Shown here in pieces: positions 1 through 64,000 of a stretch of DNA of 64,000 nt. The DNA comes from Candidatus Iainarchaeum sp. (lineage in GTDB: Archaea; B1Sed10-29; WALL01): assembly GCA_023129115.1 (NCBI GenBank), contig JAGMCR010000002.1, forward strand, positions 1 through 64,000, given 5' to 3'. Below the pieces are notes generated by a model. It was not told where the DNA came from. It saw only the letters and a list, made by a program, of their open reading frames with translations, and did not search any database. Within the stretch, counting starts at the first letter, position 1; the number at the start of each line of letters is the position of its first letter. Position numbers and translations under genes: made by a program.

Positions 1-31
1 CCGAGCTAGCAGTGGGCTTTTATAGTCAAAG

Positions 32-340
32 TTGGAACAGAATCATTTCAAAGTTGAAAAAATGTTGAGACCAACAATACGAACATATGATTCTTTGTTC
101 CTTTGGCCATCCGATCAATATGAGCGAATCAAAGACAAAAATAACTTAACACCACAAGAAAAAACAGTGAAATTCCTGCTCAAGGTTTTTGCGGTGACTG
201 GGAAAGTCACTGGTATGCAAATCTTTTTCCGTGTCTTGCATTATTATCTCAAACAAATAGAGATGGGATTGCTGGGCAATCCAAACAATATTGGCGGTGG
301 AGTGTATATTCGTGCAAAAGTACTCAAAAAACACAATTAA
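32..340 (+). CDS. Hypothetical protein, possibly the C-terminal fragment of a methyltransferase
   Basis: AT-rich ORF at the window edge. LEQNHFKVEK and the terminal GGGVYIRAK resemble the last elements of class I methyltransferases, and an in-frame stop lies just upstream. Confidence 0.3.
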   Translation: MEQNHFKVEKMLRPTIRTYDSLFLWPSDQYERIKDKNNLTPQEKTVKFLLKVFAVTGKVTGMQIFFRVLHYYLKQIEMGLLGNPNNIGGGVYIRAKVLKKHN

Positions 341-506
341 TGGGATTAGTCCAACTGCACCTCTATGTTAAATTCATAATCCTTGGATGGCAGAACCCCT
401 GAGCAGCAAATCGGGATTTGGCATCGAAATATGGGTGAGTATTTAAATATGCTCATTACTTAATTTTTTAATAGTTTTTGCCGGGTTAGGATGGATTGAT
501 GACCAT

Positions 507-3500
507 ATGCTTAAGCGCCTATTCATTGTGTTGCTTCTTTTTTCAGGGGTTTTTGCAGCCACGCTTGGCCTATCACCTGTGCTGAAGACAACCATGTCGC
601 AGGATCTGGAACTTGAGAATAACGGTGACATCACGGGCTCTGTTGGAGTGGGCTACTTGCCAGTACCCGCTTTTTTTGCTGTGGATAGAATTTCCACGGA
701 AAAAGATGATTATGTTTCTTTTGTTTTGGCTTGTAAGAACGAAGGGAATGCAAGTGGTGATGGGGCATGCAGTATAACTGTTCAAACCGATACAAAATCT
801 TTGTTTAATGGGTGTTCAACAACTGACAACTGGGGTGGAGGAATTAATTCTCCGGGCGGAGTAACTGTTTGTACTGGCGCAGTAACAGTTGAGGGTTCCC
901 CCCTTTCTTTCATAACCCATGCTTCTTCAAATAAAATGTATTTTAAAATCCCGACGAACAAGAAAGAATATGGAGTCGTGACTGTCTTCAACCTGCCGGA
1001 CCTTGAGGCGGTCGCGAACCTATCAGAAGTGCCGTATTACCACCCCGTTGTTTCGGGCGCTTTGCCGGTGAAGGATTATGGCGGCTATGATTGGGTGTTG
1101 ACGGGGCTGAAGGGCGTGGAGGACGCCTTCGGCAACAACGCCTCGAAGTACGCGGTGAACTCGAAGGCGTTCCTGCCCGGCGAGGGCGTGCTCGTGTTCA
1201 GCAACATTTCCAGTTCGTCCGTGTTCCTCTACGACGAGGACGGCGAGCTGCTTCAATCAAATTCCCTTTTGAACCCTGGGTTCGAGGGGGCTCTTGGCCA
1301 CTGGACAAAGGGCGACGGCGACTGGGTGGTCTCTTCGGACGGCGCAATCGGGAGCCACAGCCTCCTGCTCGCGAGCACGGGCAAGACAACGAAGGCTAGC
1401 GTGTACCAGGACTTTGACGTGCTCCCAAACACAACGTATAACGTGTCGGGGTGGATGAAGACGAACATCCTTGAGACAAGCGGTGACGGCGCCAATATTT
1501 ATTTCAGAACTGTGAACGGAAGCGGCGAGAAGGTGGGGAACTGCGCTGTTGGAAACATCAAGGGCACGAACGCGTGGGCATTTTATTCCAAGGCCGTGGA
1601 CAGTGGTGACGCGTATGACGCGCGCCTGACGCTGCGGTCTCACAAAGCCTCCGGCGACGCGTTTTTTGATGGGCTGCTGGTGAGAGAGTCAACCACCAAC
1701 ATGCAGTCTGGGAGCGTGCTGTGGCTCAGTGGTGACAGCGGCACGACTTATTCCATTAAGGCAGCGAATTCTTCCGCCAATGGCTCTGTCCAAATCACTG
1801 TCGAGAAAATCCCGGTGTTCACGTGCTTTGGCGGGGAGGCGGACACGAAAGACATAATCGTTGGCAGAGGAATCTTTGCCGAGAGCAGGTTCAAGGTTTC
1901 TTCGAAGGCGGTGGGCCGCCCGCAAGCAGTAGTGCTTGCCCCTGAAACGGGCTTCCCGGGCGACGTTGTTGCCGGGAGCTGTGCCTCGAGCACTGGCACG
2001 GAGTGTTGGGGCACCGTGGTGCTCGCCCCGGGGGGCAAAGTGTCGGGGAAGTTTTCGTGGGAGGAGAATGGAGTCAGCTATAACATCGCCGGGGTGTCCC
2101 AAAACTTTTCGGCACAGTCAACTCCCTCTATGCAAAAACTGGTCAAGCGCATCGTGCTCACGAACGACAATTCGGCGCGGAATTTGACCGGGATAAGGGG
2201 CTACGTGCGCGTGGACGGCACGTGTGTTAATTCTGACGAGACGCACAAAATTGACTGGGTGAAGGGGTGGTCGCTTGGGCCCGGCACGTGCTACTATGAA
2301 GTGGGCGAGCTGGCTGCCGGGGAGTCCATAGAACTTGAGATAGGGTTTTACGGCGACTTTATTGACATGTCTTTGGGGGCCATTGAGCAGGACCCTGACA
2401 GGCAGTCCACGCTTGACACGCAGTTCTTCAGGCGCCTCGTGGGCCTGGACTTTTTGGAGATACCTGTCTTTCACCTGGACGCCATTGACTGGGAGCTCTC
2501 CACCGAGCTGTGCGAGGGAATGCCTGGCAATTGTTTTGGAGGGGACCTCCGCATTGTTTCTGACGCACCGCCTGAATTACTTGTTGGTTTGTCGTTCGAC
2601 GAGAGCCAGCCCAAAGACTTTTCAAGTTACCACTCAAGCTGTGCCCTTAAGCCGAATGCTTCTGATGGGCCCAAGCAGGTTAACGGCAAGTTTGGGAAAG
2701 CGCTTGAGTTTAGCGGAAACAGCTATGTGGAGATAGAGAACAAGCATGCCCTCAATACAAGCAAGCCATTTTCACTCGCTTTTTGGGTGAAGTACGATGG
2801 CGTTATCGATGACAAGGAGGATACTTATGAAAACATTTTTGGTGCAGGAGAGGTCTATAAGCATGGGTTCAGGGTAGGGCTGAGGCAGAAGTCCTGCTCG
2901 CACGGCTTGCGGTTCAGGGTGAACAGTGGGACAGAAGGGTCTGCCTTCTGTGCATCGCCGGCGATTGACGACGGCGAGTGGCATCACGTGGCCCTTGTGA
3001 GCAACGGCACAGCAGTAATCGCGTACCACAACGGTGAAGTGTATGACACCCTCCCAAACCCCGACTTTAATGTTGACGAAATCACCGCTGACTTTTGGGT
3101 GGGTGGCTCTGAGGGGTTCAATGGGGCAATTGACGAGGTGCGGCTTTATAGCAAGGAGTTGCCCCCCACAGAGGTCCAAAGCCTGTTTTTGGGGGTGAAT
3201 GAGTCAAAGGCGCTGGCGGTTTATTCCAACACATCTGAATTGGAGTACACGGTTGGCGTGCCCCGGAAAAAAGAGTGGGTGGACGGCTCCCAGCGTTGGG
3301 CTATCGAGGTTTCCGTCAACAACAGTTTTGATATTGACCTGCATGGCGTCAGCGGCGCGGTGCCGGTTGACGGGGAGGTGGTTGCAGGCAGCCTGGAAGG
3401 CCCGGGCCTCGCCAACATCACATACAATGGCTCTGCAATCGCGTTTGTTGTCCCATCCCTCGAAAAAAAGAGTTTAGCCACTTTTAGCGTGGAGTATTCC

Positions 3501-4367
3501 ACAGCAGTAGAGCCGGAGGCCCAAACCGAAATAGAAATTGATTTGCCTGCCACGGACACTAGTCCAACCAGCTTGACCGGGCTTCTTGGCTTCTTGGGCC
3601 TAGGCGATTCTGGCTTCACCGACAGTATGCTCCTCAGTTTTGAGTTTGAGGAAGGCGCTGGGAACATCACTCATAACGCTGGAGGGGGGGACAACGGCGA
3701 AATCCATGGAGCCCCGCGCTGGACTGTGGGCCACGATGGGTTGGCACTCCAGTTCGACGGCGTGGACGACTACGTGAGGGTGCCGGTGGAGGGCGTCACA
3801 TGGACAGACCACTTCACAATAAGCATATGGGTGTACCCCACGGCCACGTCCGGGGAAGACGAGTACTTGTTCGCGAATGCCAACCTCAACAAGAGTGATG
3901 GGTTCCATTTATCCAGGCGGGGGGGGCAGGCAGTGTTTTGGGTTGGCGGCAGCGAGCCAGTCCGGCTTAGTGGTGGAAGCCTCCCGGAGAATAAATGGCA
4001 CTATGTAGCGGCGGTCGTAAGGGACGGCGAAGCCCTGTTGCATGTTGATGGGGAAATGGTGGACTCCAGCCCGGTTTCAGGGCTCCATAATTCGGGAAGG
4101 GACTACATCATCGGGCAGAACACGTGGAGTCCGGGCAGTGGGAGCCGCGCCTTCACGGGAAAGCTTGACGATTTGCGGGTTTACGGAAACGGGTTTTCAG
4201 AGCAGGAGGTAAAGGCAATGCGCGCTGGCATGGGTGCACAATGGTCTTTCTTTTATGTCGCCCAGCTGGAGCATTTTCTGCTGGCGTTGGTGGTTCTTGC
4301 CGCGATTTTTATTTCGTACATCGAGTTTAAGGTGAAGGGACAGCCCAAGAGGTGGTGGGAAGATTAA
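507..4367 (+). CDS. Large cell-surface protein with a carbohydrate-binding-like module, two LamG/concanavalin A-like domains and a C-terminal membrane anchor
   Basis: Signal peptide; LLNPGFE...W CBM-like motif; GKFGKALEF..., DGEWHHVA, FNGAIDEVRLY and ALQFDGVDDYV..., NKWHYVA, FTGKLDDLRVY LamG motifs; TM helix followed by a basic tail. Confidence 0.85.
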   Translation: MLKRLFIVLLLFSGVFAATLGLSPVLKTTMSQDLELENNGDITGSVGVGYLPVPAFFAVDRISTEKDDYVSFVLACKNEGNASGDGACSITVQTDTKSLFNGCSTTDNWGGGINSPGGVTVCTGAVTVEGSPLSFITHASSNKMYFKIPTNKKEYGVVTVFNLPDLEAVANLSEVPYYHPVVSGALPVKDYGGYDWVLTGLKGVEDAFGNNASKYAVNSKAFLPGEGVLVFSNISSSSVFLYDEDGELLQSNSLLNPGFEGALGHWTKGDGDWVVSSDGAIGSHSLLLASTGKTTKASVYQDFDVLPNTTYNVSGWMKTNILETSGDGANIYFRTVNGSGEKVGNCAVGNIKGTNAWAFYSKAVDSGDAYDARLTLRSHKASGDAFFDGLLVRESTTNMQSGSVLWLSGDSGTTYSIKAANSSANGSVQITVEKIPVFTCFGGEADTKDIIVGRGIFAESRFKVSSKAVGRPQAVVLAPETGFPGDVVAGSCASSTGTECWGTVVLAPGGKVSGKFSWEENGVSYNIAGVSQNFSAQSTPSMQKLVKRIVLTNDNSARNLTGIRGYVRVDGTCVNSDETHKIDWVKGWSLGPGTCYYEVGELAAGESIELEIGFYGDFIDMSLGAIEQDPDRQSTLDTQFFRRLVGLDFLEIPVFHLDAIDWELSTELCEGMPGNCFGGDLRIVSDAPPELLVGLSFDESQPKDFSSYHSSCALKPNASDGPKQVNGKFGKALEFSGNSYVEIENKHALNTSKPFSLAFWVKYDGVIDDKEDTYENIFGAGEVYKHGFRVGLRQKSCSHGLRFRVNSGTEGSAFCASPAIDDGEWHHVALVSNGTAVIAYHNGEVYDTLPNPDFNVDEITADFWVGGSEGFNGAIDEVRLYSKELPPTEVQSLFLGVNESKALAVYSNTSELEYTVGVPRKKEWVDGSQRWAIEVSVNNSFDIDLHGVSGAVPVDGEVVAGSLEGPGLANITYNGSAIAFVVPSLEKKSLATFSVEYSTAVEPEAQTEIEIDLPATDTSPTSLTGLLGFLGLGDSGFTDSMLLSFEFEEGAGNITHNAGGGDNGEIHGAPRWTVGHDGLALQFDGVDDYVRVPVEGVTWTDHFTISIWVYPTATSGEDEYLFANANLNKSDGFHLSRRGGQAVFWVGGSEPVRLSGGSLPENKWHYVAAVVRDGEALLHVDGEMVDSSPVSGLHNSGRDYIIGQNTWSPGSGSRAFTGKLDDLRVYGNGFSEQEVKAMRAGMGAQWSFFYVAQLEHFLLALVVLAAIFISYIEFKVKGQPKRWWED

Positions 4368-4401
4368 AGAATTAAAAAATGCACTCAAGGGATACAGGCA
4401 G

Positions 4402-6708
4402 GTGTTGTATCTAACTGCAAGGAATCTTTCAATACTTTTTGTTTTGTTTTTGTTTTTAGAGTTAGGTGGGTACTTATCTGTACCATTTTTTAATATGACT
4501 CAATTTTTCTTCATTGTTTATGTAATAGATTTAATTGCAGTTATCTCATTTCTAAAATTTGATGGAGGGATTAAACCAGCAACCAAAGTTACAAAACCAA
4601 CACTTCTTGGCGGACTTCTTCTAATAGGGGTATTCTCACTTTTCCAGCCAATGCCTCAAACTTCTTTGCTTATGTTGATGGGGTTGCTTGTGATTCTTAG
4701 TATCCTCCATCTTTTTGAGAAACAAGATGTTACAGCTGACTTGGCTTCTACAACTAAAAAAGTAGTTGGCAATCAATGTATACTCAGTCACGTTCGCATG
4801 ATGTTGAAAAACATTTCTCTTTTTCGATGGGCCTCAATGAGCTTATTTCTGAATGCCTTGTTCATCTTTTTGGTGAAAAAAGGGGACCTGGTTTTTGGTT
4901 CACTGGGATTGGAAGCTATTTGGGATGTATTGAAAACAATAGACAGCTTTAATGTTCTCGGTTTTTTCTTTTTTATATGGATGCTCACGTTCGTTTTATT
5001 GTCACTCTATCTATTCAAGCGATTTCTTTTTTCTAACGGTAAAAATATTTTCGGTATGCTAAAAAAGGAATTATTGAATCTGGGCCACACCCCAATTATT
5101 CTGATTAGCCTTTTCGCAGTCGCGTTTTTTATCAGGATGAAATCAATCTATTTCAATTCCAACCTTCCTGACTCGTTTATAATGCCGCTAGTCGGAGCGA
5201 ACATGGCAACAAATGGCATATTCACGTTTGTGTTGGATTGGCTTCCTTCTCTTGGGATAAATTATCATCTTCCTTCTGGGGCCGTTTATTTCAAAGGCGT
5301 GCCTTTCATGGTTTCTCAAGCATTGTCTTTCAATCTGTTAGGGTTTACAGATATAGCGGCAAGGTTCCCCTCGATTATATTCGGGTCTTTATCTGTTGTC
5401 CTAATCTATCTCATTGGCAAACGGGTGTATAACAGAGAAGCCGGCTTGGCTGCTGCCATTCTGTTGGCGTTTTCAGGATGGGCTGTTTACATGTCAACGT
5501 ACATACGTTTTTATTCGATGCACACAATGTTCTTTCTCCTGTCAATATTTCTTTATTTGAAATATCGGGAGACTAGGGCAGACGGCTGGTTTTTTTCGTT
5601 GTGTGTGATTTTGTCTGTATGGAATTTTGTTAATCCCCAAGTTTTCGTAATGTTTGTGGTGTTATTGTTTTTGATGTTCTTGGACATCATACTGCTCAAT
5701 GAAAAAGCCAAAAACAAACTCATAAGAGTATTCAGCACCAGTTTAATCCTGTTTGTACCCCTATTTCTTGTTTGGAACCCATTGCCACAAACGCGTACCG
5801 GATTTATCCAGTTTGCAGCATATCACTTCGGATTTGAGAGCTGGGTATTTGTGTTGTCCCTAGTGCTTCTTGGTTCCGTGTATACAATTAAAAAATGGCG
5901 GGGTCTACGCGTAAATATCTTATTCTATTTGCCTTTTTTGGCTTTGCCGTACTTGATATTCGTGGAGAACATAAACCGAGATTATTTAATCCCACAATAT
6001 ACCACTGCATTTTTCCCATTGTTCCTGCTTTTCTTTTCAATCCCAATTGCTTGGCTGGCAGTGTCCGCATGCAAGCGTTTGACGAAAAGAAAACCAAATC
6101 AATTGTTGCGTTACGTGTCTGTTATCCTGGCAGTTATTGCGGTATCCATGCTATTTAGCAATTTTATATCCCCACTTGATGAGTACACACAGGAAAGCAT
6201 ACGGCCAGATTTGTATGATTACAAAACCGGGGGGTTTTATGGATATTCTGTACTCAAATTCAGATTTGGTTATGACACGGTTGTGGGGCCTGACTTAACC
6301 GCACTTCCCAAAAATGCAAGTATTGCTATGGTAAACCCATTTTCCCAGTCACTGTGCTGGTATGCTAAGATTAACGAAGAAACAATGGATGAACGGCTGG
6401 CACCAATTAGCTTTGAAATGAAGGGATATGATAAGTGGTTCCGCTCTTATGTTAAAGAAGATGTCCGACTAGCACATTACTGTGATATCAATGTCATAAC
6501 CACTATACCAGATCTTGATGAAGTGATTGACAGTTATGAATTTGGATATATCCTGGTTTCTGATTTTGGCCTTTATCGGCTCGATAACGAAGCTTTTTTT
6601 GGATATGTGGAAAATGAACCGAGATTAACCAAGCGCCTTGATGAAAACGATGTCCATGTTTATTCATGGGGGGTTGTGGCGGCTAATTCTGCGCCTAACA
6701 ACCTATAG
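4402..6708 (+). CDS. Polytopic GT-C glycosyltransferase (ArnT/PMT, GT39/83-like)
   Basis: Many TM helices; AARFPSIIFG..LIYLIGKRVYN..AGLAAAILLA and YIRFYS motifs. Confidence 0.8.
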   Translation: MLYLTARNLSILFVLFLFLELGGYLSVPFFNMTQFFFIVYVIDLIAVISFLKFDGGIKPATKVTKPTLLGGLLLIGVFSLFQPMPQTSLLMLMGLLVILSILHLFEKQDVTADLASTTKKVVGNQCILSHVRMMLKNISLFRWASMSLFLNALFIFLVKKGDLVFGSLGLEAIWDVLKTIDSFNVLGFFFFIWMLTFVLLSLYLFKRFLFSNGKNIFGMLKKELLNLGHTPIILISLFAVAFFIRMKSIYFNSNLPDSFIMPLVGANMATNGIFTFVLDWLPSLGINYHLPSGAVYFKGVPFMVSQALSFNLLGFTDIAARFPSIIFGSLSVVLIYLIGKRVYNREAGLAAAILLAFSGWAVYMSTYIRFYSMHTMFFLLSIFLYLKYRETRADGWFFSLCVILSVWNFVNPQVFVMFVVLLFLMFLDIILLNEKAKNKLIRVFSTSLILFVPLFLVWNPLPQTRTGFIQFAAYHFGFESWVFVLSLVLLGSVYTIKKWRGLRVNILFYLPFLALPYLIFVENINRDYLIPQYTTAFFPLFLLFFSIPIAWLAVSACKRLTKRKPNQLLRYVSVILAVIAVSMLFSNFISPLDEYTQESIRPDLYDYKTGGFYGYSVLKFRFGYDTVVGPDLTALPKNASIAMVNPFSQSLCWYAKINEETMDERLAPISFEMKGYDKWFRSYVKEDVRLAHYCDINVITTIPDLDEVIDSYEFGYILVSDFGLYRLDNEAFFGYVENEPRLTKRLDENDVHVYSWGVVAANSAPNNL

Positions 6709-6745
6709 CATATATTGATTAAAATCTTACTAACTACTAGGGGTC

Positions 6746-8287
6746 ATGATGGCAAACAAGAATATGAAGGACATTGTGCGGGGCTCAAGTTTGTTCTTCT
6801 TGAATAGTGCTGTCTTAATGATTTTTGGCATTATATACAAAGTTGTTGTTGCACGTTACCTTGGGCCGTCGGATTTTGGGCTTTTCTCACTTGGTTTTAT
6901 GGCTGTGGGCATAGCGAGCGTTCTCTCGCTCGTAGGCCTGCAATCCGCCCTCAAGCGCTACATACCGCATTACACCGCCAAAGGAGATGAAAGCAGGCTG
7001 AAGGGGATAGTTGTGTTCTCATTCATGATTGCGTTGGGGCTCAGCCTTCTCATTGCAGCCGTCTTGTTCCTCTTTTCAGACTATATTGCGATTAATGTGT
7101 TTGGCAGCGAAGCCTTTCCCCCTATTCTTCGGATATTTTCTCTTGGCATACCCTTGACCGTGTTGTTGAGGCTATTAGCAGAAGCATTCCTCGGATTTAA
7201 AAAAGTGGAGTTCAATGTCCTCACCGAGTTGTTCTCTAAGGGCGTAGGCAAGCTAATCCTTGCCCTTGCAGTGGTTTTTGCAGGGGGCTCAATTGTTGGG
7301 CTTAGCTATGCGTACATCCTCGCTTTGTTGTTGGGTGCAGCCCTTGGCCTCCTTATCCTTGAATTCAAGGTTTTTCCTGTCTTACGATCAAAAGCCCACT
7401 TCCAAATCGATAAACACCGTATACTCTCGTTTTCCCTCCCTCTCTTTCTGGCTTCGGCAGTGGGCTTGATTTTAGGGTGGAGCGATACGTTCATGATAGG
7501 GGTTATGCTGGAAGAAAGTGCTGTTGGGCTATACAATGCGGCTTACCCGCTAGGCATGATGCTTTCAGTGTTTGTACCTGCCCTCGCCTCCGTTTTTATG
7601 CCAGTGGCTTCTGAGCTGTACGCCAAACAAAAACTAAAAGAAATAGCTAAGATCTTTGACACTACGAAGAGGTGGTTAGCCGCGTTGGTTTTCCCCGTGT
7701 TTGTTTTCGTCCTTTTTTTCTCAGAAAACCTAATGCGGGTTGTCTTTGGTGAAGCCTATGCCGCGGCGTGGCCAGTATTGATAGCCCTTTCTTTTGGGGG
7801 CTTGGTCTTATCGGTTGTTGGATTGACATGCCAATTGTTGATGGTATTCGAGGAGACAAAAAAGATAGTTCTGGTTGGTGCGGCAGGCGCTTCGATAAAC
7901 TTGGTGCTAAACTTCATACTCATCCCAATGTTAGGCATACTAGGCGCGGGAATTGCTTCTGCCTTTTCGCTGTGCTTCATCAATATAGGGATGCTGGTAC
8001 TGGGAAGAAAGCTTATAGAAATAAGGTTCAACCCGCGGGATTACGCGAAGCTGGTGGGCGCCTCGGCTTTGGCGGTCGTCCCCCCGTTTTTGCTGTCCTT
8101 TTTCATAGCCTCCTCCTTGTTCACCCTAATCTTATTCGGCGTGCTTTATCTCGGGCTTTACTTGCTTTTCATTTTTCTTTTCAGGGTTCCGAACAAAGAC
8201 GACTTAGTGATAGCCGAAATTATTGAGAATAAAGCAAACATCAACTTAAGCCGTGTGAAGCAGCTCATCCCTGATGGCTCGGGCTAA
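6746..8287 (+). CDS. Oligosaccharide flippase (Wzx/MOP family)
   Basis: ARYLGPSDFGLFSL, DTFMIG...VGLYNAA and NFILIPMLGILGAGIAS motifs; about 14 TM helices. Confidence 0.92.
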   Translation: MMANKNMKDIVRGSSLFFLNSAVLMIFGIIYKVVVARYLGPSDFGLFSLGFMAVGIASVLSLVGLQSALKRYIPHYTAKGDESRLKGIVVFSFMIALGLSLLIAAVLFLFSDYIAINVFGSEAFPPILRIFSLGIPLTVLLRLLAEAFLGFKKVEFNVLTELFSKGVGKLILALAVVFAGGSIVGLSYAYILALLLGAALGLLILEFKVFPVLRSKAHFQIDKHRILSFSLPLFLASAVGLILGWSDTFMIGVMLEESAVGLYNAAYPLGMMLSVFVPALASVFMPVASELYAKQKLKEIAKIFDTTKRWLAALVFPVFVFVLFFSENLMRVVFGEAYAAAWPVLIALSFGGLVLSVVGLTCQLLMVFEETKKIVLVGAAGASINLVLNFILIPMLGILGAGIASAFSLCFINIGMLVLGRKLIEIRFNPRDYAKLVGASALAVVPPFLLSFFIASSLFTLILFGVLYLGLYLLFIFLFRVPNKDDLVIAEIIENKANINLSRVKQLIPDGSG

Positions 8288-9030
8288 GCCACTTTTTTAG
8301 CAGTTACCACCAACCCCCCCGTCTTCTTTCTGGTAAAAGCGAAGCAATCCAACAGCCGATCAATGTGGACCATAACACCAAGCGCCAGCCACCCCACCCC
8401 CAGTTTCTCAGCGGCTTTAAGGAAAAGGCTCCGCTTGGGCATGAAAAAAGTGCCGTGGAAGCCAGTTATTTTGAAGCCCCCCGCTTTTAGAACGTTCTTT
8501 AATCCCCCCAAGCCATGCTCTGCCCTACTGTACCCATAAAGGTTTTCTTTTGGCCCCCTTTTGAAGAACCAGTCCTTGTTGTGGACAGTGAACACAAGTT
8601 GCCCCCCTCACCCCAGACACGATTAATTTCTTGTAGGTAAGGTGGAAGGCTATTCACGTACTCGAAAATACCTACAGCCAGCACGAGATCGAACCGCCCG
8701 CCCTTAAAACGCATGTTAGAGGCGTCCATCGTGTAAAATGAAATGTTGCTTTTTTTCCATGCCCCTTAGCTTCGAGTTCGCGACAGCAATCATTTCTTCA
8801 GATATGTCAATCCCGACACCGTTTTCTATTCGGTTCGCTATAGAAAAAAGAAATCTTCCCGTACCTGTGCCTATGTCAAGGACGACTTTGTTCCTAAACT
8901 CAGCTGACTTAAGGACACAGTTGCCTTCAACCGCCGCGAAGTAATCTCCAATCAGGCCAGCTCCAGCTCAGTATTTTTCAGGCCCGGTTGCTTTGAAACA
9001 CCTGCCTGATGCACGTCGCCAGTTAGGCAT
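8284..9030 (-). pseudogene. Disrupted class I SAM methyltransferase
   Basis: ATG at 9030 after GGGTGAT, then an in-frame TGA at 8968-8970. VVLDIGTGTG...GIDISEEM, FDLVLAVGIFEY and the C-terminus lie in different frames, with shifts at T7 (8750-8756) and the C-runs (8602-8614). Confidence 0.8.
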
Positions 9031-9840
9031 ATCACCCTTGTGCCCCCCAGTTTTTTTGAACCAGTAACTGACTCCAACATCGGAGTTCTTGAGTGATGCC
9101 TCTCCAAGATATTTGAAACCCATTTTTTTGCTCCACAGGCGAAGCGATTTTTCACTGAACAAACAAGTGTGGAAAGGGATTCTGAAAAAATGATGGTTGT
9201 GTCCATATTTAAAAGTTGTTGGAAAGCTGTGAGCCATTAACCCATTCTTTTTCAGTGACTTGTTGAAGAACTGCCACGCCTGGCGTATGCCCTGTATGTG
9301 CTCAATTGCATCTACAGACGATATGCCATCAAATTTTTCCGTAAATGGCTCTCTTGGATTGTAACGAAAAAATATTTTGTCATCATACGGATAACCCTCC
9401 CGTATTTCACAAGCGTATGCTTCCGTACCCTCTTTCCTTAGTTCGTAAGCCACAGAAAAATTGTTTCCACAGGAAAAGTCCAGATAAGCCCCCCCACGCC
9501 CAAGCTTTTCAATGAGCTCGTATTGAAGCCTTTTTTCCGATTCTTTTCTTGGTGTGGCCTCTGTGTTTTGCCCGTAACAGTAGGTGTAGATCTTACCCAT
9601 TTGTAGAATATCTTCAGGAAAGATTTTTGAATAAACGTGCCCGCAGTTCTCGCACAAATACTTATCGTGTGCAGGCAATCTCTTGAGTGGTGTCTTGAAC
9701 GGGGGGTAATGCAATACTCTGGCTTCAACTGATTCACAAACCGGGCAGGCCATCAAAACTTTCTTCAGTACAAGAGAGTTGTACCTGCCTAGGCCAACGA
9801 TGTCCCTGTAGAGCGCCTTGGCACTATTTTTAACCTTCAT
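8968..9840 (-). CDS. Class I SAM methyltransferase with an N-terminal Zn-binding motif
   Basis: CPVC...CENC, YLDFSCG and DAIEHI motifs; the C-terminus runs into the start of the pseudogene. Confidence 0.8.
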   Translation of the reverse strand: MKVKNSAKALYRDIVGLGRYNSLVLKKVLMACPVCESVEARVLHYPPFKTPLKRLPAHDKYLCENCGHVYSKIFPEDILQMGKIYTYCYGQNTEATPRKESEKRLQYELIEKLGRGGAYLDFSCGNNFSVAYELRKEGTEAYACEIREGYPYDDKIFFRYNPREPFTEKFDGISSVDAIEHIQGIRQAWQFFNKSLKKNGLMAHSFPTTFKYGHNHHFFRIPFHTCLFSEKSLRLWSKKMGFKYLGEASLKNSDVGVSYWFKKTGGHKGDMPNWRRASGRCFKATGPEKY

Positions 9841-9848
9841 TCCATCAC

Positions 9849-10994
9849 TTATATGTTTTTGTAGAAACGATATAGTCTCTTCCCAATCGCCTCTTTACTG
9901 AAGTTTTCCCTGACGTACTTATAAGAATATTTTCCAAGCCTTTGCCGTAATGCTTTGTTTTCGTAGAGCTGTTCAATTGCTTCCTTAATCTCTTTTTCCG
10001 ACCTATCATTTATCACAAGGCTGGTTAGATTTTTTTCCGCGACGTACGGCAAACCACCAACATTAGTCACTATTGTTGGAACACCACATGCCATCGCTTC
10101 AAGCAGGGTCATGCCAAACTGTTCTTCGTTATTTGCTATTGCTAGGCTAGGCAAAACAACCACATCACTTAGGTTATATAAATATTGTATTTGGGTATTT
10201 GGGACGCTTTCTACATGATAAATTTTTTGGTTGGCTTTTATGTGCTTTCTGTAATACGCTTCATCCAAATGGTTATCTCCAACAACTATCAGCCGCATAT
10301 CCCCATATTTTTTTTCCAAATCTTCGAATGCAGCAACAAGGTACAAAACCCCTTTCGGTTCCTTCAGCCGATGAACAAAAAGAATGTTAAATGTACTGTT
10401 TAATTCTTTTGGCAAGCCAACGTTCGCGCTGTTTTTTGGGCCTTTATCAAAATATTTAAAATCAAGGGCGTTTGGGATAACCGTTATTTTGTCAGGGTTC
10501 ACTCCCTCATGGATAAGCGCCCGTTTCCCAAGTGTGGTTGTGGTTGTTATCGCGCATGCAGTGTCATTAACAAACTTTTTGGCATGCCACGTGAAAAAGT
10601 TTCTTTGTTTTAGTGGGTAAGGGATATTTTGGCCAGCTGAGAAAACAAACTTCTTTCCCTTGAGCCGTGCCCACAATGCGGCCTGAAGCGAAAAGAAATT
10701 AGAGTTTTCACTTGTGTGAACTACCTCAAATTCATTTACTATCTTTCCAATGCCCAATAGCACTGACTTCGGAAGCCTGAAAAACTCTAATCCTTTCCAA
10801 AGGACATATTTCTGATTGAATAAGTCAAGCTTGCCGTCAAGCCAATGAAGTTGCTTCACTGGCATTTTGAGAATAGACGTGTCAAATCTTGCTGGGTTGC
10901 TTTCGAAAGCAGTTATATCAATATCTTTGCAATTGGCGTTAACCCATTCCCAGGGGATTACCCCATTCGGCCTTAGGTGGGGCCCACGTATCAA
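9849..10994 (-). CDS. GT4 glycosyltransferase
   Basis: EQFGMTLLEAMACGVPTIVTNVGG. The natural ATG (11013) is out of frame by one base. Confidence 0.9.
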   Translation of the reverse strand: MIRGPHLRPNGVIPWEWVNANCKDIDITAFESNPARFDTSILKMPVKQLHWLDGKLDLFNQKYVLWKGLEFFRLPKSVLLGIGKIVNEFEVVHTSENSNFFSLQAALWARLKGKKFVFSAGQNIPYPLKQRNFFTWHAKKFVNDTACAITTTTTLGKRALIHEGVNPDKITVIPNALDFKYFDKGPKNSANVGLPKELNSTFNILFVHRLKEPKGVLYLVAAFEDLEKKYGDMRLIVVGDNHLDEAYYRKHIKANQKIYHVESVPNTQIQYLYNLSDVVVLPSLAIANNEEQFGMTLLEAMACGVPTIVTNVGGLPYVAEKNLTSLVINDRSEKEIKEAIEQLYENKALRQRLGKYSYKYVRENFSKEAIGKRLYRFYKNI

Positions 10995-11024
10995 TGCAAT
11001 TTTTATTTTTCATCACCAGTTATG

Positions 11025-11750
11025 CTATTTAATTAGTCTATACATATATCTAGCCAAAGATTCAAAAATAACGTAATAAACTGTTTTCGGTTTCCCATTT
11101 GTAACTTCATCCAATTTGTTCATGTCATATGGTTCCTCAAAAAACTTTTTGTAGTATTTGTCCTTAGGATTAATTATATAATCTATTTTTTCATTCCAAA
11201 AAAACTTTACTAGGAATATGCCGCTATATTGGATATGAAACATCCTTAAGAAAATGTTGTCCAATAAACTTCCTTTTTCGAAAATAGTCCCAAATACCGG
11301 TTTTGAAACTAAAGATTTATCATAAAATACCAACTTATTATTTATATTCAGAATAACCCACCGGTGATGTTTTCTAGTCGGCCGTAAAAGTTCCCCAAAA
11401 AGCGATGGGCATTCTATATACCCCCTTTTTCCAACGCGCATAATTTCTTCTAAGGCATTTTTAGGGTTTTCAACGTGCTCCAGTACTTGAGATGCAATAA
11501 CGTAATCAAATTCTTTGTCCTTGAAAGGCAATTTTTTGCATACATCGGCCTGATAAAAAGCGCGACCATTAGTGCGTAACGGGCGGTCCCCTCTTTCTTC
11601 ATTGTAATCAGTGTATTTATCACAAAGAACATCAGAACGTGGATTCGGGGAATTTCCCGACCCGATATCAAGGACTGCATCTCTAGGCGATATCTTTAGT
11701 ATATGCTCATAAACTTTTCTCTGCATACTTTGTTTAATTTTGTTAATCAT
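11025..11750 (-). CDS. Class I SAM methyltransferase (Methyltransf_11-like)
   Basis: VLDIGSG and LPFKDKEFDYVIASQVLEHVENP motifs. Confidence 0.9.
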   Translation of the reverse strand: MINKIKQSMQRKVYEHILKISPRDAVLDIGSGNSPNPRSDVLCDKYTDYNEERGDRPLRTNGRAFYQADVCKKLPFKDKEFDYVIASQVLEHVENPKNALEEIMRVGKRGYIECPSLFGELLRPTRKHHRWVILNINNKLVFYDKSLVSKPVFGTIFEKGSLLDNIFLRMFHIQYSGIFLVKFFWNEKIDYIINPKDKYYKKFFEEPYDMNKLDEVTNGKPKTVYYVIFESLARYMYRLIK

Positions 11751-11764
11751 ATTTTTTCTCCAAT

Positions 11765-12865
11765 CTAATAAATCTTTTTTTGGGCTAATGAACCAAGTAA
11801 ATCCTGTATTTCAATAAAATGTTTTTCTGGAGAAGACCTTTTAGCGCGGGACAAGCATTCTTCCGCCATTTTTTTCTGGAGATTATTATCTCTCAGAATT
11901 ATTTTAATCTTTTCGGTTAAATCGGCATAACTTTTTGGATTAACCAAAAACCCAGTCTCCCCATCTTGAACCAGCTCTGCTTGGCCCCCAATGTTAGTTG
12001 TTATAACCGGAGTACCCTGGCTCATGGCTTCTCTTATTGTAAGGGGGGAATTTTCCTCAATGATGCTTGGTAGCACGAATGCATACGCGTTGTAATACTC
12101 TTCCTTAACTCTCTCGGTTGGCAAATTCCCCATTAAGGAAACCTTGCCACCCATATTTTTTGACTTAACCAGTTTGACAAGTGAGTCCATGTTTTTACCT
12201 TCCCCGACAATCTCAAGCCTTGCTCCATTTATCTGTTCAAATGCTTTTATTAAATATTCCACCCCCTTGTTTTTTGTTAGTCTACCAACAAATAATATTG
12301 TTTTCTCGCCTTGGGTTACGCGAGGCTTTTCAGCCGCCGGAAAAAATGAGGGGTTTCTGATAAGCCGTATTCTGTTTTTTGTTATGCCCAATTGCTGTTT
12401 TAGCCATTTTTCAGTTGTTTCCGATGGGGCAAGGAATACATCAACGCATCTCTTAATTATGAACCGATGCAGTAGCGTACGCGGAACAAGAGCCACCCAG
12501 CATAGTTTTTTTAGCGTTATTTTCGGCCAGTCGTATATTGATAAGTTTGCCATTTTGAGGCAGATGGGGATATCTCTTTTATGAATCATTGAAAAGACTT
12601 GAGAAGATATGTTACTTCCGACTGCATGGGCAAAAACCACGTCTGGGGCAAAACCGTCAAGTATCTCATTAATTTCTTTGTTGTGCTTTCTGCTATACAC
12701 ACTCGAAAAAAAATTAAGAAGCCACCCCTTTTCTTTTCCACCGAAGTAAACAACTTCATAGCCCTGTTCTTCAAGCATATTCTTTAGTTTATGGTCATAT
12801 ACTTGAGCACCACCTTTCTCATAATCATAGTCATTGATAATCAAGATTTTCATTTGATTGCTCAC
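11765..12865 (-). CDS. GT4 glycosyltransferase
   Basis: MKILII..GGA, FVGRLTKNKG and ENSPLTIREAMSQGTPVI motifs. Confidence 0.92.
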   Translation of the reverse strand: MSNQMKILIINDYDYEKGGAQVYDHKLKNMLEEQGYEVVYFGGKEKGWLLNFFSSVYSRKHNKEINEILDGFAPDVVFAHAVGSNISSQVFSMIHKRDIPICLKMANLSIYDWPKITLKKLCWVALVPRTLLHRFIIKRCVDVFLAPSETTEKWLKQQLGITKNRIRLIRNPSFFPAAEKPRVTQGEKTILFVGRLTKNKGVEYLIKAFEQINGARLEIVGEGKNMDSLVKLVKSKNMGGKVSLMGNLPTERVKEEYYNAYAFVLPSIIEENSPLTIREAMSQGTPVITTNIGGQAELVQDGETGFLVNPKSYADLTEKIKIILRDNNLQKKMAEECLSRAKRSSPEKHFIEIQDLLGSLAQKKIY

Positions 12866-13962
12866 ATCACACTTTCATATACTTCAATCAGTTTCTTGGT
12901 TTCTGCGAAATAATTATAATTTCTTTTGATTATAGTCCTTAACCCCTTTCCCATTTTCTTCCGCGCCCCCACATCATTTTTCAACTCTTCAATACAAGTA
13001 ATCATTTCTTGCGGCGTTTCTGCCATAAGCAACGCATTTTTCTCATCAAAACCTTTGGCACCGCTTCTTGTTGAAATAATGGGGGTTCCGCAAGCAGCAG
13101 CCTCCAGCAGCTTGTTCCTTGAGCCCCCGCCACGGTGGTATCGCCCGTACGGCAGTAGCAAGGCACCGATTGATGCCATGTAATCTTTGTATTCCTTATC
13201 GCCGAGCCTGCCCAAGACTTTGACGTTGTCCATGCCGTTGAACAAGGCCTTGTCTGCCGAAGAAATCGAGCCCACCAGTGAAAAGTTTGCGCTTGTGCGA
13301 TTGGCTATCGAACGGAGCGCGTTCATAGCCTCACAGTTTATGTGCGCGAACGGCCCGACGACCCCTACCTCGAACTCGGCTTCGTAACGGTTCCGTGGGA
13401 ACGCCGCGGGGTCAAGCATGTTGTTGACTACCTCAATCTTTTCTTGGGGAACATCGTGTTCCTTCACCATTTCTCGCTTTATGTTCGCGGATGCCACCAC
13501 AATTTTTTCTGCGCGGGCAATCCCTTTTCTCTCGATGCGCTTGACGAATGGTGCAATCACATACTGGTGCGCGAGCGAACCTGCGTGCAGGTCCCTGAGC
13601 ACCGAAGACTTCAGCGAGTGATAATCAAGGATTAGTTTGCCCTTGAAGCCATTAGCCACCGCAAGCACGCTGTAATAATTCTGTGCGTGCACAGCAGTTA
13701 CTTCCGGCGCAAACTTTTCTTTCAGTACTAATGGCATGTCAAAAAGAAAAGGCACGCCATCGGGCCTGAGATTTCGTGGGATCAATGAGAGCGGGCCTTT
13801 TCGCATTTCTGTTTGCTCGAAACCAAGGCCGGGATTGGTTTTGGTGCAGTGTACGGTAAAATCGTCAAAGCCGTTTGCTAGGAGACCTTCTGCTTCCATG
13901 ACCGGCCTGAGCGTGTTGCCATAGACACGGTTCATGTCGTACGGGGCCACGATACTTATCAC
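12862..13962 (-). CDS. GT4 glycosyltransferase
   Basis: KLLEAAACGTPIIST; 4-bp overlaps with both neighbours. Confidence 0.85.
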   Translation of the reverse strand: MISIVAPYDMNRVYGNTLRPVMEAEGLLANGFDDFTVHCTKTNPGLGFEQTEMRKGPLSLIPRNLRPDGVPFLFDMPLVLKEKFAPEVTAVHAQNYYSVLAVANGFKGKLILDYHSLKSSVLRDLHAGSLAHQYVIAPFVKRIERKGIARAEKIVVASANIKREMVKEHDVPQEKIEVVNNMLDPAAFPRNRYEAEFEVGVVGPFAHINCEAMNALRSIANRTSANFSLVGSISSADKALFNGMDNVKVLGRLGDKEYKDYMASIGALLLPYGRYHRGGGSRNKLLEAAACGTPIISTRSGAKGFDEKNALLMAETPQEMITCIEELKNDVGARKKMGKGLRTIIKRNYNYFAETKKLIEVYESVM

Positions 13963-14759
13963 AGGTTTTCCACCTCCAGCCAGGGGACTTCTATCAAGCT
14001 GGGGGTGTACATCGCCGGGACGTGGCCGTAGATGCCGTTCTCGCCGAAAGACTCGCCGTGGTCAGATGTGACCACGGTTTTCCCACCAAGCTTTTTCACG
14101 AGTTTTTCAGCGTACTTCAGGACTTCAACCAAATTGGCTGCGTATGCGTCCCTTAGGACATCGAGCGTGATTGTATCGCCAAGCATAGTGCCCCAGTCGG
14201 GCGAGTACAATACACGGATTTGTTCTTTTGTCAGTTTGATGCGCGGGTTTCCAATGAAAGGCATGTGCGGCTGCATGTAATGCACAATCATTCTCTTGCC
14301 GGGATAGCTTTCCGCGAGCCGCAGGCTGGCTTTGTTCACTTGCTTTGGAAGGACGGTCGCATTTTTTTCGTCCCACGCGTCGTACCACACGTTCTCGAGG
14401 TGCAAAAACGGGCTTGCCTCCCCGGTCCACTGCTCCAGCTTTGGCGCAGAGACCTGGGGATTGGCCGAGACATAAACGACGTCGCTGCAGTTGCGGTTGA
14501 AGTTTTCCTTCAGCCACTCCACTGTATGGGTCCCGGCAGAAAATCTTTTTTCGAGTTTTCCGGGGATGGTGTTGTAGCTTTTGAAGTAATCGTACCTGCA
14601 TGCGTCCAGGACTATGAGGTAGTCCCAGTCCTCGTCCAGAACATGCAGTTGTTTTACCGCGTACTTGTTCTTCCAGAATAGCGCCCTCAAAAAAAGCGTT
14701 TTGGGCGTTTCTTCCCGCCTCTCCATGCGCCGCTTGAACTGCTTCGTTTCCTTAATCAT
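13959..14759 (-). CDS. Alkaline phosphatase/sulfatase superfamily protein
   Basis: LIVLDACRYD, HYMQPH.PF and VTSDHGE...GH metal motifs; ATGA coupling to the upstream GT. Confidence 0.85.
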   Translation of the reverse strand: MIKETKQFKRRMERREETPKTLFLRALFWKNKYAVKQLHVLDEDWDYLIVLDACRYDYFKSYNTIPGKLEKRFSAGTHTVEWLKENFNRNCSDVVYVSANPQVSAPKLEQWTGEASPFLHLENVWYDAWDEKNATVLPKQVNKASLRLAESYPGKRMIVHYMQPHMPFIGNPRIKLTKEQIRVLYSPDWGTMLGDTITLDVLRDAYAANLVEVLKYAEKLVKKLGGKTVVTSDHGESFGENGIYGHVPAMYTPSLIEVPWLEVENL

Positions 14760-15853
14760 TTCTCTCCCCCGTAATACCTTAGGTACTCTGCGGCAGTGTT
14801 TTCCCACGACATTGACTTGGCAATCTTTCTGGACTTTTTCCCGTGCCTCTCGAGTAGTTTTGGGCTTTTGGCATATTTCTTGATTGCGCCTGCCAGCGCC
14901 GCCGGGTCCCTCATCGGCACCACAAAGCCATTGCCGTTGACAAGCTCTTTGGTGCCGCCCGTGTCCGTCACTATGACCGGCAGCCCCGACGCCATTGCCT
15001 CGAGCACGGAGTTGCTCATGCCCTCGCCAAGCGACGGCAGCACAAAAACATCAGCCTTTTCGTAAAACTTATGTATTCTTTCGTGTGGAACCGCGCCCAC
15101 AAACTCAACGCAGCCAGCGGCGCCGAGCCACGACGCCAGCCCCCCCAATTCCTTCTCCATGTTGCCGTCTCCAACAATACACAGCCCCACGCGGTCCAAT
15201 TTTGCAATCGCCTCAATCAAGTAATCAATTCCCTTGCGCCGGATGAGCCGCGACACGCACAGCACGCGCAGCTTTTTTCTTTTGGAGCGCACGGGCTTAA
15301 ATTCCTTTGTGTCAACACCATTTGGGATTATCTTGATTTTTCCACCCCAGCTCCTCGACGCCAACTCCTTTAGGCCCACGGAATTGGCCACCACTGCCCT
15401 CGCGTGCCCCCACGCGTTGACTATCAATGGCCTCAGGAAAACGTACTGCAGCGCGAACCGCTCGTTGTAGCCAGGGACGTCACTCCCCCGCAGGCTGACT
15501 ATGTATGGGACGCCCAGCAGCCGCGCCATCACGCCGCACGGGAACCCGAACCACGCGTGGACTAAATCGTACTCCTTTTCTTTCATTAATTTTTTCGAGA
15601 ACCGGAACGCCTTCCACATGTACCGCAGGATTTCTGCCTGTGTCCAGAAGTGCACGCCTTTTTTCCCGACATCCAGGCGGTAGACAGTGATGCTGTCCGA
15701 GAACTTTTCCTCGCTGTAGCCGCCCGGGGAAGACGTGACCAAATCGATTTGGATTCCCTTCCCGGCAAGCCCCTTCAGCAAATAATAATTGGCATTGGCC
15801 GCGCCCCCGCCAAGCGGCGGGAATTCGTAGTTCAGCATCAATACCCTTCGCAC
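14756..15853 (-). CDS. GT4 glycosyltransferase
   Basis: NYEFPPLGGG and EGMSNSVLEAMASGLPVI motifs. Confidence 0.93.
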   Translation of the reverse strand: MRRVLMLNYEFPPLGGGAANANYYLLKGLAGKGIQIDLVTSSPGGYSEEKFSDSITVYRLDVGKKGVHFWTQAEILRYMWKAFRFSKKLMKEKEYDLVHAWFGFPCGVMARLLGVPYIVSLRGSDVPGYNERFALQYVFLRPLIVNAWGHARAVVANSVGLKELASRSWGGKIKIIPNGVDTKEFKPVRSKRKKLRVLCVSRLIRRKGIDYLIEAIAKLDRVGLCIVGDGNMEKELGGLASWLGAAGCVEFVGAVPHERIHKFYEKADVFVLPSLGEGMSNSVLEAMASGLPVIVTDTGGTKELVNGNGFVVPMRDPAALAGAIKKYAKSPKLLERHGKKSRKIAKSMSWENTAAEYLRYYGGEK

Positions 15854-15860
15854 TGGCCAG

Positions 15861-16703
15861 TCACCTCCCCGGGTAGTAGTCGCTTATCTGCTTCTTTATC
15901 CCGTCTTCCAGCGAAACAGTCGGCGCAAGGTACGGGTTTTCGCACAGCGTGTCCTGCACGTAATTCAGGAGCGGGTTCTCCACGTACTCCGCCGGCACGC
16001 TCTTGCCGAACCCCCTGTTGATTAGCCCGACCAGGTCATTGAACGAGTGCGCCACGCCCGTCCCCACCTCGTACACGAAAGCGCCTTCTTTTCCCTCGCC
16101 CATCGCGGCAATGCACGCCCGCACAACGTCGTCCACGTGCACGAAGTCCCTTGTCTGTGTGCCGTCGCCGTAAATAACCGGGCTCCTGCCGTGCGCAATC
16201 TCGTGCATTATCTGCGTCAGCATGTTCGCGTACTGCTTTTTGTGCGCCTCGTGCGGGCCGTACACGCTGAAGAACCGCAGCCCAACCGAACACACTTTTT
16301 TCTCGTTGTAGTACGCTTTCGCGAGCGCTTCGTAGCACTCCCTAAGGCAGCTGTAAAACGTGGTGGGCCCCTGGATAGAGCTCGTGCTCGCGTAGACGAG
16401 CCTGGCATTGTTCTTCGCCGCCAGCTCAAGGACGTGCACAAAGTCCGCAACAGTCTTTGCCAGCCGCTGTTCTGTGTCAACCTCGAGCATCGGCGCGGAG
16501 CTGTAGTTCCCAAAGTGGAATATTGCGTCGCACTCGCCGCCGAAAGTGCCGCTGTCGCCCTCGACCCGGGCAATGCCCTCGTCAAGGTTGCCCCACTCCC
16601 CAAGGAACAGGCTGTCCACAACCGTGACGTCGTGCTCCTTCGCGAGCGCGTTGGCGAGGTTGCTCCCGATGAAGCCGGCCCCGCCGGTAACAATTATTTT
16701 CAT
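15861..16703 (-). CDS. NAD-dependent nucleotide-sugar epimerase/dehydratase
   Basis: TGGAGFIGS, LRFFSVYGP and GDGTQTRDFVHV motifs; the YxxxK motif appears as YSCLR. Confidence 0.88.
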   Translation of the reverse strand: MKIIVTGGAGFIGSNLANALAKEHDVTVVDSLFLGEWGNLDEGIARVEGDSGTFGGECDAIFHFGNYSSAPMLEVDTEQRLAKTVADFVHVLELAAKNNARLVYASTSSIQGPTTFYSCLRECYEALAKAYYNEKKVCSVGLRFFSVYGPHEAHKKQYANMLTQIMHEIAHGRSPVIYGDGTQTRDFVHVDDVVRACIAAMGEGKEGAFVYEVGTGVAHSFNDLVGLINRGFGKSVPAEYVENPLLNYVQDTLCENPYLAPTVSLEDGIKKQISDYYPGR

Positions 16704-17626
16704 TTTATCACTTCTTCCACGTAATAAACCTTAAGCTTCCCTGTCGCAGAATACGTCTTGAGCACAACGTCCGCCAGCAGCCCCGAAATAAAGAACTGCA
16801 CCCCGAGCACGAAGCTGAAGAACGACATCGTGGGCAGGAAGTGGCTCGAGAAGTCCATGGTGTGGAATATCTTCATGTAAATCGAGTAAGTGCCCGTGAC
16901 GACCCCGAACAGAAGCAGCACGAGCCCAAGCCCACCAAACATGTGCAGCGGCCTGCTCGAGTACTTCTGCCAGAACCACACGTTGAGCATGTCGATGAAC
17001 CCCTTCCAAATCCTCTTGTAGGAATACTTTGTCGTGCCGTTGCGCCTCGGCCGGTGGTTCACCGGAACTTCGGTGACGCGGAAGCCCCTCCACCGCAGCA
17101 GCGGCGGGATGTACCTGTGCATCTCGCCCGTCAGGTTGAGGTCCCTCAGGCACTCGGCCTTGTACGCCTTGAGCGTGCACCCGAAGTCGTGTACGTTGCT
17201 GCCGAGGAACGGCACGCGTATGGCTGACGCGATTCTCGAGAACAATTTTTTGCCGAAAGAGTCCTTCCTGTTTTTCCTCCAGCCGGAGACGCAGTCGAAC
17301 CCGTCCAGCTTCTCGAGCAGCTTTGGAATGTCCCTGGGGTCGTTCTGCAGGTCCGCGTCAATCGCGACGACCACGCCGCCCCTCGCGTGGTCGAACCCCG
17401 CCTGCAACGCCGCGCTCTGGCCGAAGTTCTTCCTCAGCCTGACGCACTTCACGCGCCTGTCCTTTTTGTGCAGGGCCTTGATTGCCTCGAAGCTATTGTC
17501 TGTCGACCCGTCGTCAACAAAAATTATTTCAAGCAAACCCTTTCCCATTGCGGCCTTGAGCTCGCTGTACAGTGGCTTGATGTTCCCTTCCTCGTTAAGG
17601 ACCGGCACGACGACCGAAACAGTCAT
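16700..17626 (-). CDS. GT2 polyprenol-phosphate glycosyltransferase (DPM1/ArnC-like)
   Basis: VDDGSTD, NFGQSAA, DADLQNDP and HRPRRNGTTKY motifs; two C-terminal TM helices. Confidence 0.93.
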   Translation of the reverse strand: MTVSVVVPVLNEEGNIKPLYSELKAAMGKGLLEIIFVDDGSTDNSFEAIKALHKKDRRVKCVRLRKNFGQSAALQAGFDHARGGVVVAIDADLQNDPRDIPKLLEKLDGFDCVSGWRKNRKDSFGKKLFSRIASAIRVPFLGSNVHDFGCTLKAYKAECLRDLNLTGEMHRYIPPLLRWRGFRVTEVPVNHRPRRNGTTKYSYKRIWKGFIDMLNVWFWQKYSSRPLHMFGGLGLVLLLFGVVTGTYSIYMKIFHTMDFSSHFLPTMSFFSFVLGVQFFISGLLADVVLKTYSATGKLKVYYVEEVIK

Positions 17627-18573
17627 TGCACTACCTCTTCTTTGTACCACTCGAAGAACTTGTGCATCCCGTCCCTAATATTGGTGGTGGGCTCCCAGCC
17701 CAAAACCCTCTTGGCCTTCGACACGTCCGCGCACGTCACGTCGACGTCGCCCGGCTGCATCGGCAATTCCTCGACAACCGCCTTTTTGCCCACTGTCTCC
17801 TCGACCACTGCGATGAAGTCGTCCAGCGCCACTGGCCTCGAGTTCCCGAGGTTGATTACCTCAAACCCCTTCAAGCCCATGGCCCTTATCACCCCATCAA
17901 CAATGTCGCCGACATAGGTATAGTCCCTCTGCGACGAGCCGTCGCCGAACTTCTTTATCGCTTCCCCCCGGTAGACCCTGTCTGTGAAGATGTAGGGCGC
18001 CATGTCCGGCCTGCCCCGCGGGCCGTACACAGTGAAGAGCCGGAGGCACGCGATGTCCATGCCGTGCAAATGGTGGCAAGCGTGGCACAATCCCTCCCCC
18101 GCCTTCTTCGTCGCCGCGTACGGCGACACAGGCGTGTCCGTTGCCATGGACTCGGAGAACGGCGTGTCGCTGCAGTTCCCGTACACGGACGAGGACGACG
18201 CGAACACAAAGCTTTCCACGCCGTGCCTTCTCGCGAGCTCGAGCATGTTGAGAGTGCCGCCGACATTGACTTCCCCGTACAGCCGGGGGTTGGCGATTGA
18301 CGGCCTCACGCCCGCGCGGGCGGCGAGGTGCACGACTTTTTCGACATTGTTTTCCGCGAACACTTTTTCCATGGCTGCATAGTCCCGCACGTCCGCCTCG
18401 CACAAAGTGAATGCATTGTTTTCCAGCGCGCCAGCAATGTTCCGCCTCTTCCTGCCAGGACTGTAATAATCATTGAAGTCGTCCACGCATATGACGTCCT
18501 CTCCCTGCATCAGGAGCCTGTCGCACAATACCGAGCCGATGAAGCCCGCTCCACCGGTTAAAACCATGCTCAT
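17623..18573 (-). CDS. NAD-dependent epimerase (UDP-glucuronate 4-epimerase-like)
   Basis: HLAARAGVRPS, SSSSVYG, YAATK and VYGPRGRPDMA motifs. Confidence 0.92.
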   Translation of the reverse strand: MSMVLTGGAGFIGSVLCDRLLMQGEDVICVDDFNDYYSPGRKRRNIAGALENNAFTLCEADVRDYAAMEKVFAENNVEKVVHLAARAGVRPSIANPRLYGEVNVGGTLNMLELARRHGVESFVFASSSSVYGNCSDTPFSESMATDTPVSPYAATKKAGEGLCHACHHLHGMDIACLRLFTVYGPRGRPDMAPYIFTDRVYRGEAIKKFGDGSSQRDYTYVGDIVDGVIRAMGLKGFEVINLGNSRPVALDDFIAVVEETVGKKAVVEELPMQPGDVDVTCADVSKAKRVLGWEPTTNIRDGMHKFFEWYKEEVVQ

Positions 18574-18703
18574 TGAAACACCCTCGCTAGCCTTTAACTC
18601 CGCGCAGCAGCCTTTTATTCATTTCGCCGAGTGCCCCCCGCAGGGAGAGGTCTGGGCGGGGCGGCAAAAGGCCCACTGCTTTTAAACATAAAGATTCACT
18701 GCT

Positions 18704-18754
18704 TTTAAACATATGCGTCGTTGGTTATAACATCAATGCCCAGATATTTAAACA
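18704..18754 (+). repeat. 51-bp direct repeat, left copy (partner at 20683-20733)
   Basis: TTTAAACATATGCGTCGTTGGTTATAACATCAAT(G/A)CCCAGATATTTAAACA with one mismatch between copies. Confidence 0.97.
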
Positions 18755-18798
18755 TAGCTTTTTAATGTTTGACGTGGATATGTTCGATAGCTGTTATA

Positions 18799-19005
18799 AT
18801 GAAGTGGTTAAATTACGCGAGGGATATCCTAATCTCCACACTGGGTGGCTTTATAGCAGCCATGTTTTCGGTGGTTTTGTTTTATCCCAATGGAACAGCA
18901 GCCTTACCCTCCTTAGGCAGTATCCTCAACGCAACCGGCGGCATTTATTTTTGGACATTTGTTGTTGTCGTCCTGTTAGGTATTATCTATTGGAAACAAA
19001 AATAA
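18799..19005 (+). CDS. Small two-TM membrane protein
   Basis: 68 aa with two hydrophobic helices, inside the repeat-bounded islet. Confidence 0.55.
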   Translation: MKWLNYARDILISTLGGFIAAMFSVVLFYPNGTAALPSLGSILNATGGIYFWTFVVVVLLGIIYWKQK

Positions 19006-19110
19006 TTACCATTGAACATGCCACGGAAGCGCTAGGGGCTTGGTTGAAGAAGAACAGGTGAGCCTCGGCAAGTCATAGACACAGCCTTTAAATATCCACC
19101 TGGCGAACTA

Positions 19111-19821
19111 ATGTGTATGGTTAAAATCGCTCTCGCTGAACCGGAATTGTTTGTGGTACGGGCTTGTACATCAAAACCCACGTATCCCAATATGCTCCTG
19201 GTTTTTGCTATTAATCATTTTTATCCAGAAGAAAAAGAAGACGAATTCTCCAAAAAACTAATGGGCCTTTATCTTCACGGCTACGCCGAGGACTTCTTTT
19301 TAACCCAATTATCAGAGCTATACAACTTAAGATTCAAAGGAGATAGCGTTAAATTTGATTATTTAACCCTATATCCAACACACGAAAAAAATGGGGAGAA
19401 CAAGAATCTGGAGAATCTCGCGAAAAACTTCTGCAAACTAGTCAACTTGGAGTATCGGCAAATCCTGCGAAGGAATAGGAATATTAAGAAGATGCACGAA
19501 CTTCGTACCTTCAAAGAAAGACTGGAAAACATTCAGGGCTCGGTGGATATACTGGAAGATGTCAAGGGGAAAAATATTCTGCTACTAGATAATCTCACGA
19601 TTACCGGGATATCCTTGATAGATATGGCCAACCTACTAATCCAAAAAGGCGCGAAAAACGTTGTGGGTGTGTGCTTGGGGGTGAGTGCCAAGAATAAGGA
19701 GACAGATTGGATAGATTTAAATAAAACGCTTAAGTATTCTAGAATCAAACAAATCTGCAGATCCCCTTATGTCTCTGAGGAGAAACGGAAGGCATGGAAA
19801 AAGAAGAGTACGCAAGTTTAA
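19111..19821 (+). CDS. ComF-like phosphoribosyltransferase (ShosT-like candidate toxin)
   Basis: ERLENIQGS and the degenerate PRPP loop ILLLDNLTITGISL...GAKNV; overlaps the DprA gene. Confidence 0.8.
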   Translation: MCMVKIALAEPELFVVRACTSKPTYPNMLLVFAINHFYPEEKEDEFSKKLMGLYLHGYAEDFFLTQLSELYNLRFKGDSVKFDYLTLYPTHEKNGENKNLENLAKNFCKLVNLEYRQILRRNRNIKKMHELRTFKERLENIQGSVDILEDVKGKNILLLDNLTITGISLIDMANLLIQKGAKNVVGVCLGVSAKNKETDWIDLNKTLKYSRIKQICRSPYVSEEKRKAWKKKSTQV

Positions 19822-20687
19822 TGGCCCTAAAAAAAATAAACGGCCTAGGGAACACACGGCTTATACAACTAGCTACAGAACTCGGGGGCTGGGAAAAAGT
19901 AATAAAAGTTGATTTCAAGCATCTCGAGAAATTTAGCTTCATCAAACAAAAAACCTTCGAAGAAATCAAAAGTATCTCTGAGAGTGATTTAGACAAAGCC
20001 AGAGCCGATTTTGATTACTGTTCCAATAATAACATAACAGTCATCTCATTTTTTGACGAACGATTTCCTCCTAAATTGAAAGGCATACCAAGCCCCCCGT
20101 CCGCAATATTTGCAAAAGGTAAATTGAGTAATCTAAATAAACCAGCCATATCGTTTGTAGGCTCACGGTCTTCAACAGAAAAAAGTAAAGAGTGGACTTT
20201 TAAGTTCGCTAAAGAATTGGCTGAAAAAGATTACGTTGTAGTGAGCGGTGCAGCGAGGGGTATTGATACTGCTGCACATGCTGGCGCTTTGTCTTCCAAT
20301 GGACGCACCATCGCCGTGCTTGGTTGCGGTCTTGAAAACATTTATCCAAAAGAAAACGAGTCTTTGATTACAGAAATAATAGAAAATGGGCTGGTTGTTT
20401 CAGAATACCCACCCTCAGAAAATGTCACGCGGATTTCGTTACTTGAAAGAAATAGGATTACATCGGGTTTAGGAAATGCTCTTTTATTGGTCACAGCTCT
20501 TGATGGTGGTGGTTCAATGTCACAAGTCAAAAATGCTATTGCTCAAAGAAAACAAATTTTTGTGCCTCCTCCCGGACTTGGGTTAGAACCATCAGTCGGA
20601 GTCTTAAGACTAATAAGGGAGAATAAAGCTTCACAGATAAAAAATGTGGACGAACTACTCAATATTGCTAGTCATCAAACACTTTAA
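19794..20687 (+). CDS. dprA: DprA/Smf ssDNA-binding protein (ShosA-like)
   Basis: VGSR, VVSGAARGIDTAAHAGAL, AVLGCG..IYP.EN, SEYPP and RNRITSGL motifs. Confidence 0.93.
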   Translation: MEKEEYASLMALKKINGLGNTRLIQLATELGGWEKVIKVDFKHLEKFSFIKQKTFEEIKSISESDLDKARADFDYCSNNNITVISFFDERFPPKLKGIPSPPSAIFAKGKLSNLNKPAISFVGSRSSTEKSKEWTFKFAKELAEKDYVVVSGAARGIDTAAHAGALSSNGRTIAVLGCGLENIYPKENESLITEIIENGLVVSEYPPSENVTRISLLERNRITSGLGNALLLVTALDGGGSMSQVKNAIAQRKQIFVPPPGLGLEPSVGVLRLIRENKASQIKNVDELLNIASHQTL

Positions 20688-20733
20688 ACATATGCGTCGT
20701 TGGTTATAACATCAATACCCAGATATTTAAACA
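20683..20733 (+). repeat. 51-bp direct repeat, right copy
   Basis: Matches 18704-18754 and contains the dprA stop codon. Confidence 0.97.
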
Positions 20734-20835
20734 CCCTCCTCTGATTTATAGCTTTATTTCCCGGTTTTTCCCAGCAAGTTATTTATATAGCCTCTGCGTT
20801 TGGGTACATTGATTTTTCTTGAGAGGTGTTACTGG

Positions 20836-22287
20836 ATGATTGCTTTCCGTGAACTGCTGAAACGGCATGTTAGCCCCATCCTTGTGGTCGCGTTCGTTTG
20901 CGGCCTCTTGCTGATGGCCGGCCCGGCCAAAGCCATAACCATCAACATAAGCGGCTTAAGCGCCAGTTACTCGTCCGGCGGCACCAAGACAATCACGGTC
21001 ACTGTCACGTTCAACGAGGGCGACTTCGTGCCCTGGGACAAAAAAGTTTATTGGCAAGTAAAAAACAGCAACAACGTTGTAGTCAAAAGCGGCAGCAAAT
21101 CGGCGTACGCCAGCAGTGGCACTGTAATGTTTGGCTATGGCACAGGCACCTACAACGACACCGACACTTCGCAGACGTTCACGCCCGCCAGCGGCGCGGG
21201 ATGGGGCTACGGCAATGCCACAGAGGGCGTGATAAAGACGTTCTCGGTCCCAATAACCGTCCCCAACACCGCCGGCTCTTACACGCTTGTCATTCGCCTG
21301 AAAAAAGCTGACGGCACGACGTTCAAGACAAAGACACAGGGCTTCAGAGTCAGCGCGCCCAGCGGTGGCGGCTCTTCTGACTCCACACCCGCCGGAGTGG
21401 CTCCTCCGGCTGGCTACGAGGACACGTTCACCCCAACAACCGATACCACAGAAGGCTTCAATGACTTGATTGGCACGGACGAAGACATCCAGAGCGCGCT
21501 CGAGGACGCGGGCATCGACCTTTCTGACGCGAGTGAAGTCCAGGGAATCGCGGAGCTCTCCGCCGAAGTAGCGCGGCACAGCACTTTTTCCATGGAGGTC
21601 AGCCACACTGCCGGCGGCGGCTCCGCGCTCACGGTTACAGTCGAGTACACCGGCGGGGAAGAGCTCGAGGGCCACATAATCGTCATCGACATACCCAAGG
21701 CGTTTGCCTCGTCAGCGTCCAGCATTTCCGTGGACGCTGGTGGCGCGACAGTTGTCGTGACACAGTCCGACCCAGTCTTCACCATAATCTTCGACAAGAC
21801 GCTCCCACAGTCCGAGAAAATAATCCGGTTCGTCACCGACAACTACGTGAACAGGCAGACTGTCAAGAACGCGCTGGTCGCGCCCACGGCGTTCGCGAAG
21901 GGCTATGCTGAAGCGCCCGCGCTGCTGCTCCCGACTCCGACTCCCACAGCAACTCCTGCGCCGGCTCCGACTCCTACCCCGACCCCCGCCCCGACCCCGG
22001 TTGCGACTCTGGTGCCGGAAGCCGCGGGCTTTGACATGGGGATTGTTTGGGTGGCTGTTGCTGTCCTGCTCGTGGTGATAATGGCCGCCGTCCTGGCGAA
22101 GCAGCCGTGGAAGAGAAAGCCGCATTGGAAGGAAGTGCTTGACAGGCCCACGCCCGCCACGCCGACTCCTCCGGCAACGCCTGTTCAGCCGAGTGGTGGC
22201 ACGCCTGTTCAGCCGAGTGGTGGCACGCCTGTTCAGCCGAGTGGTGGCAACACGCAGGGGTATGCCCCCAACCAGGACACGCCCTAA
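20836..22287 (+). CDS. Secreted, membrane-anchored surface protein with an Ig-like domain, Pro/Thr linker and repetitive cytoplasmic tail
   Basis: GAGGTG RBS, signal peptide, beta-rich domains, PTPT linker, TM helix plus basic stretch, then (TPVQPSGG)x3. Confidence 0.8.
   Translation: MIAFRELLKRHVSPILVVAFVCGLLLMAGPAKAITINISGLSASYSSGGTKTITVTVTFNEGDFVPWDKKVYWQVKNSNNVVVKSGSKSAYASSGTVMFGYGTGTYNDTDTSQTFTPASGAGWGYGNATEGVIKTFSVPITVPNTAGSYTLVIRLKKADGTTFKTKTQGFRVSAPSGGGSSDSTPAGVAPPAGYEDTFTPTTDTTEGFNDLIGTDEDIQSALEDAGIDLSDASEVQGIAELSAEVARHSTFSMEVSHTAGGGSALTVTVEYTGGEELEGHIIVIDIPKAFASSASSISVDAGGATVVVTQSDPVFTIIFDKTLPQSEKIIRFVTDNYVNRQTVKNALVAPTAFAKGYAEAPALLLPTPTPTATPAPAPTPTPTPAPTPVATLVPEAAGFDMGIVWVAVAVLLVVIMAAVLAKQPWKRKPHWKEVLDRPTPATPTPPATPVQPSGGTPVQPSGGTPVQPSGGNTQGYAPNQDTP
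22177..22248 (+). repeat. Three perfect copies of a 24-bp coding tandem repeat
   Basis: ACGCCTGTTCAGCCGAGTGGTGGC x3. Confidence 0.95.
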
Positions 22288-22291
22288 CCTT

Positions 22292-22423
22292 TTACCCTTG
22301 GCCGTACGCGTAGGTATAGACAGACCTTTTCTTCTTGATTAGCTGCCAGGCTATGACCGCAATCAGAACAAGCACCAGCACTCCAACGAACGCCAGTATC
22401 ATGGCCATGCCCTCGCCTTCCAT
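22292..22423 (-). CDS. 43-aa single-TM microprotein (absent from the ORF track)
   Basis: MEGEGMAMILAFVGVLVLVLIAVIAWQLIKKKRSVYTYAYGQG; TTTAAA about 25 bp upstream. Confidence 0.55.
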   Translation of the reverse strand: MEGEGMAMILAFVGVLVLVLIAVIAWQLIKKKRSVYTYAYGQG

Positions 22424-22475
22424 GCCTTGAATTACCGCGCATCCATTTAAATACCTAACACGTCTTTGTTAAGCG

Positions 22476-23210
22476 ATGCTGGAATACCTGGTCTTTGGCG
22501 TGCTCCAGGGCATTTTCGAGTGGCTGCCCGTGAGCAGCGAAGGAATAATCACGCTCGCCGCGGCCTACATCGGCGCCGCGGACCCGCTCCAGCTCGCGCT
22601 TTGCCTACACCTGGGCACAGTCCTCGCCGTGCTCGTGTACTTCCGCAAGGAAATAGCGGGCCTGCCGCGCGACAAAAAGCTGTTGCGCTTCCTCGGCATA
22701 GCCACGGCGTGCTCCCTCCCGCTCGGCCTCGCCCTGTACCTGCTTATCAAGCAAATCCCGTTCGGCTCGCCCGTGCTCTACCTCGTGGTGGGCCTTGGGC
22801 TTATCGCCACGGGCTTCTTCGTGCGCAAGAAAAAAGGCGGCCTCAAGACAGTGGAGAAGGCAACGGACCTCGACGCCGTCTTCGCGGGCCTGCTCCAGGG
22901 CCTGGCAGTGGTCCCAGGCGTCTCGCGCTCGGGCATAACCCTGTTCGCCCTCTTGTCCCGCGAGTACTCCCCCCGCGCAGCGCTCGTGCTGAGCTTCCTG
23001 ATGAGCGTGCCCGTGGTGCTGGCGGCGAACGCCTTCATCCTCCTCGAGGGCTTCGTGCTCGTGCCGGAGCACTTGCTGGCGCTTGTGCCCGCGTTTGTGT
23101 TCGGCATCTTGTCGATTGAAGTGCTGTTGAAACTCGCCGAGAAAGTCGATTTTTCGTGGTTTGCGTGGGGGTTTGGGATAATCTCTATCCTTGCTTTCTT
23201 AGCTGCTTAG
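22476..23210 (+). CDS. uppP: Undecaprenyl-diphosphatase (BacA/UppP family)
   Basis: QGIFEWLPVSSEG, HLGT and PGVSRSG motifs. Confidence 0.92.
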   Translation: MLEYLVFGVLQGIFEWLPVSSEGIITLAAAYIGAADPLQLALCLHLGTVLAVLVYFRKEIAGLPRDKKLLRFLGIATACSLPLGLALYLLIKQIPFGSPVLYLVVGLGLIATGFFVRKKKGGLKTVEKATDLDAVFAGLLQGLAVVPGVSRSGITLFALLSREYSPRAALVLSFLMSVPVVLAANAFILLEGFVLVPEHLLALVPAFVFGILSIEVLLKLAEKVDFSWFAWGFGIISILAFLAA

Positions 23211-23978
23211 CAGGTGCGAGTAGCACGCCAGCGCGCTCTCAATAAAAGCCTCGATGCCGTTTTCCGTGAGGCTGGCTTGCAGGAGAGCGGCTTCCATGCT
23301 GTCCAGGCAGGCGCTGAGCTCGCGGGGGATGTCGGCGAAGTGCATTTCTATGCTGGACTTGATTATTTGGCCCCTTTCGCCTTCCTGGGCCCGGTAGAAC
23401 GGCACGTAGGCAGGGAACAGGGCGGCGAGGGCGATGAAGAAGTCGTCGACCCTATCCTGCGTGAGCTCGCTGAAGGGCAGCACGTTGTCCTTGACGCGGG
23501 AGTGGATGACTATCAAGTAATGCTTGAAGAGCTCGCCGGAAAACCCTTCTTTTATCAGGGCGTCGTTCACGAAAATGTCCTTGGTTATCATGCCGAGGGC
23601 CTTCATGAACTCGAACCGGTCCCTGCCGAGGCCGCGCTCCCTGAAGCTCTTCGTGAAAATCCGTATAACCTCTTTTTCAGTGCCGTCCAGCTTCTGGGCC
23701 ATGTGCATGATTTCGTGGGCCAGCAGGCCCTTCAGCGCCCGCTTTTCAATCAATGCCTTCTGCAGGTTCATGGAGTTGTAGTCCAGCACGATTTTCCAGT
23801 CGCTGTAGTCAATGTGCGTGCCCGCGGGCTGGGGCCTCGCGCTTATCTTGAGCACAATCTTTTCGGGGAGCGCGTGGTTTTCCGCAATCCTGTCCGCGGC
23901 CTCCTGCGCCGCCTTTTCAATGACGTAGATGTGGTCCTTGCTTATCACGCGGTCGAACTCGCTCTCGACAACCGGCAT
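23199..23978 (-). CDS. Hypothetical zincin-like metalloprotein
   Basis: GLLAHEIMH (HExxH) with downstream KDIFVND. Confidence 0.6.
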   Translation of the reverse strand: MPVVESEFDRVISKDHIYVIEKAAQEAADRIAENHALPEKIVLKISARPQPAGTHIDYSDWKIVLDYNSMNLQKALIEKRALKGLLAHEIMHMAQKLDGTEKEVIRIFTKSFRERGLGRDRFEFMKALGMITKDIFVNDALIKEGFSGELFKHYLIVIHSRVKDNVLPFSELTQDRVDDFFIALAALFPAYVPFYRAQEGERGQIIKSSIEMHFADIPRELSACLDSMEAALLQASLTENGIEAFIESALACYSHLLSS

Positions 23979-24032
23979 CGAATGGATTACTCACCCAATG
24001 GTTTAAAGGCTTACGTTTTTCCCATAGCTCTC

Positions 24033-24123
24033 GCGTGTACGGGGGATGCCGCCAACCGAAAGGACTAGGGGGGCGCCAATTGGCGCCCCCCCATAGGCCG
24101 GTTTAGCCCCTCTGGAGGCACGC
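24033..24123. other. GC-rich long hairpin between divergent promoters
   Basis: Perfect 24-bp palindrome GGGGGGCGCCAATTGGCGCCCCCC (24068-24091), extended by AACCG/CGGTT, GGGG/CCCC and GCGTG/CACGC pairings. Confidence 0.7.
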
Positions 24124-24152
24124 TTTTATACCGGCACTGCGTTTTTTTGCCC

Positions 24153-24506
24153 ATGCGCGGCATTTCCCCCGCAATTGCGTTCGTCTTAATCCTCGCGATA
24201 GCGCTGCTGTCGACGCTCGCGATTTACTACTGGGTGGTTGGCCAGGCCACGTCGCCCGCGATGACCGAGTCCAGCACCGACATCCAGGTGCACAACTACA
24301 ACTCGACGCTCCTAAAGATAACGAACATTGGGGTGGTGAACACAACGAGCCTGTCCGCCATGAGCACGTCCGCGGGGGACTGCACATTCTCCGGGCCGAC
24401 AGTGTTGATGCCGGGAGTTACTTACCCGTGCTCCCTGGCCGCGCCCGCGTCTGGAGAAATTCGGGTGTGGGCCATTGGCGTGAACAGCGCGACCATCTAC
24501 TTGTAG
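24153..24506 (+). CDS. Archaeal type IV pilin-like protein
   Basis: Class III signal peptide MRG/ISPAIAFVLILAI and a KITNIG motif. Confidence 0.82.
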   Translation: MRGISPAIAFVLILAIALLSTLAIYYWVVGQATSPAMTESSTDIQVHNYNSTLLKITNIGVVNTTSLSAMSTSAGDCTFSGPTVLMPGVTYPCSLAAPASGEIRVWAIGVNSATIYL

Positions 24507-24694
24507 GCCTCGTAGACCAGGGCGACGCCGATTACCGCTGGAATCCCGTACCAGACAAGCGCGCCACTGCCGAGCCACAAGTACACCGCACCAGCAGCGA
24601 CCAAGGCAACAGCCCCCACAAACAAGAGGTCCTGGTCCAGTGCCTTCTTCCGCGAAGCAGGCTTCTTTTTCTTCTTGGCCTTTTTCTTTGCCAT
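24497..24694 (-). CDS. Small membrane protein with a Lys-rich N-terminus
   Basis: MAKKKAKKKKK followed by two TM helices. Confidence 0.6.
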   Translation of the reverse strand: MAKKKAKKKKKPASRKKALDQDLLFVGAVALVAAGAVYLWLGSGALVWYGIPAVIGVALVYEAYK

Positions 24695-24912
24695 GCTGTT
24701 GAAAACACGCCAGTGGTATAAAAATAGGGGGGTGCGCCGTGGGGGCTCGGGAGCTCTAGTTTAGGACTCCGGAATGCACGAAAGGCAGAGCAGCCCAATT
24801 AAGCATATGCCGCAGTGAACACAGCCATTCTCCAACAGAAACAATAAAATAACTTTCTAGTGTAGTAGAAGATAAGAGTATATACCTCCTATTATAATAG
24901 AAAGTTATATAA

Positions 24913-26268
24913 ATGATAAGACATAAAAATAAGACTATGCGATTAGGCATAGGCCCTCTGCATGCTCGATTGGGTGAAGAAGATATTGCAAGGGCTTTGA
25001 AAAAATGGAATCAATGGTGGGTTATTCAAAAAGTTCCAAAAAATAAGTTGGGGATTAACCGCAACACCTACATCAAGGCCCTGAATGAGATGGTGTCGGC
25101 AGAAGAAATCGTGTGTTTGACAGGGGTAAGAAGAAGCGGAAAATCAACTCTGTTGCATCAAACCATCCAATCATTAATTGATGCCGGCACTAGCCCAAAC
25201 AACATTTTGTATGTCAATCTTGATGATCCTGTATTCCCACGCTCTATTGAAGGACTTGGGGATATTTTAGGGAAATATGGAGAACTAAAAAATCCTACTG
25301 GCAAAATCTATGTATTTTTTGATGAGGTGCAATCCATTCCTAACTGGGAAAGTTGGTTAAAATCAAAATATGATCAAAAAGAGAACATCAAATTTTTTGT
25401 GACAGGATCCAATTCTTCTCTACTGTCCAGCAACCTGTCTACTCTCCTCACCGGCAGAATGCTGAAACTCACAGTAATGCCTTTATCATTTAATGAGTTC
25501 TTGAAATTCAACAAAGTTGAGTTCAAGGACCTTGATCTGGACCAATCAAGACTAAAGTACCATCTTAGTAGTTACTTGGGAGAAGGGGGTTTTCCTCGCC
25601 CCGTGCTTGAGAAAGACAAAAATATGAAACAACAGCTTTTGAGAGAATATTATGATGGGATTCTCTTAAGGGATGTCCTAAAGGGAGCCAAAATCAAGTC
25701 GCCATCGAAGTTAATCGATTTAGCCCAGTTCGCTGCAGCCAACATAGGCAATCTACTCAGCTATAATAAAATTGGGGGCGCATTAGGTATATCTGATGAC
25801 TCAGTTAAGGAATATCTCCGTCTTTTAGAGAATTCATTCTTGTTGTCACAGGTAGAATTTTTCTCTTATTCTGTGAAAGAAACTGTGTCCATACAAAAGC
25901 CCAGGAAGAACTATCTTATTGATACAGGGATGAGGAACGCAGCGGGCTTTAGATTTAGCCCCGATAAAGGAAGATTAATGGAAAACCTGGTGTTCTTGGA
26001 ATTAAAGAGGAGAGGGCATGATGTCCATTATTGGAAGGGGCAAAATGAGGTTGACTTTGTGTTCAGGGCCGGCAACAAACTCCAGCTGGTTAATGTATGC
26101 TACAATCTTGGGAAATCAAAGAAAAGAGAATTAAATGGATTAATCGAAGCAATGAAAAAATTCAGGATCAATAACTCGATGATTATAACGTGGAGTACAG
26201 AGGGACAAGAAAAAATAGGCAAGAAAATCATCAATTTCGTTCCCCTGTACAAATGGTTGTTGGAGTAA
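24913..26268 (+). CDS. AAA_14/DUF4143 family ATPase
   Basis: GVRRSGKS, FFDEVQ, VTGSNS, LTGR, GGFP, K.YLIDTG, ENLVF and EVDFV motifs. Confidence 0.92.
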   Translation: MIRHKNKTMRLGIGPLHARLGEEDIARALKKWNQWWVIQKVPKNKLGINRNTYIKALNEMVSAEEIVCLTGVRRSGKSTLLHQTIQSLIDAGTSPNNILYVNLDDPVFPRSIEGLGDILGKYGELKNPTGKIYVFFDEVQSIPNWESWLKSKYDQKENIKFFVTGSNSSLLSSNLSTLLTGRMLKLTVMPLSFNEFLKFNKVEFKDLDLDQSRLKYHLSSYLGEGGFPRPVLEKDKNMKQQLLREYYDGILLRDVLKGAKIKSPSKLIDLAQFAAANIGNLLSYNKIGGALGISDDSVKEYLRLLENSFLLSQVEFFSYSVKETVSIQKPRKNYLIDTGMRNAAGFRFSPDKGRLMENLVFLELKRRGHDVHYWKGQNEVDFVFRAGNKLQLVNVCYNLGKSKKRELNGLIEAMKKFRINNSMIITWSTEGQEKIGKKIINFVPLYKWLLE

Positions 26269-26361
26269 ACCACAAAGGGAGGGACAAGCCCCCCCAATGC
26301 GCTTGTGGGTGCTATAACCATCTAGTTCAGGGCGCCGGAAGGGTTTTAAGGCCTTGTTGGG

Positions 26362-26628
26362 TCATCGGAAGAGCTTTTTGTATATGTTTTTCCTGTGGTC
26401 CACTAGAAGTACTTTGACCACTTTTTTCTTGAATACTACCTCGATTATCGCGCGGTATTCTCCGCCGCGTATTTTCCTAAGGCTGCACCCCCCAAGCGGG
26501 AAAGAATCATGGATTGGGTCATCGGTTAGTTTGCTGGCTTTTAGAACCAACTGTCTTGCCACCTTTTTTGGCAGCCCCCGGAGCTCTTTCCTTGCTTTCT
26601 TGTGCCACTTTACCTTGAAAGGCATCAC
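26362..26628 (-). CDS. RelE/ParE family toxin
   Basis: KARKELRGL...KIRGGEYRAI...VDHRKNIY. Confidence 0.88.
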   Translation of the reverse strand: MMPFKVKWHKKARKELRGLPKKVARQLVLKASKLTDDPIHDSFPLGGCSLRKIRGGEYRAIIEVVFKKKVVKVLLVDHRKNIYKKLFR

Positions 26629-26846
26629 AAACCAAACTCTTTTTCAATCTCTCCCTGCGAGACAAAGTCTTTGCTGCTGCTTCTCCTGACCGCCTCTGCA
26701 AGTATTTCTTCCTTGAGCTCGGGAGCGAACATCTTCCTCAACGCGTCACGCACGACCTCCGACTTATTGGGGTAAACCCCTTTGGACACAGAAGCGTCTA
26801 ACAGGCGGAACAATTCCTTACTCAATCGCACTTGCACCGTTTCCAT
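26625..26846 (-). CDS. Ribbon-helix-helix antitoxin
   Basis: METVQVRL...GVYPNKSEVVRDALR; 4-bp overlap with the toxin gene. Confidence 0.88.
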   Translation of the reverse strand: METVQVRLSKELFRLLDASVSKGVYPNKSEVVRDALRKMFAPELKEEILAEAVRRSSSKDFVSQGEIEKEFGL

Positions 26847-26856
26847 ACAACAACAC

Positions 26857-26880
26857 CTTGTAGTACATGTGTACTACAAG
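26857..26880. promoter_or_regulatory. Palindromic operator between the TATA box and the antitoxin start
   Basis: CTTGTAGTACA-TG-TGTACTACAAG (perfect 11-bp arms), adjacent to TTTATA on the minus strand. Confidence 0.75.
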
Positions 26881-26930
26881 CTATAAATAGGTTTCGGTTC
26901 AGGCCCAGTTAGTTCAGGACGCTCCCCCGG

Positions 26931-27183
26931 TTCTTTGCCGACTGGGCTTTTCTTTCGGGAAAGAAAAGCCTAGTGCGCTCGTGGAAAACAGCTGAAACTC
27001 AGCTGGCACGTTAGGTTTGGGGGCACAAGGCCCCCAGAGACAAGTTGTATTGTTCAAATAGTTTCTTTTGCCGACTGGGATTTTCTTTTCTAAAGAAAAG
27101 CCTAGTGCGCTTGTGGGGAACAGCCCAGACCTGGGCTGGCGAGGTAGGCTTGGAGGGTGCCGGTTGGCACCCCCCCAGAGGCA
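26931..27183 (+). repeat. Two tandem copies of a three-hairpin structured element (family A)
   Basis: Copies at about 26931-27042 and 27063-27183 share TTTGCCGACTGGG...AAAGAAAAGCCTAGTGCGCT, with compensatory changes in hairpins 2 and 3. Confidence 0.85.
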
Positions 27184-27214
27184 TTCAAACGTGGCCATAA
27201 CAGAAAAAGGGGGG

Positions 27215-27287
27215 TGCGCCGTGGGGGATTTGAACCCCCGTTATTGGCTTGGGAAGCCAAGGTCCTGCCAGGCTAGACTAACGGCGC
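27215..27287 (-). tRNA. tRNA-Gly(CCC)
   Basis: GCGCCGT acceptor stem, TTGGC-TT CCC AA-GCCAA anticodon arm and GGGGG TTCAAAT CCCCC T-arm. Confidence 0.97.
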
Positions 27288-27315
27288 ACTGCGAGCGAAG
27301 CGAGCTTTTTACCCA

Positions 27316-27407
27316 CTTTTACTGGGGGGCCGCTTCCCAGGGTATGACGTACATCCCGCCGGATGTTCGTCTGGGCGGGGGGCTGTGCCCCCCGGGACGC
27401 TGCTGGG
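27316..27407 (+). repeat. Structured element, family B (REP/MITE-like), upstream of tRNA-Gly
   Basis: TTTTACTGGGGGG..GCTTCCCA ... GCGGGGGGCTGTGCCCCCC.GGACGCTGCT matches the reverse complement of 40233-40369. Confidence 0.75.
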
Positions 27408-27505
27408 CTAACGGCGCGTGGGGGTTATTGGGAGCGAAGTGGTTTAAAATTGTTTTGAGGGGGCAAAGCGAAAACTCTTTAAACCCTTATTGCGTTTAGT
27501 TTTGC

Positions 27506-28030
27506 GTGGGAATATCAAGCCTGATTTATGACTCGTGGAAAATGGAGTGCCAGTTCCGCAAATACGACGGGATGCTGCCAATGCTCGAGGTAGTCAACCT
27601 CAAGGGCAAAGTCCTCGACGTCGGCATCGGCTCCGCGCTCTTCGAGGAATACCTCCGCGGAAAAGGCATAATCCTCGACGTCGTGGGAATCGACGAGGAC
27701 CCAATCATGCTCAAGACCGCGGCAAAAAAAGGGTACAATGCCGTGGCCGGCAGCGCCGAGCGGCTGCCCTTCGAAGACAACGAGTTCGACTTCGTGGTCT
27801 GCCTCGACACACTCCACGCCACCGAGGCCCGCAGGGCAATCAATGAAATGAAGCGCGTGCTGAAGCCGAGGGGCCACATCCTCCTCTCCAAGTTCTGCAA
27901 CGTCTTCAACAAGGCCCAGGCAATGGAAGAGCTCGAAGAGCTTGCGTACGGCATGCAGCTAATCAGCAAAAAAGTCGTTGGCCGCTCCGACGACGAGCTC
28001 AGTGCCGCCCTCCTCTGCAGAAAGGAATGA
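27506..28030 (+). CDS. Class I SAM methyltransferase
   Basis: VLDVGIGS and AERLPFEDNEFDFV motifs. Confidence 0.88.
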   Translation: MGISSLIYDSWKMECQFRKYDGMLPMLEVVNLKGKVLDVGIGSALFEEYLRGKGIILDVVGIDEDPIMLKTAAKKGYNAVAGSAERLPFEDNEFDFVVCLDTLHATEARRAINEMKRVLKPRGHILLSKFCNVFNKAQAMEELEELAYGMQLISKKVVGRSDDELSAALLCRKE

Positions 28031-28034
28031 AAAA

Positions 28035-28343
28035 ATGCAAGTCGACATCGTGCTCATCGAGGCCTTCGGGACCGCATTCTTCTTCCTGCTCTTCATTGTC
28101 TCTGCGTACTTCTACGGCTCGAACCCAAAGAACAAAATCCCAATCTACCTCTCCATAGCAATGATGTTCCTCGCGTTCCGCGAGGCAATGTACTTCCTCT
28201 CGGACAGCGGCGTCCTCGACGCCGGCTTCAGGGCCTACGGCGGGATAGTCTCGTTCTTCGCAGGAGTCCTCTTCCTCTACGTATTCATCGCCGAAGAAAA
28301 AGCAATGAAGGACATCCGCAGAATCAGGAACGCGTTCAAATAA
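28035..28343 (+). CDS. Small three-TM membrane protein
   Basis: Hydrophobicity and host-like codon usage. Confidence 0.7.
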   Translation: MQVDIVLIEAFGTAFFFLLFIVSAYFYGSNPKNKIPIYLSIAMMFLAFREAMYFLSDSGVLDAGFRAYGGIVSFFAGVLFLYVFIAEEKAMKDIRRIRNAFK

Positions 28344-28388
28344 CTACTTTGGCAAAGGCTCTTCCCCTACCTCACTCCGGTGCCTGCC

Positions 28389-29429
28389 CTACTTAAACTT
28401 CTTGGCTCCACCCATTGCCCTCACGTGCTCTTTGGCTTTTTTGTCCTTGCCCTTCAGCTGCCGTTCAATCGCTTCTGGCTTGAACCCGGGCTCGTGCTCG
28501 TGCCCCAGCTTCTTCATCTCCCAGAGCATATCCCGCTTCTTTTTGTCTCCCCAGTACTTCTGCTTCTCCCAAATCTCTGCCAGCTTGTCCTCCGGGAAGT
28601 AGCCAGTGTCGTGCAGCCTCTTGAGCTCGCCGCCGAGGATGCCCGCGGCCTCCCTAATATTTATGCGGTTCTGCTCCAGCTGGCCCAGCTTGAACGCGAC
28701 CGAGCGCCCAAGCAGCTCCCTGTGGTCAATCTTCCTTATGTCCTCCGCCAGCTTGTTCTTCTCGGCAAAGCTGCCGAGTGCCATCATGTCAGCTCCGCTG
28801 AGCCGCTCGTTCCTCAGCCTCCCCTTCATCGCCTCGAGGTTGGCTATAGTGCGCAGGTGCCCAAGCTCCCGCTTGTAAAAATGGACTATGAGCGGCGTGT
28901 TCTCATGCGGCTCGCCAGAAAGCCCGTACTTTTCCAGAACCTTGTTTTCTTCCTTGCGTATGTCCCCGTAGTACTGGTCGATGCCCTTGAACTTGTTCGC
29001 CCAGAACTTCTGTCTCGCGCTCCTGTAAACCGACTTTGGCACGTCCTCGCCCTTGTCAGCCGCCCGCTGCTGCCGCTCCACAAGACTCCAAATCGTTTTC
29101 ATGTGCTCTTCCTTGGGCTCGGCCTTTACCTTCCCCTCCTCAAAGAACTCCGGGTTTTGTGACGTGAAAATCATGCTTGGAAAGCGCGTCCTCCTGTCCT
29201 GGAACTCCATGATTTTGGGGTCCATCGACGGAGTCGCGTCAATAGTTTTTTTCCCGTACCTCCTAATCAGCCGCTGCTTCCTCTCCCAGTACATCCTGCC
29301 CTCCTTCGTGCGGTCGTTTGGAGTGGCCCCCATAATATGGTGCATCTCGCGCCCCACCTTCAGGGTTATCTCCGCGTTCGCGGCCTCCATGTAGCGCATC
29401 GGCACCATCGCCCGGGCCTTTTCCATCAT
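28389..29429 (-). CDS. Hypothetical charged helical protein
   Basis: 346 aa with host-like codon usage; TGATG-coupled to the upstream ORF. Confidence 0.7.
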   Translation of the reverse strand: MMEKARAMVPMRYMEAANAEITLKVGREMHHIMGATPNDRTKEGRMYWERKQRLIRRYGKKTIDATPSMDPKIMEFQDRRTRFPSMIFTSQNPEFFEEGKVKAEPKEEHMKTIWSLVERQQRAADKGEDVPKSVYRSARQKFWANKFKGIDQYYGDIRKEENKVLEKYGLSGEPHENTPLIVHFYKRELGHLRTIANLEAMKGRLRNERLSGADMMALGSFAEKNKLAEDIRKIDHRELLGRSVAFKLGQLEQNRINIREAAGILGGELKRLHDTGYFPEDKLAEIWEKQKYWGDKKKRDMLWEMKKLGHEHEPGFKPEAIERQLKGKDKKAKEHVRAMGGAKKFK

Positions 29430-29818
29430 CAGTCGTCGCCCCCCATCGCCACGTTCTGGAGCGCGTGCGAGTACTCGTGCACGAGGATTGCGCCCATTCT
29501 CTCGTTAATTGTGCCGTCGCTGTGGAACAAATTCTCTGGCACCTTGATGAACTCGCCGACCTGCCTCCCGCCGCGCGTCAGGCGCTCGTGCACGCCCATG
29601 GTCTTATACTTTCCCGACCGCGACAATTCACTTCCCGGCTCAACAATCAGCGGAATCTTCCCCTCGGCAGTCCGCTTCTTCAATTTCTTGACATACCCCG
29701 GGTCCGGCCACGGGTGCTTCGTGTCCTTGTGCTTCTCCGCCAATACGTCCATGGCCTCGCCAATCAATGCCACAAACGCCTGCAGGTTCTTTTCCCTGTC
29801 GTTTCCCATACGCATCAC
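29429..29818 (-). CDS. Small zincin-like (HExxH) protein
   Basis: AILVHEYSHALQ near the C-terminus. Confidence 0.6.
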   Translation of the reverse strand: MMRMGNDREKNLQAFVALIGEAMDVLAEKHKDTKHPWPDPGYVKKLKKRTAEGKIPLIVEPGSELSRSGKYKTMGVHERLTRGGRQVGEFIKVPENLFHSDGTINERMGAILVHEYSHALQNVAMGGDD

Positions 29819-29825
29819 CTTATGA

Positions 29826-30827
29826 CTACAATGCCTTAAATCCCTTACTGGTCAAAACCCCGGTGTACTCAATCCGCGCCCCTTGGCCCGGGCCGACCAG
29901 CCCCGGCTCAAGCGTGAACACCATCCCCTCCTCCAGCACGTCATCGCTCTCCGGCCCAAGGCTCGGCGACTCGTGGATCGCAAGCCCAACGCCGTGGCCC
30001 AAGCCATAGGGCCAATACTTCGCATAATTCCCGAAGCCCTTCTTCACAAGTTCGTACAACTCCTTGGCCTTCATGCCCGGCTGCGCCTCGCGCAGCGCCA
30101 GCCTGCTCGCCCCGAACACCGCCAGCAGCATCTTTTCCGTCCTCTTGTCCGGCGACCCGCACCGCGTGACCGTGATGTCACTGCAGTATCCACCCACAAT
30201 GCACCCAGTGTCGATAATCACAGTGTCTTTTTTCCCAATCCGCTTCGCAGTGGGCCGCGTGTGAATCAGTGTCGTGCTCTTCCCCGCCGCGACAATCGGG
30301 TCAAACGCAAGCGCCAGGCCGCGCTTTGCGTAGCCCGAGACCAGCTCGGCGTAAACTGCTTTTTCCGTCCTGCCCAGCAACGGCAGCTTTTTCAATACCC
30401 CCCTTGTTTCTGCGCACGCCATCGAAATATTCTTTATTTCCCCCCTCTCCTTGACCGCCCGCACCTTCTTCAGTTCCTTGCTTATGTCCACCAGGCGCGC
30501 GCCGCTCTTCTTCCTTATCCTCTTCGCCGCGCTCGCCGGCAAATAATCCATGTTCACGCCGATTTTCTTGGCCCTCCTCTTCTTGAGCTCGCGGTAAACT
30601 GTGTCCTCGCCCTTCTTCGGCACGAGCCGCGCCCGCCTCTTCTGTTTAGTGTCCCGCGTTATCAGTATCGGCTCCCGCCCGACCTTCCACAGCACCGTGC
30701 CGCCCGCCTGCCTCGCGTCCATCCCCGAGTAGTACTGCAGGTTCATGTCCGGCGCGTCGCCGCTGCTCGGGATGAGCACAGCGTCACACTTTTTTTCGGC
30801 GAGCGTGTCGAGCTTCCACGTCCTCAT
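29826..30827 (-). CDS. Xaa-Pro peptidase (M24B)
   Basis: IDTGC..GYCSDIT, GLGHGVGLAIHE and GMVFTLEPG motifs. Confidence 0.92.
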   Translation of the reverse strand: MRTWKLDTLAEKKCDAVLIPSSGDAPDMNLQYYSGMDARQAGGTVLWKVGREPILITRDTKQKRRARLVPKKGEDTVYRELKKRRAKKIGVNMDYLPASAAKRIRKKSGARLVDISKELKKVRAVKERGEIKNISMACAETRGVLKKLPLLGRTEKAVYAELVSGYAKRGLALAFDPIVAAGKSTTLIHTRPTAKRIGKKDTVIIDTGCIVGGYCSDITVTRCGSPDKRTEKMLLAVFGASRLALREAQPGMKAKELYELVKKGFGNYAKYWPYGLGHGVGLAIHESPSLGPESDDVLEEGMVFTLEPGLVGPGQGARIEYTGVLTSKGFKAL

Positions 30828-31726
30828 AACAGCTTCCCCTTGTCCATTATTTTCTTGTTGTCGAACCAAATCGTGGGCTTCCGGATTATGAAGTCCCAAT
30901 GAATTTCCGCGCCCACCGAGCCGCCCAGGCTCTTCGAGTCGCCGACCGCGATGTGGCACGTGCCCAATACTTTTTCGGCCTCGAGGGTGTTGTCCGTCGA
31001 CTTTGCGCCGGGATTCGTCCCAATCCCCAATTCCGCGATGTTCCGCGCGTTCCTGACCTTCCACAAGTGCCGCTTGAGGCGGGAGTTGCTGACGCCCACA
31101 ACTTTCCTGCCCTTCACCACAATCTTCACTTGCTTCTTCGTCAAGTGCAGGTCCTTCGCCGTGAAAAACCCGTCCGCGCCTCTGGGCGCCACCGCGGCCT
31201 CGCCGCTCGGAAGATTATGGATGCTCTTGCGGGGGAAGTCGCCGCCGTCGTCCGCGCGCCTGCACCCCCGCACGTCAATCACAATGTCCGTCCCACTCGC
31301 CACGATGCGGACCTTCTTCGCCTTGTGCAGCCCGTCCCCCACGCGCTTCGTGAGCCGCCGCACTTTTTTGTAGTCCACTCCAACGCCGCGCAAGAAAACA
31401 GCCCTCGTTATCCCCGGCAGAGTAATCACGGTCGCCCCGCTTTTCTTCGCGGCGCGGGACGCATTTGTGTGCGTCAATGAGTACTTGGTGGGGCAATAGA
31501 CAATGTCCACCTTCTTCATCGCCGCAGCCACTGCCTTCGGCGGCTCGCGGCCGTGCCCGCCCGTCTGCTTAATCACGATGATTTCCGCGCTGCACTTTTG
31601 TTTTGCAGCCTCGTAAATCGCTTTCCCGATTGCCAGGCTTGCCCTGTCAGTGACTACGAGGAGCCGCTCTTTTTTCTTTGGCTTTGCGAGCGCTACCGCG
31701 TTCCGCGCGGCGTCCATCAATTTCAT
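30824..31726 (-). CDS. Aminopeptidase (M29-like)
   Basis: NLPSGE, AELGIGTNP, EAEKVLGTCHIAVG and IHWD motifs. Confidence 0.9.
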   Translation of the reverse strand: MKLMDAARNAVALAKPKKKERLLVVTDRASLAIGKAIYEAAKQKCSAEIIVIKQTGGHGREPPKAVAAAMKKVDIVYCPTKYSLTHTNASRAAKKSGATVITLPGITRAVFLRGVGVDYKKVRRLTKRVGDGLHKAKKVRIVASGTDIVIDVRGCRRADDGGDFPRKSIHNLPSGEAAVAPRGADGFFTAKDLHLTKKQVKIVVKGRKVVGVSNSRLKRHLWKVRNARNIAELGIGTNPGAKSTDNTLEAEKVLGTCHIAVGDSKSLGGSVGAEIHWDFIIRKPTIWFDNKKIMDKGKLL

Positions 31727-31941
31727 TTGCGTACATCTCCTGGCTTCACTGTCGTGGGCTTCGCGGAGTCGGGGATTGTGAGCTCGCCGCCCCCGCCCAT
31801 TGGCTTGGCGCCCTTGCAGTTGCTGCAGAGCCCGTCCTGTGGGGAGAAGTGGTCCATACACACTTTCTTGCCGCACTTCCAGCAGACGCGGACTTCGCCG
31901 GTGTTGCCGCAGATGTCGCACTTTCCTGTTGGCATAGCCAA
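31723..31941 (-). CDS. Small Zn-finger protein
   Basis: CDIC, CWKCGKKVCMDH and CSNC motifs. Confidence 0.75.
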   Translation of the reverse strand: MAMPTGKCDICGNTGEVRVCWKCGKKVCMDHFSPQDGLCSNCKGAKPMGGGGELTIPDSAKPTTVKPGDVRK

Positions 31942-31970
31942 GCACTAATCGCGTGGGGAATAAAAGCCTT

Positions 31971-33158
31971 TCAGCCGAACACGAGCGAAAGGAAAAACAG
32001 GATTATGATGATTATGACTATCAGCGAGAGAACGCCGGCGCCGCCTGCCCCGCCTCCGCCTCCACCGCCACCGCCGCCAAGTTTCCTGGCGCCGAGCTGG
32101 CCCTCTGCAATCATTGCCTCGAACCTGCTCGCGCCTTCTGCCTCGCCCTCTCCCGCGGCGGCAAGTAGCCTCTCGCCCTCGCCCGGCTCGGCAAGGCCTT
32201 CGCCTTCTCCCGCGGCGGCGAGGAGGCCCTCGCCCTCTTCTGGCTGTTCTTCCTCTTCCGCTGGAGTTGGCTCTTCTTCTTCGGGCCTTCTGCGTGGCCT
32301 CTCCGGCTCTTCTTCCGCCCGCTCTCCCGGCCGCCTCCGTGGCGGGCGCGTTGGCTCTTCTTCTCCCGGCCTTCTGCGCCTTCTTGGTGGCCTCTCCTCT
32401 GCTTCTTCTTCTGGCGGCCTTCTCCTCCCCCATTCTTCGTGCCTGTTCCCGGCATCAGTTATGAGTGTCTCCAGCTCCGAGAGTATTCTCTCGCCGTCCC
32501 GCGTGTGGGCTATCATGTACCTTGCGCCGACTTCTTCGTTGAGTGGGCGCGAAAGAGTTACCCCGGTAGGTGTCAGGCCCGCGTCAATAAAGTCCTTCCT
32601 CGTCTTTGCCCACGTCTTAATGTCCCACTTTTTCCGCGTCTCCATAATATTCCGCGTTTCGGTGAATGAGAGGGCCCGGCTGAAGTGGTCTTTCTGTAAA
32701 TCCTGGAGCCTCTCCAGCATGGAGTTGGCTTCCCCGTGGTCTTCGGTCGTGCTCGCGCGGTGGATGAGCCTCTCGACTGCGTTTTCGGCCTCCTGGAACT
32801 TGGCCCCGCTCTGGTTATAGTAGTCCTCCTCCAGCACAACGCGGCCCCTGCGCCTTCTCCCCTGGTGGCCATGCCGCCCCTCGACCACCTTGATGTATGT
32901 TGGCCTTAGGGACTCAATGCCCCTGTCGACGCGGACCTTCTGGGACGCCATCGCCTTCTGGTAGCCCTTGACAGCGGCCTTCCTCTGTTTTCTCGTGTAG
33001 CCCAGCGCCTTCATGAGGCTTTTCCGGTCCTTCCACTTGGGCTTGTAGGTCTTCTTGATGCCCTTTGCCTCAATCTTTTTCTGCTTTTTGTACCTTACTT
33101 CCTGAAGCTCGTAAATTGTCTTCACTTTCTTCTTGAAGAGCTCCCGAATCCTTGGCAT
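31971..33158 (-). CDS. Hypothetical tail-anchored protein with R/E/P low-complexity repeats
   Basis: Basic N-terminus MPRI..., RPPRRRRPGEEE and LLAAAGEGE repeats, poly-Gly, C-terminal TM helix. Confidence 0.7.
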   Translation of the reverse strand: MPRIRELFKKKVKTIYELQEVRYKKQKKIEAKGIKKTYKPKWKDRKSLMKALGYTRKQRKAAVKGYQKAMASQKVRVDRGIESLRPTYIKVVEGRHGHQGRRRRGRVVLEEDYYNQSGAKFQEAENAVERLIHRASTTEDHGEANSMLERLQDLQKDHFSRALSFTETRNIMETRKKWDIKTWAKTRKDFIDAGLTPTGVTLSRPLNEEVGARYMIAHTRDGERILSELETLITDAGNRHEEWGRRRPPEEEAEERPPRRRRRPGEEEPTRPPRRRPGERAEEEPERPRRRPEEEEPTPAEEEEQPEEGEGLLAAAGEGEGLAEPGEGERLLAAAGEGEAEGASRFEAMIAEGQLGARKLGGGGGGGGGGAGGAGVLSLIVIIIIILFFLSLVFG

Positions 33159-33255
33159 TCAAACACTGCCGGCAACCCGTTGTTGCAATTATGTTTTTTG
33201 GTGTTTTTAAGTATTCATTGCGGTGGCTGGCGCATTGCACTCATTCATCTCAATC

Positions 33256-34950
33256 TCACGGGCGGTTAATCACCGTGTTCAGGAGGTCGTACATGCCCTG
33301 GAGCGCCGTCTGGTTCCCGTCCAGCGCGTCCCTCTTGAGGTCCGCGTACTGGCCCCTCTCGGCAGTGTCCATGGTATAGCTGGCGCTTATTTCATCCATC
33401 TTGGCGATGTTCTGGCTCACCCGGTCCAGCCCCCTCGTGAGGTTCCTCGTCAGGTCGCCAATGTTCTTCTTGGCCCCGTCCAGTTCTTTTTGGTGCTTGA
33501 GCTTCTTGTCCTCCACCGTGTTGAGCGTGTCCTTCAGGTCGGCGATTGTGTCCCTGTGCGCGTTCTGCAGCTCCGGGCTCCTCGCCATCATGGCGTCGAG
33601 GTTGCTCACGACCTTCTGGTAGTGCCCGACAGCATCGTTGAGCCCTTCCCTGGAAATGTCCTTGTGGCTGCTGAACGCAGTGAGCTGGTCCATCCCCTCC
33701 TTCAGGGTGGCCAGCGCGGCATCCACGGACATCTCGTACCCCTTCCTGCCAGGAGCGCCCGGCGCAGGCAGCTTTTTCTGTATCTGCCTGATGGCCTTGT
33801 TCGCCTTCACTGCATTGTTGTGCGTCCTGCGGACCTGCCTGGCGGACTCGGCCAGGGTATGCGAGATAAGTGTCGCGGCGCCCCTAATGTTCTCCAGCTC
33901 TGCGGTCATTGCCTCGTTCTGCCTCTGGTTGTGCCTGTAAGTCTTGTGGTACCCAATCCTGCCGCCGGACTGCGACACAGTGTCCAGGAAGTCAATGAGG
34001 TTGTCGGCGCTCCGCTCCACCTTCTGAACGTGGAGGCCGGCGCGCTGGTTCATGGTCGAGCGCATCGTGTGGTAGTTCTGCATGGTCTTGATTATGTCGC
34101 GCCGCATCTCCGGCCCAAGCCGCTTTATGCTGCCGTCCTTTTCCTTGAACAAGCCGTTCAAAAGCTCAAGCGTGCCGCCCCGCTGCGCGGCCTCGTTGAG
34201 CGTGAAGTCCTTGTACTCCTCCAGCGCCTCAACGTGCTCGTCGAGCAGCGACTTCGCGTCGTAAATGTTTTCGTCGATTATCTTGATTTGGTGGCTCAGC
34301 ATCCTCACCCGGTCTGCCAGCTCGAGCCCCCTCTCGCCGGTCTGCGTCGACTTGCGCCCGCGCAAGACCTTTCTCTGCTGCGTGAGGTCCGTCCGCAGGG
34401 CCTTTTGGTCCCGCATGTAATTCTTTACCGACGCCATGTTCCTGACGTTGTTCTGGAACGAGGCGATGTTCGCCAAGTGCTGCGCGATGCCCTGGAAAGC
34501 ACCCGAGTCCATTTTCGCGATGGTCCGCAGCTGAACCTTTGTGCCATTAATGGACTGTGCCGTGTACGGGCTCGGCGCCTCGTCAGTCGCCTTCCTCTCT
34601 GTCATGAACTCAAGCAGCTTGTGGTTCTTCACCAGCTTGGCGACCTTCTGGTCAATCTTTTTCTCTTGCTTCTGGTACTCCGCTTTGTTCACGACGTACT
34701 GCCTGTAATTCTTGAGGCCGCCTTTCTTGAAGAAAGAAACGATTCTGAAGCGGTCCGGCTTTTTGACCACGTCCGTGGGGAGCCACTCCCTTGCGCCAGG
34801 CACCAGCACCAATGGCTCTGCCCCCGAAGCCACCATCATTTTATTGGTCATGGTGTGGATGTTTTCCATCTCTGGCAGGAGGCCATGCTTTCTCCTGTGC
34901 CTCTCTGCGCGGCCTTCCAAGCTGAACATTCGTTTTAGGATACGGGGCAT
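33256..34950 (-). CDS. Hypothetical long coiled-coil protein
   Basis: 564 aa with AGGTG RBS, MPRI N-terminus and heptad-rich sequence. Confidence 0.75.
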   Translation of the reverse strand: MPRILKRMFSLEGRAERHRRKHGLLPEMENIHTMTNKMMVASGAEPLVLVPGAREWLPTDVVKKPDRFRIVSFFKKGGLKNYRQYVVNKAEYQKQEKKIDQKVAKLVKNHKLLEFMTERKATDEAPSPYTAQSINGTKVQLRTIAKMDSGAFQGIAQHLANIASFQNNVRNMASVKNYMRDQKALRTDLTQQRKVLRGRKSTQTGERGLELADRVRMLSHQIKIIDENIYDAKSLLDEHVEALEEYKDFTLNEAAQRGGTLELLNGLFKEKDGSIKRLGPEMRRDIIKTMQNYHTMRSTMNQRAGLHVQKVERSADNLIDFLDTVSQSGGRIGYHKTYRHNQRQNEAMTAELENIRGAATLISHTLAESARQVRRTHNNAVKANKAIRQIQKKLPAPGAPGRKGYEMSVDAALATLKEGMDQLTAFSSHKDISREGLNDAVGHYQKVVSNLDAMMARSPELQNAHRDTIADLKDTLNTVEDKKLKHQKELDGAKKNIGDLTRNLTRGLDRVSQNIAKMDEISASYTMDTAERGQYADLKRDALDGNQTALQGMYDLLNTVINRP

Positions 34951-35101
34951 ATCAACACCTTGTAACTACTGTGCAGTGACATTATGTCCGCAATTATTAT
35001 TAAACCTTGCCATACCCATGGACGTATTGGCGATTTAAAAGGGTTTCGGTGCCCTGGCGGGCATAATGCTTAATAAGGCGCCCGTGGGTAACAATGGCTT
35101 G

Positions 35102-36181
35102 ATGAAGAGCAACTTCAAGATATTCAACGTCATGGGCATAGACATTGAGCTCCACATATCGTTCATCCTGTTCGTGCTGCTCTTCCTGATTCTTGACGTG
35201 AGCTTCCTCGTGATTTTATTGGTGCTCTTCGCCTCAATCACGCTCCACGAGCTCTCCCACTCCATAATCGGCAAATTGAACGGCATCAACGTCAAGAAAA
35301 TCGTGCTCCTGCCAATCGGCGGCATGGCCGCGATGGACGAGGTGCAAATCAAGCCGTATTCCGAGTTCAAGATGGCGATTGCAGGCCCCCTGTTCAACTT
35401 TTTATTGTGCACCTTGATTGCGCTGGCCACCCAGCTCTTCGGCCTTCCGTTCCTGCTGGGGTGGGCGGACTGGAACGCGGCGGTGGGCGGCGCCATCACT
35501 GTCCCGCTCGCGACCACCCTGTGGTCGAGCACGTTCTGGCTGAACTGGCTGCTGGGCACTTTCAACCTGTTCGTGCCCGCTATTCCCCTGGACGGCGGCC
35601 GCGTCTTCCGCTCCGCACTGGCGATGGTGACGGACTACGTGAACGCGACCAGAATCGCGACCACGGTCTCGACCGTAATCACTTTTTTCCTGTTCATCTA
35701 CGCCTTGTTCACGTACAACATACTCTTGTTGGTCATCTCTATCTTCGTCTACCTTGGCGCGGTCTCGGAATTAGAATACGCCTTGTCCAACAAATTATTG
35801 GCGCACTTCCCACTGAAGCGCATCGTGCGCGCGAACTATTTAGTCCTGAAGCCAGCCACCAAATTGGACAAGGCGATTGAGGAAATGATTAAGTCGCGGT
35901 CGCTGGTGGTGTTCACCACAATCGGCAAGCACATGGAACTGGTGAGCCTCTACGACATCCGGCACGTCCCGAAGTCGAAGTGGAAGAACACGAGCCTAAA
36001 GGAAATCGCGAACAGGGTGCGCGCCGCGGAAGTCACGGACTCGGTGACCGCAGTAATGCACTCAATGATGCGCAACGGGCTCGAGGCAATGCCCGTAATC
36101 AGCGAAGAAGAACTCGCGGGAGTCGTCTTCCGCGACGACATTAACCGAGTTTTCGAGATACTGAAAGTGAGTAATCCTTGA
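35102..36181 (+). CDS. Site-2 protease (M50) with CBS domains
   Basis: HELSH, AGPLFN and NLFVPAIPLDGGR motifs; C-terminal CBS pair. Confidence 0.93.
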   Translation: MKSNFKIFNVMGIDIELHISFILFVLLFLILDVSFLVILLVLFASITLHELSHSIIGKLNGINVKKIVLLPIGGMAAMDEVQIKPYSEFKMAIAGPLFNFLLCTLIALATQLFGLPFLLGWADWNAAVGGAITVPLATTLWSSTFWLNWLLGTFNLFVPAIPLDGGRVFRSALAMVTDYVNATRIATTVSTVITFFLFIYALFTYNILLLVISIFVYLGAVSELEYALSNKLLAHFPLKRIVRANYLVLKPATKLDKAIEEMIKSRSLVVFTTIGKHMELVSLYDIRHVPKSKWKNTSLKEIANRVRAAEVTDSVTAVMHSMMRNGLEAMPVISEEELAGVVFRDDINRVFEILKVSNP

Positions 36182-36228
36182 GCAATGAGTCCAAGTGCTT
36201 CTTGATTAATGGCGCGTAGTGCTTTCCC

Positions 36229-36477
36229 TCACTGTCCGTCTTTGTGGTACAAGTCAAGGAAGACTATCGTGTCCTGGCTTTTGAGGCATAGGCAGGACAG
36301 CTTGAAGGGCGCAATGTAAACTTCCCCCGTGTTTTTTCGTGAGAAGCGCATTGGCTTTCCAACACTGGGGTCCCGCACAATCCTGGCGACCTGTTTTTTC
36401 ACCTTTTCTTTCAGGGCGTTGTCCCTTATCTTCTTGGCCCGTTTTTCAAAAACAGAGTCAGACCCAACAGTCACCAT
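36229..36477 (-). CDS. RelE/ParE family toxin (copy 1)
   Basis: KKQVARIVRDP.VGKPM...EVYIAPF.L...LDLYHKD. Confidence 0.8.
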   Translation of the reverse strand: MVTVGSDSVFEKRAKKIRDNALKEKVKKQVARIVRDPSVGKPMRFSRKNTGEVYIAPFKLSCLCLKSQDTIVFLDLYHKDGQ

Positions 36478-36740
36478 TTTTCAAGCTCTTTCAAAAACTC
36501 TTCGCCACTCACTTTTTTGAAGCGGCCTTTTTCGTAGCGCTTGAGCGCTTCTTCCGTGCGCTCGGCGAAGCGCAGGTCTTCTCCTATGTTCTCGCCGAAG
36601 TCGCTAACGCTCTTGAGAATGAACTTGTCCCCGCTCCTGATGACGACGAACTTCTCCCCCTCCCTGAAGCCCGCGCGCATGTCGCTGGGGATAACAATCT
36701 GGCCCTTGGAACTCATCTGGGTAACGCTAATATCAGGCAT
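36471..36740 (-). CDS. AbrB/MazE family antitoxin (copy 1)
   Basis: MSSKGQIVIPSDMR motif. Confidence 0.9.
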   Translation of the reverse strand: MPDISVTQMSSKGQIVIPSDMRAGFREGEKFVVIRSGDKFILKSVSDFGENIGEDLRFAERTEEALKRYEKGRFKKVSGEEFLKELEKW

Positions 36741-36801
36741 GAGGCAAGATATGTCTTACCTCATATACAAAGTTTTCTTTTCCAAAGAAAAACTGGAGCG
36801 C

Positions 36802-37209
36802 TTATTCTTGCTGTGACGGGTCTTTGAGCTGCTCCAGCACGCTCCGGACTTGCGGCAGTCCCTGCAGATTGTGCAACCTGTCCACGAAATCCTGTTTGAG
36901 TATGCCACCGCCCTCACCAATTAATGTTACCAAGTAATTCAAACAGTACTTAGAACTAGTCTTCAAGAGCTTGTACACTTTATCCTTGTTTTCTGTATAG
37001 TCCTGATCGCCCAGATAGTTTTCCTCGTAATGCTTGCTGCTTGCAGTGGAGATCTCATCCATCAAGTCGCATAGCTCCTGCGCTTCTTTAAGGTCGATAT
37101 GCGTCCTGATTTCCTTGCTGTGGATGTAAACCGGCTTCGTGAATTTCGCGAAATTAGTAATGTCTTTCCTCAGCTGCTCTTCGTTGCCATGTCTTATTTT
37201 GAGACCCAT
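36802..37209 (-). CDS. Hypothetical protein in a single-gene cassette
   Basis: 135-aa ORF lying between two GAGCGCT sites. Confidence 0.65.
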   Translation of the reverse strand: MGLKIRHGNEEQLRKDITNFAKFTKPVYIHSKEIRTHIDLKEAQELCDLMDEISTASSKHYEENYLGDQDYTENKDKVYKLLKTSSKYCLNYLVTLIGEGGGILKQDFVDRLHNLQGLPQVRSVLEQLKDPSQQE

Positions 37210-37436
37210 ACATGGCTTTAGGGGCTGTGAGAATAAACAAGGATTGGAGCGCTAGGGGCAAACCAGTATACGGAGTTGACTTTTCGACTTTGAAGTCGAT
37301 TTACCAGCCTATTTCATAAGGGGGCAAGGCAGGGGCGGGTAGCACCAAACAGGCCCATGATTGGTTTTTCGGCCAATTGATTGGTTTTTGGCGTTATAGG
37401 CAACCTTTATATATTATACATGTTATGTATAATGCC

Positions 37437-38066
37437 ATGATTAAGCTGACCGAGAAGAGGCAGGGCATAGTACTGTGGATTCTGGAGAACAGGGGCAAGC
37501 AGTGGTCTATCCACGAGCTTTGCACGAAGTTTGGCGGCCTGACGTACCCGAGCACTTATGACTTTGTCAACCAGCTTTTGGGGGCAGGGTATTTGATGAA
37601 GACCGAGGCCCGGGAGTTCACGGCAATGAATGCCCACGCACTGGTGCAGCAGCTGGCATACACGTTTCCATTAAAGGCCAAGGAGAAAAAGTGCTTCTTT
37701 GTGGTGGGGGGCATGGCAGACAAGATAAAGGTGCTCAAGAGCATCAAATTGGATTATTCGCTTACTGCGTTTGCTGCTGGCGAAGTGCTCCACCCCTATG
37801 TAAAGACAGAAAAAGTCCACGCCTATGCCCGAAAAAAAGACATTGGAAAATGGGGGGAGGAACTGGCCAGGAAAGGGGCCAGGCCTGCTTTTGAGGACGA
37901 GGCGAACCTGTTCCTGCTTCCAGTCCAAGAAGATTACTACTTCAACTTGTCCAGGAACATTCACGGCTTCAGGATAGCGCCGCTGGGCCTCGTTCTGGCT
38001 GACCTGGTTTCGATTGGGGGCCTTGGGGAAGAGCAGGCAAAGATGATTGAAGGGGCAGTGGAATGA
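37437..38066 (+). CDS. AbiEi-like type IV antitoxin/regulator (wHTH)
   Basis: N-terminal wHTH; YSLTAFAAG, VHAY and C-terminal LADL...GEEQA; ATGA-coupled to the NTase gene. Confidence 0.72.
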   Translation: MIKLTEKRQGIVLWILENRGKQWSIHELCTKFGGLTYPSTYDFVNQLLGAGYLMKTEAREFTAMNAHALVQQLAYTFPLKAKEKKCFFVVGGMADKIKVLKSIKLDYSLTAFAAGEVLHPYVKTEKVHAYARKKDIGKWGEELARKGARPAFEDEANLFLLPVQEDYYFNLSRNIHGFRIAPLGLVLADLVSIGGLGEEQAKMIEGAVE

Positions 38067-38776
38067 TCGACGGGATTATGGCGGAGTACTCAAACAAGTG
38101 CCTGGCAGAGCTGTTCAGGCACGTGAAGCAAAAAAGCAGTATTGGCCTCATGGGCGGCTGGGCAGTCCACTACCTCTTGAAAGAAAAGGGGGTTGAGCAC
38201 ATTGGCTCTAGGGACATCGACATTTTCTTTGACCCGGAGAAGGTATCGTTTAAGAAAATCCGGGAACTGATTGAGGGGGAGGGGTTCAGGCCGCACTCGA
38301 CTTTCAGGTGGGCAAAGTTTGTCCACAGGCTTACTGGCAAGGAGATGAATAGTGCAGAGGCAACCAAAGTCCCGCAGTATGACTTGTGTGTTGTTTATGT
38401 TGATGTTGCAGCCCCACGGCACGTCGACAAAAGAGTGATGGACTTGCCTTTGTTGGAAAAAGTGTTTGAAGGGGAATCAAAATGGATTAAAGTGAATGGC
38501 ACCAAAGTCCTGGTCCCAAGCGAGAAAATAATGGCTGAGATGAAGCTGGATTCCACTGGAGAGCGGGGGGACCGGTTCAAGAAGTCCAAGGACATTGCTG
38601 ACCTGTTCATGCTGCTTTACAGCGAGCCCGGGCTGCTGGAGGCCGCCGACAAAAAATTGAGGAGAAAATTCAAGTTGGACTTAGGCGATTTTGGGACTTC
38701 TGGCAATCTAGCTGACGCTGCCAACATGTTGGGGGTGCCAGTAAGCGTAATACTGCGCGTCTTGGACAGGCTTTAG
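38063..38776 (+). CDS. AbiEii-like nucleotidyltransferase toxin
   Basis: LMGGWAV, GSRDIDI, MKL and KDIADL motifs. Confidence 0.82.
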   Translation: MIDGIMAEYSNKCLAELFRHVKQKSSIGLMGGWAVHYLLKEKGVEHIGSRDIDIFFDPEKVSFKKIRELIEGEGFRPHSTFRWAKFVHRLTGKEMNSAEATKVPQYDLCVVYVDVAAPRHVDKRVMDLPLLEKVFEGESKWIKVNGTKVLVPSEKIMAEMKLDSTGERGDRFKKSKDIADLFMLLYSEPGLLEAADKKLRRKFKLDLGDFGTSGNLADAANMLGVPVSVILRVLDRL

Positions 38777-38803
38777 TTGGAACGGCTTGGTCAGCATTTT
38801 CCC

Positions 38804-39052
38804 TCACTGTCCGTCTTTGTGGTACAAGTCAAGGAAGACTATCGTGTCCTGGCTTTTGAGGCATAGGCAGGACAGCCTGAAGGGCGCAATGTAAACTTCT
38901 CTCGTGTTTTTTCGTGAGAAGCGCATTGGCTCCCCGATTGTGGGGTCCCGCACAATCCTGGCGACCTGTTTTTTCACCTTTTCTTTCAGGGCGTTGTCCC
39001 TTATCTTCTTGGCCCGTTTTTTAAAAACAGAGTCAGACCCAACAGTCACCAT
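38804..39052 (-). CDS. RelE/ParE family toxin (copy 2)
   Basis: Near-identical to 36229-36477. Confidence 0.8.
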   Translation of the reverse strand: MVTVGSDSVFKKRAKKIRDNALKEKVKKQVARIVRDPTIGEPMRFSRKNTREVYIAPFRLSCLCLKSQDTIVFLDLYHKDGQ

Positions 39053-39315
39053 TTTTCAAGCTCTTTCAAAAACTCTCCGCCACTCACTTTTTTGAAGCGG
39101 CCTTTTTCGTAGCGCTTGAGCGCTTCTTCCGTGCGCTCGGCGAAGCGCAGGTCTTCTCCTATGTTCTCGCCGAAGTCGCTAACGCTCTTGAGAATGAACT
39201 TGTCCCCGCTCCTGATGACGACGAACTTCTCCCCCTCCCTGAAGCCCGCGCGCATGTCGCTGGGGATAACAATCTGGCCCTTCGAACTCATTCGGGTAAC
39301 GCTAATATCAGGCAT
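39046..39315 (-). CDS. AbrB/MazE family antitoxin (copy 2)
   Basis: Near-identical to 36471-36740. Confidence 0.9.
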   Translation of the reverse strand: MPDISVTRMSSKGQIVIPSDMRAGFREGEKFVVIRSGDKFILKSVSDFGENIGEDLRFAERTEEALKRYEKGRFKKVSGGEFLKELEKW

Positions 39316-39416
39316 GAGGCAAGATATGTCTTACCTCGTATACAAAGTTTTCTTTTCCAAAGAAGGGGTCGAGCGCTGGAGGCAAGCGTTATTAAAACGG
39401 TTTAGACCGCCGGTTG

Positions 39417-39689
39417 TCAAAAAAATTGGTTGTACCACTTTTCGTAGTCTTTGTGTTTTCCAACGAAGTAGAATCTTACTGTTTTGTTTAGCTCGAATAT
39501 TCTGTAAACAATTCTGTGTTGTCCTGTTTCGTTCACGAAGAATCTGGCTCCTTTTTTGAGGTGCCTTTTGCGCGGGTGTTCAAGAATATTTTTGATTTTC
39601 TTGGCAATCCGTTCTTTTGTTTGATTATCTAGTTTTCGGAAGTATTTCGGCCAGTCTTGATCGAATCTTTCTGTGTACATGACACTCAT
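39417..39689 (-). CDS. RelE/ParE family toxin
   Basis: YFRKLDNQTKERIAKKI...HRIVYRI...FYFVGKHKDY. Confidence 0.85.
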   Translation of the reverse strand: MSVMYTERFDQDWPKYFRKLDNQTKERIAKKIKNILEHPRKRHLKKGARFFVNETGQHRIVYRIFELNKTVRFYFVGKHKDYEKWYNQFF

Positions 39690-39928
39690 TTCAAGTGTTT
39701 TACATATGGCCCAAGCGCTTCTTCAGCAGTCAATAGTTTTCTTTTTCCTTGTTTTATTTTTTTATCGATTCTATCGAGTTTTCTGGCGACTAGTCCTTCT
39801 TCATTGGCATGGCTTTCCCCGAAATTTATTATAGCTAATCTAATTGCTTCTGACAATGTGTTTGCATAGCCTTCCTCAACCATATCCTCCAAAATTTGCT
39901 TTGTCCTTCCTCTTAAAATAACATTCAT
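39686..39928 (-). CDS. Ribbon-helix-helix antitoxin
   Basis: MVEEGYANTLSEAIRLAI; ATGA overlap with the toxin gene. Confidence 0.82.
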   Translation of the reverse strand: MNVILRGRTKQILEDMVEEGYANTLSEAIRLAIINFGESHANEEGLVARKLDRIDKKIKQGKRKLLTAEEALGPYVKHLK

Positions 39929-39958
39929 TACAGGCCACCAACCATTTGATGTGTGTAT

Positions 39959-39995
39959 TATGTATCGTTTATGGTTTAAATATGTATCGTTTATG
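39959..39995. promoter_or_regulatory. 15-bp direct repeats flanking a TATA box (putative antitoxin operator)
   Basis: TATGTATCGTTTATG at 39959 and 39981, around TTTAAA. Confidence 0.65.
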
Positions 39996-40015
39996 AATAA
40001 AAGCGCTAGGGGCAG

Positions 40016-40150
40016 TGTCATAACGCCTGAAACTCAGGCGGCACGTTAGACGAGGGAGGCGCAAGGCCTCCCGGCGGCATTTTCCATCGACGCTTTTCTA
40101 CCGAGCAGCCGCTGAGCAGGCAAGCGAAGTGGCTGTAACAGAAAAAGGGT
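40016..40150 (+). repeat. Structured element, family A (partial copy), at the tRNA-Ser 3' flank
   Basis: CGCCTGA-AAC-TCAGGCG GCACGTTAG GGGAGGC-GCAAG-GCCTCCC ... GTGGC..TAACAGAAAAAGGG, matching 26989-27040 and 27191-27211. Confidence 0.8.
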
Positions 40151-40154
40151 CGAG

Positions 40155-40239
40155 CGCTAGGGGCAGGATTTGAACCTGCACGGGCCGAAGCCCACCGGCT
40201 CTCAAGGCCGGCGCGTTAACCGGATTCCGCCACCCTAGC
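40155..40239 (-). tRNA. tRNA-Ser(TGA)
   Basis: GCTAGGG acceptor stem, CCGGC-CT TGA GA-GCCGG anticodon arm, long variable arm and G discriminator. Confidence 0.97.
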
Positions 40240-40369
40240 AGCGTCTTGGGGGGAGCGCAGCTCCCCCCGCTACCCTTTCGGGAATCGCAATTCCCTTATT
40301 TCTGGCGATTTCCGAAATAAGGCGATACGAAATCGCCGAAATGGGAAGCACCCCCCCTCAGTAAAACTG
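40240..40369 (-). repeat. Structured element, family B, abutting the tRNA-Ser 5' end
   Basis: The minus strand reads TTTTACTGAGGGGGGGTGCTTCCCA...GCGGGGGGAGCTGCGCTCCCCCCAAGACGCT, with several hairpins. Confidence 0.75.
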
Positions 40370-40383
40370 TATTACTTAAAAAA

Positions 40384-40458
40384 TGGGCCCGGTCGGATTC
40401 GAACCGACGAGCTTCTCCACGTCAAGGAGACGTCCTAACCAGGCTAGACCACGAGCCC
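40384..40458 (-). tRNA. tRNA-Val(GAC)
   Basis: TCTCC-TT GAC GT-GGAGA anticodon arm; GTCGG TTCGAAT CCGAC T-arm. Confidence 0.97.
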
Positions 40459-40500
40459 ATTGCGTCGTATTTCTATCGTTTCTTTATAAAAGTGTTACAG

Positions 40501-40574
40501 TGGACCTGGCGCGATTCGAACGCGCGACTTCCCCCACGCCAAGGGGGTACTCTTCCGGACTGAGCTACAGGCCC
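40501..40574 (-). tRNA. tRNA-Ala(GGC)
   Basis: CCCCC-TT GGC GT-GGGGG anticodon arm; G3:U70 pair. Confidence 0.97.
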
Positions 40575-40617
40575 GTGGGTAACTATTTCCATAAATCTCT
40601 TTTTAAATCCGACTGTC

Positions 40618-40860
<243 letters not shown>

Positions 40861-40878
40861 TTATGGGCGGAGGTAATA

Positions 40879-42156
40879 TTAAGCTTTCTGGTCCTCAGCC
40901 CGTTTTTCCTTGGAAACTCCCCCCAAAAGACTGGCCCCAGCAGGACCTGTCCCCGGAGAACTGGCCCCGGGAGCACTAGCCCCAGGAGAACCTGTCCCAG
41001 AAGAACTGGGGGGGACGCCAGTTGGCGTCCCCCCGGTTGGAGTCTTAGCTGCAGTGGTTGGCGTCCCCCCGGTTGGAGCCTTAGCTGCAGGAGTTGGGGT
41101 TGCCCCGGTTGGAGCCTTAGCTGCAGGAGTTGGGGTTGCCCCGGTTGGAGCCTTAGCTGCTCCGGTTGGGGCCTTGGCCGCGGGGGTTGGAGCCTTTGCT
41201 GCTTCGGCTGGAGCCTTGGCCGCGGGGGTTGGAGCCTTTGCTGCGGGCGGCTTCGGTGCGGGGGGCTTGGCTTCTTCTTTCGGAGCTGGCGCGGGTGGCT
41301 TTGCCTCTTCCTTCTTCGGCGCGGGCTTCGGCTTCTCTTGCTTCGGCGCCTTCTTCGTGCCCGTCAAGTCCCGCCTCTTCTTCGGCCTCAGCAGCCCCAG
41401 AATCGCGTCAAGCAGCCCCGGCTTCTTCGCCTCAATCATGGGCGGCGGAGCCCCAATCAGCTTGGCAGCCAGGTTGATTACCGCCGTGCCCCCGAGCGAA
41501 GTCGGGTGCTTCAGCACCACGGGCGTGCCCTCCAGCGAGCACTCGCGGAACTGTGGGTCCTCTGGAATCACCGCAAGCACCTCGGTCTGGAGCGCCTTCT
41601 GGATTTCCTTGGAAGTCATTTCCTGCTTCATGTCCTTGTACATCTCGACGACCACGCCAGTGATGTCGAGGCCGAGCCTCCGCTCGGCAATCATGATTAG
41701 CTTCAGTGCATCCGCGACGGCAATGGACTCCGCCATCGTCACCACAAGCACTTCGGTCGCGCCGTGCAGGCTGGCAAGCACGTCGTTCCCAATCCCGGCC
41801 GCGGTGTCTAGCAGGACTATGTCGGCCTGCTCCGCCAGCTCCTTGATGACGTCAGCCAATTTCTCGTCGTCCACGCGCCTGAACTTCTCGATGGAAAGCC
41901 CCGCCGGCACGAACCTAATGCCGCCAGGCCCGTCATAAATCGCGTCCGCCAGCGACGCCTCTCCCGCGAGCACGTCCTGGAGCGTGATTGGCCTGCCCTC
42001 CATGCCGAGCATGAGCCCGAGGTTGGCCATCTGCAGGTCAGTGTCGACCACAAGGACTCTCTTGCCCATCTTGGCGAGCGCGACGCCGAGGTTTGCGGCT
42101 AGGGAAGTCTTCCCGACCCCGCCCTTGCCCGACGCAATCGCGATAATCCGCGTCAT
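40879..42156 (-). CDS. minD: MinD-family ATPase with a long Pro/Ala/Lys/Thr repeat tail
   Basis: ASGKGGVGKT, VDTDLQMANL, LLDTAAG and IPEDP motifs; amphipathic GLLDAILGLL; 36-bp coding repeats at about 41020-41240. Confidence 0.9.
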   Translation of the reverse strand: MTRIIAIASGKGGVGKTSLAANLGVALAKMGKRVLVVDTDLQMANLGLMLGMEGRPITLQDVLAGEASLADAIYDGPGGIRFVPAGLSIEKFRRVDDEKLADVIKELAEQADIVLLDTAAGIGNDVLASLHGATEVLVVTMAESIAVADALKLIMIAERRLGLDITGVVVEMYKDMKQEMTSKEIQKALQTEVLAVIPEDPQFRECSLEGTPVVLKHPTSLGGTAVINLAAKLIGAPPPMIEAKKPGLLDAILGLLRPKKRRDLTGTKKAPKQEKPKPAPKKEEAKPPAPAPKEEAKPPAPKPPAAKAPTPAAKAPAEAAKAPTPAAKAPTGAAKAPTGATPTPAAKAPTGATPTPAAKAPTGGTPTTAAKTPTGGTPTGVPPSSSGTGSPGASAPGASSPGTGPAGASLLGGVSKEKRAEDQKA

Positions 42157-42611
42157 GAATTGTCTCCCTTGTGTATCTTGCGCATGAGCGCCCTCATCTC
42201 AATGGGCGAGACATTGCCCATTGCCTCGACAACAACGAGCGAGCCGTTGTCGGGGCAGACTACATGAGTGCTTTTCTCGCCCTTTATTAATAAGTATTTC
42301 GCGTCAGGGATCTCCTTGAGGACCGAATCGTAAATGCTTTTCTCGGGCTGGATGTCCTTCCTCCCGCTCTCGGCTACCACGGAGCCGTCCCTGTTCGCGA
42401 GCACGATTGAGGAAAGCGTGAAGTCGTCCGCCAGCTTGCTGAAGTACTGCCCCGTCATCGCCGGCTTGACGAACCGCGTCTCGCCCGGGTAAAGCATCTC
42501 CCGCAGCAGAGCCATCCTCTCCTGCCGCTCGTCCTCCAGGCTCTTCTTGCCAATGAGCTTGCGAAAGGTGTTCCTCACCACCCAATCAATGTTCCACGGC
42601 TTGAGTCTCAT
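42153..42611 (-). CDS. Hypothetical protein with a roadblock/LC7-like C-terminal domain
   Basis: SSIVLANRDGSVVAES resembles the roadblock signature; ATGA-coupled to minD. Confidence 0.55.
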   Translation of the reverse strand: MRLKPWNIDWVVRNTFRKLIGKKSLEDERQERMALLREMLYPGETRFVKPAMTGQYFSKLADDFTLSSIVLANRDGSVVAESGRKDIQPEKSIYDSVLKEIPDAKYLLIKGEKSTHVVCPDNGSLVVVEAMGNVSPIEMRALMRKIHKGDNS

Positions 42612-42615
42612 CGGT

Positions 42616-43383
42616 TCATGTCTCCTTCAGAAGCAGTTTCTTTAGCTTTTCGGCCTGCTGGTTGAGCTCCTCAAGCTCCTGTGTGGTCTCGGTGTCCAGC
42701 TCTTTGTCGACCAGCGCCTCCACCTTTTCCGGCGGCTTCATGTCCTCGACCAGCGGCTTTTCGGTCGGCTCCTCGCGCGGCGGCACGGGCTCCTTGGGCT
42801 TTTCCCCCGAGAGGTAGCCCTTGACCTTGTCCGCGACCTTGTCGGCCGCCCCCGCCGCCGGCACAGCCGACTCGACGCTTGCCTTTATGTCGGCGTAATT
42901 GTCTATCCTGATTTCCTCGAGCCCGTGCTCCGCGAGCACGCTCTTGGGCTTCTTGGGCAAGGCAGCCAATTCCTGCCTCTCGAACTCCTCGGAATACGCG
43001 ACCGGGACCATGCCCTCGAACGACCGGAGCGGAATCCGCTCCAGCAGCAGGATGTTCTCGTTGAATATCTTGAGCAGCTCGAGCTGCTGCGCCGTGAGGG
43101 TGTACGAGTCGTACACGCCATTCTTTGCGACGATGGCGTTGACCACGCGCTTAAGGGCCTCGCCAGCGGCGTGCTCCTTGCCGAACGCGAGGTACGCGTA
43201 GTGCGCGCCGAGGATGCCGCCGGACTCAATGACGAGCAAGCCGTCCTCGAGGCCGCGCTCCCCGCTAGTTGTGACGCAGAAGTAGCCCGTCTTGTTGGCG
43301 TCCATGAACGAGATTATGTCGCGGACCGCCTCTCCCGACAGGGCCTTGCCGGCGATTTCCTGGGCGCCAAGCGGTATGTTCAC
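42616..43383 (-). CDS. DUF2226-like protein
   Basis: MNIPLG, TGYFCVT...LEDGLLVIESGGILGA, GEALKRV and YTLT..QLELLK.FN motifs. Confidence 0.7.
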   Translation of the reverse strand: MNIPLGAQEIAGKALSGEAVRDIISFMDANKTGYFCVTTSGERGLEDGLLVIESGGILGAHYAYLAFGKEHAAGEALKRVVNAIVAKNGVYDSYTLTAQQLELLKIFNENILLLERIPLRSFEGMVPVAYSEEFERQELAALPKKPKSVLAEHGLEEIRIDNYADIKASVESAVPAAGAADKVADKVKGYLSGEKPKEPVPPREEPTEKPLVEDMKPPEKVEALVDKELDTETTQELEELNQQAEKLKKLLLKET

Positions 43384-43386
43384 TTT

Positions 43387-43842
43387 TCACTCACCGTCTA
43401 TCCTTCCAATCATAATCACTTTGTCGGCCGTGTTCCTGAGGGCAGTGGAAAACCCCGGCTCGACGCCGAGCACGATGGTCTCCTTGCCCTTGAGCTTTGC
43501 CTTCTGGAGCACGGGCTGGAAGTCCGCGTCCCTCGTCATGAGCGCGAGTATGTCGATGGACGAGTTGTACACGAGGTCGATGGCCTCGACGGCCATGGTC
43601 ACGTCCACGTCAGTGCTCGTTATCACGGGCTCGAACCCCTGGTTGGTCACGGCCTCTATCAGCTTGTCTGGCGCGTACTGGTCCAGAAAAACTTTGCAGA
43701 CCTTGACCTGGCCGTATGGCTTGAGCTTGTTCTTCATGTCGAACAGGTTGACGTTGAACTCCTTCCGTAGAATGTTTGGCCCGTCCACGAGCACGCCAAT
43801 ATGCTTGTGGGTAATCCTGTGCAAGCCAAGCTTGCTCCTCAC
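43387..43842 (-). CDS. NYN-domain protein (TIGR00288-like)
   Basis: VDGPNILRKEF, DVDVTMAVEA, TRDADFQP and FSTALRNTAD motifs. Confidence 0.9.
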   Translation of the reverse strand: MRSKLGLHRITHKHIGVLVDGPNILRKEFNVNLFDMKNKLKPYGQVKVCKVFLDQYAPDKLIEAVTNQGFEPVITSTDVDVTMAVEAIDLVYNSSIDILALMTRDADFQPVLQKAKLKGKETIVLGVEPGFSTALRNTADKVIMIGRIDGE

Positions 43843-43869
43843 TTCTTCAAATACAATAATAATCGCCGC

Positions 43870-44628
43870 CTACACGGTTCTGGCCGGGACAGCAAAAAAA
43901 CGCAGTGCGTTCTCAAAGATGTAATCCGTCGCATCGACTTCTTTCAAGGTCGACACCAAAGCAACAATATCACGAACGAAGAACGGCTCGTTGCGCTTGC
44001 CCCTCATTGGACAATTATAGGGGCTGTCTGTCTCGACTAAGGTATATTCTAGAGGAAGCAGCTTAATAAGCCTTTTGTCCTTGCTCCCCGTGCACAGGCT
44101 TATATAAAAGCCGTGGTCCAGGCACTCCTGCGCCTCTTCCCCGCTGCCAGAAAAGTGGTGCATCATCACCCTGTCAGGGCGCTTTTTGCCAATAATTTTC
44201 AATAAGTCTGGCATTGCGTCGCGGCAGTGGACCACCAGCGGCTTCTTCAGCTCCTCTGCCAGCGCGATGAACTTCTTGAACACTTCTTTCTGCCTTTCCC
44301 TGCCCTTGCCGGCGGGGGTCCAGTGGTAGTCCAGCCCGACCTCGCCGATTGCGGTGATGTCGTCGCGGTGCTCTTTAATCAACTCAATAAAGTTGTCGAC
44401 GTCTTTGTCGCCCATCTTTGCCGCGAGCGGCGGCGCGAGCCCGAGCGAGGCCTTGATGAACGCGGGGTGCTCGTGGTGCATCTCGAGCGTGGCAGTGTTT
44501 CCCGAGAAATCGACTCCCGAATTAACAACGAAGTCCACTGCCTTCTTGTTCCGCTCGATGACTTCCTCGCGGTCCTTCTCGAACCGCTTGTCCTCGAGGT
44601 GGCAGTGGCAGTCCACTAGTGGCATCAA
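43870..44628 (-). CDS. tatD: TatD family nuclease
   Basis: DCHCHL, IGEVGLDY, VHCRDA and ETDSPY motifs. Confidence 0.93.
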   Translation of the reverse strand: MMPLVDCHCHLEDKRFEKDREEVIERNKKAVDFVVNSGVDFSGNTATLEMHHEHPAFIKASLGLAPPLAAKMGDKDVDNFIELIKEHRDDITAIGEVGLDYHWTPAGKGRERQKEVFKKFIALAEELKKPLVVHCRDAMPDLLKIIGKKRPDRVMMHHFSGSGEEAQECLDHGFYISLCTGSKDKRLIKLLPLEYTLVETDSPYNCPMRGKRNEPFFVRDIVALVSTLKEVDATDYIFENALRFFAVPARTV

Positions 44629-44659
44629 GTTAAAAAAGGTTAAACTCTATTTAACCATT

Positions 44660-45655
44660 GTGCAGAAAAAGCAGCTTTTTTCAACGTTTTTCGTCGGGCT
44701 CCTCGTGTTCGCGGTAATCGTCTGGGTGCTCGGGCCGGCAGAGATGTGGGCACAGCTCTCTGCGATGAGGCCAGAATTCCTTTTGCTGGCGCTGGGCCTG
44801 CAGCTCCTGGTAATGGCCGCCATGGCGTACCGGTGGTCAATCTTCATCAAGGCCACGGGCCACAAGGCCGGGTTCGGCAGCGTGCTCCTGATGACGCTGG
44901 CGGGCACTGCCTTGAACAACATCACGCCCAGCTCGCGAATGGGCGGCGAGCCGCTCCGCGCGTATTTACTGAAGAAGCGGCACGGCGCGCGCACCAGCAC
45001 GGGCCTCGCCACGGTCGTCATCGAGAAAATCGCTGACATGACCGCGTTCTCCATAATCACGGTCCTCGCCATCTTCTACGCGTTCTATTACCTCAACGTC
45101 CCCGGCCATACGGTCCTGCTCCTCGTGCTCTCGTTCTTCTTCACCACGGGCGTGATGGCCGCCCTGGTCTACGTCACGCTCCGCCGCAAAATCAAGGCCA
45201 AGTGGATTGTGGGCTTGATTGACAAGTACCAACACTTGTCCGAGAAGTTCCCCCTGGTCTCGTACTACCGGGACAAGATGGACGACTCGCTCGCGAATTA
45301 TTACGACTCCGCGGCGCGCATCGCGAAGAAGCGCGTCATAGTCAAGGCAATCCTTGCGTCGCTTTTGTATTGGGCCCTGGAGATATCCCGCGCGTACGTG
45401 CTTTTTCTGGCGTTCGGCGTGAACGTCCCGATTGCCGTAATCGCGGCGGTCTACGTGATTGCAAATATTGTGGCCTCGCTGCCGCTGCCGCCGGGCACGC
45501 TTGAGGCGACAATGATAATTATTTATTCGAGCACTGCGATTAACACGGTAACTGCGGGTGCAGTCACGCTCATTGACCGCCTGATTTCGTTTTGGCTGGT
45601 CATTATCGCCGGCCTGCCGGTCGCGTGGCACCTCGGGCTGACAAGCAAGAAGTGA
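44660..45655 (+). CDS. LPG-synthase TM / UPF0104 flippase-like membrane protein
   Basis: NNITPSSRMGGEPLRAYLL and RLISFW motifs; GTG start inferred. Confidence 0.88.
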   Translation: MQKKQLFSTFFVGLLVFAVIVWVLGPAEMWAQLSAMRPEFLLLALGLQLLVMAAMAYRWSIFIKATGHKAGFGSVLLMTLAGTALNNITPSSRMGGEPLRAYLLKKRHGARTSTGLATVVIEKIADMTAFSIITVLAIFYAFYYLNVPGHTVLLLVLSFFFTTGVMAALVYVTLRRKIKAKWIVGLIDKYQHLSEKFPLVSYYRDKMDDSLANYYDSAARIAKKRVIVKAILASLLYWALEISRAYVLFLAFGVNVPIAVIAAVYVIANIVASLPLPPGTLEATMIIIYSSTAINTVTAGAVTLIDRLISFWLVIIAGLPVAWHLGLTSKK

Positions 45656-46202
45656 CATCCAACCCGCATTTTTCCAAAAGCTCTTTTGTTATTTCTTCTC
45701 TGTCGTCGGATAGGTCAAACAGTTCGTCGTGCACATAGGTGTTCCCGTCGTAATACAATATTGTCAGGACATTTGCTTCTTTTGCTTGCCCCACTGCTGG
45801 GGCGTAGTCGCTGTCACCGCTAACAAGGACTGCTGTGTCGATTTTTCCTGTCCAGCTCAGCTTGACAAGGTCTATGGCAAGAAGGATGTCCACCCCCTTC
45901 TGTTGAAAGGGCTTGTCTTGTTGGCTTGTTTTCTTGAGGTGGCCCCATCGGGTCACGAACTTTGGTAATCTCTCCAGTTTCTTCCTGAACTTGTATTTTT
46001 TTGAGTACCTCTCTCTTTCTTTTTCAGTCGGTGGGTTACTCTGGAACGGCATGCAATCGTAGACATACGTCCTAAACCTTTTCCCCCCTTGTTTTCTACA
46101 GAGTTCTTCTGAAAACTGCAGGTAATCTACTCGAGGGACCCCCAGGTTACGGCATGCCTTTTCAAAATAGGCATTATCGATAAAGACTCCAATCCTCTCC
46201 AT
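45603..46202 (-). CDS. NYN/LabA domain protein
   Basis: FIDNAY, QKGVDILLAID and LVSGDSDYAP motifs. Confidence 0.9.
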   Translation of the reverse strand: MERIGVFIDNAYFEKACRNLGVPRVDYLQFSEELCRKQGGKRFRTYVYDCMPFQSNPPTEKERERYSKKYKFRKKLERLPKFVTRWGHLKKTSQQDKPFQQKGVDILLAIDLVKLSWTGKIDTAVLVSGDSDYAPAVGQAKEANVLTILYYDGNTYVHDELFDLSDDREEITKELLEKCGLDVTSCLSARGATRPAGRR

Positions 46203-46389
46203 TTATTTCCTCTCCCACATAGTTTAACTACCGTTCCTGGCGGCCCAAATAAGCCGGGGAACGGCAGCGAATATGGTAAATATTAATTGGGGTTTTTTGT
46301 TTATAAGCATTGTGATTTTCTTGACGATGTATTAGACTAAAGCCTTTTATTTGAGTTAGGAGTAATCCAAGCCAACGAGGGGTAATCAC

Positions 46390-46773
46390 ATGGCTGGAAA
46401 GACAATTGGAATGGTCAAGGACCTGAAAAAAGGAAAGTACGTGCTTATTGACGACGTGCCGTGCAAGGTAGTCGACATCCAGACGTCGAAGCCCGGGAAG
46501 CACGGCGCCGCCAAGGCGCGGGTGACGGCAATCGGTGTTTTTGACGGCTCGAAAAAGCAATTGCTCAAGCCCATGGACGCCAACTGCGAGATTCCGATGG
46601 TTGACCGCCGCAAGGGCCAGGTCATCGCGGACCTCGGCGACAACATCCAGCTCATGGACATGGAGACGTACGAGACGTTCGAGATGAAGAAGCCAACGGA
46701 CATCGCCGTGGAAACGGGCGCAGAAGTCGAGTACATGGACGTCATGGGCCAGAAAATGATTACGAGGAAATGA
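46390..46773 (+). CDS. eif5a: Translation factor aIF5A (eIF5A)
   Basis: SKPGKHGAAK hypusine motif and QLMDMETYETFE. Confidence 0.97.
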   Translation: MAGKTIGMVKDLKKGKYVLIDDVPCKVVDIQTSKPGKHGAAKARVTAIGVFDGSKKQLLKPMDANCEIPMVDRRKGQVIADLGDNIQLMDMETYETFEMKKPTDIAVETGAEVEYMDVMGQKMITRK

Positions 46774-46797
46774 GCCCAAACCTTTATTAGATTTGAG

Positions 46798-47193
46798 TTG
46801 CATAATGCTAGCGGTGAGACTGTGGAGAAATTTCGGGTAAGAAGGCAGTTCAAGAAAAATAGGATTAGTGTTACAATACACCAAATGGAGTATGAGAAAG
46901 ATACTACTGGCAAGAAAAAGTTCTCCAAGACCTTCAAGCTGAAGAGTGTTGATGGGAGGCACATCGACGCGATTACAAGCGCTATCGAGGAGGAGGGGGT
47001 TGGCCCGGGGCCATCGGCAAAGCTCTTTTTTCACTTGACTTCCCTGGAAGTCAGAACCCAAGTTAATGAAGCAATAAAAAACGGGGAGATAGCCATGGAG
47101 CACAAATTCTTTCTCTTTAGGAAACCCCTGGTGTTTTCGCTAAGGGGCAAATATTCCGAGCTGATAAAGGAATACCAAAGCAAGCAGAAATAG
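46798..47193 (+). CDS. Hypothetical basic protein
   Basis: 131-aa ORF with a TTG start, in the same frame as eif5a. Confidence 0.55.
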   Translation: MHNASGETVEKFRVRRQFKKNRISVTIHQMEYEKDTTGKKKFSKTFKLKSVDGRHIDAITSAIEEEGVGPGPSAKLFFHLTSLEVRTQVNEAIKNGEIAMEHKFFLFRKPLVFSLRGKYSELIKEYQSKQK

Positions 47194-47232
47194 GTTCGCG
47201 CGGGAAATGAGTTAAATACCCCCTTTTCTTAA

Positions 47233-48201
47233 TTGGTTTTGATGCACGCAATCAAGGCAAGGAACGTAGTCAAGGTCTATGACGATCCAAGCGGCCGCGT
47301 AAAAGCACTGGACGGCGTTTCTTTCGAGGTCGACAAAGGCGAAATCTTTGGGCTCTTGGGCCCAAACGGCGCTGGAAAAAGCACGCTCATAAACATGATT
47401 ACCGGGCTTATTTCTTCGACGAGTGGCAACATAAAGATTTTTGGGAAGGACGTGGCCACAGACTGGTACAGTGTCAAGGAAATGACTGGCACGTGCTTCG
47501 GCTTCGCGAGATTCATTTATTTCATGACCGGCCGTGAAAACTTGAGGTTCTTCGGTTACTTGTATGATATGAGTGACCACGAAATTGACAAGCGAATTGA
47601 CGAGCTCGCCCAAACGCTTCGGCTTTCGGAAATCGATTCGCGGGCCGGCACCTATTCCTCCGGGATGACCCAGAAGCTCTCGCTCATGAAAGGCCTCTTG
47701 CACAACCCCAAGCTCTTGCTGGTGGACGAGCTGACGGTTGGGCTCGATGTCGACGCGGCGATGAACGTACGGAATGTCTTCAGGCAGGTCCAGCGCGACG
47801 AGGGCACCACGGTTTTGCTCACCACGCATTACATGCAGGAGGCGAACGACCTTTGCAACCGAATAGCGCTGATAAGCAAGGGCAAGCTATACGCGCTGGA
47901 CACCCCAAAAAAGCTGAAGCGCCTGGCGAGGGACTATGACGTCATCGAAATCACCCTCAAGCAAGCAAAAAAAGCCGAGGCAATTGTGCGGCGGCAGAAG
48001 GGCGTCCTCGACGTCTTCGTCGGCAAGGACAGGCTCGTGGCCAAGGTATCGTCTTCAGAAAAAAGCCTCCAGCCAGTCATTGGCGGGCTGCTGAAAAAAG
48101 GGTTTATGTTCACCAACCTCAAGGTCAGGAAGCCCATGCTGGAAGAAGTCTTCTTGTCACTGACCGGCCAAAGCCTTGGGGGTGAGTGGCACGAATTTTA
48201 A
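47233..48201 (+). CDS. ABC-2 transporter ATP-binding subunit
   Basis: GPNGAGKS, YSSGM, LLVDE and LLTTHYMQEA motifs. Confidence 0.95.
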   Translation: MVLMHAIKARNVVKVYDDPSGRVKALDGVSFEVDKGEIFGLLGPNGAGKSTLINMITGLISSTSGNIKIFGKDVATDWYSVKEMTGTCFGFARFIYFMTGRENLRFFGYLYDMSDHEIDKRIDELAQTLRLSEIDSRAGTYSSGMTQKLSLMKGLLHNPKLLLVDELTVGLDVDAAMNVRNVFRQVQRDEGTTVLLTTHYMQEANDLCNRIALISKGKLYALDTPKKLKRLARDYDVIEITLKQAKKAEAIVRRQKGVLDVFVGKDRLVAKVSSSEKSLQPVIGGLLKKGFMFTNLKVRKPMLEEVFLSLTGQSLGGEWHEF

Positions 48202-48955
48202 TACCGTGAAGGCCTTTGCTTACCGGCTTATCGCCAACTTCTGGAAACAGAAGATGTACATATTCGCCGAGGTATTGTTCTGGCCCCTAATGTTTTTGGT
48301 CGCGTTTGGGCTGTTGATAAAGACGTTTTCGGCCGACCCCACAGTGATTAATTACATTCTCGCGGCGTCAATAACCTGGCGCATAACCACGGTCTTCCAG
48401 CAGTCAGTGAATATGGGGTTCCTCCTTGACTACTGGAACGAGACCATGCGCCAGACCTGGGTCGCGCCGTTCCACCTCAAGGAATACGTAATCGGGAACA
48501 GCATGCTGGGCCTGCTTTCCGGCTCGGTCACGTTCCTGGTGTCGCTGGTCGTGGCGTGGCTGGCGTTTGGGTTCAGCTACCAGCCGCTGTGGCTCTTTGT
48601 GCTTACAATTGTAATAATGGCGGTGTGGGGGTGCGTGATTGGCGTCCTCATTCTTGCGACAACTGTTCGCGTTGGGGAAGGCGCCACACGCCTCGCGTGG
48701 GTCATCACAGACATAATCGTGCTGTTGAGTGGCGTGTTTTACCCAATCACGATGCTGCCCGTGCCAATCCAGTTCGTCAGCCACTTCCTGCCGTCCACGT
48801 TCCTGTTCCAAATGCTGCGCGTGCACTCCTTCAGCCCGGTGCTCATGGCCGGGTCAGCTGTAATGGTGGTGGCCTACCTCGTCCTGGGGATGGCGCTGCT
48901 GAGGTACAGCGTGAACCACGCCAAGAAAGTCGGCAGGCTCGTGAGGTTCTACTGA
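48176..48955 (+). CDS. ABC-2 permease
   Basis: Six TM helices and LSGVFYPITMLP. Confidence 0.9.
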   Translation: MGVSGTNFNTVKAFAYRLIANFWKQKMYIFAEVLFWPLMFLVAFGLLIKTFSADPTVINYILAASITWRITTVFQQSVNMGFLLDYWNETMRQTWVAPFHLKEYVIGNSMLGLLSGSVTFLVSLVVAWLAFGFSYQPLWLFVLTIVIMAVWGCVIGVLILATTVRVGEGATRLAWVITDIIVLLSGVFYPITMLPVPIQFVSHFLPSTFLFQMLRVHSFSPVLMAGSAVMVVAYLVLGMALLRYSVNHAKKVGRLVRFY

Positions 48956-49500
48956 TGAAAAAAACACGCCCCGAGCACCAGCCCGGCTTTGAGTTCCGCC
49001 CCGGGGAATACGAGTCCCCTGGCATGAAGCGAATGCAGGAACAGCTCACGCTCCGGGCAATCGAATTGTTGGGAATCGACTCCGGCCGAGTCATCGACAT
49101 TGGCTGCGGCACCGGCTACTCCACCCAAGTGCTTGCGGACACTGGCTTCGACGTCGTCGGCATCGACCCCAACCAAGAAATGGTCGAGAGGGCCAACGAA
49201 AGAAAACTAGCGTGTTCCGTGGGCTCGTTCGAGGAAATCCCCTTTCCCGACCATTCCTTCGACGCCGCCGTCTCCATTTCCACGCTGCAGTGGGTCGAGG
49301 ACTACCGCGCCGCCGCCAAAGAAGTGAGCCGCGTGCTGAAGTACTCCGCAAAAGCAGTGTTCCAGTTCTACCCCGAGTCAGAAGAAGACGCCATGAAGAC
49401 CGCGAAGGCATTCGCCCGCGAGGGCTTCAAGGCCGAGCTCGCGATAGACAACCCAGACAACCCAAAGAAAAAGAAAGTGTTTCTTGTCCTCGAACGCTAA
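48955..49500 (+). CDS. Bud23/WBSCR22-like SAM methyltransferase
   Basis: RPEH, LTLRAIELL, IDIGCGTG, IPF..SFDAAVSISTLQW, VFQFYPE and IDNPDNPKKKKVFLVL motifs. Confidence 0.8.
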   Translation: MKKTRPEHQPGFEFRPGEYESPGMKRMQEQLTLRAIELLGIDSGRVIDIGCGTGYSTQVLADTGFDVVGIDPNQEMVERANERKLACSVGSFEEIPFPDHSFDAAVSISTLQWVEDYRAAAKEVSRVLKYSAKAVFQFYPESEEDAMKTAKAFAREGFKAELAIDNPDNPKKKKVFLVLER

Positions 49501-49544
49501 CAATTTTATACTGCAAGCGCCTTAACCCCCATGGGGAGAGAGTT

Positions 49545-49961
49545 GTGCGCCTGTACATAGACACCAACGTGCCGATTAGCCTGGTCACTGGCGAGTTCGG
49601 GAAAAACTATGAATTCATGGAAGAGAGAGTTAGAAGATTTCTTTCTGTGTGCGAAGAAGAAAAGCATACACTCATAATCTCTGACTGGATGACGAAAGAG
49701 CTTGAAGGAGTTAAGCCCCATTGTTCTAATTGGATTCAAGACTTTGCTGCTGAAAACATTATTGAATACGTTGAACTTACAAGAGAAGACAGCCTAAAGG
49801 CCAAAACGATATCTAATGCAAAAGGCATCCATTACTCCGACGCTCGGCATGTTCAGCTAGCGTTAAAGTCAAAGGCCGACGCAATAATAACGTGGGACAC
49901 CAAAGACTTCCAAAAAGTGAGTGACCTAATAACCGTGATGACGCCCGAACAGTTTATATGA
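49545..49961 (+). CDS. PIN-domain (VapC-like) RNase
   Basis: YIDTNV, DARHVQLA and IITWDTKDF motifs. Confidence 0.9.
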   Translation: MRLYIDTNVPISLVTGEFGKNYEFMEERVRRFLSVCEEEKHTLIISDWMTKELEGVKPHCSNWIQDFAAENIIEYVELTREDSLKAKTISNAKGIHYSDARHVQLALKSKADAIITWDTKDFQKVSDLITVMTPEQFI

Positions 49962-50241
49962 AGCCCTTTTCCCGGTCGAACTCCTCAGCAAGTTTGTCCT
50001 TGTAGTCCTTGTCAAACATCGCCCTCTCCAAGTCCTCGAGAGTAACACCCTCTTTCTTGAGCCTATCAGCCCACTTCTTTGCTACTGCATCCCATCTCCT
50101 CATACGCAGCTGAATCGCTTTTTCCCTCATTGCGTCACGCACTGCCTCGGAAACATTGGAGTACAGTTTACTCTGCTCTACTAATTCTTCAAACTCCTTC
50201 TTGAAAACAGGGTCAAGGCGGATTGTATAGCTCTGCTGCAT
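49954..50241 (-). CDS. RHH/CopG family protein, convergent with the PIN gene
   Basis: YTIRLD...LYSNVSEAVRDAMR. Confidence 0.82.
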   Translation of the reverse strand: MQQSYTIRLDPVFKKEFEELVEQSKLYSNVSEAVRDAMREKAIQLRMRRWDAVAKKWADRLKKEGVTLEDLERAMFDKDYKDKLAEEFDREKGFI

Positions 50242-50296
50242 GTATTTACATTGTACATACAACTGGTATTTAAATCATGCTGCTAAAAACCACCCC

Positions 50297-51064
50297 ATGC
50301 TCCGCAAAAACCGATTGATATGGGAAAACCTCTACGAATTAAGCGAGGCCGAGGTAGTCCTGCTTGGAGTGCCGTTCGACGGCACGTGCACCGGCCTGCC
50401 AGGCGCGCGCCTTGCCCCGTCACGCATCCGCGAGGACTTCGACTTGTTCGTCGCAGGCCACGAAAAGGGCATCGGGGACCTCGGCGACGTGAAGCTCTAT
50501 GACGCCGGCGACGTGGACGTGGTGCACGGCTCGCCCGAAGACACTTTTGACCGAGTCGTGGAAGCGGTGCGCGAAATCCGCGACGAGACAAAAGCCCCAA
50601 TTATTACACTCGGCGGAGACCATTCTATCACTCTCCCCATCGTTTCCGCGCTCGCCGAGCTCGAAAAGTTCGGCTACGTGTGCTACGACGCGCACCTAGA
50701 CCTGCTTGATGACTTCAACGGCTACCCCAATAGCCACACGTGCGTGAACCGCCGCGTGATGGAAGTCGTCAAGGACGTCGAAATCGTGGGCGCGCGCGCC
50801 GGCAGCAAGGAAGAGTGGGCAGTAGCCAAGAAGCTGAGGCCAGTGAAGGGCAAGTGCTACGTAAGCATTGACGTGGACGTGCTCTCCGCAGTGCCCACGG
50901 GCACGCCGGTCCCGAGCGGCATGCAATTCCGCGACCTATGGACAAAAATAAGCAAGCGAAAAATTGTCGCTGCCGACATAATGGAGTACAACCCGTTGGT
51001 TGGCCACTCCACTGTCCCAGCCGAGCTCTTGAAGCGCCTCATCCTCAAGACGGGTAGAACATGA
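50297..51064 (+). CDS. speB: Agmatinase (ureohydrolase family)
   Basis: GVPFDGT, LGGDHSIT, DAHLDL and SIDVDVL motifs. Confidence 0.88.
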   Translation: MLRKNRLIWENLYELSEAEVVLLGVPFDGTCTGLPGARLAPSRIREDFDLFVAGHEKGIGDLGDVKLYDAGDVDVVHGSPEDTFDRVVEAVREIRDETKAPIITLGGDHSITLPIVSALAELEKFGYVCYDAHLDLLDDFNGYPNSHTCVNRRVMEVVKDVEIVGARAGSKEEWAVAKKLRPVKGKCYVSIDVDVLSAVPTGTPVPSGMQFRDLWTKISKRKIVAADIMEYNPLVGHSTVPAELLKRLILKTGRT

Positions 51065-51341
51065 CCACGCACTGGCCACTCGCGCACGCGAAATAGCCCT
51101 GCCCGCAGTCCACAGTGTTTGGCCTGCAGTCCAGGGTACAGGCGACGTCAGTGCAGTTCGGGGCGTTCAAAGTGTTCACCGAGCTGGTTGGGTGGCAGCA
51201 CTGCTCTGCGACGCAGTCCGCGTCGATTGTGCACATGCGCTTGTCGTCAGCTCCGCCTAGGCCTGCATTGATGTCTGCTGTTGGTGGAGTAAGGCACCCA
51301 ACAAGCATTGCCGCAAGAAGCACGGCAAGGATTGGTCTCAT
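51045..51341 (-). CDS. Small secreted or lipoprotein with an eight-cysteine cluster
   Basis: LVGC lipobox-like motif; C..DADC...CCHP..C...C...C...C...C. Confidence 0.75.
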   Translation of the reverse strand: MRPILAVLLAAMLVGCLTPPTADINAGLGGADDKRMCTIDADCVAEQCCHPTSSVNTLNAPNCTDVACTLDCRPNTVDCGQGYFACASGQCVVMFYPS

Positions 51342-51374
51342 GAAAAAAAAGACGCCGAGGACGCATAAATAACT

Positions 51375-51533
51375 TTACTTTATCCTGTGCACCTTGCCGC
51401 ATTCGTCGCAAATGAGGTATTCCTTTCCCCTGCTGGCAATCGGATAAAGCGCAGTCGAGCCGCATGACTTGCATTCTTCAATCTTTTTGTCTACCATAGA
51501 AGTGCTCCCCTTCCCTTTAGAAGTTCCCCCCAT
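51375..51533 (-). CDS. Small Zn-ribbon protein (absent from the ORF track; may start at 51497)
   Basis: ...MVDKKIEECKSCGSTALYPIASRGKEYLICDECGKVHRIK. Confidence 0.7.
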   Translation of the reverse strand: MGGTSKGKGSTSMVDKKIEECKSCGSTALYPIASRGKEYLICDECGKVHRIK

Positions 51534-51571
51534 ACTATAGCTTATGTCTTAACACGTATAAAAGGCTATGT

Positions 51572-52243
51572 TTAAACAACCAGTTTGCCGTACGCGCACA
51601 GTTTGTTCAAAAAGCACTCCCCGCACTTCGGCCGATTCGCCGGGCAGACTCGCTGGCCGTGCTTCACGAGCCAGTCATTGATGCCGAGCCAATACTTTTT
51701 TGGGACGATGGCGCGGAGTGCACGCTCTGTCTGCTCCGGAGTCTTCGTTTCCACCCAGCCAAGCAAATTGCTAATCCTGTGCACGTGAGTGTCCACGCAC
51801 ATCGCCGGAATCCCGAACGCGTAAACAAGAGTGCAGTTCGCGGTTTTCCTCCCAACGCCAGGCAGTTCGACCAGGCCACTGATTGTTTTGGGTATTCCGG
51901 TCTTTTCCACGCGTTTCGCCAGCCCAATAACATTCCTTGCCTTGGTCTTGTACATCCCAACCGGTTTAATTAGCTTCTCGACCTCAGCCACAGAGGCCTT
52001 TGCCAGTTTCTTTGCTGTTGGGTAGTTGGCAAACAATTGCTTCGCGGCTTTGGCAGTGTTGACGTCCCTGGTTCGGGCGGACAACGCAGTAGCTACCACT
52101 GTTTGAAAAGGAGTCCAGTGTTTTACAACGGCTTTCAACCCACCGTAATGCCGCTCCAGCAGCCGGCAAGCGGCGGCTATTTCTTCTTCTTTTTCTTTGC
52201 CGCTTTTTTGGCCGGCTTTTTCTTTGTTCCGCATCCACCGCAT
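51572..52243 (-). CDS. nth: Endonuclease III
   Basis: LSARTRD, LPGVGRKTAN, VDTHVHRI and the C..RPKC..C..C Fe-S motif; start uncertain. Confidence 0.93.
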   Translation of the reverse strand: MRWMRNKEKAGQKSGKEKEEEIAAACRLLERHYGGLKAVVKHWTPFQTVVATALSARTRDVNTAKAAKQLFANYPTAKKLAKASVAEVEKLIKPVGMYKTKARNVIGLAKRVEKTGIPKTISGLVELPGVGRKTANCTLVYAFGIPAMCVDTHVHRISNLLGWVETKTPEQTERALRAIVPKKYWLGINDWLVKHGQRVCPANRPKCGECFLNKLCAYGKLVV

Positions 52244-52278
52244 GGCATAACCTCATCAAACACAAAACCAGTATTTAA

Positions 52279-52797
52279 TTACTTATCTTCGGCAACGTCG
52301 ACCACTGTTCCATGCGAAAACTTCGTAATTTCGGACGGGGCCAGCTTCAAGCCCACACACGGCGAGCCCGCCGAGCCAACGACCCACTCTTTTTCCAAGA
52401 GCTTCTCGTCGATGAACACCGGAATATCCGGCGGCACAGTCAAGGCGTCTACTCCCCCCGGCAGTCTGCCGAATAAGTCCTGGAGTTCATCACGCCTCGC
52501 CATCCGCACTTCCTTGAAATGAGCAGTTCTTTGGAGCTTTTTCATGCTGATGCGCACTTCACCAGAAGCAATAACCACTAAAGGCCGCCCCCTGGAAACA
52601 AAACACAAGCACTTAAGCACGTTGTCGGCAGAGCCGCTGTAAAGGTCAAGGTGTGACTGTAGGTTTGTTATTGGATGATCCGGATGCGCAATGAGTTTCG
52701 CGTCCATGTTGTTCATTTTCACAAACTCGAAGACCTTCTTCACGTTTTCTTCCCCAGGCACTCCAGCAAAATCTTGTTCTGAAGTGATTTCTTTCAT
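52279..52797 (-). CDS. YbaK/ProX aminoacyl-tRNA deacylase family protein
   Basis: VLKCLCF, GRLPGGV, VFIDEKL and VGSAGS motifs. Confidence 0.85.
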   Translation of the reverse strand: MKEITSEQDFAGVPGEENVKKVFEFVKMNNMDAKLIAHPDHPITNLQSHLDLYSGSADNVLKCLCFVSRGRPLVVIASGEVRISMKKLQRTAHFKEVRMARRDELQDLFGRLPGGVDALTVPPDIPVFIDEKLLEKEWVVGSAGSPCVGLKLAPSEITKFSHGTVVDVAEDK

Positions 52798-54752
52798 TCA
52801 ATCACGCTGCCTGGCTTTGCGTCCTTGTCAGGAACAAGCACTTGCCAGTCCGGCCCAGCAGCCAGAATCATCCCCTGTGATTCAACACCGCGGAGTTTCT
52901 TTGGTTCGAGGTTAGCGAGATACAACACTTTTTTGCCCTGGAGCGCTTTGGGTGCATAATTCTCTGCAAGCCCAGCCATAACCGTCCGCTCTCCCAACTC
53001 ACCAACGTCGAGCACGACCTTGTAAAGCTTGTCGCTCTTTTCAACGCGCTCCGCGCTCTTTACCTCAGCAATTCTTAAGTCCATTTTTTTGAAGTCCTCG
53101 TATTTCACGTAACTCACTTCCTCTTTTTTTCCGCCGAAGCGCTCCTCGTAATCCTTAACGCCGTCCAGCTTCGTGAACAGCGGCTTTGACTCGCCCAATG
53201 GGCCATTAACCGTAATCTCCGCAGCGTCTTCCCAACGCAACTCTTTCTCGCCAAGCAGCGCACGAATCTTCTTTGCGTCACCCGGGATGAACGGCTCCAA
53301 AAGAATGCTTGCGGACCGGCACACTGCAAGCGAAAGGTACAGCGTGTTCGCCCGCACGGCCTCGTTCTTCCACGGCTCCTGCTCGTTCAAGTACGCGTTG
53401 CCGTCCCGGACCAATGCAACAGCGCGCTTCAGCGCCTCGCGCAAGTGCGCCTTCTCCAATTCCTCCGCCACACTCGCCGGCGCCGCCTTGATTTTTTCGA
53501 TTAATTCCTTGTCCTTCGCGGTCCATTCCCCGTGCTCGGGCACTCCATCGAAGTACTTCTTGTTGAGCACGAGCGTCCGGTGCACGAAGTTCCCAACGAC
53601 GTCCGCCAATTCATTAACGCTTTTTTGGAACTGCTCCCATGTGAAGTCCGAGTCGTGCGTCTCCGGAGCCATTTGGATTAGTGCGTACCGCCACTGCGAC
53701 GCCGTGAACGGCAGGGACTGGCAGTCCTCCAGAGTCACGCCAACGCCCCTGCTCTTCGAGAACTTCCTGCCCTCGTAGTTAAGGTACTCTGCCCCGACGA
53801 CGTTGTATGGCAGGATGAACTCCTTCGTGCCCATTAGCATGGCTGGAAAAATAATCGTGTGGAACGGGATGTTGTCCTTGCCAAGGAAGTGCACGAGCCG
53901 CACGTCTTCCGCGGTCCACCAGTCGTGCCAGTGCTTACCGGTTTCGCCCGGCGCGTCTTTTGTTATAGCTATATATGCCACAGGTGCGTCAAACCACACA
54001 TACAGAATCTTGTCCTCGTAGCCCTTGAGCGGCACTTTCACGCCCCACTTCAAATCGCGGGTAATGCACCGCGGCTTCAGGTCGCCGACGAGCGAGACCG
54101 CCCAGTTAAGCACGTTGGGCGCCCAAAACTTTTTGGTGCCAAGCCACTCCTTCAGCTCCGGCGCGAACTTCGGCAGGTCAAGGAACAAGTGCTTGCTCGT
54201 GCGCAGCACGGCCCCACCGCCGCACACAACACACTTCGGCTCCTTCAATTCCTTTGGCTCCTGCAGCTTGCCGCACGAGTCGCACTGGTCCGCGTTGGTC
54301 TCTTCGCCGCACTTTGGGCACAGTCCCTTGACGTACCTGTCCGGCAGGAACCGCTTGCATTTGTCACAATACAGCTGCTCGACTTCTTGCTCGAAGACGT
54401 TTCCCGCGTCGTAGTTCTTCTTGAATATGTATTGGGTGAGCTCGTGGTTTGACGGGCTGGAAGTCCGCCCGAAGTTAGTGAATTCTATATCAAACCACTC
54501 GTAGTCCACCTTGTGCAGCGCGTGGTATTCCTCGCACCACTTTTCCGGCGTGACGCCGGCCTTCTCGGCGGCCAGTTCCGTCGCAGTGCCGTGCTCGTCG
54601 GTCCCGCAGATGTAAATCACTTCGTGGCCCTGCAGACTCAAATAGCGCGTGTAAATGTCCGGCGGCAGCAGACTGCCGATTAAGTGGCCGAGGTGCGGCC
54701 TGGAATTCACGTAAGGCAGTGCAGAAGTTACCAAATAACGGAAATTAACCAC
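52794..54752 (-). CDS. metG: Methionyl-tRNA synthetase with a C-terminal tRNA-binding domain
   Basis: TSALPYVN..PHLGH, CGTDEHG, Zn knuckles, YVWFDA, GKDNIPFH, KFSKS and NLEPKKLRGVESQGM motifs; start approximate. Confidence 0.96.
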   Translation of the reverse strand: MVNFRYLVTSALPYVNSRPHLGHLIGSLLPPDIYTRYLSLQGHEVIYICGTDEHGTATELAAEKAGVTPEKWCEEYHALHKVDYEWFDIEFTNFGRTSSPSNHELTQYIFKKNYDAGNVFEQEVEQLYCDKCKRFLPDRYVKGLCPKCGEETNADQCDSCGKLQEPKELKEPKCVVCGGGAVLRTSKHLFLDLPKFAPELKEWLGTKKFWAPNVLNWAVSLVGDLKPRCITRDLKWGVKVPLKGYEDKILYVWFDAPVAYIAITKDAPGETGKHWHDWWTAEDVRLVHFLGKDNIPFHTIIFPAMLMGTKEFILPYNVVGAEYLNYEGRKFSKSRGVGVTLEDCQSLPFTASQWRYALIQMAPETHDSDFTWEQFQKSVNELADVVGNFVHRTLVLNKKYFDGVPEHGEWTAKDKELIEKIKAAPASVAEELEKAHLREALKRAVALVRDGNAYLNEQEPWKNEAVRANTLYLSLAVCRSASILLEPFIPGDAKKIRALLGEKELRWEDAAEITVNGPLGESKPLFTKLDGVKDYEERFGGKKEEVSYVKYEDFKKMDLRIAEVKSAERVEKSDKLYKVVLDVGELGERTVMAGLAENYAPKALQGKKVLYLANLEPKKLRGVESQGMILAAGPDWQVLVPDKDAKPGSVIE

Positions 54753-54780
54753 CTTTTGGAGGATATGAAAACGAGTGTTT

Positions 54781-54996
54781 TTAAAGCCAGCCCTTGTTCC
54801 GCAGCAGAATCCGCAGCACCACTGCCTCCATCGCCACGACCACGACGAAGAGCAGCGCAATCACCGACGCCAAAAACTCGACAGTGGCCTCGCCAATGGC
54901 CAGCCCAGTCACAGTCACCAGCAGTACCAAAAAAGCCGTCGCTGCCAGCCCCTTCATGAGGCTCTTCTCCCGCCGCGTCGAGCCCTTGGGATACAT
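54781..54996 (-). CDS. Small two-TM membrane protein
   Basis: Hydrophobic ORF filling the intergenic gap. Confidence 0.5.
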   Translation of the reverse strand: MYPKGSTRREKSLMKGLAATAFLVLLVTVTGLAIGEATVEFLASVIALLFVVVVAMEAVVLRILLRNKGWL

Positions 54997-55026
54997 AGCC
55001 CCTCCCTACGGCGGCTGGGTTTTTAT

Positions 55027-56667
55027 ATGCCGCTCCCGAAATTATATTCGGTGTTTGATTCCATTGTCCCATTTGCATTAGGCCTATCCCTATTCCTGTA
55101 CGGGATAATCACGCTTAGTGGCGACCTCCAAAAGTTCGCGGGCAGCAAGGCAAGCGAGTACCTCCAGAAGGCGGCCGCCAACCCGTGGAGCGGCGCCTTC
55201 GTGGGAATGCTCGTCACCATGGTAATCCAGTCCAGCAGCGCCACCACAGTCATCGTCGTGAGCCTCGTGGACGCCGGGCTCCTGAGCTTCGTGCAGTCCC
55301 TCGGCATAATGTTCGGCGCCAACATCGGCACCACCATCACCGCCCAAATCGTCGCGCTCAAGGCCACGGCCCTCGCGCCCTTCTTCATAATAATCGGCTT
55401 CCTCCTCTCGACATTCACCAAGGGGCGGAACCGATTCATCGGCAACGCACTGTTCAGCCTCGGCATACTCTTCCTCGGCCTCGACTTCATGGGCCAGGGC
55501 ATCGCCCCAATAAAGTCCGACCCCGGCATCGCGAGCAGCCTGATGCTGCTCGACAATCCCCTGTACGCCCTCGCGCTGGCAGCAATATTCACTGGCATTG
55601 TCCAGTCCAGCAGCGTCACCACGAGCCTCATAGTCCTCATGGGAATGCAAGGGCTCCTGAACATCGGCCAGGCAATCCCAATGATAATCGGCGCCAACGT
55701 CGGCACCACCGTCACCGTAATGCTTGCGTCCACACGCCTCGGCCGCAACTCGAAGCGCGCGGCAATCGGCCACTTAATGTTCAACGCACTAGGCGCATTG
55801 CTGTTCATTCCATTCATGGGGCTACTCGCCCAGGTAGCGGCTGCGACCGCCGGCTCAACCGCCATGCAAATCGCGAACGCCCACACAATCTTCAATGTGG
55901 TCACGGCAGTCGCCGCGCTGCTGCTCATAAAGCCCTTCAGCGCTATGCTCATGCGGCTAATCCCACAAAGCGAAGAAGCAGAAGAGCACCGCGCCGTCCA
56001 CCTCAAGGAGCACGCGGGAGAGCCGTTCGTCGCGCTGGAACTGGTGGAGAAAGAGCTGCTCCGCCAGGGCAAAATCGTCCTCAAGATGCTCGACAAGGGA
56101 TACGCCACAATGTTCGAGCGCAACGAAAAGAAAATCCGCGAGGTCCAGAAGCTCGAGAACCTCGTGAACCACCTCCAGAAAGAAATCACCAACGCCCTTA
56201 TCAAGTCGTCCCGCCGCGAGCTCAGCAAGTACGACGCCCAGCGCGTCGCCGCCTACTCCAGAATGACCAACGAGATAGAGCGTGTCGGCGACCTGGCGAT
56301 GCACCTTGGCGGCGTCGCGCAGCGGTTGATTGACGAGGACACCAAGTTCTCGGCCCACGCGAAGAAAGACCTGGAAAAAATACACTCGCTATCGTTCGAG
56401 AGCTTCGAAAAAGCAGTGTCGCTCATCGAAAAGTACGACCGCGGCGCCTGCGACGAAGTCGTCCGCATCGAGGAGACCGTGGACTCGTTCATGCCGCGGC
56501 TCCACTCCGCGCACATGGGCCGCATGTGTGAGGGCCTGTGCAAGCCAGCCGCTGGCCAGGCTTACCCCGGCGTAATCCACATCCTGGAGCGCATTTCTGA
56601 CCACGCCAAGAACATCGCCCAAAAGACCAAGGCCCTCGAAAAAGCGCGGAAGCGCAACGGGAAGTGA
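55027..56667 (+). CDS. Na+/Pi cotransporter with PhoU domains
   Basis: Two QSSS and two GANIGTT/GANVGTT motifs; ERVGD and ERISDHA motifs. Confidence 0.93.
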   Translation: MPLPKLYSVFDSIVPFALGLSLFLYGIITLSGDLQKFAGSKASEYLQKAAANPWSGAFVGMLVTMVIQSSSATTVIVVSLVDAGLLSFVQSLGIMFGANIGTTITAQIVALKATALAPFFIIIGFLLSTFTKGRNRFIGNALFSLGILFLGLDFMGQGIAPIKSDPGIASSLMLLDNPLYALALAAIFTGIVQSSSVTTSLIVLMGMQGLLNIGQAIPMIIGANVGTTVTVMLASTRLGRNSKRAAIGHLMFNALGALLFIPFMGLLAQVAAATAGSTAMQIANAHTIFNVVTAVAALLLIKPFSAMLMRLIPQSEEAEEHRAVHLKEHAGEPFVALELVEKELLRQGKIVLKMLDKGYATMFERNEKKIREVQKLENLVNHLQKEITNALIKSSRRELSKYDAQRVAAYSRMTNEIERVGDLAMHLGGVAQRLIDEDTKFSAHAKKDLEKIHSLSFESFEKAVSLIEKYDRGACDEVVRIEETVDSFMPRLHSAHMGRMCEGLCKPAAGQAYPGVIHILERISDHAKNIAQKTKALEKARKRNGK

Positions 56668-57761
56668 CCGATATGGCGATAAAAAAGCTAGTCGCACTCA
56701 ACGCAGCGTTCACAGCGGCAGTCGGCCTCGGCTGGACGCTCTTCGTGCCCTACCTAGTGTCACTCGGCTACTCCTACCTCGACGTCATGCTGTTCTTCGC
56801 GGCGTTTTTCTCGTCTGCTCTCTTCGTTATGTTGTTCACGAGGAACTGGAAAATCAAGAACTACCTCACCCTCGGGCTTGGCACCCGCGCCCTGACTTTC
56901 CTCGCCGTCACTCAGGTCTCCCACCACTTCCACCTCTTCCTTGTCGCCATAATTTACTCGTTCATCATGACTGACTTTTGGGTCGTCTACAACTCACTCG
57001 TCGAAAAACAGACGACGAAGCACAACCGTGCGTTCACCAACAGCATTGTGATGGGCGCGGGCTTATTTGTGAACATAATCGCCCCGGTCGCCGCGGGGGT
57101 AATCGCGAGCCAGTACGGGTTCCACTGGGCGTTTGCCGCCGGCTTCCTCGCGATGCTGCCCACAATTTACCTTGCCCGGGGCCTCGGCGAAAAGCGCAGG
57201 CGCATAGACCTCTTCCCCGCACTTAAGTCCAACAAGCGCGTCCAGGAAATCATTTTCCTCGAGGGCTTCGCCCACGGCGCGTCATGGATTATTCCCATGG
57301 TCGTGACGCTCCAGTTCGTCACCGGCGTCGTGGAGTTCGGCGCGTTCTTTGCCTACCTCGCGCTCGCTGGAGCGGTTAGCGCATTGTTCCTGGGCAAGAA
57401 AAGCGACAAGGACGGCAACCGCGGGAGATACATAACGCCGGTCATGGTCTTCAGCGGCATAGCCCTCGCCGCCGCCGGATTCGCTGACTCCCTGCTCTTC
57501 TGGGCGGTTGCGATGGGCGCCAGCCGCTTCGTCGACAGCATAAAGTGGCCGTTCACGTGGACACTCATAACAGAGTCAGCCAAGACCATTGAGGAAGGCA
57601 TGCTCGTGCGCGAGTTCTGGCTCAACTCCGGCAGGATGGCCTCAATAATGGTGACAGTCGCGTGCCTCGCCTTCTTCGGCAGCGTGCAGTACGGGCTCGT
57701 CTTCGGCGGCGCAGCAGCCATGCTCTTCCCCGTCGCAATGAAGCTCAGGAAACTCGGATAA
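56664..57761 (+). CDS. MFS transporter
   Basis: About 12 TM helices and GKKSDKDGNR. Confidence 0.8.
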   Translation: MTDMAIKKLVALNAAFTAAVGLGWTLFVPYLVSLGYSYLDVMLFFAAFFSSALFVMLFTRNWKIKNYLTLGLGTRALTFLAVTQVSHHFHLFLVAIIYSFIMTDFWVVYNSLVEKQTTKHNRAFTNSIVMGAGLFVNIIAPVAAGVIASQYGFHWAFAAGFLAMLPTIYLARGLGEKRRRIDLFPALKSNKRVQEIIFLEGFAHGASWIIPMVVTLQFVTGVVEFGAFFAYLALAGAVSALFLGKKSDKDGNRGRYITPVMVFSGIALAAAGFADSLLFWAVAMGASRFVDSIKWPFTWTLITESAKTIEEGMLVREFWLNSGRMASIMVTVACLAFFGSVQYGLVFGGAAAMLFPVAMKLRKLG

Positions 57762-59310
57762 CGCCAGGATAAACTTCCTCGAACTGCGCGAGCGCCGGGT
57801 AAAACCCCAGCTTTTTCTCGCGCTCCCCAACAAAAACGTAGTCGACATTGTTCTCCAGCAACAGCTCCCGCAATCGCCCTCCGTCACTCTCGCCGGTGAT
57901 TTGCTTCACCACCCCCCGATTGTCAAGCCCGTGGTACTGCACGCCGTAGTGCCCGCCGTAAAGAATCCTCCGGTGCGCCAAATACGGCACGCGCGGGAAC
58001 AAAGACCACTCCTCAAGGAAAATCGCGTCCTGCGGCGTGTTTTCCCTCGCCCACTCCAGCGCCGCCAGCTCCGAAGGCGCCGCCTGCCCGTATTGGTTTC
58101 CAGTGTACACGCCAACAAGCGCGACCGACGAAATGCACAGCAGCCCGGCGATGAGCACGCGTGGCGCATTGTCCAGACGAGGGCTCGCGAGCACCGCGAG
58201 CGGCAATGCCGCGTAAACCAAAAACCTGTACCCGTTCTGCGTCAGTGGAATCGCCACGAACAATGCCAATGCAATCCCCAGCCACGAAAGCAATGCGAGC
58301 AGCTCCGTCTTCCTGTTCCGCCACGCCAGCGCACCGAGCGGCAGCACTGTCAATGCAATCGTCGGCAATGCCTCGGGCCGAAACCCGAACGCCATGTGGC
58401 TTCCGCTCACCGACAGGAGCGGGAGCAGGAACGGAATCCCTAGCGCCATCCACGGCAGGAACCTAGGCTTTTTCCTGTTGATTGCGTGGTGCAGGAGAAT
58501 GGCACCGACCAGCACTGCCGCGGTCTGCAAGTGATAGCCGGCCAGCACCGCAAGCGTCACTCCCAACAGCTTATCCTGCTTCTTGAGGAAAAGGAACAGC
58601 GCGAACGCCATCAAGCCGAGTCCAATCGCCTGCGGCTGCGGCAAAAAGAAGAACAGCAGCGTGGGGTCGAACTTGAACCCCAGCGGCGCAAAGATTATTT
58701 CCTGGAACCCGGTGCCGAGCACCCAGCTCCCGCCCGCCAGGAGCATGAACAGCGCGCCGGCCCGCATGCCGCTCCTGAACAGCTTTTCGCCAACGAGATA
58801 GACCGACAAAAACAGCGCCAGCGCGGCCAGCGGAATCGCCGCCATCCCGGCCTCGCCGAGCAGCACGGTGAACAGCCAGTTGCCATTGATTGTGTGCCCC
58901 GGCGTGTAGCTGTCCTCTGGCGGGAACTGCGGCGACAGCCTGTACCACTCCGCGTTCGACATGTGCCACACCGCGTCTCCCGCGTGCGTCGGGTGCACCG
59001 CGGGCCCGGCGTACTGCAAGAGCACCAGCGCGACCAGCAATGCAAACACAAGCCCAACCGCGAGCGCCATTTTGTCCCTTTTCCCAATCGTTAGCCTCCC
59101 GCCCTTTCGGTAGAGCAGGTAGGCGACAAAAAACCCGAGTGGAACTACTGGCGCAAGGCCCATTGGCCTCGCCAACATCGCGGCGAACGGCAGCACAACC
59201 ATCGAGAGCGCGATGGACGCGGCCACGAGCTCGGCCAGCGAAAACTCTTTCCTCATCCGCGAATACAGCACAAGCCCCGGCACAATCAGCAGCGCGAGCG
59301 ACAGCATCAC
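57745..59310 (-). CDS. Polytopic membrane protein, GT-C-like
   Basis: GDAVWH loop; AALEWARENTPQDA and ENNVDYVFVGERE C-terminal domain. Confidence 0.7.
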   Translation of the reverse strand: MMLSLALLIVPGLVLYSRMRKEFSLAELVAASIALSMVVLPFAAMLARPMGLAPVVPLGFFVAYLLYRKGGRLTIGKRDKMALAVGLVFALLVALVLLQYAGPAVHPTHAGDAVWHMSNAEWYRLSPQFPPEDSYTPGHTINGNWLFTVLLGEAGMAAIPLAALALFLSVYLVGEKLFRSGMRAGALFMLLAGGSWVLGTGFQEIIFAPLGFKFDPTLLFFFLPQPQAIGLGLMAFALFLFLKKQDKLLGVTLAVLAGYHLQTAAVLVGAILLHHAINRKKPRFLPWMALGIPFLLPLLSVSGSHMAFGFRPEALPTIALTVLPLGALAWRNRKTELLALLSWLGIALALFVAIPLTQNGYRFLVYAALPLAVLASPRLDNAPRVLIAGLLCISSVALVGVYTGNQYGQAAPSELAALEWARENTPQDAIFLEEWSLFPRVPYLAHRRILYGGHYGVQYHGLDNRGVVKQITGESDGGRLRELLLENNVDYVFVGEREKKLGFYPALAQFEEVYPGVIRVS

Positions 59311-59362
59311 TCATGTTACCGCGCCGGTGCTTTTAAATACCCCCGGCGAGTTATGCCCACCG

Positions 59363-60586
59363 ATGCGCTACGAGGACTACGTAGACACGCGCCACAAGCC
59401 CAGCCGCAGCGAAATGACCTGCGACTTTTACGCCGAGGGCGTGAGGGGCGTCAAGCCAAAGTGGCTCGCCGGAGGAATCGCTGCAGAAAGCTCGACCGGC
59501 ACATGGACAGAGCTCACGACCGAGAAGCCCTACATGAAAAAATTGGCAGCCCGGGTCTACAAAATCAAGAAGAGCGGGCGCGGCATGGACATAAGCATCG
59601 CCTACCCCCCCGAACTGTTCGAGGAAAACAACATGCCCAACATCCTGAGCAGCGTCGCCGGGAATATCTACGGGCTCAAGGAAGTCCGCTACCTCCGCAT
59701 GAACGGCCTCCGCCTCCCGAAAAAATTGGCCAAGTCCTTCAAGGGCCCCAAGTTCGGCATCAAGGGCGTCCAAAAAACGTTCGGCAAAAAAACGCCGCTC
59801 GTGGGCACAATCGTAAAGCCCAAGCTTGGCCTGCGCACCGCGGACCACGCCAAGGTCGCGTACGAGGCATGGGTCGGCGGGTGCGACGTCGTGAAGGACG
59901 ACGAGAACCTGAGCGGCCAGTCGTTCAACCGCGCCAAGAAGCGGATTGAAACGACTGTGAAATACAAGCGCCGCGCCGAAAAAGAGACGGGCGAGCGCAA
60001 GGGATACATGTTCAACGTCACTGCCGAGACCTTCGAGATGCTGAAGCGCACTAACATGGCGGCCGACCTGCGCAACGAGTACGTCATGATTGACATTCTT
60101 ACCGAGGGCTGGGGCGCGCTGCAGACCCTGCGCGACCATTCCCGGGGCCGCATAATCCACGCGCACCGCGCGGGCCACGCCGCCATAACAAAGCTGCCGT
60201 ACCACGGCATGTCCATGCCAGTGATTTGCACTATTTCCCGCACCATTGGCGTGGACCAATTGCACGTCGGCACGGCGGTCGGGAAAATGGGCGAGGACAA
60301 GCGGGAGGTCCTTGAGAACATCGCGGCGTGCAAGGAAAAGTACCACGGCATAAGGCCCGTGATGCCCGTCGCCTCCGGCGGCCTCAACCCGCTGCATGTC
60401 CCCGCGCTCTACAAGATATTCGGCAACGAAGTCATCATACAAATGGGCGGCGGAATACATGGCCATCCGTGGGGCACGCGCGCCGGGGCAAAGGCCGCCC
60501 GCGACGCACTCGACGCCGTGGTCCAGGGCAGGAGCATTCGCAATTATTCGAAGGAGCTTGACGAGGCAATCAGGAAGTGGGGATAA
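59363..60586 (+). CDS. rbcL: Form III-type RuBisCO large subunit
   Basis: AAESSTGTW, GTIVKPKLGL, VKDDENL, HAHRAGH, loop 6 VGKM, SGG and GGGIHGHPWG motifs. Confidence 0.95.
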   Translation: MRYEDYVDTRHKPSRSEMTCDFYAEGVRGVKPKWLAGGIAAESSTGTWTELTTEKPYMKKLAARVYKIKKSGRGMDISIAYPPELFEENNMPNILSSVAGNIYGLKEVRYLRMNGLRLPKKLAKSFKGPKFGIKGVQKTFGKKTPLVGTIVKPKLGLRTADHAKVAYEAWVGGCDVVKDDENLSGQSFNRAKKRIETTVKYKRRAEKETGERKGYMFNVTAETFEMLKRTNMAADLRNEYVMIDILTEGWGALQTLRDHSRGRIIHAHRAGHAAITKLPYHGMSMPVICTISRTIGVDQLHVGTAVGKMGEDKREVLENIAACKEKYHGIRPVMPVASGGLNPLHVPALYKIFGNEVIIQMGGGIHGHPWGTRAGAKAARDALDAVVQGRSIRNYSKELDEAIRKWG

Positions 60587-61035
60587 TGGAAGACCTTGAC
60601 TTTGGTGAGAGCATGAGCATGCCAAAACTGAATTTCGACGTAAAAAAAATTGGGGTTGCGCTGGTGGGCCTTATCGTGCTGTTTGCCCTCGTCTACCTGG
60701 CGATGGGCGTGCTGAACCAGCCGCCGGTGTCGCTGCAGTTCAAAGACACCGAGATAAGCCCGGGCCAGGCCACTGTGCTGACGGTCGTCGTCGTAAACAC
60801 GGGCGAGGAAGACGCGGCCGGCGTCACCATCCAAATAGTGCCGGAGAGCGTGGTGCTTACCGTCACTGACCCCGTGAGGACCGAGCCCATCATCGGCTCC
60901 AAGGCGAAGAGGGAGTTCGAGTTCGCCGTGACCGTTGGTCCCGACGCGACGCCTGGGACCTACAAGGTAACAGCCAAGGTGGACAACCTCATCGATGGCG
61001 AGCAGGAAGCCAGGGCTTACCTAGAAGTAGGGTGA
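60586..61035 (+). CDS. Membrane-anchored Ig-like (CARDB/NEW3-like) protein
   Basis: TM helix, VVVNTGEEDA and DATPGTYKVTAKV motifs. Confidence 0.75.
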   Translation: MEDLDFGESMSMPKLNFDVKKIGVALVGLIVLFALVYLAMGVLNQPPVSLQFKDTEISPGQATVLTVVVVNTGEEDAAGVTIQIVPESVVLTVTDPVRTEPIIGSKAKREFEFAVTVGPDATPGTYKVTAKVDNLIDGEQEARAYLEVG

Positions 61036-61037
61036 AT

Positions 61038-61358
61038 TCACTCGCTGTCCTCGATTTCTTTTTCGACCCAGCGGCGGGCCTTGCCTATGTCGATGGCAAT
61101 GGTGATGTCAAGCGCGTTTTCGTTGTTCAGGATTATCTCGTCAATCACGCCGGTCCTGCTTATGATTAGCGGGCTTGGGAGCATCTGGCCCTCCCTGACG
61201 CCCATGACCTTTTTTGCCATTCCCCTCATTAGCAGTGCCGCGCACTCGTCACAAATCTTGAACTTGTTGACGGGAGAATCAGCGCCGTGCTCCTGGATAA
61301 ACCAATTTTGTTTCGGCTCCTTAGCTTTTTTGCAGAGCCCGCAAAACACCATCCGCAT
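61038..61358 (-). CDS. C4 Zn-finger protein
   Basis: CGLC...ICDEC. Confidence 0.65.
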   Translation of the reverse strand: MRMVFCGLCKKAKEPKQNWFIQEHGADSPVNKFKICDECAALLMRGMAKKVMGVREGQMLPSPLIISRTGVIDEIILNNENALDITIAIDIGKARRWVEKEIEDSE

Positions 61359-61385
61359 CTATAACGCAGTTAGGGTATTTAAGTG

Positions 61386-62603
61386 TTATATTGGTTCGGC
61401 TTTGACGTAAAAGAGCTTCAGCGAGACTTCCTGGCTGAGGTCTCTCTCTATGCGCTGCTTCAAGCGGTCGCGGAACCCCTCCGGCGGCGTGATGAACGAA
61501 ACAATCTTTAGGTCGACCCTGAGGGGGCTGTACCTTATGTCCAGCTGCTCCACTTCACCGCCCACACTCGCGGCCTCGGCCGCCACCGTTGCAGTGATTA
61601 TGGTCTCAATCTGCGACTGCTCGTAGGAGATGAGGCTCGTGTAGACGAACGGTATGCTCAGCATGAACAGCATGAGGGCGGCGACCTTGAGGTGCGTCGA
61701 GAAAAACTTCTTTTCCTGCTTTTTCGGCGCCACGCCGTACGCGTAGAACACGACGGCGCTCCCGATGTCGATGCTGATTATGTTGACGAGCAGCACGAGG
61801 AGAGTTGTTGCGGCGACCGTGAAGTCGACGATTCCAAAGAACGCGAAGAACACGTTGATGGAAAGCGCCGCGACCGGTGGCATCAGCGACACCGCAATGG
61901 CGACGCCGGCCAGGGCCTCGTTCAGGTCCGTCAGGAGCGAGACCGCAGCGATTATCCCCGAGATGAACGCGACGCCTATCGTGAGCAGGCTGAGCTGGCT
62001 AATCCCAAGCAGGATTGGGGACGGCTGGCTCGCCGGCAGCAGGAACATGGAAAAGAACACGACTATGCACGAGAGCAGCAGCCCGATTGTAAGCGCGGAC
62101 GCGCCGCGCCAGAACATCAGCACGTCGCCCGTGACTGTCCCGAGCGACGACGTAGTGATTGGCCTCAGCAATGGCGCGATTATCATGGCGCCGATGACCA
62201 CGATGGGGCTGTCCTGCAGCAAGCCAAACGCGGCCAGCAATCCCGACAGCACGCAGAGAATGATGTACGTCATGTCTATTGACGATGACTCGTACGCATG
62301 CGCCTTTAATTCCTCGACCGGGACCCGCCTCTCTTCCTTCCCCTCTTTCTCGACCTGCGCGAAGGGCTCCTCGGCCTTCCAAATCCGTATGTCGGGCTGG
62401 ATGTGCTTCTTGTCCTCGTACTCCGAAATGCTCTTGATTATCGCGTCCACGGCGCTTTCCTTGGCCGTTATTGAGACGAGTTCGCGGTTGATGCCGGGGC
62501 CGTGCGACTCCAGAATTATGACGTCGCTTGCGCCGGCCTTTTCCGCGCGGAAGGCGACCCATTTGCCCTTGCCCTTGGGCACAGCCACCTCTATTTTCCT
62601 CAT
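61386..62603 (-). CDS. DUF389/TIGR00341 family membrane protein
   Basis: VVIGAMIIAPLL and LAGVAIAVSLMPP motifs. Confidence 0.9.
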   Translation of the reverse strand: MRKIEVAVPKGKGKWVAFRAEKAGASDVIILESHGPGINRELVSITAKESAVDAIIKSISEYEDKKHIQPDIRIWKAEEPFAQVEKEGKEERRVPVEELKAHAYESSSIDMTYIILCVLSGLLAAFGLLQDSPIVVIGAMIIAPLLRPITTSSLGTVTGDVLMFWRGASALTIGLLLSCIVVFFSMFLLPASQPSPILLGISQLSLLTIGVAFISGIIAAVSLLTDLNEALAGVAIAVSLMPPVAALSINVFFAFFGIVDFTVAATTLLVLLVNIISIDIGSAVVFYAYGVAPKKQEKKFFSTHLKVAALMLFMLSIPFVYTSLISYEQSQIETIITATVAAEAASVGGEVEQLDIRYSPLRVDLKIVSFITPPEGFRDRLKQRIERDLSQEVSLKLFYVKAEPI

Positions 62604-62636
62604 TGCAGCAGAATAACCATCAGCGGTTTAAAAGCC

Positions 62637-64000
62637 TTATTGCTTGAAGAACTCGCCCACGCAGTACGCTGGGTCCCTCGTCAGCACCAAGTCCATGTCC
62701 TGGGGGAAGCACTTGGCGTAATTCGCCCACTTGAACCGCTCGTCCAGGAACACAATCGCGCCCCGGTCGTCCTCGTTCCGGATTACCCTTCCCGCGGCCT
62801 GAATCGCCCTGTTCATCGCGGGGTACAAGTACCCGTAGTTCCACCCCGCGCCGAACTTGTACTCGTAGTACTCGACCAGCGCCTGCGTCTCGAGCCCCCA
62901 CTCCGCGAGCGGCACCCCCACGACCACGGCAGCCATCAAGTCCCTCCCGGGATAGTCGATGCCTTCTGCGAAAGACCCCCCGGCCACCGCGCACAACACG
63001 GCCCCGAAGTGCCTGCTCTCCCGGAACTGCGCGAGCAACTGCGCCGCCTGTGTTGGCGTGCTCCTCTCCTTCTGCGAGTAAACGGGCTTGTTGGGCTTGA
63101 AATTGAACAAGACTTCCCTCATCACGCGGTACGACGGGAAGAAAACAGCAACATTCCCAGGCACCGTGTCCACTACTTTCGTTACTTCGCCGGCAATCTT
63201 CTGGTACTGCTCGTCGCTCCGCTTCGCGTACCTCGTCGTCACGGAATCGCTAATAATGTTAACCCGGTTCTCCCTCGGGAACGGCGACTCGTACTGCCGC
63301 ATTTCGGTCCTCTCCTCCTCGAACCCAAGCAAGTCCTTGTACATCTCGAGTGGCGTTAATGTCCCGCTCATCGCAATTACCGAGTGCGCTTCCTTAAGGA
63401 TGCCCCCCGTGGCGACTCCCGCGTCCATGCAGTTGTGGTGCACTCCCCGCGCGTTGCTCATGCGCAAATACTCCTGTGACTCGACGGGCCACATCGAGAG
63501 GAACGAGTGAATCGCGAGGCACGCCGACCGCATCCTGTTTGTGGTCTCCAAATAGTCATTGCCGAGCGCCTTCAATTCCTCAAGGTCGTCCTCGTCCCAT
63601 GTTGGCAAGGCATTTTGCTTAATCACTTGCGGCTCTTTCTTCGCGAGTGCCTCGGTATCGCGCTTCAATTTCTCAAGCTTTTTCTTCAGTGGCGACTTCA
63701 GCAACCCTGCTTCTTTTATCGCCCTCTTGAGCGTGAACGGCGCCAGCGAGTGGCTGAGTATGCTCCTTATCCTCTCGCTTGCGTTCTGTGCCTCGTCAAC
63801 AATGATTATGGAGTCCTCGAGCTTTTTGCCGACTTTTTTCATGAACGCCCCGGCGATGTGGGGGTACAGCACGTGAAAATAGTCGCACACGATGACGCTG
63901 CTCTGCCTCGCGATTTGCATTGCGGTCTCGTACGCGCAGAGCGCGTGCTTTTTCCCGCCGTACTTGAACTCGGCGCATTCCTGGACGAGCTCGTTGTTGC
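62637..64000 (-). CDS. XPD/Rad3/DinG family DNA helicase (5' end outside the window)
   Basis: IVDEAQN, MSGTLTP, VFFPSY, GGSFAEGIDY and QAAGRVIRNEDDRG motifs. Confidence 0.93.
   Translation of the reverse strand, partial: NNELVQECAEFKYGGKKHALCAYETAMQIARQSSVIVCDYFHVLYPHIAGAFMKKVGKKLEDSIIIVDEAQNASERIRSILSHSLAPFTLKRAIKEAGLLKSPLKKKLEKLKRDTEALAKKEPQVIKQNALPTWDEDDLEELKALGNDYLETTNRMRSACLAIHSFLSMWPVESQEYLRMSNARGVHHNCMDAGVATGGILKEAHSVIAMSGTLTPLEMYKDLLGFEEERTEMRQYESPFPRENRVNIISDSVTTRYAKRSDEQYQKIAGEVTKVVDTVPGNVAVFFPSYRVMREVLFNFKPNKPVYSQKERSTPTQAAQLLAQFRESRHFGAVLCAVAGGSFAEGIDYPGRDLMAAVVVGVPLAEWGLETQALVEYYEYKFGAGWNYGYLYPAMNRAIQAAGRVIRNEDDRGAIVFLDERFKWANYAKCFPQDMDLVLTRDPAYCVGEFFKQ

What the first reader, a model, noticed from the sequence alone, without database searches (positions are those of the whole stretch)
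26931..27211. Covarying three-hairpin non-coding element (family A) at the 3' flank of both cassette-bearing tRNAs
Seen in sequence: two tandem copies lie next to tRNA-Gly and a partial third copy next to tRNA-Ser (40016-40150). Hairpin 2 is CAGCTGA-AAC-TCAGCTG, CAGCCCAG-AC-CTGGGCTG or CGCCTGA-AAC-TCAGGCG. Hairpin 3 is GGGGGC-ACAAG-GCCCCC, GGGTGCC-GGTT-GGCACCC or GGGAGGC-GCAAG-GCCTCCC. The linker GCACGTTAG is conserved in two copies, and TGCC/GGCA can close a multi-way junction. Both loci end with GTGGC(CA/TG)TAACAGAAAAAGGG against the tRNA. The stems change sequence but keep their pairing, and G-T wobbles favour folding of the + strand, antisense to the tRNA. Inference: this structure is under selection. 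It could be an ssDNA recombination site (attC-like), a mobile ncRNA or ribozyme, or a MITE that targets tRNA ends. I do not recognise the family.
Basis: partly seen in the sequence, partly recalled or inferred. Interest (0 to 1): 0.8.

Follow-up and report, generated by a model that had tools for sequence, protein, structure and literature searches.

The report
Mobile hairpin repeats behind tRNA genes
The flagged stretch is made of copies of a small two-hairpin DNA repeat, found only in this archaeal genus, that has repeatedly been inserted just behind tRNA genes and other genes while duplicating the end of the gene it lands next to, so that the gene stays intact.

Summary
The "three-hairpin element" is a composite. 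Its repeated unit is a 57-65 nt two-hairpin core: hairpin 2, linker GCACGTTAG, hairpin 3, then AGAGRCA. "Hairpin 1" is a T-run trailer hairpin that lies next to a decayed copy of the tRNA-Gly 3' end.

A covariance model finds 48 cores in this 1.25-Mb genome, 32 and 5 in two genomes of the same genus, and none in 58 other archaeal genomes. In this genome 24 of 48 cores lie within 300 nt downstream of a tRNA or RNase P RNA gene (chance about 0.5), and 23 of those 24 are antisense to it. Twenty of 48 cores are bracketed by a direct repeat of the neighbouring gene's end: 13-19 nt at tRNAs and 21 to about 86 nt at protein genes. Sister genomes hold empty sites with one copy of the repeat and no core.

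This is therefore an inserted, mobile, mosaic repeat family, not shown to be an RNA gene. Rfam has no match. No Cas1, reverse transcriptase, Y1 or DDE transposase turned up in the three incomplete genomes. The insertion mechanism is unknown, and why the duplication is anchored at gene ends is unexplained.

The parts
27215..27287 (-). tRNA-Gly(CCC), the gene behind which the elements lie; its last ~15 nt (27214-27228 on +) are the sequence that is duplicated
   Evidence: ARAGORN 27212-27288; Rfam tRNA 64.2 bits at 27215-27287
27184..27214 (+). Tail of unit 2 (X type), TTCAAACGTGGCCATAACAGAAAAAGGGGG. On the tRNA strand it reads CCCCCTTTTTCTGTTA..., a T-run directly after the tRNA
   Evidence: Sequence. 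The same tail follows tRNA-Thr(GGT) on contig C4, a tRNA-Gly end copy on contig C2, and tRNA-Gly(GCC) in G002. The motif CYTTTT(Y)CTGY lies within 25 nt downstream of 7 of 46 tRNAs, against 0.05 expected
27121..27183 (+). Core copy 2 (subfamily b): hairpin 2 at 27121-27138, linker GCGAGGTAG, hairpin 3, AGAGGCA
   Evidence: Covariance model hit 27120-27184, 36.4 bits, E 1e-6
27105..27120 (.). Decayed copy 1 of the tRNA-Gly 3' end (GTGCGCTTGTGGGG+AA), abutting hairpin 2 of core copy 2
   Evidence: Aligns to 27214-27228. The G002 orthologous tRNA-Gly(CCC) lacks this copy and the X unit; there the tRNA is followed directly by the Y hairpin
27066..27104 (.). On the tRNA strand it reads GGCTTTTCTTT...AAAGAAAAGCC, with a T-run
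   Evidence: The same hairpin follows tRNA-Gly(GCC) on contig C2 directly, and tRNA-Gly(CCC) and tRNA-Ser(TGA) in G002
27043..27065 (.). Spacer AGTTGTATTGTTCAAATAGTTTC between core copy 1 and the Y hairpin; it recurs with Y-type units
26989..27042 (+). Core copy 1 (subfamily a): hairpin 2 at 26989-27005, linker 27006-27014, hairpin 3 at 27019-27035, AGAGACA at 27036-27042
   Evidence: Covariance model hit 26988-27043, 76.6 bits, E 2.5e-16
26973..26988 (.). Decayed copy 2 of the tRNA-Gly 3' end (GTGCGCTCGTGG+AAAA), abutting hairpin 2 of core copy 1
   Evidence: With the Y hairpin it forms a 51-nt direct repeat with the matching stretch of unit 2 (score 69)
26934..26972 (.). Y-type trailer hairpin, copy 1
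   Evidence: Inverted repeat 26941-26956/26959-26974, 94% complementary
24727..24745 (.). Third, perfect 19-nt copy of the tRNA-Gly 3' end plus GGGGGG (= 27209-27227). It is the far border of a 2.2-kb island
   Evidence: The island carries an AAA_14/DUF4143 ATPase and an RHH/ParE pair
40154..40239 (-). tRNA-Ser(TGA); its last 14 nt (40153-40166 on +) are duplicated
40080..40152 (+). Z-type tail of unit 3, ending GTAACAGAAAAAGGGTCG next to the tRNA
   Evidence: The same module sits behind tRNA-Ser(GGA), behind the ...GGMPGMM* gene on contig C1, and elsewhere
40024..40079 (+). Core copy 3: hairpin 2 at 40024-40040, linker 40041-40049, hairpin 3 variant, GGCGGCA
   Evidence: Covariance model hit 40023-40080, 51.7 bits, E 2e-10
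40002..40015 (.). Perfect 14-nt copy of the tRNA-Ser 3' end (AGCGCTAGGGGCAG), 8 nt (TGTCATAA) from hairpin 2
   Evidence: Direct repeat D2, 100% identical, spacing 151
27289..27417 (.).
   Evidence: Direct repeat D3, 27272-27287/27402-27417, 88%; family copies on other contigs

Best explanation
The region holds three copies of a non-autonomous, mosaic insertion element that is confined to this archaeal genus.

Anatomy. The basic unit is a 57-65 nt two-hairpin core, 5'-CAGCTGA-AAC-TCAGCTG / GCACGTTAG / GGG...CCC stem-loop / AGAGRCA-3'. It occurs alone or joined to tail modules (X, Y, Z) that end in ...ACAGAAAAAGG.

Shown:
- The element was inserted at gene ends after the species of the genus diverged.
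- Each insertion comes with a duplication of the target.
- One edge of the duplicated segment lies within a few bases of the gene's end (tRNA discriminator base or stop codon). The other edge lies 13 to about 86 nt inside the gene, and at tRNAs it lies in the T-loop.
- The gene therefore stays whole. A dead copy of its end is left beyond the insert, next to hairpin 2.
- Behind tRNAs the element is almost always antisense, so the tRNA strand reads tRNA-CCCTTTTTCTG..., that is, the insert supplies a T-run.
- Repeated hits or later unequal exchange give arrays of the form (gene end - element)n, as at tRNA-Gly in the window.

Inferred:
- The two target strands are opened at staggered positions, the element is joined in, and the gaps are filled. 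An enzyme acting in trans, not identified here, would do this. Alternatives are a target-primed copying step or a replication template switch.
- The hairpins would be the recognition or end-defining structures at the DNA level.
For: 1. Family size and range. nhmmer finds 54 copies. The covariance model R1 finds 48 in G000, 32 in G002 and 5 in G001, all of one genus, and 0 in the other 58 of 61 genomes searched. An exact-motif scan of 185,579 species genomes gave 31 stretches. Only 8 of them, all from one archaeal single-cell genome, pass the model. Two of 2 metagenome contigs pass and 0 of 2 viral contigs pass.

2. Placement. 24 of 48 cores lie within 300 nt downstream of 19 of 47 tRNA or RNase P RNA genes. 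Random placement gives a mean of 0.49 and a maximum of 3 in 2000 trials. 23 of the 24 are antisense (binomial p 3e-6; copies are not all independent).

3. Duplications at tRNAs. The last 13 nt of 11 of 46 tRNAs recur, with at most 1 mismatch, within 700 nt downstream, against 1 of 46 upstream. The repeats are 13-19 nt long, start in the T-loop and end 0-5 nt past the tRNA.

4. Duplications at cores. 20 of 48 cores have a direct repeat (score 23 or more) that abuts hairpin 2 within 7 nt. With mismatched partners this holds for 7 of 468.

5. Filled and empty sites:
- Contig C9 gene: 49-nt repeat present three times around two cores in G000; one copy and no core in G002.
- C19:64317: repeat of about 86 nt; empty in G002.
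- C19:13071: 21-nt repeat that keeps the upstream stop codon and the downstream ribosome-binding site and start codon; empty in G002 and G001.
- tRNA-Glu(TTC): 126-nt insert with a 19-nt repeat in G000; empty in G002.
- tRNA-Arg(CCG): filled in G002; empty in G000.
- tRNA-Ser(GGA): filled in G000; empty on metagenome contig L149.
- Contig L148: minimal core between 14-nt repeats of a tRNA end.
- Window: G002's tRNA-Gly(CCC) lacks the X unit and end copy 1.

6. Not a described RNA family. Rfam gives nothing for the element.
Against: No enzyme was found. There is no Cas1, RVT_1 or Y1_Tnp, and only a sub-threshold DDE_Tnp_1 fragment, in G000-G002. No multi-copy ORF family exists in G000. The flanks of the four TnpB-like genes are unrelated to the cores. 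These assemblies are only 84-89% complete.

The element has no terminal inverted repeats. Its target duplication varies from 13 to about 86 nt, which no characterised transposase or casposase produces.

The anchoring of one edge at gene ends has no mechanistic explanation. Selection alone should allow more spread beyond the gene end.

28 of 48 cores show no flanking repeat. These include the co-oriented arrays on contig C7, which may have another history.

The strong orientation bias and the conserved T-run would also fit a selected role in transcript 3'-end formation.

No excised or circular form and no transcript was observed.
Confidence: 0.62

Rival explanations
1. This is not a true transposon but a by-product of replication or repair. 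Forks stall at highly transcribed, structured gene ends, the nascent strand switches to a hairpin repeat elsewhere, copies it, and returns behind the point where it left. That leaves a templated insert flanked by a duplication of variable length (microhomology-mediated template switching).
For: - The flanking duplications are variable and long, 13 to about 86 nt.
- A few odd bases lie between hairpin 2 and the repeat.
- The composites are extremely mosaic and nested.
- Orphan copies of a tRNA-Leu end sit inside a tRNA-Arg locus.
- No transposase was found in three genomes.
- tRNA genes are the preferred sites.
Against: - The same two element ends recur at most sites (the start of hairpin 2, and AGAGRCA or ACAGAAAAAGG). 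Free template switching should give ragged ends.
- 23 of 24 copies share one orientation at tRNA and RNase P RNA genes.
- The family has reached 48 copies of one unit.
- No junction microhomology was demonstrated here.
Confidence: 0.15
2. The units are miniature derivatives or remnants of elements integrated by a tyrosine recombinase at tRNA 3' ends. On this reading the direct repeats are attL/attR, and the core is the arm next to attR.
For: - Repeats running from the T-loop to the tRNA end are the classical att layout.
- Contig C12, 77.5-103 kb, holds 13 copies of the tRNA-Thr 3' end. An intact tyrosine recombinase gene (389 aa, Phage_integrase 85 bits) sits just after one of them, and cores abut some of these copies.
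- In the window, 2.2-2.7 kb islands with toxin-antitoxin genes are bounded by the same tRNA-end copies.
- The bases between hairpin 2 and the repeat look like a degenerate T-loop.
Against: - One core family sits at about 20 different tRNAs and at unrelated protein genes, including one inside an operon. Each would need its own attP carrying that gene's end.
- G002 has 32 cores and no Phage_integrase hit; G001 has only a partial hit.
- Units of 57-140 nt encode nothing.
Confidence: 0.08
3. The core is a functional structured RNA or a cis-acting transcript element, such as a terminator, a 3'-end stabiliser or an antisense RNA to the gene end. On this reading it is kept by selection, and the duplications are incidental.
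For: - Covariation is strong.
- Both strands fold well.
- The orientation relative to tRNAs is fixed.
- A T-run is placed right after the tRNA.
- One U-G is conserved on the + strand only.
Against: - Wobbles in the real stems are balanced between the strands, 12 against 10, as expected for DNA palindromes.
- Presence and absence vary between sister species at orthologous genes.
- The family is absent outside one genus.
- There is no Rfam match.
- Some copies lie in the opposite orientation to the neighbouring gene, behind the ...GGMPGMM* gene and tRNA-Glu(TTC) in G002.
Confidence: 0.07
4. The core is an attC-like single-stranded recombination site of an integron-like cassette system.
For: - Co-oriented cores lie every 1-3 kb between small ORFs on contig C7 and on G002 contig C6.
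- The linker GTTAGGC fits the GTTRRRY consensus. That consensus is recalled, not taken from a tool result.
Against: - The core is two separate short hairpins, not one long imperfect hairpin with paired R''/R' ends.
- No integrase lies next to the arrays, and G002 has none at all.
- Half of the copies sit at tRNA ends with target duplications, which attC x attI recombination does not make.
Confidence: 0.02

Closest known systems
Bacterial REP / BIME elements (with RAYT transposases)
   Same: Short GC-rich palindromes, many per genome, outside genes and mostly behind gene 3' ends. They combine into mosaic units and are confined to particular lineages. Subfamily b even carries GTAG in the linker. 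The REP features listed here are recalled from general knowledge.
   Different: No Y1/RAYT gene in the three genomes. REPs do not duplicate their target. REPs are bacterial. Here there is strong tRNA preference and orientation.
Casposons (Cas1-driven transposons) integrating at tRNA 3' ends
   Same: They insert at the 3' end of a tRNA gene and duplicate its terminal bases. In Aciduliprofundum boonei the duplication is 14-15 bp, lies next to and partly overlaps tRNA-Pro, and the target motif recognised, TCAAATC, lies in the leader 8 bp upstream of the duplicated segment (PMC6614799, passages read). That this motif is the tRNA's T-loop sequence is my own reading. Repeated insertion would give repeat-insert-repeat arrays, as in CRISPR loci.
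   Different: No Cas1 in the genus. No terminal inverted repeats. The duplication varies from 13 to about 86 nt and also occurs at protein genes. The element is 57-140 nt and carries no genes.
Integrative elements using tyrosine recombinases at tRNA genes
   Same: Direct repeats made of the tRNA 3' end from the T-loop onward. One such element, with its recombinase gene, lies at tRNA-Thr in this genome.
   Different: One element family at about 20 different tRNAs and at protein genes. It has no coding capacity. The core-rich genome G002 has no detectable recombinase.
MITEs of archaea and bacteria
   Same: Small, non-coding, multi-copy, structured, inserted after speciation.
   Different: No terminal inverted repeats, no short fixed duplication and no parent insertion sequence.
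SINE/LINE-type target-primed retroposition, including tRNA-gene-targeting elements of Dictyostelium (recalled, not tested against any paper here)
   Same: Target duplications of variable length, one constant end, an A-run near one terminus (ACAGAAAAAGG) facing a T-run at the target, and flanking sequence carried along.
   Different: No reverse transcriptase in G000-G002. Minimal cores lack the A-run. Nothing of this kind is known in archaea, as far as I recall.

Membership tests
Rfam RNA families (any) | Match to a curated covariance model at its gathering score | tested here: not met
   Only tRNAs in the window. Nothing above noise at E up to 10 on 26700-27600. Only RNase P RNA in 16 other loci that carry cores
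REP/BIME | An associated RAYT (Y1 HUH transposase) gene in the genome | tested here: not met
   PF01797 has no hit in G000. The genome is 88.6% complete, and G001/G002 were not searched with this family
REP/BIME | Extragenic palindromes in mosaic combinations behind genes | tested here: met
MITE | Terminal inverted repeats and a short target duplication of fixed length | tested here: not met
   The ends are CAGCTG... and ...AGAGRCA or ACAGAAAAAGG, which are not inverted copies of each other. Duplications run from 13 to about 86 nt
MITE | A related autonomous insertion sequence | tested here: not met
   No multi-copy ORF family. DDE_Tnp_1 gives only a 20-bit fragment. TnpB flanks are unrelated
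Casposon or derivative | Cas1 (casposase) in the element or the genome | tested here: not met
   PF01867: 0 of 3 genomes of the genus
Casposon or derivative | Target duplication at the 3' end of a tRNA gene | tested here: met
   The length is not fixed at 14-15 bp
Tyrosine-recombinase integrative element | An integrase gene in the element or available in trans | tested here: inconclusive
   One intact gene in G000 at C12:78360-79529, a partial hit in G001, none in G002
Tyrosine-recombinase integrative element | One specific attB per element type | tested here: not met
   The same core lies at about 20 tRNA species and at several protein genes
Integron attC | A single imperfect hairpin with paired R''/R' ends next to cassettes, with an IntI integrase and attI | tested here: not met
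   Two independent hairpins. No integrase near the arrays
Retroposon (target-primed) | A reverse transcriptase available | tested here: not met
   PF00078: 0 of 3 genomes; the genomes are incomplete
Functional ncRNA | A discrete transcript from one strand | not testable with these tools
   No RNA run is listed for this DNA

The most novel reading that the evidence does not exclude
The family spreads by an integration route not yet described in archaea. This route opens the target at a gene's very end and at a second point inside the gene, and so always rebuilds the gene it hits. Two forms fit the data. One is a SINE-like, target-primed copying of an element RNA whose A-run pairs with the T-run terminator behind genes. 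The other is a Cas1-independent integrase that reads the T-loop as casposases do. In both, the enzyme would be supplied in trans by a virus or plasmid that is not in these assemblies.
Probability: 0.15. Interest if true: 0.85.

Novelty: new variant of a known kind. Interest (0 to 1): 0.6.

Why it matters
Small-genome archaea are thought to carry few mobile elements. Here about half of the tRNA genes of a 1.25-Mb genome are followed by copies of one tiny structured repeat.

Each insertion spares the gene by copying its end. That is a neat way for selfish DNA to live in a genome with almost no spare room. It also leaves a readable record: dead gene ends that date and order the insertions.

The same tRNA-end copies bound small islands carrying toxin-antitoxin genes, so the process may also shape accessory gene content.

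If the enzyme or process behind it is new, it would add a third route to tRNA-end targeting beside tyrosine integrases and casposases.

In practice, these repeats break assemblies, and their partial tRNA-end copies and hairpins could be mistaken for RNA genes or split tRNAs in such genomes.

Tried and rejected
- RNA evidence: no RNA holder is listed for window 26300-27900. Three DNA runs of one study hold it.
- Laying contigs of those runs on 26000-41000 gave mostly cross-matches from other copies of the repeat and contig breaks at the repeats. No usable allele without the insert was seen.
- MAFFT plus RNAalifold on 20 copies missed hairpin 2, because the two subfamilies are shifted by one column. 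I replaced this with a hand-written structure on 11 copies and re-alignment to the model.
- The 3-mismatch scan for tRNA ends was too noisy, and its output was cut. I replaced it with stricter tests that have controls.
- A split or intron-bearing tRNA reading: ARAGORN with introns added 10 tRNA calls, of which I kept 8 after dropping two with introns over 1 kb. Three of the 8 have a core behind them. The copies at C12:84.5 kb and 92.7 kb have no 5' tRNA half nearby.
- TnpB guide-RNA scaffold reading: the flanks of the 4 TnpB-like genes share nothing with the cores.
- Viral origin: 2 exact-motif hits in viral contigs, neither of which passes the model.
- Literature: five full-text searches found no description of such elements. 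They covered archaea/tRNA genes/MITE/target duplication; an isolate name; 'downstream of tRNA genes' with hairpin repeat; templated insertion; and DPANN with hairpin and tRNA. Two further queries failed on syntax. Supplements were not consulted.
Full report
WHAT IS AT THE COORDINATES

The finding lies on the + strand directly beside tRNA-Gly(CCC). ARAGORN places the tRNA at 27212-27288 on the minus strand, and Rfam at 27215-27287. In the sense of the tRNA the element is therefore its 3' flank.

The two tandem units are real. Direct repeats 26934-26955/27067-27088 and 26960-26992/27092-27124 lie 132-133 nt apart. The third copy beside tRNA-Ser(TGA) (40154-40239, minus) is real too.

The 281 nt fold much better than shuffles on both strands: z -5.5 and -4.6, with 0 of 200 shuffles as good. 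Rfam has nothing for it, either at gathering scores over the whole window or at E up to 10 over 26700-27600.

An iterated nhmmer search seeded with 26985-27045 finds 54 copies in the 1.25-Mb, 19-contig genome. What recurs is hairpin 2, the linker GCACGTTAG (GCGMGGTAG in a second subfamily), hairpin 3 and AGAGRCA.

I built a covariance model from 11 copies with a hand-written structure. It finds 55 matches in the window plus 35 fetched loci. On that alignment:
- 95.7% of cells pair.
- 14 of 15 pairs show two-sided changes (108 cells).
- 0 of 500 column shuffles reach the observed values.
- Sliding the partners by 1-3 columns drops pairing to 34-60%.

The alignment is fitted to the model, which helps pairing. 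Independently of it, all 20 near-full copies fold into the same two hairpins on their own. There are 21 distinct hairpin 2 stems and 21 distinct hairpin 3 stems. The covariation claim therefore stands.

The strand claim does not stand. Inside the two real stems there are 12 G-U cells on the + strand and 10 A-C cells, which would be G-U on the other strand. Only one conserved U-G, in a 3-bp outer extension, is specific to the + strand. These are palindromes on both strands.

Hairpin 1, with the TGCC of the proposed junction, is a different module (see below).

DISTRIBUTION

The model finds 48 copies in this genome, 32 in G002 and 5 in G001, both of the same genus. It finds none in the other 58 genomes searched: 3 further genera of the family, then the order, class and domain. 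The stricter filters were in use, and many of these genomes are incomplete.

An exact 17-nt motif scan of one genome for each of 185,579 species gave 31 stretches. The model accepts 8 of them, all from one archaeal single-cell genome record; the rest are chance hits in unrelated organisms. Two metagenome contigs carry true copies and two viral contigs do not.

PLACEMENT

With 46 tRNAs (ARAGORN with introns, after dropping two calls with introns over 1 kb) and the RNase P RNA:
- 24 of 48 cores lie within 300 nt downstream of 19 of these 47 genes.
- Random placement gives 0.49 on average and never more than 3.
- 23 of the 24 are antisense to the gene.
- One more core abuts tRNA-Asp.

THE KEY FEATURE: COPIES OF THE GENE END

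At tRNA-Ser in the window, the 14 nt AGCGCTAGGGGCAG at 40002-40015 are identical to the tRNA's last 14 nt at 40153-40166. They bracket a 137-nt insert.

At tRNA-Gly, decayed copies of the tRNA end (26973-26984 and 27105-27118) sit directly before each hairpin 2.

Genome-wide:
- The last 13 nt of 11 of 46 tRNAs recur, with at most one mismatch, within 700 nt downstream, against 1 of 46 upstream.
- The repeats are 13-19 nt long, begin in the T-loop and end 0-5 nt past the tRNA. The inserts are 61-291 nt, and hairpin 2 nearly always faces the distal copy.
- Taking the cores as the starting point, 20 of 48 have a repeat of score 23 or more abutting hairpin 2 within 7 nt. With mismatched partners this is 7 of 468.

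Several of these repeats are ends of protein genes:
- 49 nt: the last 15 codons, the stop codon and one further base of a 300-aa ORF on contig C9, present three times around two cores.
- About 86 nt at C19:64317.
- 56 nt at C13:112802.
- 21 nt at C19:13071.
- 24 nt behind a gene on contig C1 that ends ...GGMPGMM*.

Reading hairpin 1 correctly. It is a T-run hairpin (Y module) that follows tRNA-Gly(GCC) on contig C2 directly, and tRNA-Gly(CCC) and tRNA-Ser(TGA) in G002. In the window it always follows a copy of the tRNA-Gly end. The 51-nt repeat (tRNA end plus Y hairpin) is thus a duplicated target, and the insert is core 1 plus a 23-nt spacer.

The unit nearest the tRNA (27121-27214) is a core of subfamily b with an X tail. 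Its last bases, read on the tRNA strand, give CCCCCTTTTTCTGTTA. The same tail, or the related Z tail, follows 7 of 46 tRNAs within 25 nt, against 0.05 expected.

INSERTION IS SHOWN BY EMPTY SITES

- G002 has the contig C9 gene with one copy of the 49 nt and no core.
- G002 has C19:64317 empty.
- G002 and G001 both have C19:13071 empty. There the 21-nt duplication in G000 keeps the stop codon of the upstream gene in one copy, and the ribosome-binding site and start codon of the overlapping downstream gene in the other.
- tRNA-Glu(TTC) has a 126-nt insert and a 19-nt repeat in G000 and is empty in G002.
- tRNA-Arg(CCG) is filled in G002 and empty in G000.
- G002's tRNA-Gly(CCC) lacks the X unit and end copy 1 of the window (part of that output was cut).
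- Metagenome contig L149 holds the empty form of the tRNA-Ser(GGA) site, and L148 a minimal core between 14-nt copies of a tRNA end.
- G001 shows a tandem array (repeat plus core) at what looks like the 5' end of a protein gene.

Insertions have therefore happened in both directions since these species split.

WHAT MOVES IT

I could not find out.
- No Cas1 in the genus.
- No RVT_1 in G000-G002.
- No Y1_Tnp in G000.
- Only a 20-bit DDE fragment.
- No multi-copy ORF family.
- Four TnpB-like genes whose flanks share nothing with the cores.
- One intact tyrosine recombinase, at C12:78360-79529. It sits in a 28-kb stretch with 13 copies of the tRNA-Thr 3' end downstream of tRNA-Thr(CGT), and some of those copies are joined to cores.
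- G002, with 32 cores, has no such hit, and G001 only a partial one.
- All three assemblies are 84-89% complete, so absence is not proven.

MECHANISM, STATED WITH ITS WEAK POINTS

Shown: insertion, target duplication, orientation bias, and sparing of the gene.

Inferred: staggered opening of the target, joining of a defined 57-140 nt element, and fill-in.

Against a classical transposase or casposase stand the variable length of the duplication (13 to about 86 nt) and the lack of inverted ends. Against a tyrosine integrase stand the number of different targets and the missing gene in G002.

A template-switch origin fits several points: the variable duplications, the stray bases at junctions, the mosaics, and the orphan tRNA-Leu end inside a tRNA-Arg locus. 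It does not easily give the constant element ends or the 23 of 24 shared orientation.

A target-primed, SINE-like route would explain three things: the variable duplications, the A-run terminus facing the T-run behind genes, and the orientation. But no reverse transcriptase was found, and the minimal cores lack the A-run.

One thing remains unexplained. The outer edge of the duplication sits within 0-5 nt of the gene end in almost every case, which selection alone should not enforce so tightly. The one clear exception is tRNA-Gly(GCC) in G002, where the repeat holds 4 nt of tRNA and 10 nt of trailer.

COMPARISON WITH KNOWN SYSTEMS

In look and habitat the family resembles REP/BIME elements, but it lacks their transposase and it makes duplications.

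In target choice it resembles casposons. For the A. boonei casposase the passages I read state a 14-15-bp duplication next to and partly overlapping tRNA-Pro, and recognition of TCAAATC upstream of the duplicated segment (PMC6614799). That this motif is the T-loop sequence is my own reading. Here there is no Cas1, and the duplication is not fixed.

It fails the defining tests for MITEs, attC sites and integrase elements (see the membership table).

Five full-text searches found no description of such elements.

VERDICT

The ncRNA or ribozyme reading is not supported. The "mobile element that targets tRNA ends" reading is supported and extended.

This is a new variant of small non-autonomous mobile DNA, with an unusual insertion footprint that spares the gene. 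It is worth following up for its mechanism.

Noticed in passing
window 24727-26972: A perfect 19-nt copy of the tRNA-Gly 3' end plus GGGGGG (24727-24745 = 27209-27227) bounds a 2.2-kb, partly AT-rich island. The island carries an AAA_14/DUF4143 ATPase (24913-26268, +) and an RHH/ParE toxin-antitoxin pair (26362-26846, -). It holds no integrase.
   Followed up: partly
window 37248-40001: A 13-nt copy of the tRNA-Ser 3' end (37248-37260) bounds a 2.7-kb island. The island has a ParE gene (39417-39689), a MazE-like/ParE-like pair (38804-39315) and weak, below-cut-off AbiEi/AbiEii hits (37377-38776). A further MazE-like/ParE-like pair lies just outside it at 36229-36740. G002 has a different neighbour at this tRNA.
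   Followed up: partly
window 27289-27417 and 40240-40382: A second repeat family (AGCGTCC, a G6...C6 hairpin...CCCTGGGAAGC...) lies upstream of tRNA-Gly and tRNA-Ser. At tRNA-Gly it is closed by a 16-nt copy of the tRNA 5' end, and the old TTTTAAA box stays with the dead copy. This is the same gene-end duplication, here at a 5' end. tRNA-Cys has a similar 13-nt 5' copy 93 nt upstream.
   Followed up: partly
G000 C12:74872-103070: Thirteen copies of the tRNA-Thr 3' end (CCTCCCGAGGCTC, at most 1 mismatch) lie within 28 kb downstream of tRNA-Thr(CGT). Two recurring left contexts precede them, and a 389-aa tyrosine recombinase gene follows one of them. This looks like a stack of integrated elements.
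   Followed up: partly
G000 C7:66800-72500 (L006) and G002 C6:8-22 kb: Cores in one orientation lie every 1-3 kb between small ORFs of unknown function. On contig C7 several are preceded by a conserved ~40 nt and followed by GAAAAAGGCTTTTATA, which looks like an archaeal promoter. No flanking duplications were seen here.
   Followed up: partly
G000 C7:13924-14318: A core lies 71 nt downstream of the RNase P RNA gene (Rfam 107 bits) and is antisense to it, as at tRNAs.
   Followed up: no
L053 1440-1500 and L059 (G002 tRNA-Gly and tRNA-Ser trailers): A further small hairpin module (GACGTTGACTCAAGTCAACGTC with flanks) is nested in the loop of the Y hairpin in G002. Related copies occur in G000 at C12:84.5 kb.
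   Followed up: no
G000 C3:9490-10881, C3:78954-79910, C3:100743-102602, C13:134129-135208: Four TnpB-like ORFs (Cas12f1-like TNB domain, 59-82 bits), in two pairs with similar ends. No TnpA was found, and they have no link to the cores.
   Followed up: partly
G000 C5:68700-68960: A copy of a tRNA-Leu 3' end lies inside the stack of elements behind tRNA-Arg(TCT), far from any tRNA-Leu gene. This suggests that flanking target copies can be carried along with an element.
   Followed up: no

Follow-up and report, generated by a model that had tools for sequence, protein, structure and literature searches.

Miniature toxin–antitoxin and abortive-infection modules stacked behind an archaeal tRNA-Ser gene and separated by copies of its 3′ end

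The tRNA-Ser(UGA) locus and its modules

Behind the tRNA-Ser(UGA) gene of a small archaeal genome lies a 3.8-kb stack of very small toxin–antitoxin and abortive-infection modules, separated from one another by copies of the tRNA tail (Table 1). The genome (G000) is a MAG of 1,247,405 bases; the window is the whole 64-kb stretch of its DNA that was analysed. The gene on the left flank, for an M50 peptidase, has homologues adjoining tRNA-Ser in G002 (90% amino acid identity), G001 (69%) and G004 (55%), and the homologue in the metagenome relative L125 (95% over residues 188–371) is also near tRNA-Ser.

Table 1. Features of the tRNA-Ser(UGA) locus and a solitary motif copy, with window coordinates
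Feature	Position	Strand	Basis or remark
Solitary exact 12-mer copy	19028..19039	+	Window motif scan; absent from the earlier note
Peptidase M50 + CBS gene, conserved chromosomal left flank of the hot spot	35066..36181	+	Pfam PF02163, PF00571
J5, degenerate site copy between M50 stop codon and RelE copy 1	~36193..36222	+	Alignment
Cassette A, copy 1: AbrB-type antitoxin (36471–36740), RelE/ParE-like toxin (36229–36477)	36223..36789	-	Pfam
J4, weak 8-mer abutting the ORFan stop codon	36795..36802	+	Family D12
Cassette B: 135-aa ORFan	36802..37209	-	GC 0.46
J3, exact 14-mer of tRNA-Ser 3′ end	37247..37260	+	Sequence; +2893 downstream of tRNA
Cassette C1: AbiEi-like (37437–38066), AbiEii-like nucleotidyltransferase (38063–38776), own promoter	37395..38776	+	Weak Pfam
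Cassette C2, copy 2: AbrB (39046–39315), RelE/ParE-like (38804–39052)	38798..39364	-	Pfam; copy of A
J2, tRNA end + trailer, 16/18 positions	39366..39383	+	Repeat family D5
Cassette D: 81-aa putative antitoxin (39686–39931), ParE/RelE toxin (39417–39689)	39417..39931	-	GC 0.36
J1, exact 14-mer of tRNA-Ser 3′ end, distal copy	40002..40015	+	Sequence; also in G002
Hairpin mosaic	40016..40153	-	Genome-wide repeat modules
tRNA-Ser(UGA), anchor	40154..40239	-	ARAGORN + Rfam

The proteins of cassette A scored just below the Pfam cut-offs (MazE_antitoxin, 24.3 bits; ParE-like toxin, 22.7 bits), and those of cassette C1 matched weakly (AbiEi_2, E 0.0086; AbiEii, E 0.0047); an AbiEi homologue in G014 was over the cut-off (33.8 bits). 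The cassette D toxin exceeded it as well (PF05016, 35.7 bits), and its 81-aa partner, which the earlier note labelled RHH, had no match in the family library or PDB, so that this label is provisional. The ORFan was without match in Pfam, NCBIfam or PADLOC; besides the window's own protein, one protein (67% identity) was listed for it among 5.8 billion sequences. The toxin–antitoxin operons have their own promoter or operator, as the earlier note stated: a TATA box and a GTAAGA-n-TCTTAC palindrome lie upstream of AbrB–RelE and are conserved in homologues, and tandem 22-nt repeats (family D4) precede cassette D. GC content is mixed among the modules (0.36, 0.46 and ~0.50, against 0.52–0.59 for contigs). 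Cassettes A and C2 constitute a 567-nt duplication (36223–36789 versus 38798–39364; 97.4% identity) that had previously been overlooked, and between AbiEii and RelE copy 2 there is no junction copy, which makes C1 and C2 a composite block.

Logan contigs covering the array come from three runs of a single study. Unitigs of run X1 bridge 36733–38827 and 39308–40053, and in that run the duplicated part has a depth of 37.7 against ~20 elsewhere. With unitigs over the junctions and double depth, the array is not an assembly artefact, although X1 may be the source sample. In run X2, one AbrB–RelE copy carries the variants of the other.

Copies of the tRNA 3′ end

The core 12-mer AGCGCTAGGGGC is not common: it occurs exactly four times in the window and six times in the 1,247,405-base genome (none for the reversed control), and the tRNA-Ser(UGA) and tRNA-Ser(CGA) genes account for two of these six. 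When two mismatches were allowed, seven occurrences were found in the window against 6.67 expected, no better than shuffles, so the signal rests on the exact or near-exact long copies. Three copies listed in the earlier note hold up in this respect, J1 and J3 as exact 14-mers and J2 as a longer copy that includes TCGACCC, the trailer directly after tRNA-Ser. J4 is weak, its 8-mer GGAGCGCT alone being not beyond chance (by simple arithmetic, ~0.1 is expected over both strands of 4 kb); its position (36795) is homologous to that of J2 (39366) relative to the duplicated AbrB–RelE module. J5, which the earlier note does not list, aligns with the right half of the ~45-nt unit repeated in G006 and G009 (alignment columns 90–118), a resemblance that is suggestive only. 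All copies have the one orientation first described (+ strand), lie between ORFs and stand at module boundaries.

An integron-like function had also been proposed, and the sites do not bear it out. Folded as DNA, nine of them gave z values from -1.99 to +1.29 relative to shuffles; they are not attC-like, and no IntI was found. Cassettes of 0.45–2.1 kb with toxin–antitoxin content and sites in one orientation would suit a true integron or a CALIN (an attC cluster without integron integrase), as reported from archaeal MAGs including Nanoarchaeota, and passages of PMC9668308 describe archaeal integrons as mostly CALINs in which toxin–antitoxin cassettes are common. We nevertheless consider this origin extremely improbable: the sites are tRNA-derived direct sequence with no better folding than shuffles, the cassettes have their own promoters, and the only tyrosine recombinase of the genome reaches 46.8 bits on the integron-integrase model, whose cut-off is 265.

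The hairpin mosaic beside the tRNA

The structured element next to the tRNA had been counted as a cassette; it is instead a mosaic of genome-wide hairpin repeats, and the empty site of G002 has one in the same place with a different middle part. It belongs to no Rfam family, its BLAST matches fall at many loci of G000, mostly near tRNAs, and its ACGTGCC-hairpin module is present in 17 copies. At 10 of 38 tRNAs a second copy of the gene's own 3′ end occurs no more than 300 nt away, in most cases immediately behind this hairpin module. These second copies, and repeats that are target-derived and mostly 13–20 nt long, are in line with transposon-like insertion by a casposon-like or other enzyme, with a long target-site duplication at tRNA 3′ ends; casposons, according to passages of PMC6563490, make target-site duplications and insert in tandem. 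Such an origin is very unlikely here, since G000 (88.6% complete) has no Cas1, the tRNA-Ser cassettes are without terminal inverted repeats and the repeat length is not constant.

The site in relatives and the modules elsewhere

In G002, of the same genus, the whole 3.8-kb block (36182–40001) is absent: the stop codon of M50 runs straight into the distal tRNA-end copy, followed by a ~150-nt hairpin element and tRNA-Ser. L125 has the order M50, Peptidase_S51 gene, tRNA-Ser, and in all three sequences homology stops at the M50 stop codon. The block is therefore, as had been supposed, an insertion relative to these genomes, with outer breakpoints at the M50 stop codon and a tRNA-end copy. Since the array is missing as a whole from both relatives, single steps are undocumented in this lineage.

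In a nucleotide-level search of 40 relatives with the array, the AbiE part matched only in G014, the AbrB–RelE part only in G003, G006, G009 and G024, and the ParE piece in G007; the same-genus genomes G001 and G002 gave no match. In two genomes from other families, G009 and G024, the identity of AbrB is 79%; M50 is only 53–55% identical within the family. Cassette C1 matches G014:C16:14044-15415 with 71% nucleotide identity from promoter through stop codon, and the pair there is flanked by an unrelated 18-nt repeat, the 3′ end of an MCM ORF, so that the repeat comes from the target and not from the cassette. In G009, a ~20-nt tRNA-Ser-like repeat stands on both sides of AbrB–RelE. In G006, four repeats part an AbiEii pair, a 64-aa ORF and AbrB–RelE, and the adjoining host gene is that of G009; these two arrays, at one host locus, differ in content at tRNA-Ser-like repeats, as expected from the earlier note. 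In G003 the AbrB–RelE pair is found behind tRNA-Ser(GCT), preceded by a 3′ fragment that is tRNA-Ser-like. Among the 22 GTDB loci examined, out of 24 returned, three had exact flanking repeats (17, 40 and 54 nt), L092 (the G009 locus) had 11 exact nucleotides, and 18 of the 22 had no flanking repeat of at least 17 nt. Flanking repeats thus range from 11 to 54 nt or more and differ by locus, which fits many different att sites and also integrase-free mechanisms. Elsewhere in archaea the modules are found one at a time and often have their own flanking direct repeats, in keeping with the separate mobility first suggested.

The array might instead be the remnant of one or a few larger integrated plasmids or viruses, from which deletion left only addictive toxin–antitoxin and Abi genes and att scars, or a fragment of an array transferred from another genome in a single step; we regard this as possible, though rather doubtful. 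It would account for an array without integrase, for an AbiE + AbrB–RelE block without internal site and for absence of the whole from G002 and L125, and passages of PMC8371274 and PMC6563490 report integrase loss after integration and tandem integration for archaeal elements. Against it, the same minimal promoter-to-stop units recur elsewhere with repeats tight around them, which independent decay would not produce; the modules differ strongly in GC; and 36182–40001 contains no virus, plasmid or integrase fragments.

Recombinases and the tRNA-Thr array

That the modules encode no integrase had been noted and is confirmed for the entire array. The sole tyrosine recombinase of G000 (one PF00589 match) is Xer-like. 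Its gene belongs to a similar array of 28 kb that the same contig carries behind tRNA-Thr(CGT), and it comes directly after a 25-nt tRNA-Thr copy. There, the tRNA-Thr 14-mer has 16 copies (≤2 mismatches, tRNA included), all on the + strand at 74.9–104.1 kb, accompanied by two families of inverted-repeat ends; one element carries the integrase, and others that lack it have the same inverted-repeat ends. BLAST revealed no ends of this kind at the tRNA-Ser junctions. The phenomenon is not special to tRNA-Ser: it is genome-wide and reaches its fullest form behind tRNA-Thr, the site of the integrase. As to the trans-acting recombinase postulated earlier, none was identified for tRNA-Ser, and no circular junction was seen. 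PF00589 had no match in G002, G003, G006 and G014 and only a sub-threshold one in G009 (completeness of the five, 84–92%), so that there are genomes holding repeat-flanked cassettes without a detectable tyrosine recombinase.

This result for four of five genomes, the variable repeat length and the two AbrB–RelE copies, nearly identical and with shared variants in run X2, argue for a process without dedicated recombinase, in which tRNA-end copies and short repeats would be substrates for homologous or microhomology recombination and unequal crossing-over, segments would be duplicated, deleted or captured, and the hot spot would be permissive DNA beside tRNA genes. We judge this unlikely, as the copies are strictly in one orientation at module boundaries, 14-nt repeats are short for efficient homologous recombination, and the tRNA-Thr array of the same genome has an integrase-type architecture.

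Proposed mechanism

We somewhat favour a series of insertions, by mini-elements without an integrase, into a tRNA-derived site in a hot spot between the M50 gene and tRNA-Ser(UGA). The earlier interpretation would survive in its inserted block and mobile integrase-less modules, and be lost in its integron likeness and structured cassette. The stacked modules would each be a promoter with one operon or a single gene (AbrB–RelE twice, the ORFan, the AbiE-like pair, the ParE pair). Their target would be, rather than the tRNA gene, the displaced copy of its 3′ end, which is now at 40002–40015 and originally adjoined the M50 stop codon directly; every insertion would leave one more target copy, giving an array punctuated by tRNA-end copies in one orientation. 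Insertion may have involved a circular intermediate and site-specific recombination, with a tyrosine integrase acting in trans; its source may have been an autonomous relative that has since been lost or was left unbinned, or else an extrachromosomal element. The tRNA-Thr(CGT) array could be the model for this. Toxin–antitoxin content would aid persistence, and the 97%-identical AbrB–RelE copies may derive from re-insertion or unequal crossing-over. The whole block could also have arrived at once from another array.

Comparison with known systems

The stack has the appearance of a single hot spot used for insertion again and again. Processes of this type are known; here the form is unusually miniature and without a recombinase. 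Its likeness is to the ssrA islands of Dehalococcoides or to the accretion of CIMEs and not to an integron. A related archaeal case is tandem integration of elements and "gene capture" at tRNA genes, reportedly the subject of She et al. 2001. CIMEs are non-autonomous, att-flanked elements in tandem with, and dependent on, an integrase encoded elsewhere, and derive from known ICEs with a known integrase; the tRNA-Ser cassettes, in contrast, have no known parent element. Casposons have tRNA targets and a target-site duplication of 14–15 bp. The ~14-nt direct repeats at tRNA 3′ ends are shared with them, as is tandem insertion (passages of PMC6563490); unlike them, the array has no Cas1, PolB or terminal inverted repeats.

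Passages of PMC3146451, which also name CIMEs and the accretion–mobilization of streptococcal integrative elements, describe how many ssrA islands follow one another downstream of a small RNA gene, with the gene itself and direct repeats (~20 nt) of its 3′ end as their limits; 16 of 31 have an integration module, and the others were proposed to be cis-mobilizable and added by accretion. The tandem stack behind an RNA gene, the 3′-end repeats and the patchy integration module are thus common to both. The islands in those passages are bacterial, ~12 kb long and served by a serine recombinase, with metabolic cargo, whereas here an archaeon has 0.45–2.1-kb modules with toxin–antitoxin/Abi cargo, no recombinase in the tRNA-Ser array and, as sole candidate in the genome, one of Xer-like tyrosine type at another tRNA. 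Archaeal elements, in passages of PMC6563490 and PMC8371274, integrate into the 3′ parts of tRNA genes and 3′ ends of protein genes, form arrays by re-use of the site and lose the integrase afterwards; those described are whole proviruses, plasmids and casposons of several kb or more, in contrast to the single operons here. Integrons and CALINs, archaeal ones included, have in common with the array small, toxin–antitoxin-rich cassettes, often with no nearby integrase (passages of PMC9668308); they differ in that the array has no attC hairpins, IntI, attI or Pc and that its repeats are target-derived and locus-specific.

A solitary copy elsewhere in the window

The exact 12-mer at 19028–19039 precedes a ShosT/ShosA defence pair by 72 nt. 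Both belong to an islet of 1.93 kb that has direct repeats of 51 nt on either side (18704–18754 and 20683–20733).

Organisation of the tRNA-Ser array

The genome under study (G000) is a 1.25-Mb archaeal MAG of 19 contigs (88.6% complete), of which the window is C12:1-64000, and every genome compared with it is also a MAG. Between the M50 protease gene and tRNA-Ser(UGA), small gene modules alternate with copies of the tRNA 3' end. An earlier note on this DNA had read the locus as an integron-like array built by a recombinase acting in trans; the tRNA end stands on the plus strand as given there, and the two 14-mer sites are exact. The 18-mer site proved to be a copy of the same end including its trailer (16 of 18 positions), the copy proposed next to the ORFan is present, but only as a bare 8-mer, and a degenerate site adjoins the M50 stop codon. 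The exact 12-mer core of the tRNA-Ser end occurred four times in the window and six times in the genome (reversed control, 0). With two mismatches allowed, seven matches were found against 6.67 expected from shuffles, so the signal is carried only by the long exact copies. The boundary repeats are direct, identical to the tRNA 3' end and in a single orientation, a feature of tandem tRNA-anchored elements.

Features of the window and of other loci named in the text
Feature	Position	Strand	Remarks
ShosT/ShosA defence pair	18704-20733		islet of 1.93 kb, GC 0.40
Fifth exact copy of tRNA-Ser end	19028		inside the ShosT/ShosA islet
AAA_14/DUF4143 ATPase and 111-aa ORF	24726-27288		islet, GC 0.43
Region of tRNA-end copy and hairpin module	26900-27212		
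Two large ORFs	31971-34950		395 aa and 564 aa; no family match
M50 protease gene	35066-36181	plus	left border of the array
AbrB and RelE/ParE-like, copy 1			
8-mer site	36795-36802		
135-aa ORFan			
14-mer site	37247-37260		exact
AbiEi-like and AbiEii-like		opposite	
AbrB and RelE-like, copy 2			
18-mer site	39366-39383		
ParE toxin with 81-aa upstream partner			
14-mer site (distal copy)	40002-40015		exact
Hairpin mosaic	40016-40153		138 nt
tRNA-Ser(UGA)	40154-40239	minus	anchor of the array
5' leader of tRNA-Ser(UGA)	40240-40300		
Pieces found again beside other tRNAs	40248-40357		
tRNA-Thr(CGT) array	G000:C12:74872-104110		about 28 kb; outside the window; L045, L126
5' leader of second tRNA-Ser	G000:C4:39250-39303		
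Segments behind tRNA-Ser(GCT)	G000:C5:9151-13330		L047
TnpB-like ORFs	G000:C3 and C13		L048-L051
tRNA-Ser beside M50 in G004	G004:C24:36145-36282		L044

The two AbrB-RelE copies are 97.4% identical across 567 nt. GC content differs between modules, being 0.36 in the ParE pair, 0.46 in the ORFan and about 0.50 in the others, compared with 0.52-0.59 for the contigs. The read data were Logan contigs, which drop rare variants, and parts of the array were uncovered in two of the sequencing runs (X2 and X3). Among the joints listed for these contigs none ran across a cassette, which has no bearing on whether excision takes place. One X2 contig over 38582-39413, which holds the AbrB-RelE copy beside the AbiE-like genes, has 11 differences from the window, all within 38877-39077; this is the stretch where the two copies differ, and the letters compared match copy 1, which suggests either gene conversion or a variant strain.

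A conserved 5' leader with a G-rich hairpin is common to the two tRNA-Ser genes whose 3' ends are identical. Of the two large ORFs upstream of the M50 gene, that of 395 aa is Glu/Pro/Arg-rich and of low complexity, with a hydrophobic C-terminal tail.

Gene families of the cassettes

The AbrB-RelE and AbiE-like assignments lie at or below the Pfam cut-offs in G000, and homologues pass them. The AbrB antitoxins scored 24.3-24.6 bits with PF04014 (cut-off 24.7) and the RelE/ParE-like toxins 22.7-25.4 bits with PF15781 (cut-off 28), and the homologue of the toxin in G009, one of the relatives compared, reached 28.0 bits with PF05016, above the cut-off of 23. Similarly, the AbiEi-like protein scored 16.9 bits with AbiEi_2 (cut-off 21) and the AbiEii-like one 17.3 bits with AbiEii (cut-off 22.5), the AbiEi orthologue in another relative, G014, reaching 33.8 bits; the pair had no PADLOC or PDB match. 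The 90-aa toxin next to the distal copy passes PF05016 (35.7 bits), and the "RHH" label given earlier to its upstream partner found no support in searches of Pfam, the family library or the PDB. The AbrB and RelE genes overlap by 7 nt, and the TATA box and GTAAGA-n-TCTTAC palindrome upstream of AbrB are kept throughout the GTDB relatives examined.

The interval in related genomes

In G002, of the same genus (M50 90% identical in amino acids), the whole of 36182-40001 is absent. The distal tRNA-end copy comes straight after the M50 stop codon there, with a hairpin element of about 150 nt between it and the tRNA, and the 17-nt repeats are spaced 172 nt apart. In the metagenome contig L125 (M50 95% identical over residues 188-371), the M50 gene is followed by a Peptidase_S51 gene, which has no homologue in G000, and then directly by tRNA-Ser, with neither the hairpin element nor a second tRNA-end copy. 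Close relatives thus show the interval in at least three states, homology stopping at the M50 stop codon to one side and at a tRNA-end copy to the other. The orientation of the tRNA also differs: in G001 and G004 it points the other way from that in G000 and G002, and there is no second tRNA-end copy. In G004, the tRNA-Ser beside M50 faces away from it and appears to hold an intron of about 46 nt. A pattern scan of metagenomes for the distal copy with the hairpin gave no matches.

G002 and L125 thus provide an empty site that breaks at the repeats, which applies to the outer boundaries alone, and gain or loss of a single cassette was seen only in the G006/G009 pair of relatives, not at the tRNA-Ser(UGA) locus itself. 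The main alternative to stepwise growth, namely that larger elements decayed or that the block arrived in one piece, is a serious possibility on these data, though we lean against it.

Modules in other genomes

When the array DNA was searched against 40 relatives, no same-genus genome matched. The AbiE part was matched only in G014 (71% nucleotide identity), the AbrB-RelE part only in G003, G006, G009 and G024 (70-80%), and the ParE piece in G007. In G014, the AbiE unit is homologous from its promoter as far as its stop codon, and is flanked by an 18-nt direct repeat equal to the 3' end of the MCM ORF. In G009, two copies of a tRNA-Ser-like repeat of about 20 nt bracket the AbrB-RelE pair, and in G006, with the same host gene alongside, four such repeats lie between an AbiEii pair, a 64-aa ORF and an AbrB-RelE pair; outside these loci the repeat is absent from G006 and present at one other place in G009. 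In G003, the AbrB-RelE pair stands behind a 3' fragment resembling tRNA-Ser, which itself lies downstream of tRNA-Ser(GCT). No meaningful flanking repeats were found at the ParE pair of G007 or the AbrB-RelE pair of G024.

Relatives of the AbrB antitoxin were found at 24 GTDB loci, from DPANN lineages, ANME-2, Methanosarcinales, Methanophagales and Syntrophoarchaeum. Among the 22 of these examined for flanking repeats, three have exact ones (17, 40 and 54 nt) and G009 has one of 11 nt, also exact; repeats of such length are missing at the remaining 18. A transposon making long target duplications might also be considered for such repeats, and appears to us highly improbable. No relative of the AbrB protein was found in viral contigs, where nine matches to the 15-mer of the tRNA end were taken as chance, because none lay within an ARAGORN tRNA gene or was preceded by a T-loop.

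Taken with the boundary repeats, these arrangements lead us to favour, at slightly above even chances, the view that integrase-less mini-elements were inserted one after another at the displaced tRNA-Ser end by an integrase acting in trans.

Copies of tRNA ends across the genome

The "structured element" beside the tRNA, previously counted as a cassette, is instead built from repeat modules present at many G000 loci, mostly beside tRNAs; one of its hairpin modules occurs 17 times in the genome. As Rfam found only tRNAs over 35-42 kb, the element falls in no known RNA family. The last 14 nt of a tRNA (up to two mismatches) recurred 21 times within 6 kb downstream, at 15 of 38 tRNAs, compared with once for the 3' probe upstream and four and three times for the 5' probe. 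At 10 of the 38, a copy of the tRNA's own 3' end lies 65-296 nt downstream, usually right after the same hairpin module. Genome-wide, 89 tRNA 3'-end 14-mers (up to one mismatch) lie outside tRNA genes, compared with 17 for 5' ends, isoacceptors with a common end being counted twice. This older, widespread class includes the copy at 40002, which predates the toxin-antitoxin array, since G002 has the same copy. One hairpin module was seen beside target-specific repeats at many different tRNAs. A copy at +2490 behind tRNA-Val(TAC) is probably due to chance and spans ribosomal genes.

Recombinases and the tRNA-Thr array

No recombinase ORF is present in the array (36182-40001). The only PF00589 protein of G000 is encoded 38 kb away; it has 389 aa and a C-terminal zinc ribbon, and among NCBIfam models it matches archaeal XerA best, though its 131 bits fall short of the cut-off of 220. 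It is patchily distributed, in 13 of 40 relatives. No Cas1 (PF01867, 0 matches), SSV-type integrase or serine recombinase was found in G000, at its 88.6% completeness. The PF00589 search returned nothing in G002, G003, G006 and G014, and only one sub-threshold match in G009. Where such enzymes are not found, recombination without a dedicated enzyme also comes into consideration; we hold it to be improbable. Four TnpB-like (PF07282) ORFs of 331-626 aa were recorded in G000.

A true integron, or a CALIN, is the least probable explanation of all: no IntI lies beside the array, the distant PF00589 protein scores far under the cut-off of TIGR02249, the integron integrase model (46.8 against 265 bits), and nine junction regions folded as DNA (three from G000, four from G006 and two from G009) gave z values of -1.99 to +1.29, which argues against attC sites. 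Moreover, the repeats are target-derived and locus-specific, which separates the array from integron cassettes bearing their own attC. Against a casposon stand the lack of Cas1 in G000 and of inverted repeats at cassette ends on reading the junctions.

For the process proposed in the earlier note, this genome does offer a clear model, though at tRNA-Thr(CGT) and not at tRNA-Ser. There, the tRNA 14-mer (up to two mismatches) occurs 16 times including the tRNA itself, always on the plus strand, from C12:74932 to 104097, marking off segments of 0.15-5.5 kb, and the gene of the PF00589 protein, a Xer-like integrase encoded at C12:78360-79529, comes after a 25-nt copy of the tRNA 3' end. The cargo comprises the integrase with a subtilase, a DUF4143 ATPase, an AbiEi/AbiEii pair, peptidases and unknowns. 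Imperfect inverted-repeat ends of two families adjoin the copies, one family bounding the integrase element, a 1.3-kb ATPase-only element and an element with only the integrase promoter and first 21 codons. The chromosomal boundary at the far end is tentative, the GMP-synthase-like gene after the last copy being only 45-48% identical to same-genus homologues.

Relation to known systems

The closest described system to the tRNA-Ser array is that of the Dehalococcoides ssrA islands, which lie in tandem between 20-bp repeats of the ssrA 3' end, and of which only half have an integration module, the rest being proposed to be cis-mobilizable (PMC3146451). Tandem integration and integrase loss have been described in archaea (PMC6563490, PMC8371274). 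Compared with known systems, the unusual features here are single-operon units, defence or addiction content, the many tRNAs affected in a 1.25-Mb genome and several cassette-holding genomes with no detectable recombinase. A partial literature search, without supplements, found no description of operon-sized cassettes flanked by tRNA ends in archaea.

It is conceivable, if rather unlikely, that the defence or toxin-antitoxin operon is itself the mobile unit. Cassettes of 0.6-2 kb, each spanning promoter to stop codon, would then be inserted with direct repeats of 14-54 nt derived from the target, and be stacked preferentially at displaced tRNA 3' ends. The enzyme responsible would have no gene in the cassette and, in several hosts, would not be any tyrosine recombinase that can be detected; this would be an integron-like capture without attC and without IntI. 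If the modules move one by one, they would be, as a class, the smallest site-specific integrative elements so far described in archaea, and would offer host-dependent reduced genomes a simple way of exchanging defence and addiction genes with neighbours. With its 28-kb tRNA-Thr array, one integrase and many integrase-less elements having the ends of the integrase element, G000 is a natural test bed.

Other small islets

Direct repeats of 51 nt, 98% identical and confined to this place in the genome, flank the ShosT/ShosA pair (PADLOC, 45.5 and 207.7 bits). Synteny with G002 is lost somewhere from about 20.8 to 21.4 kb, which left no empty site to align for this islet. The ATPase islet (PADLOC candidate PDC-S01, 396.8 bits) is bounded by tRNA-Gly(CCC) and a 20-nt copy of the tRNA-Gly 3' end. 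Behind tRNA-Ser(GCT), copies of its own end lie at +163, +2781 and +4087, and the genes between them encode an archaeal ATPase (DUF234), a 2-thiouracil desulfurase-like protein, a 133-aa ORF and Fic/DOC.

Follow-up and report, generated by a model that had tools for sequence, protein, structure and literature searches.

Introduction

Is Bud23, the methyltransferase that acts with Trm112 on the small-subunit rRNA, confined to the eukaryotes, or is a member of the same family also encoded by archaea? The Bud23-Trm112 pair has generally been treated as a eukaryote-specific step of small-subunit maturation. In the sections of two papers that bear on this point (PMC5372719, 2017; PMC6144793, 2018), archaeal genomes are said to lack any protein significantly homologous to Bud23, and this absence is said to fit the lack of m7G at the G1575-equivalent position in archaea. 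The question is raised anew by a locus in a 64,000-nucleotide stretch (hereafter the window) of a contig of Candidatus Iainarchaeum sp., where the product of 48955-49500 (+), a 181-aa class I SAM methyltransferase that we call P0001, resembles Bud23 well beyond the features common to all such enzymes. The literature searched contained no report of an archaeal Bud23 homologue; the supplement of PMC8481954 has BUD23 among the factors analysed, and a table in it may bear on novelty. Since the automatic annotation of IMG already labels one short homologue (at least one case) as 18S rRNA G1575 methyltransferase, the databases can be said to hint at an archaeal Bud23; the literature searched does not.

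A short gene concealed in a longer reading frame

A mechanical search for open reading frames reports at this place a 314-aa frame with a GTG start (48556-49500), which we reject as spurious: its 5' part (48556..48954, +) is non-coding in that frame and overlaps, in another frame, the gene of an ABC-2 permease (48176-48955, +; Pfam PF01061, ABC2_membrane). We place the start of the Bud23-like gene (48955..49500, +; 181 codons and a TAA stop, by translation) at ATG 48955 because three observations converge there. The ATG (48955-48957) overlaps the TGA stop of the upstream permease (48953-48955) in an ATGA arrangement; a Shine-Dalgarno-like GAGGT (48943-48947), read from the sequence, lies 7 nt 5' of it; and the common N-terminus of 12 close homologues, M-x-K-x-[RK]-P-E, aligns at its Met. 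At a same-genus locus (L001), an in-frame stop is found 45 nt 5' of the homologous ATG. The preliminary description had already proposed that the gene was hidden inside a longer spurious frame, and the permease overlap and the start evidence at 48955 bear this out.

The gene is real and under purifying selection (dN/dS 0.19 against the 84%-identical homologue at L001). The permease gene is preceded by that of an ABC transporter ATPase (47233-48201, +; PF00005), and since all of these genes lie on the same strand and the permease overlaps the start of the Bud23-like gene, the transporter genes and the Bud23-like gene are probably co-transcribed. An ABC ATPase is also found 5' of the Bud23-like gene at two same-genus loci (L001 and L002); in the other lineages compared, no such arrangement of ABC genes occurs beside it. 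The neighbours within the window (the ABC transporter, a PIN-domain gene and an arginase) include none with a link to the ribosome. The contig measures 142.8 kb and belongs to a genome of 1.25 Mb that is 88.6% complete, in which a search found no assembled 16S rRNA gene. The stretch is contained in three DNA runs of a single study, labelled a cold seep metagenome; no RNA runs containing it are listed.

Kinship with Bud23 in sequence

P0001 is a member of the Bud23 methyltransferase-domain family. When it was compared by phmmer with the PDB chains, which here stood in for a eukaryotic proteome, four Bud23/WBSCR22 sequences ranked first among 73 matches (E 3.2e-19 to 5.7e-17, query residues 22-180), and the best generic enzyme (4.8e-15) was aligned over the core alone (44-135). 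A family profile of 13 sequences enlarged the difference: Bud23 was then matched over its full length with 7.1e-34 and 120 bits, the best generic enzyme with 1.4e-19 and 74 bits. On P0001 the Bud23 matches extend from residues 16-22 to 179-180 and the generic ones from about 43 to 135. In the opposite direction, a profile built from 31 Bud23 sequences of eukaryotes, run against the 19,136 six-frame ORFs of the genome, placed the Bud23-like gene at the top (1.8e-38, 132.6 bits), some 96 bits ahead of the runner-up (4.1e-9, 36.2 bits). The reciprocal comparison that the preliminary description had recommended is thus consistent in both directions, and the outcome it had named as fatal to its view, best matches and a tree position among generic enzymes of the BioC or Tam type, did not occur; Bud23 comes out best by sequence and by fold. 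The identity of P0001 to eukaryotic Bud23 is 33-38%.

The general-purpose families add little to this picture. Methyltransf_11 covers residues 47-134 (5.3e-24), and the 17 Pfam matches at E<=0.01 include neither RsmG nor TrmB, whose Pfam accessions we take to be PF02527 and PF02390. The NCBIfam models all remain under their cut-offs (in bits, BioC 62.3 against 184.95, MenG/UbiE 49.6 against 158.35, Tam 42.6 against 320, DVU_1556 73 against 155).

Motifs and parts of the protein

The preliminary description had quoted six motifs, and all of them occur, in the same order, in the translation of 48955-49500: RPEH (residues 5-8), QEQLTLRAIELL (28-39), IDIGCGTG (47-54), IPFPDHSFDAAVSISTLQW (95-113), AVFQFYPES (134-142) and GFKAELAIDNPDNPKKKKVFLVL (157-179). 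The yeast counterparts that it had given can be followed, in collinear order, where HMMER aligns P0001 with yeast Bud23 (PDB chain 4qtt_B), an alignment that spans residues 22-180 with an E-value of 3.2e-19, far beyond chance. The likeness does extend, as had been maintained, to family-specific parts outside the SAM motifs: the R-P-E motif, the Q-x-x-[ML]-[TS]-x-R-A-x-E-L-L helix, S-I-S-x-[LI]-Q-W, Q-F-Y-P and the C-terminal hairpin G-F...D-x-P...K-K-K-x-[FY]-L-V-L are all present and collinear with Bud23.

Conservation was assessed on 99 DPANN, Asgard and eukaryotic sequences. The N-terminal family-specific element (48967..49071, +), delimited from alignments and the model, comprises the RPE motif (residues 5-8) and a helix (22-39 in the AlphaFold model) that in the sequence alignment matches the N-terminal helix of Bud23 and contains Q28, the only invariant column of the alignment. 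The SAM-binding core (49093..49173, +) consists of motif I, IDIGCGTG, and of GIDPN (residues 69-73), the acidic end of strand 2 with its acidic residue D71; D48, G50, C51, G52, G54, G69 and D71 are conserved in at least 90% of the sequences. The same level is reached by F102, S107, S109, Q112 and W113 in the segment IPF...FDAAVSISTLQW (residues 95-113; 49237..49293, +), which holds strand 4 and the S-I-S-x-L-Q-W motif common to Bud23, and by Q137, Y139 and P140 in AVFQFYPES (49354..49380, +), with the Q-F-Y-P motif likewise common to Bud23. The last element, outside the generic SAM motifs and specific to the family, is the C-terminal beta hairpin GF..(x)..D.P..PKKKK.FLVL (residues 157-179; 49423..49491, +), whose strands in the model are E159-165 and E174-180, which by sequence is aligned to the C-terminal strands of Bud23, and in which F158 is also conserved in at least 90% of the sequences.

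P0001 ends two residues after ...FLVL, and PF12589 (WBS_methylT, the basic C-terminal extension) is absent from its Pfam matches, so that the eukaryotic extension is indeed missing, as first described; on this account the word "minimal" seems apt. A home-made HMM of the extension matches 38 of 150 library representatives, all of them long forms.

Predicted fold

The AlphaFold model of P0001 (pLDDT 95, pTM 0.90) has the order of strands and helices of the class I fold, and this predicted fold resembles Bud23 more closely than it does the other methyltransferases of class I. In Foldseek, ranks 1-8 are all occupied by Bud23/WBSCR22 (TMq 0.82-0.89, rmsd about 2 Å), and generic enzymes follow below (TMq 0.64-0.71, rmsd 4-5 Å). 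With VIA-align the model is superposed on Bud23 with Z 23.3-25.9 and an rmsd of 1.4-1.8 Å over 161-178 residues, all others having a Z of at most 20.4; the alignment from which the model was built included eukaryotic Bud23 sequences, which may pull it towards the Bud23 fold.

Distribution and phylogeny

Among the best 80 of 106 loci, relatives of the gene belong to DPANN lineages and to a part of Asgard, and they prove rare, being carried by 31 of 401 archaeal genomes; within the same 80 loci, P0001 is 45-88% identical to its nearest DPANN members and 28-37% identical to the Asgard members. In the phylum of the host the gene is carried by 17 of 31 genomes. At 60 Asgard loci it stands head-to-head with the gene of ribosomal protein eS25, a protein of the small-subunit head that, in the part of PMC7531240 concerned with it, is said to contact the initiator tRNA.

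Each of the four trees sets the family apart from the generic methyltransferases, with moderate support and with an outgroup of only 8-12 weak matches. The split received 97 with FastTree (103 rows), 87/82 and 86/82 in careful searches and 64 in a quick mixture search; IQ-TREE was run on 67 rows. The eukaryotic sequences form one clade (100/99), which never includes archaeal ones. The phylogeny called for at the outset thus recovers the family apart from the generic enzymes with moderate support; it does not resolve a direct descent of eukaryotic Bud23 from the Asgard form. This tempers the earlier suggestion that the gene bears on the origin of eukaryotic ribosome biogenesis, the host being a DPANN archaeon of the Nanobdellati and no close kin of the eukaryotes.

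The search for a Trm112 partner

In eukaryotes the stability and the activity of Bud23 require Trm112, according to the relevant part of a review, and a search for this partner had been advised. It came back empty. In the host genome, PF03966 has no match at E<=0.001, where at 88.6% completeness a small gene may have been missed, and a custom archaeal Trm112 HMM combined with a motif scan returned only unrelated zinc-ribbon proteins; across the phylum's 31 genomes no small ORF gave a Trm112 match, although 17 of them carry the Bud23-like gene. Because the search was empty both in the genome and throughout the phylum, P0001 would not be part of a Bud23-Trm112 holoenzyme. As eukaryotic Bud23 needs Trm112, an enzyme without the partner would be a real departure, and a drift to another substrate is possible.

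Several weak candidates were discarded on inspection. At E<=10, PF03966 gives three matches in the host genome, of which two are read as something other than Trm112: one (L081) is antisense to an intein-containing ATPase gene, and the other (L082) is a zinc ribbon within a protein of 188 aa, Csl4-like by reading of its sequence. The third lies at C12:9631-9753 (E 0.099). With the custom HMM the best matches (E 0.0064 and 0.013) fell on zinc-ribbon proteins of other kinds, and weak matches in G002 and in two relatives, G012 and G021, were, again by sequence reading, zinc ribbons of TFB/TFIIB-like proteins. Similar weak matches were seen in G015, G017 and G499. The 8 Asgard-type genomes that were searched (G005, G047 and five others are named) all encode a Trm112 with a central insertion. 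One DPANN genome, G040, has both a Bud23-like gene and Trm112. In Bud23 it is the edge of strand 3 that binds Trm112.

A proposed function and its rivals

We consider it rather probable that P0001 is a minimal, Trm112-independent 16S rRNA m7G methyltransferase; the substrate, the position, the N7 chemistry, the timing and the independence are all things that we infer. On the best reading, the protein is predicted to be catalytically competent. It would bind SAM in its Rossmann core and grip a flipped-out guanine with the family-specific S-I-S-x-L-Q-W motif on one side and Q-F-Y-P on the other. The methyl group would pass to the N7 of this guanine, the one in 16S rRNA that corresponds to G1575 of yeast 18S rRNA; we take it to be G1338 of E. 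coli, on the ridge of the head beside the P-site tRNA. Homology alone points to this particular guanine. The reaction would presumably take place on a late pre-30S particle, and the bare 181-aa domain would work with neither the basic C-terminal extension nor the Trm112 activator.

The alternative that deserves most attention, unlikely as we judge it, is that a Bud23-fold enzyme was retargeted in DPANN to another guanine or nucleotide, another site in 16S or 23S rRNA, a tRNA, or a substrate other than RNA. The C-terminal extension and Trm112, which link the Bud23 of eukaryotes with the pre-40S pathway, are both missing here, and the subclade of the window has a shortened N-terminal region and a shortened loop after L-Q-W compared with the eukaryotic and Asgard forms. 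Moreover, the pertinent sections of PMC5372719 and PMC6144793 state that the archaeal 16S rRNAs so far analysed, from organisms that may lack the gene, show no m7G at the position equivalent to G1575. Against such a shift stand the presumed purine pocket (S-I-S-x-L-Q-W, Q-F-Y-P and Q28), conserved from P0001 through Asgard to the eukaryotes, the close superposition of the model on Bud23, and the linkage of the Asgard orthologues to the gene of a small-subunit ribosomal protein. An improbable reading, which overlaps the rRNA methyltransferase reading rather than excluding it, is that P0001 is mainly an assembly factor whose binding to the pre-small-subunit outweighs the methyl mark, with catalysis perhaps dispensable or lost. 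A review, in its portion on Bud23, does describe G1575 methylation as non-essential for the cellular function of the enzyme and, in humans, the protein and not its activity as required for biogenesis; yet the SAM-binding and pocket motifs of P0001 are all intact and under purifying selection, and the retention of a catalytic domain, stripped of the eukaryotic interaction modules, in a 1.25-Mb genome argues for catalysis.

That P0001 might be a generic small-molecule methyltransferase (UbiE/MenG-, BioC- or Tam-like), its likeness to Bud23 being the shared Rossmann core plus chance, is largely refuted and very improbable. It is what the annotations would suggest: the Pfam families are generic only, NCBIfam lists DVU_1556, BioC and UbiE first, IMG calls relatives UbiE or cyclopropane-fatty-acid-synthase-like, and the nearest ESM Atlas clusters bear generic names. 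But no NCBIfam model reaches its cut-off, the first three falling far below, and the generic enzymes match only a core that Bud23 exceeds to near full length, with 46 bits more under the family profile; the 96-bit margin of the reverse search and the clear gap in fold similarity (Foldseek, VIA-align) speak the same way. Had the gene been acquired recently from a eukaryote, or were the bin contaminated with eukaryotic DNA, this would account for the fact that the closest characterised relatives are eukaryotic. Either is scarcely credible for a gene that shares an ATGA overlap with an archaeal-type operon partner on a contig of this length, is carried by same-genus genomes and by 17 of the 31 in the phylum, is excluded from the eukaryotic clade and is just 33-38% identical to eukaryotic sequences.

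Comparison with known systems and wider meaning

Yeast Bud23 and human BUD23, or WBSCR22 (18S m7G1575 and m7G1639), are collinear with P0001 over the methyltransferase domain, with 30-34% identity in structural alignments, and share with it the N-terminal helix, motif I, S-I-S-x-L-Q-W, Q-F-Y-P and the C-terminal K-rich hairpin. They differ in length (275-281 aa against 181), in the PF12589 extension, in their longer N-terminal segment and loop after L-Q-W, and in their setting, since neither the genome nor the phylum of P0001 yielded a Trm112 gene and its host offers no nucleus, U3 or Dhr1 context. The Bud23-like proteins of Asgard and other DPANN archaea are members of this same family, and all lack the eukaryotic extension; they are annotated as class I SAM-dependent methyltransferase, as UbiE and once as 18S rRNA (guanine1575-N7)-methyltransferase. 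The Asgard members, of about 210 aa, have a full eukaryote-like N-terminal region and mostly a TTG start, stand beside eS25, and occur in genomes that, in the 8 searched, encode Trm112, which was not found in the phylum of P0001. Haloferax volcanii Hvo_0019 (PDB 6f5z), a Trm112-dependent archaeal class I SAM methyltransferase, is similar in size and fold; 6f5z_A is nonetheless a much weaker match (Z 19.0 and rmsd 2.9 Å in structure, E 1.3e-9 in sequence), and the terminal elements specific to Bud23 are missing from it. By experiment it is bound to Trm112, unlike P0001, for which no Trm112 was found. RsmG (GidB), responsible for bacterial 16S m7G527, is likewise a stand-alone SAM-dependent m7G enzyme of small-subunit rRNA, of a different family and acting at a different rRNA position according to the passages on it in a review.

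The existence of a DPANN/Asgard family contradicts the published absence of Bud23 homologues in archaea. It also makes the claimed lack of archaeal m7G testable, as the family predicts which archaea should carry the mark, and it adds one more component of ribosome biogenesis common to Asgard archaea and eukaryotes. Only tentatively, and with rather less than even confidence, we entertain the idea that Bud23 did not originate with the eukaryotes: a 16S m7G enzyme of the P-site ridge, bare and independent of Trm112, might have pre-existed in archaea and been inherited by eukaryotes from their Asgard-related host, with the extension and the obligate Trm112 being added later. On that account it would have survived in DPANN and in part of Asgard, there beside eS25 and alongside a eukaryote-like Trm112 with an insertion. 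If this were true, these uncultivated archaea would carry an unrecognised m7G in their 16S rRNA, and it would be wrong to say, as has been published, that archaea are without Bud23 and the modification. On the practical side, Bud23 is hard to produce without Trm112, and a partner-less enzyme of 181 aa would be a tool for biochemistry. The commonest taxa in the nearest ESM Atlas clusters are Hadarchaeota, Bathyarchaeota, Promethearchaeota and Nanobdellota, and the family may thus reach further among the archaea.

The Gene and Its Surroundings

Translation of window positions 48955-49500 (+) yields a protein of 181 aa followed by a stop codon, and in it all six motifs quoted in the preliminary description of this Bud23-like methyltransferase are found in the order quoted. 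Their yeast counterparts, quoted there as well, are legible in a HMMER alignment to yeast Bud23 (PDB chain 4qtt_B) that is collinear over query residues 22-180. The gene had also been said to be masked by a longer open reading frame, and such a frame (48556-49500, GTG start, 314 aa) is indeed present in the mechanical ORF list. It was rejected as a gene: its first 400 bases overlap, in another frame, the gene of an ABC-2 permease (48176-48955 (+), assigned by Pfam), and it is the permease gene that has the Pfam match. The true start is the ATG at 48955, since this codon overlaps the permease stop codon (ATGA), lies 7 nt downstream of a GAGGT read from the sequence, and occupies the position at which 12 close homologues begin. 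A dN/dS of 0.19 against the homologue at the same-genus locus L001 (84% identity) demonstrates that the gene is real and under purifying selection.

Upstream on the same strand, the permease gene is preceded by that of an ABC ATPase. Downstream, a gene with a PIN domain (49545-49961 (+)) and a 102-aa ORF (49954-50262 (-)) separate the Bud23-like gene from an arginase-family gene (50240-51064). The ABC ATPase and arginase-family genes recur only at the two loci of the same genus; at L001 the homologue of the arginase-family gene comes straight after the Bud23-like gene, and the stretch 49545-50262 of the window looks like an inserted toxin-antitoxin-type module. These neighbors are silent on function. 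Elsewhere in the window there are three clustered tRNA genes (Ser-TGA, Val-GAC and Ala-GGC; 40154-40574 (-)) and a separate tRNA-Gly-CCC (27212-27288 (-)); the whole 1.25-Mb assembly contains 38 tRNA genes, and a search of it for a 16S rRNA gene found none.

Assignment to the Bud23 Family

Curated family libraries identify the protein only as a generic class I methyltransferase: 17 generic Pfam families match it (the best being Methyltransf_11, 5.3e-24) with PF12589, the basic C-terminal extension of Bud23, absent from the matches, and none of the 51 NCBIfam models listed comes near its own cut-off. Solved structures give a sharper answer. When the single sequence was searched against the PDB, the top 4 of 73 matches were yeast Bud23 and human WBSCR22/BUD23, over the full length (3.2e-19 to 5.7e-17), and the top generic enzyme (3l8d, 4.8e-15) matched core residues 44-135 only. 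When the single sequence was replaced by a profile (A2) made from its 13 nearest family members, Bud23 was matched at 7.1e-34 (120 bits, positions 16-179) and the top generic enzyme at 1.4e-19 (74 bits), in the core only. Conversely, when the 19,136 six-frame ORFs of the whole genome were searched with a profile built on 31 eukaryotic Bud23 sequences, the window gene ranked first (1.8e-38, 132.6 bits) and the runner-up scored 4.1e-9 (36 bits). The resemblance to Bud23 originally noticed in the sequence thus holds in both directions. Two generic Methyltransf_11-type genes of the same genome (window 27584-27874 (+) and contig C18, 26698-27021 (-)) match the query in its SAM core only (E about 1e-11) and are not Bud23-like.

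Among 99 aligned sequences Q28 is invariant, and conservation is 90% or higher at motif I, D71, S107, S109, Q112, W113, Q137, Y139, P140 and F158, so that the SAM-binding site and the presumed purine pocket are intact. The AlphaFold2 model (pLDDT 95, pTM 0.90) was built from this 99-sequence alignment, which includes eukaryotic Bud23 sequences, and the fold comparison should be read accordingly. In a Foldseek search of the PDB the first eight ranks all went to chains of Bud23/WBSCR22 (rmsd about 2 Å, TMq 0.82-0.89), with generic enzymes below them (rmsd 4-5 Å, TMq 0.64-0.71); with VIA-align, Bud23 gave Z scores of 23.3-25.9 (rmsd 1.4-1.8 Å), and all others gave 20.4 or less.

Distribution of the Family

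A word-indexed search returned 12 close relatives of 179-191 aa (45-88% identity), then three eukaryotic Bud23 proteins bearing PF12589 (35-37% identity) and then generic enzymes. Run with HMMER over the full set of 1.84 billion representatives, the A2 profile matched 4,831 proteins at E<=1e-10, of which 57 reached E<=1e-30. The eukaryotic C-terminal extension was recognized by a home-made HMM in 38 of the best 150; for the other 112 the nearest labeled sequence was from DPANN in 80 cases (including a few long multi-domain generic enzymes), eukaryotic in 23 and Asgard in 9. A scan of one genome per GTDB species, biased because it was seeded by two peptide patterns, gave 106 loci with a relative. 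As labeled in their records, the best 80 of these comprise 57 from Asgard archaea (Promethearchaeota/-ia 44, Hermod 6, Hod 5, Odin 2), 13 from DPANN, a kingdom named Nanobdellati in the NCBI taxonomy (Micrarchaeota 7, Woesearchaeota 2, unclassified Nanobdellati 2, Iainarchaeota 1, Aenigmatarchaeota 1), and 10 from archaea without a group label. Unbiased counts come from searches of whole genomes: a match was present in 17 of the 31 genomes of the window's own phylum (E<=1e-20), in 31 of 401 archaeal genomes (A2, E<=1e-24), in 14 of the 370 outside that phylum (same profile and threshold), and in 20 of 121 genomes of the phylum of the Asgard chromosome G005 (E<=1e-25). In archaea, then, the family genuinely exists but is rare, and its distribution is patchy.

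Some genomes (G351, G405 and G501) carry two Bud23-like genes, which in G405 form a tandem pair (contig C20, 4218-4769 and 4886-5437). Two library proteins, P0030 and P0034 (412 and 382 aa), each match the profile twice, perhaps because they are fusions or because gene calls were merged. In another, P0014 (210 aa, from an 897-bp contig), the first ~55 residues are near-identical to the window family and the remainder is another methyltransferase; it is probably an assembly chimera and was left out of A2.

Gene Neighborhoods of the Relatives

The Asgard Bud23-like loci have a strongly conserved neighborhood. In 60 of them (L015, L017-L079) a gene for ribosomal protein eS25 (PF03297; L015, 5547-5846 (-)) lies divergently, head-to-head, upstream of the Bud23-like gene, and a Gtr1/RagA-like GTPase (n=61) and a ThiS/Urm1-like gene (n=53) are also found upstream. 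Directly downstream is a gene for a 1,439-aa protein (L015, 6877-11196 (+); n=44), followed by one for a 367-aa protein (11196-12299 (+); n=36), both proteins having no Pfam match at E<=1e-5. These counts are not independent, since the loci are related. About 52 of 63 Asgard copies start, by a crude start-picking rule, at a conserved TTG, few having an ATG available, and the conserved N-terminus that follows reads x-N/S-D/N-x-Y-x-F-N-V-K-R-K-R-P-E-E. In two distant genomes, the Aenigmatarchaeota-like G040 (L101, 204-728 (-)) and the 1.42-Mb single-contig G047 (L102, 1189-1716 (-)), the Bud23-like gene is followed by a convergent gene for a multi-pass membrane protein of about 175 aa; the two membrane proteins are homologous and have similar N-termini.

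Phylogeny

Trees were built from 103 rows: the window protein with two members of its family, 17 proteins from DPANN or from unlabeled loci, 15 Asgard-type sequences (what a 62% identity filter left of roughly 63), 22 eukaryotic-type sequences, 34 unlabeled representatives, and an outgroup of 12 generic methyltransferases from the word-indexed search. A 67-row subset omitted 8 eukaryotic, 24 unlabeled and 4 long-branch outgroup rows. Every tree recovered the eukaryotic sequences as one clade (support 99-100), the Asgard sequences as another (100), and placed the window protein, together with L001 and L002, inside a clade of DPANN sequences. The separation of the family from the generic outgroup, expected in the preliminary description, was recovered in all four trees, with moderate support (64-97); the position of the eukaryotes varied. 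FastTree on 103 rows supported the family at 97 and placed the eukaryotes beside Asgard at 90. On 67 rows, the corresponding values were 87/82 and 69/75 in the careful LG+G4 analysis, and 86/82 and 43/25 in the careful LG+C20 analysis, in which the bootstrap had not fully settled. The quick LG+C20 tree supported the family at 64 and did not recover the Asgard grouping, the eukaryotes being sister to all archaeal sequences (support 48). The AU test did not reject archaeal monophyly (p 0.231). Given this variable support, descent of eukaryotic Bud23 from an Asgard form is compatible with the trees, and nothing stronger.

The Missing Extension and the Trm112 Partner

As had been noticed at the outset, the window protein lacks the basic extension: it ends directly after the methyltransferase domain. 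The search for the activator Trm112, which the same description had proposed, found none in this genome or its phylum. In the organism's own genome PF03966, the Trm112 family, gives no match at E<=0.001, two weak matches proved on inspection not to be Trm112, and an HMM from eight archaeal Trm112 proteins with a motif scan retrieved other zinc-ribbon proteins only. Across the phylum's 31 genomes PF03966 yields just four weak matches, all in frames of 306-540 aa; two of these were inspected, and each is the zinc ribbon of a TFB-like protein. With the same search, unambiguous small Trm112 genes turn up in many other archaea, and also in 7 of 14 control genomes.

In a TFB-like protein of the same-order relative G012 (L104, 616-2235 (+)), some 230 residues at the N-terminus form a tail consisting almost entirely of Lys-rich repeats. 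A 929-aa protein of the organism's own genome (L081, 241-3030 (-); contig C3, about 102.6-105.4 kb), judging by its sequence, appears to be a FlaI/VirB11-like secretion ATPase interrupted by an intein.

Outside the phylum, Trm112 was sought in 12 of the 14 genomes bearing a Bud23-like gene: it is clear in eight (G040, G047, G190, G232, G294, G351, G370, G514), weakly matched in G499, and without a match in G241, G282 and G405. Seven of the eight are Asgard-type, G047 among them, and a further Asgard genome not counted here, G005 (reached via locus L032), also encodes it. The Trm112 proteins of G005 and G047 (L084, 1075-1698 (+), and L103, 373-924 (-)) have 183-207 aa with a long central insertion between the zinc-knuckle halves, a layout that they share with eukaryotic Trm112 as outlined in a 2017 review (PMC5372719); the forms of other archaea in the sample have 50-60 aa. 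Eukaryotic Bud23 needs Trm112 for stability and activity, according to a review, so that the window's lineage, in whose phylum none was found, appears to use a Bud23-type enzyme without its eukaryotic activator.

Possible Function

We infer that the window protein would act as a stand-alone SAM-dependent enzyme, most likely methylating, in late pre-30S particles, N7 of the guanine in 16S rRNA that corresponds to G1575 of yeast. The main rival is that a Bud23-fold enzyme has been retargeted. A ribosomal role for the family fits the Asgard pairing with eS25, a protein of the small-subunit head that is said, in PMC7531240, to contact initiator tRNA in eukaryotes.

Two specialist papers, PMC5372719 (2017) and PMC6144793 (2018), state that archaea have no Bud23 homologue. 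Full-text searches found nothing combining Bud23 with Asgard or with "eukaryotic signature proteins", and none of the papers listed for Lokiarchaeota, Heimdallarchaeota, DPANN, Micrarchaeota or Woesearchaeota mentions Bud23. It is absent from the main text of three papers on archaeal ribosome biogenesis (PMC8339473, PMC8481954, PMC8997704), and a supplement of PMC8481954 has BUD23 among the factors traced. Automatic annotation of the homologues is mixed: 6 of 10 clusters are named, one of them (by IMG) "18S rRNA (guanine1575-N7)-methyltransferase", the remaining names being UbiE, cyclopropane-fatty-acid-synthase-like or plain SAM-dependent methyltransferase.
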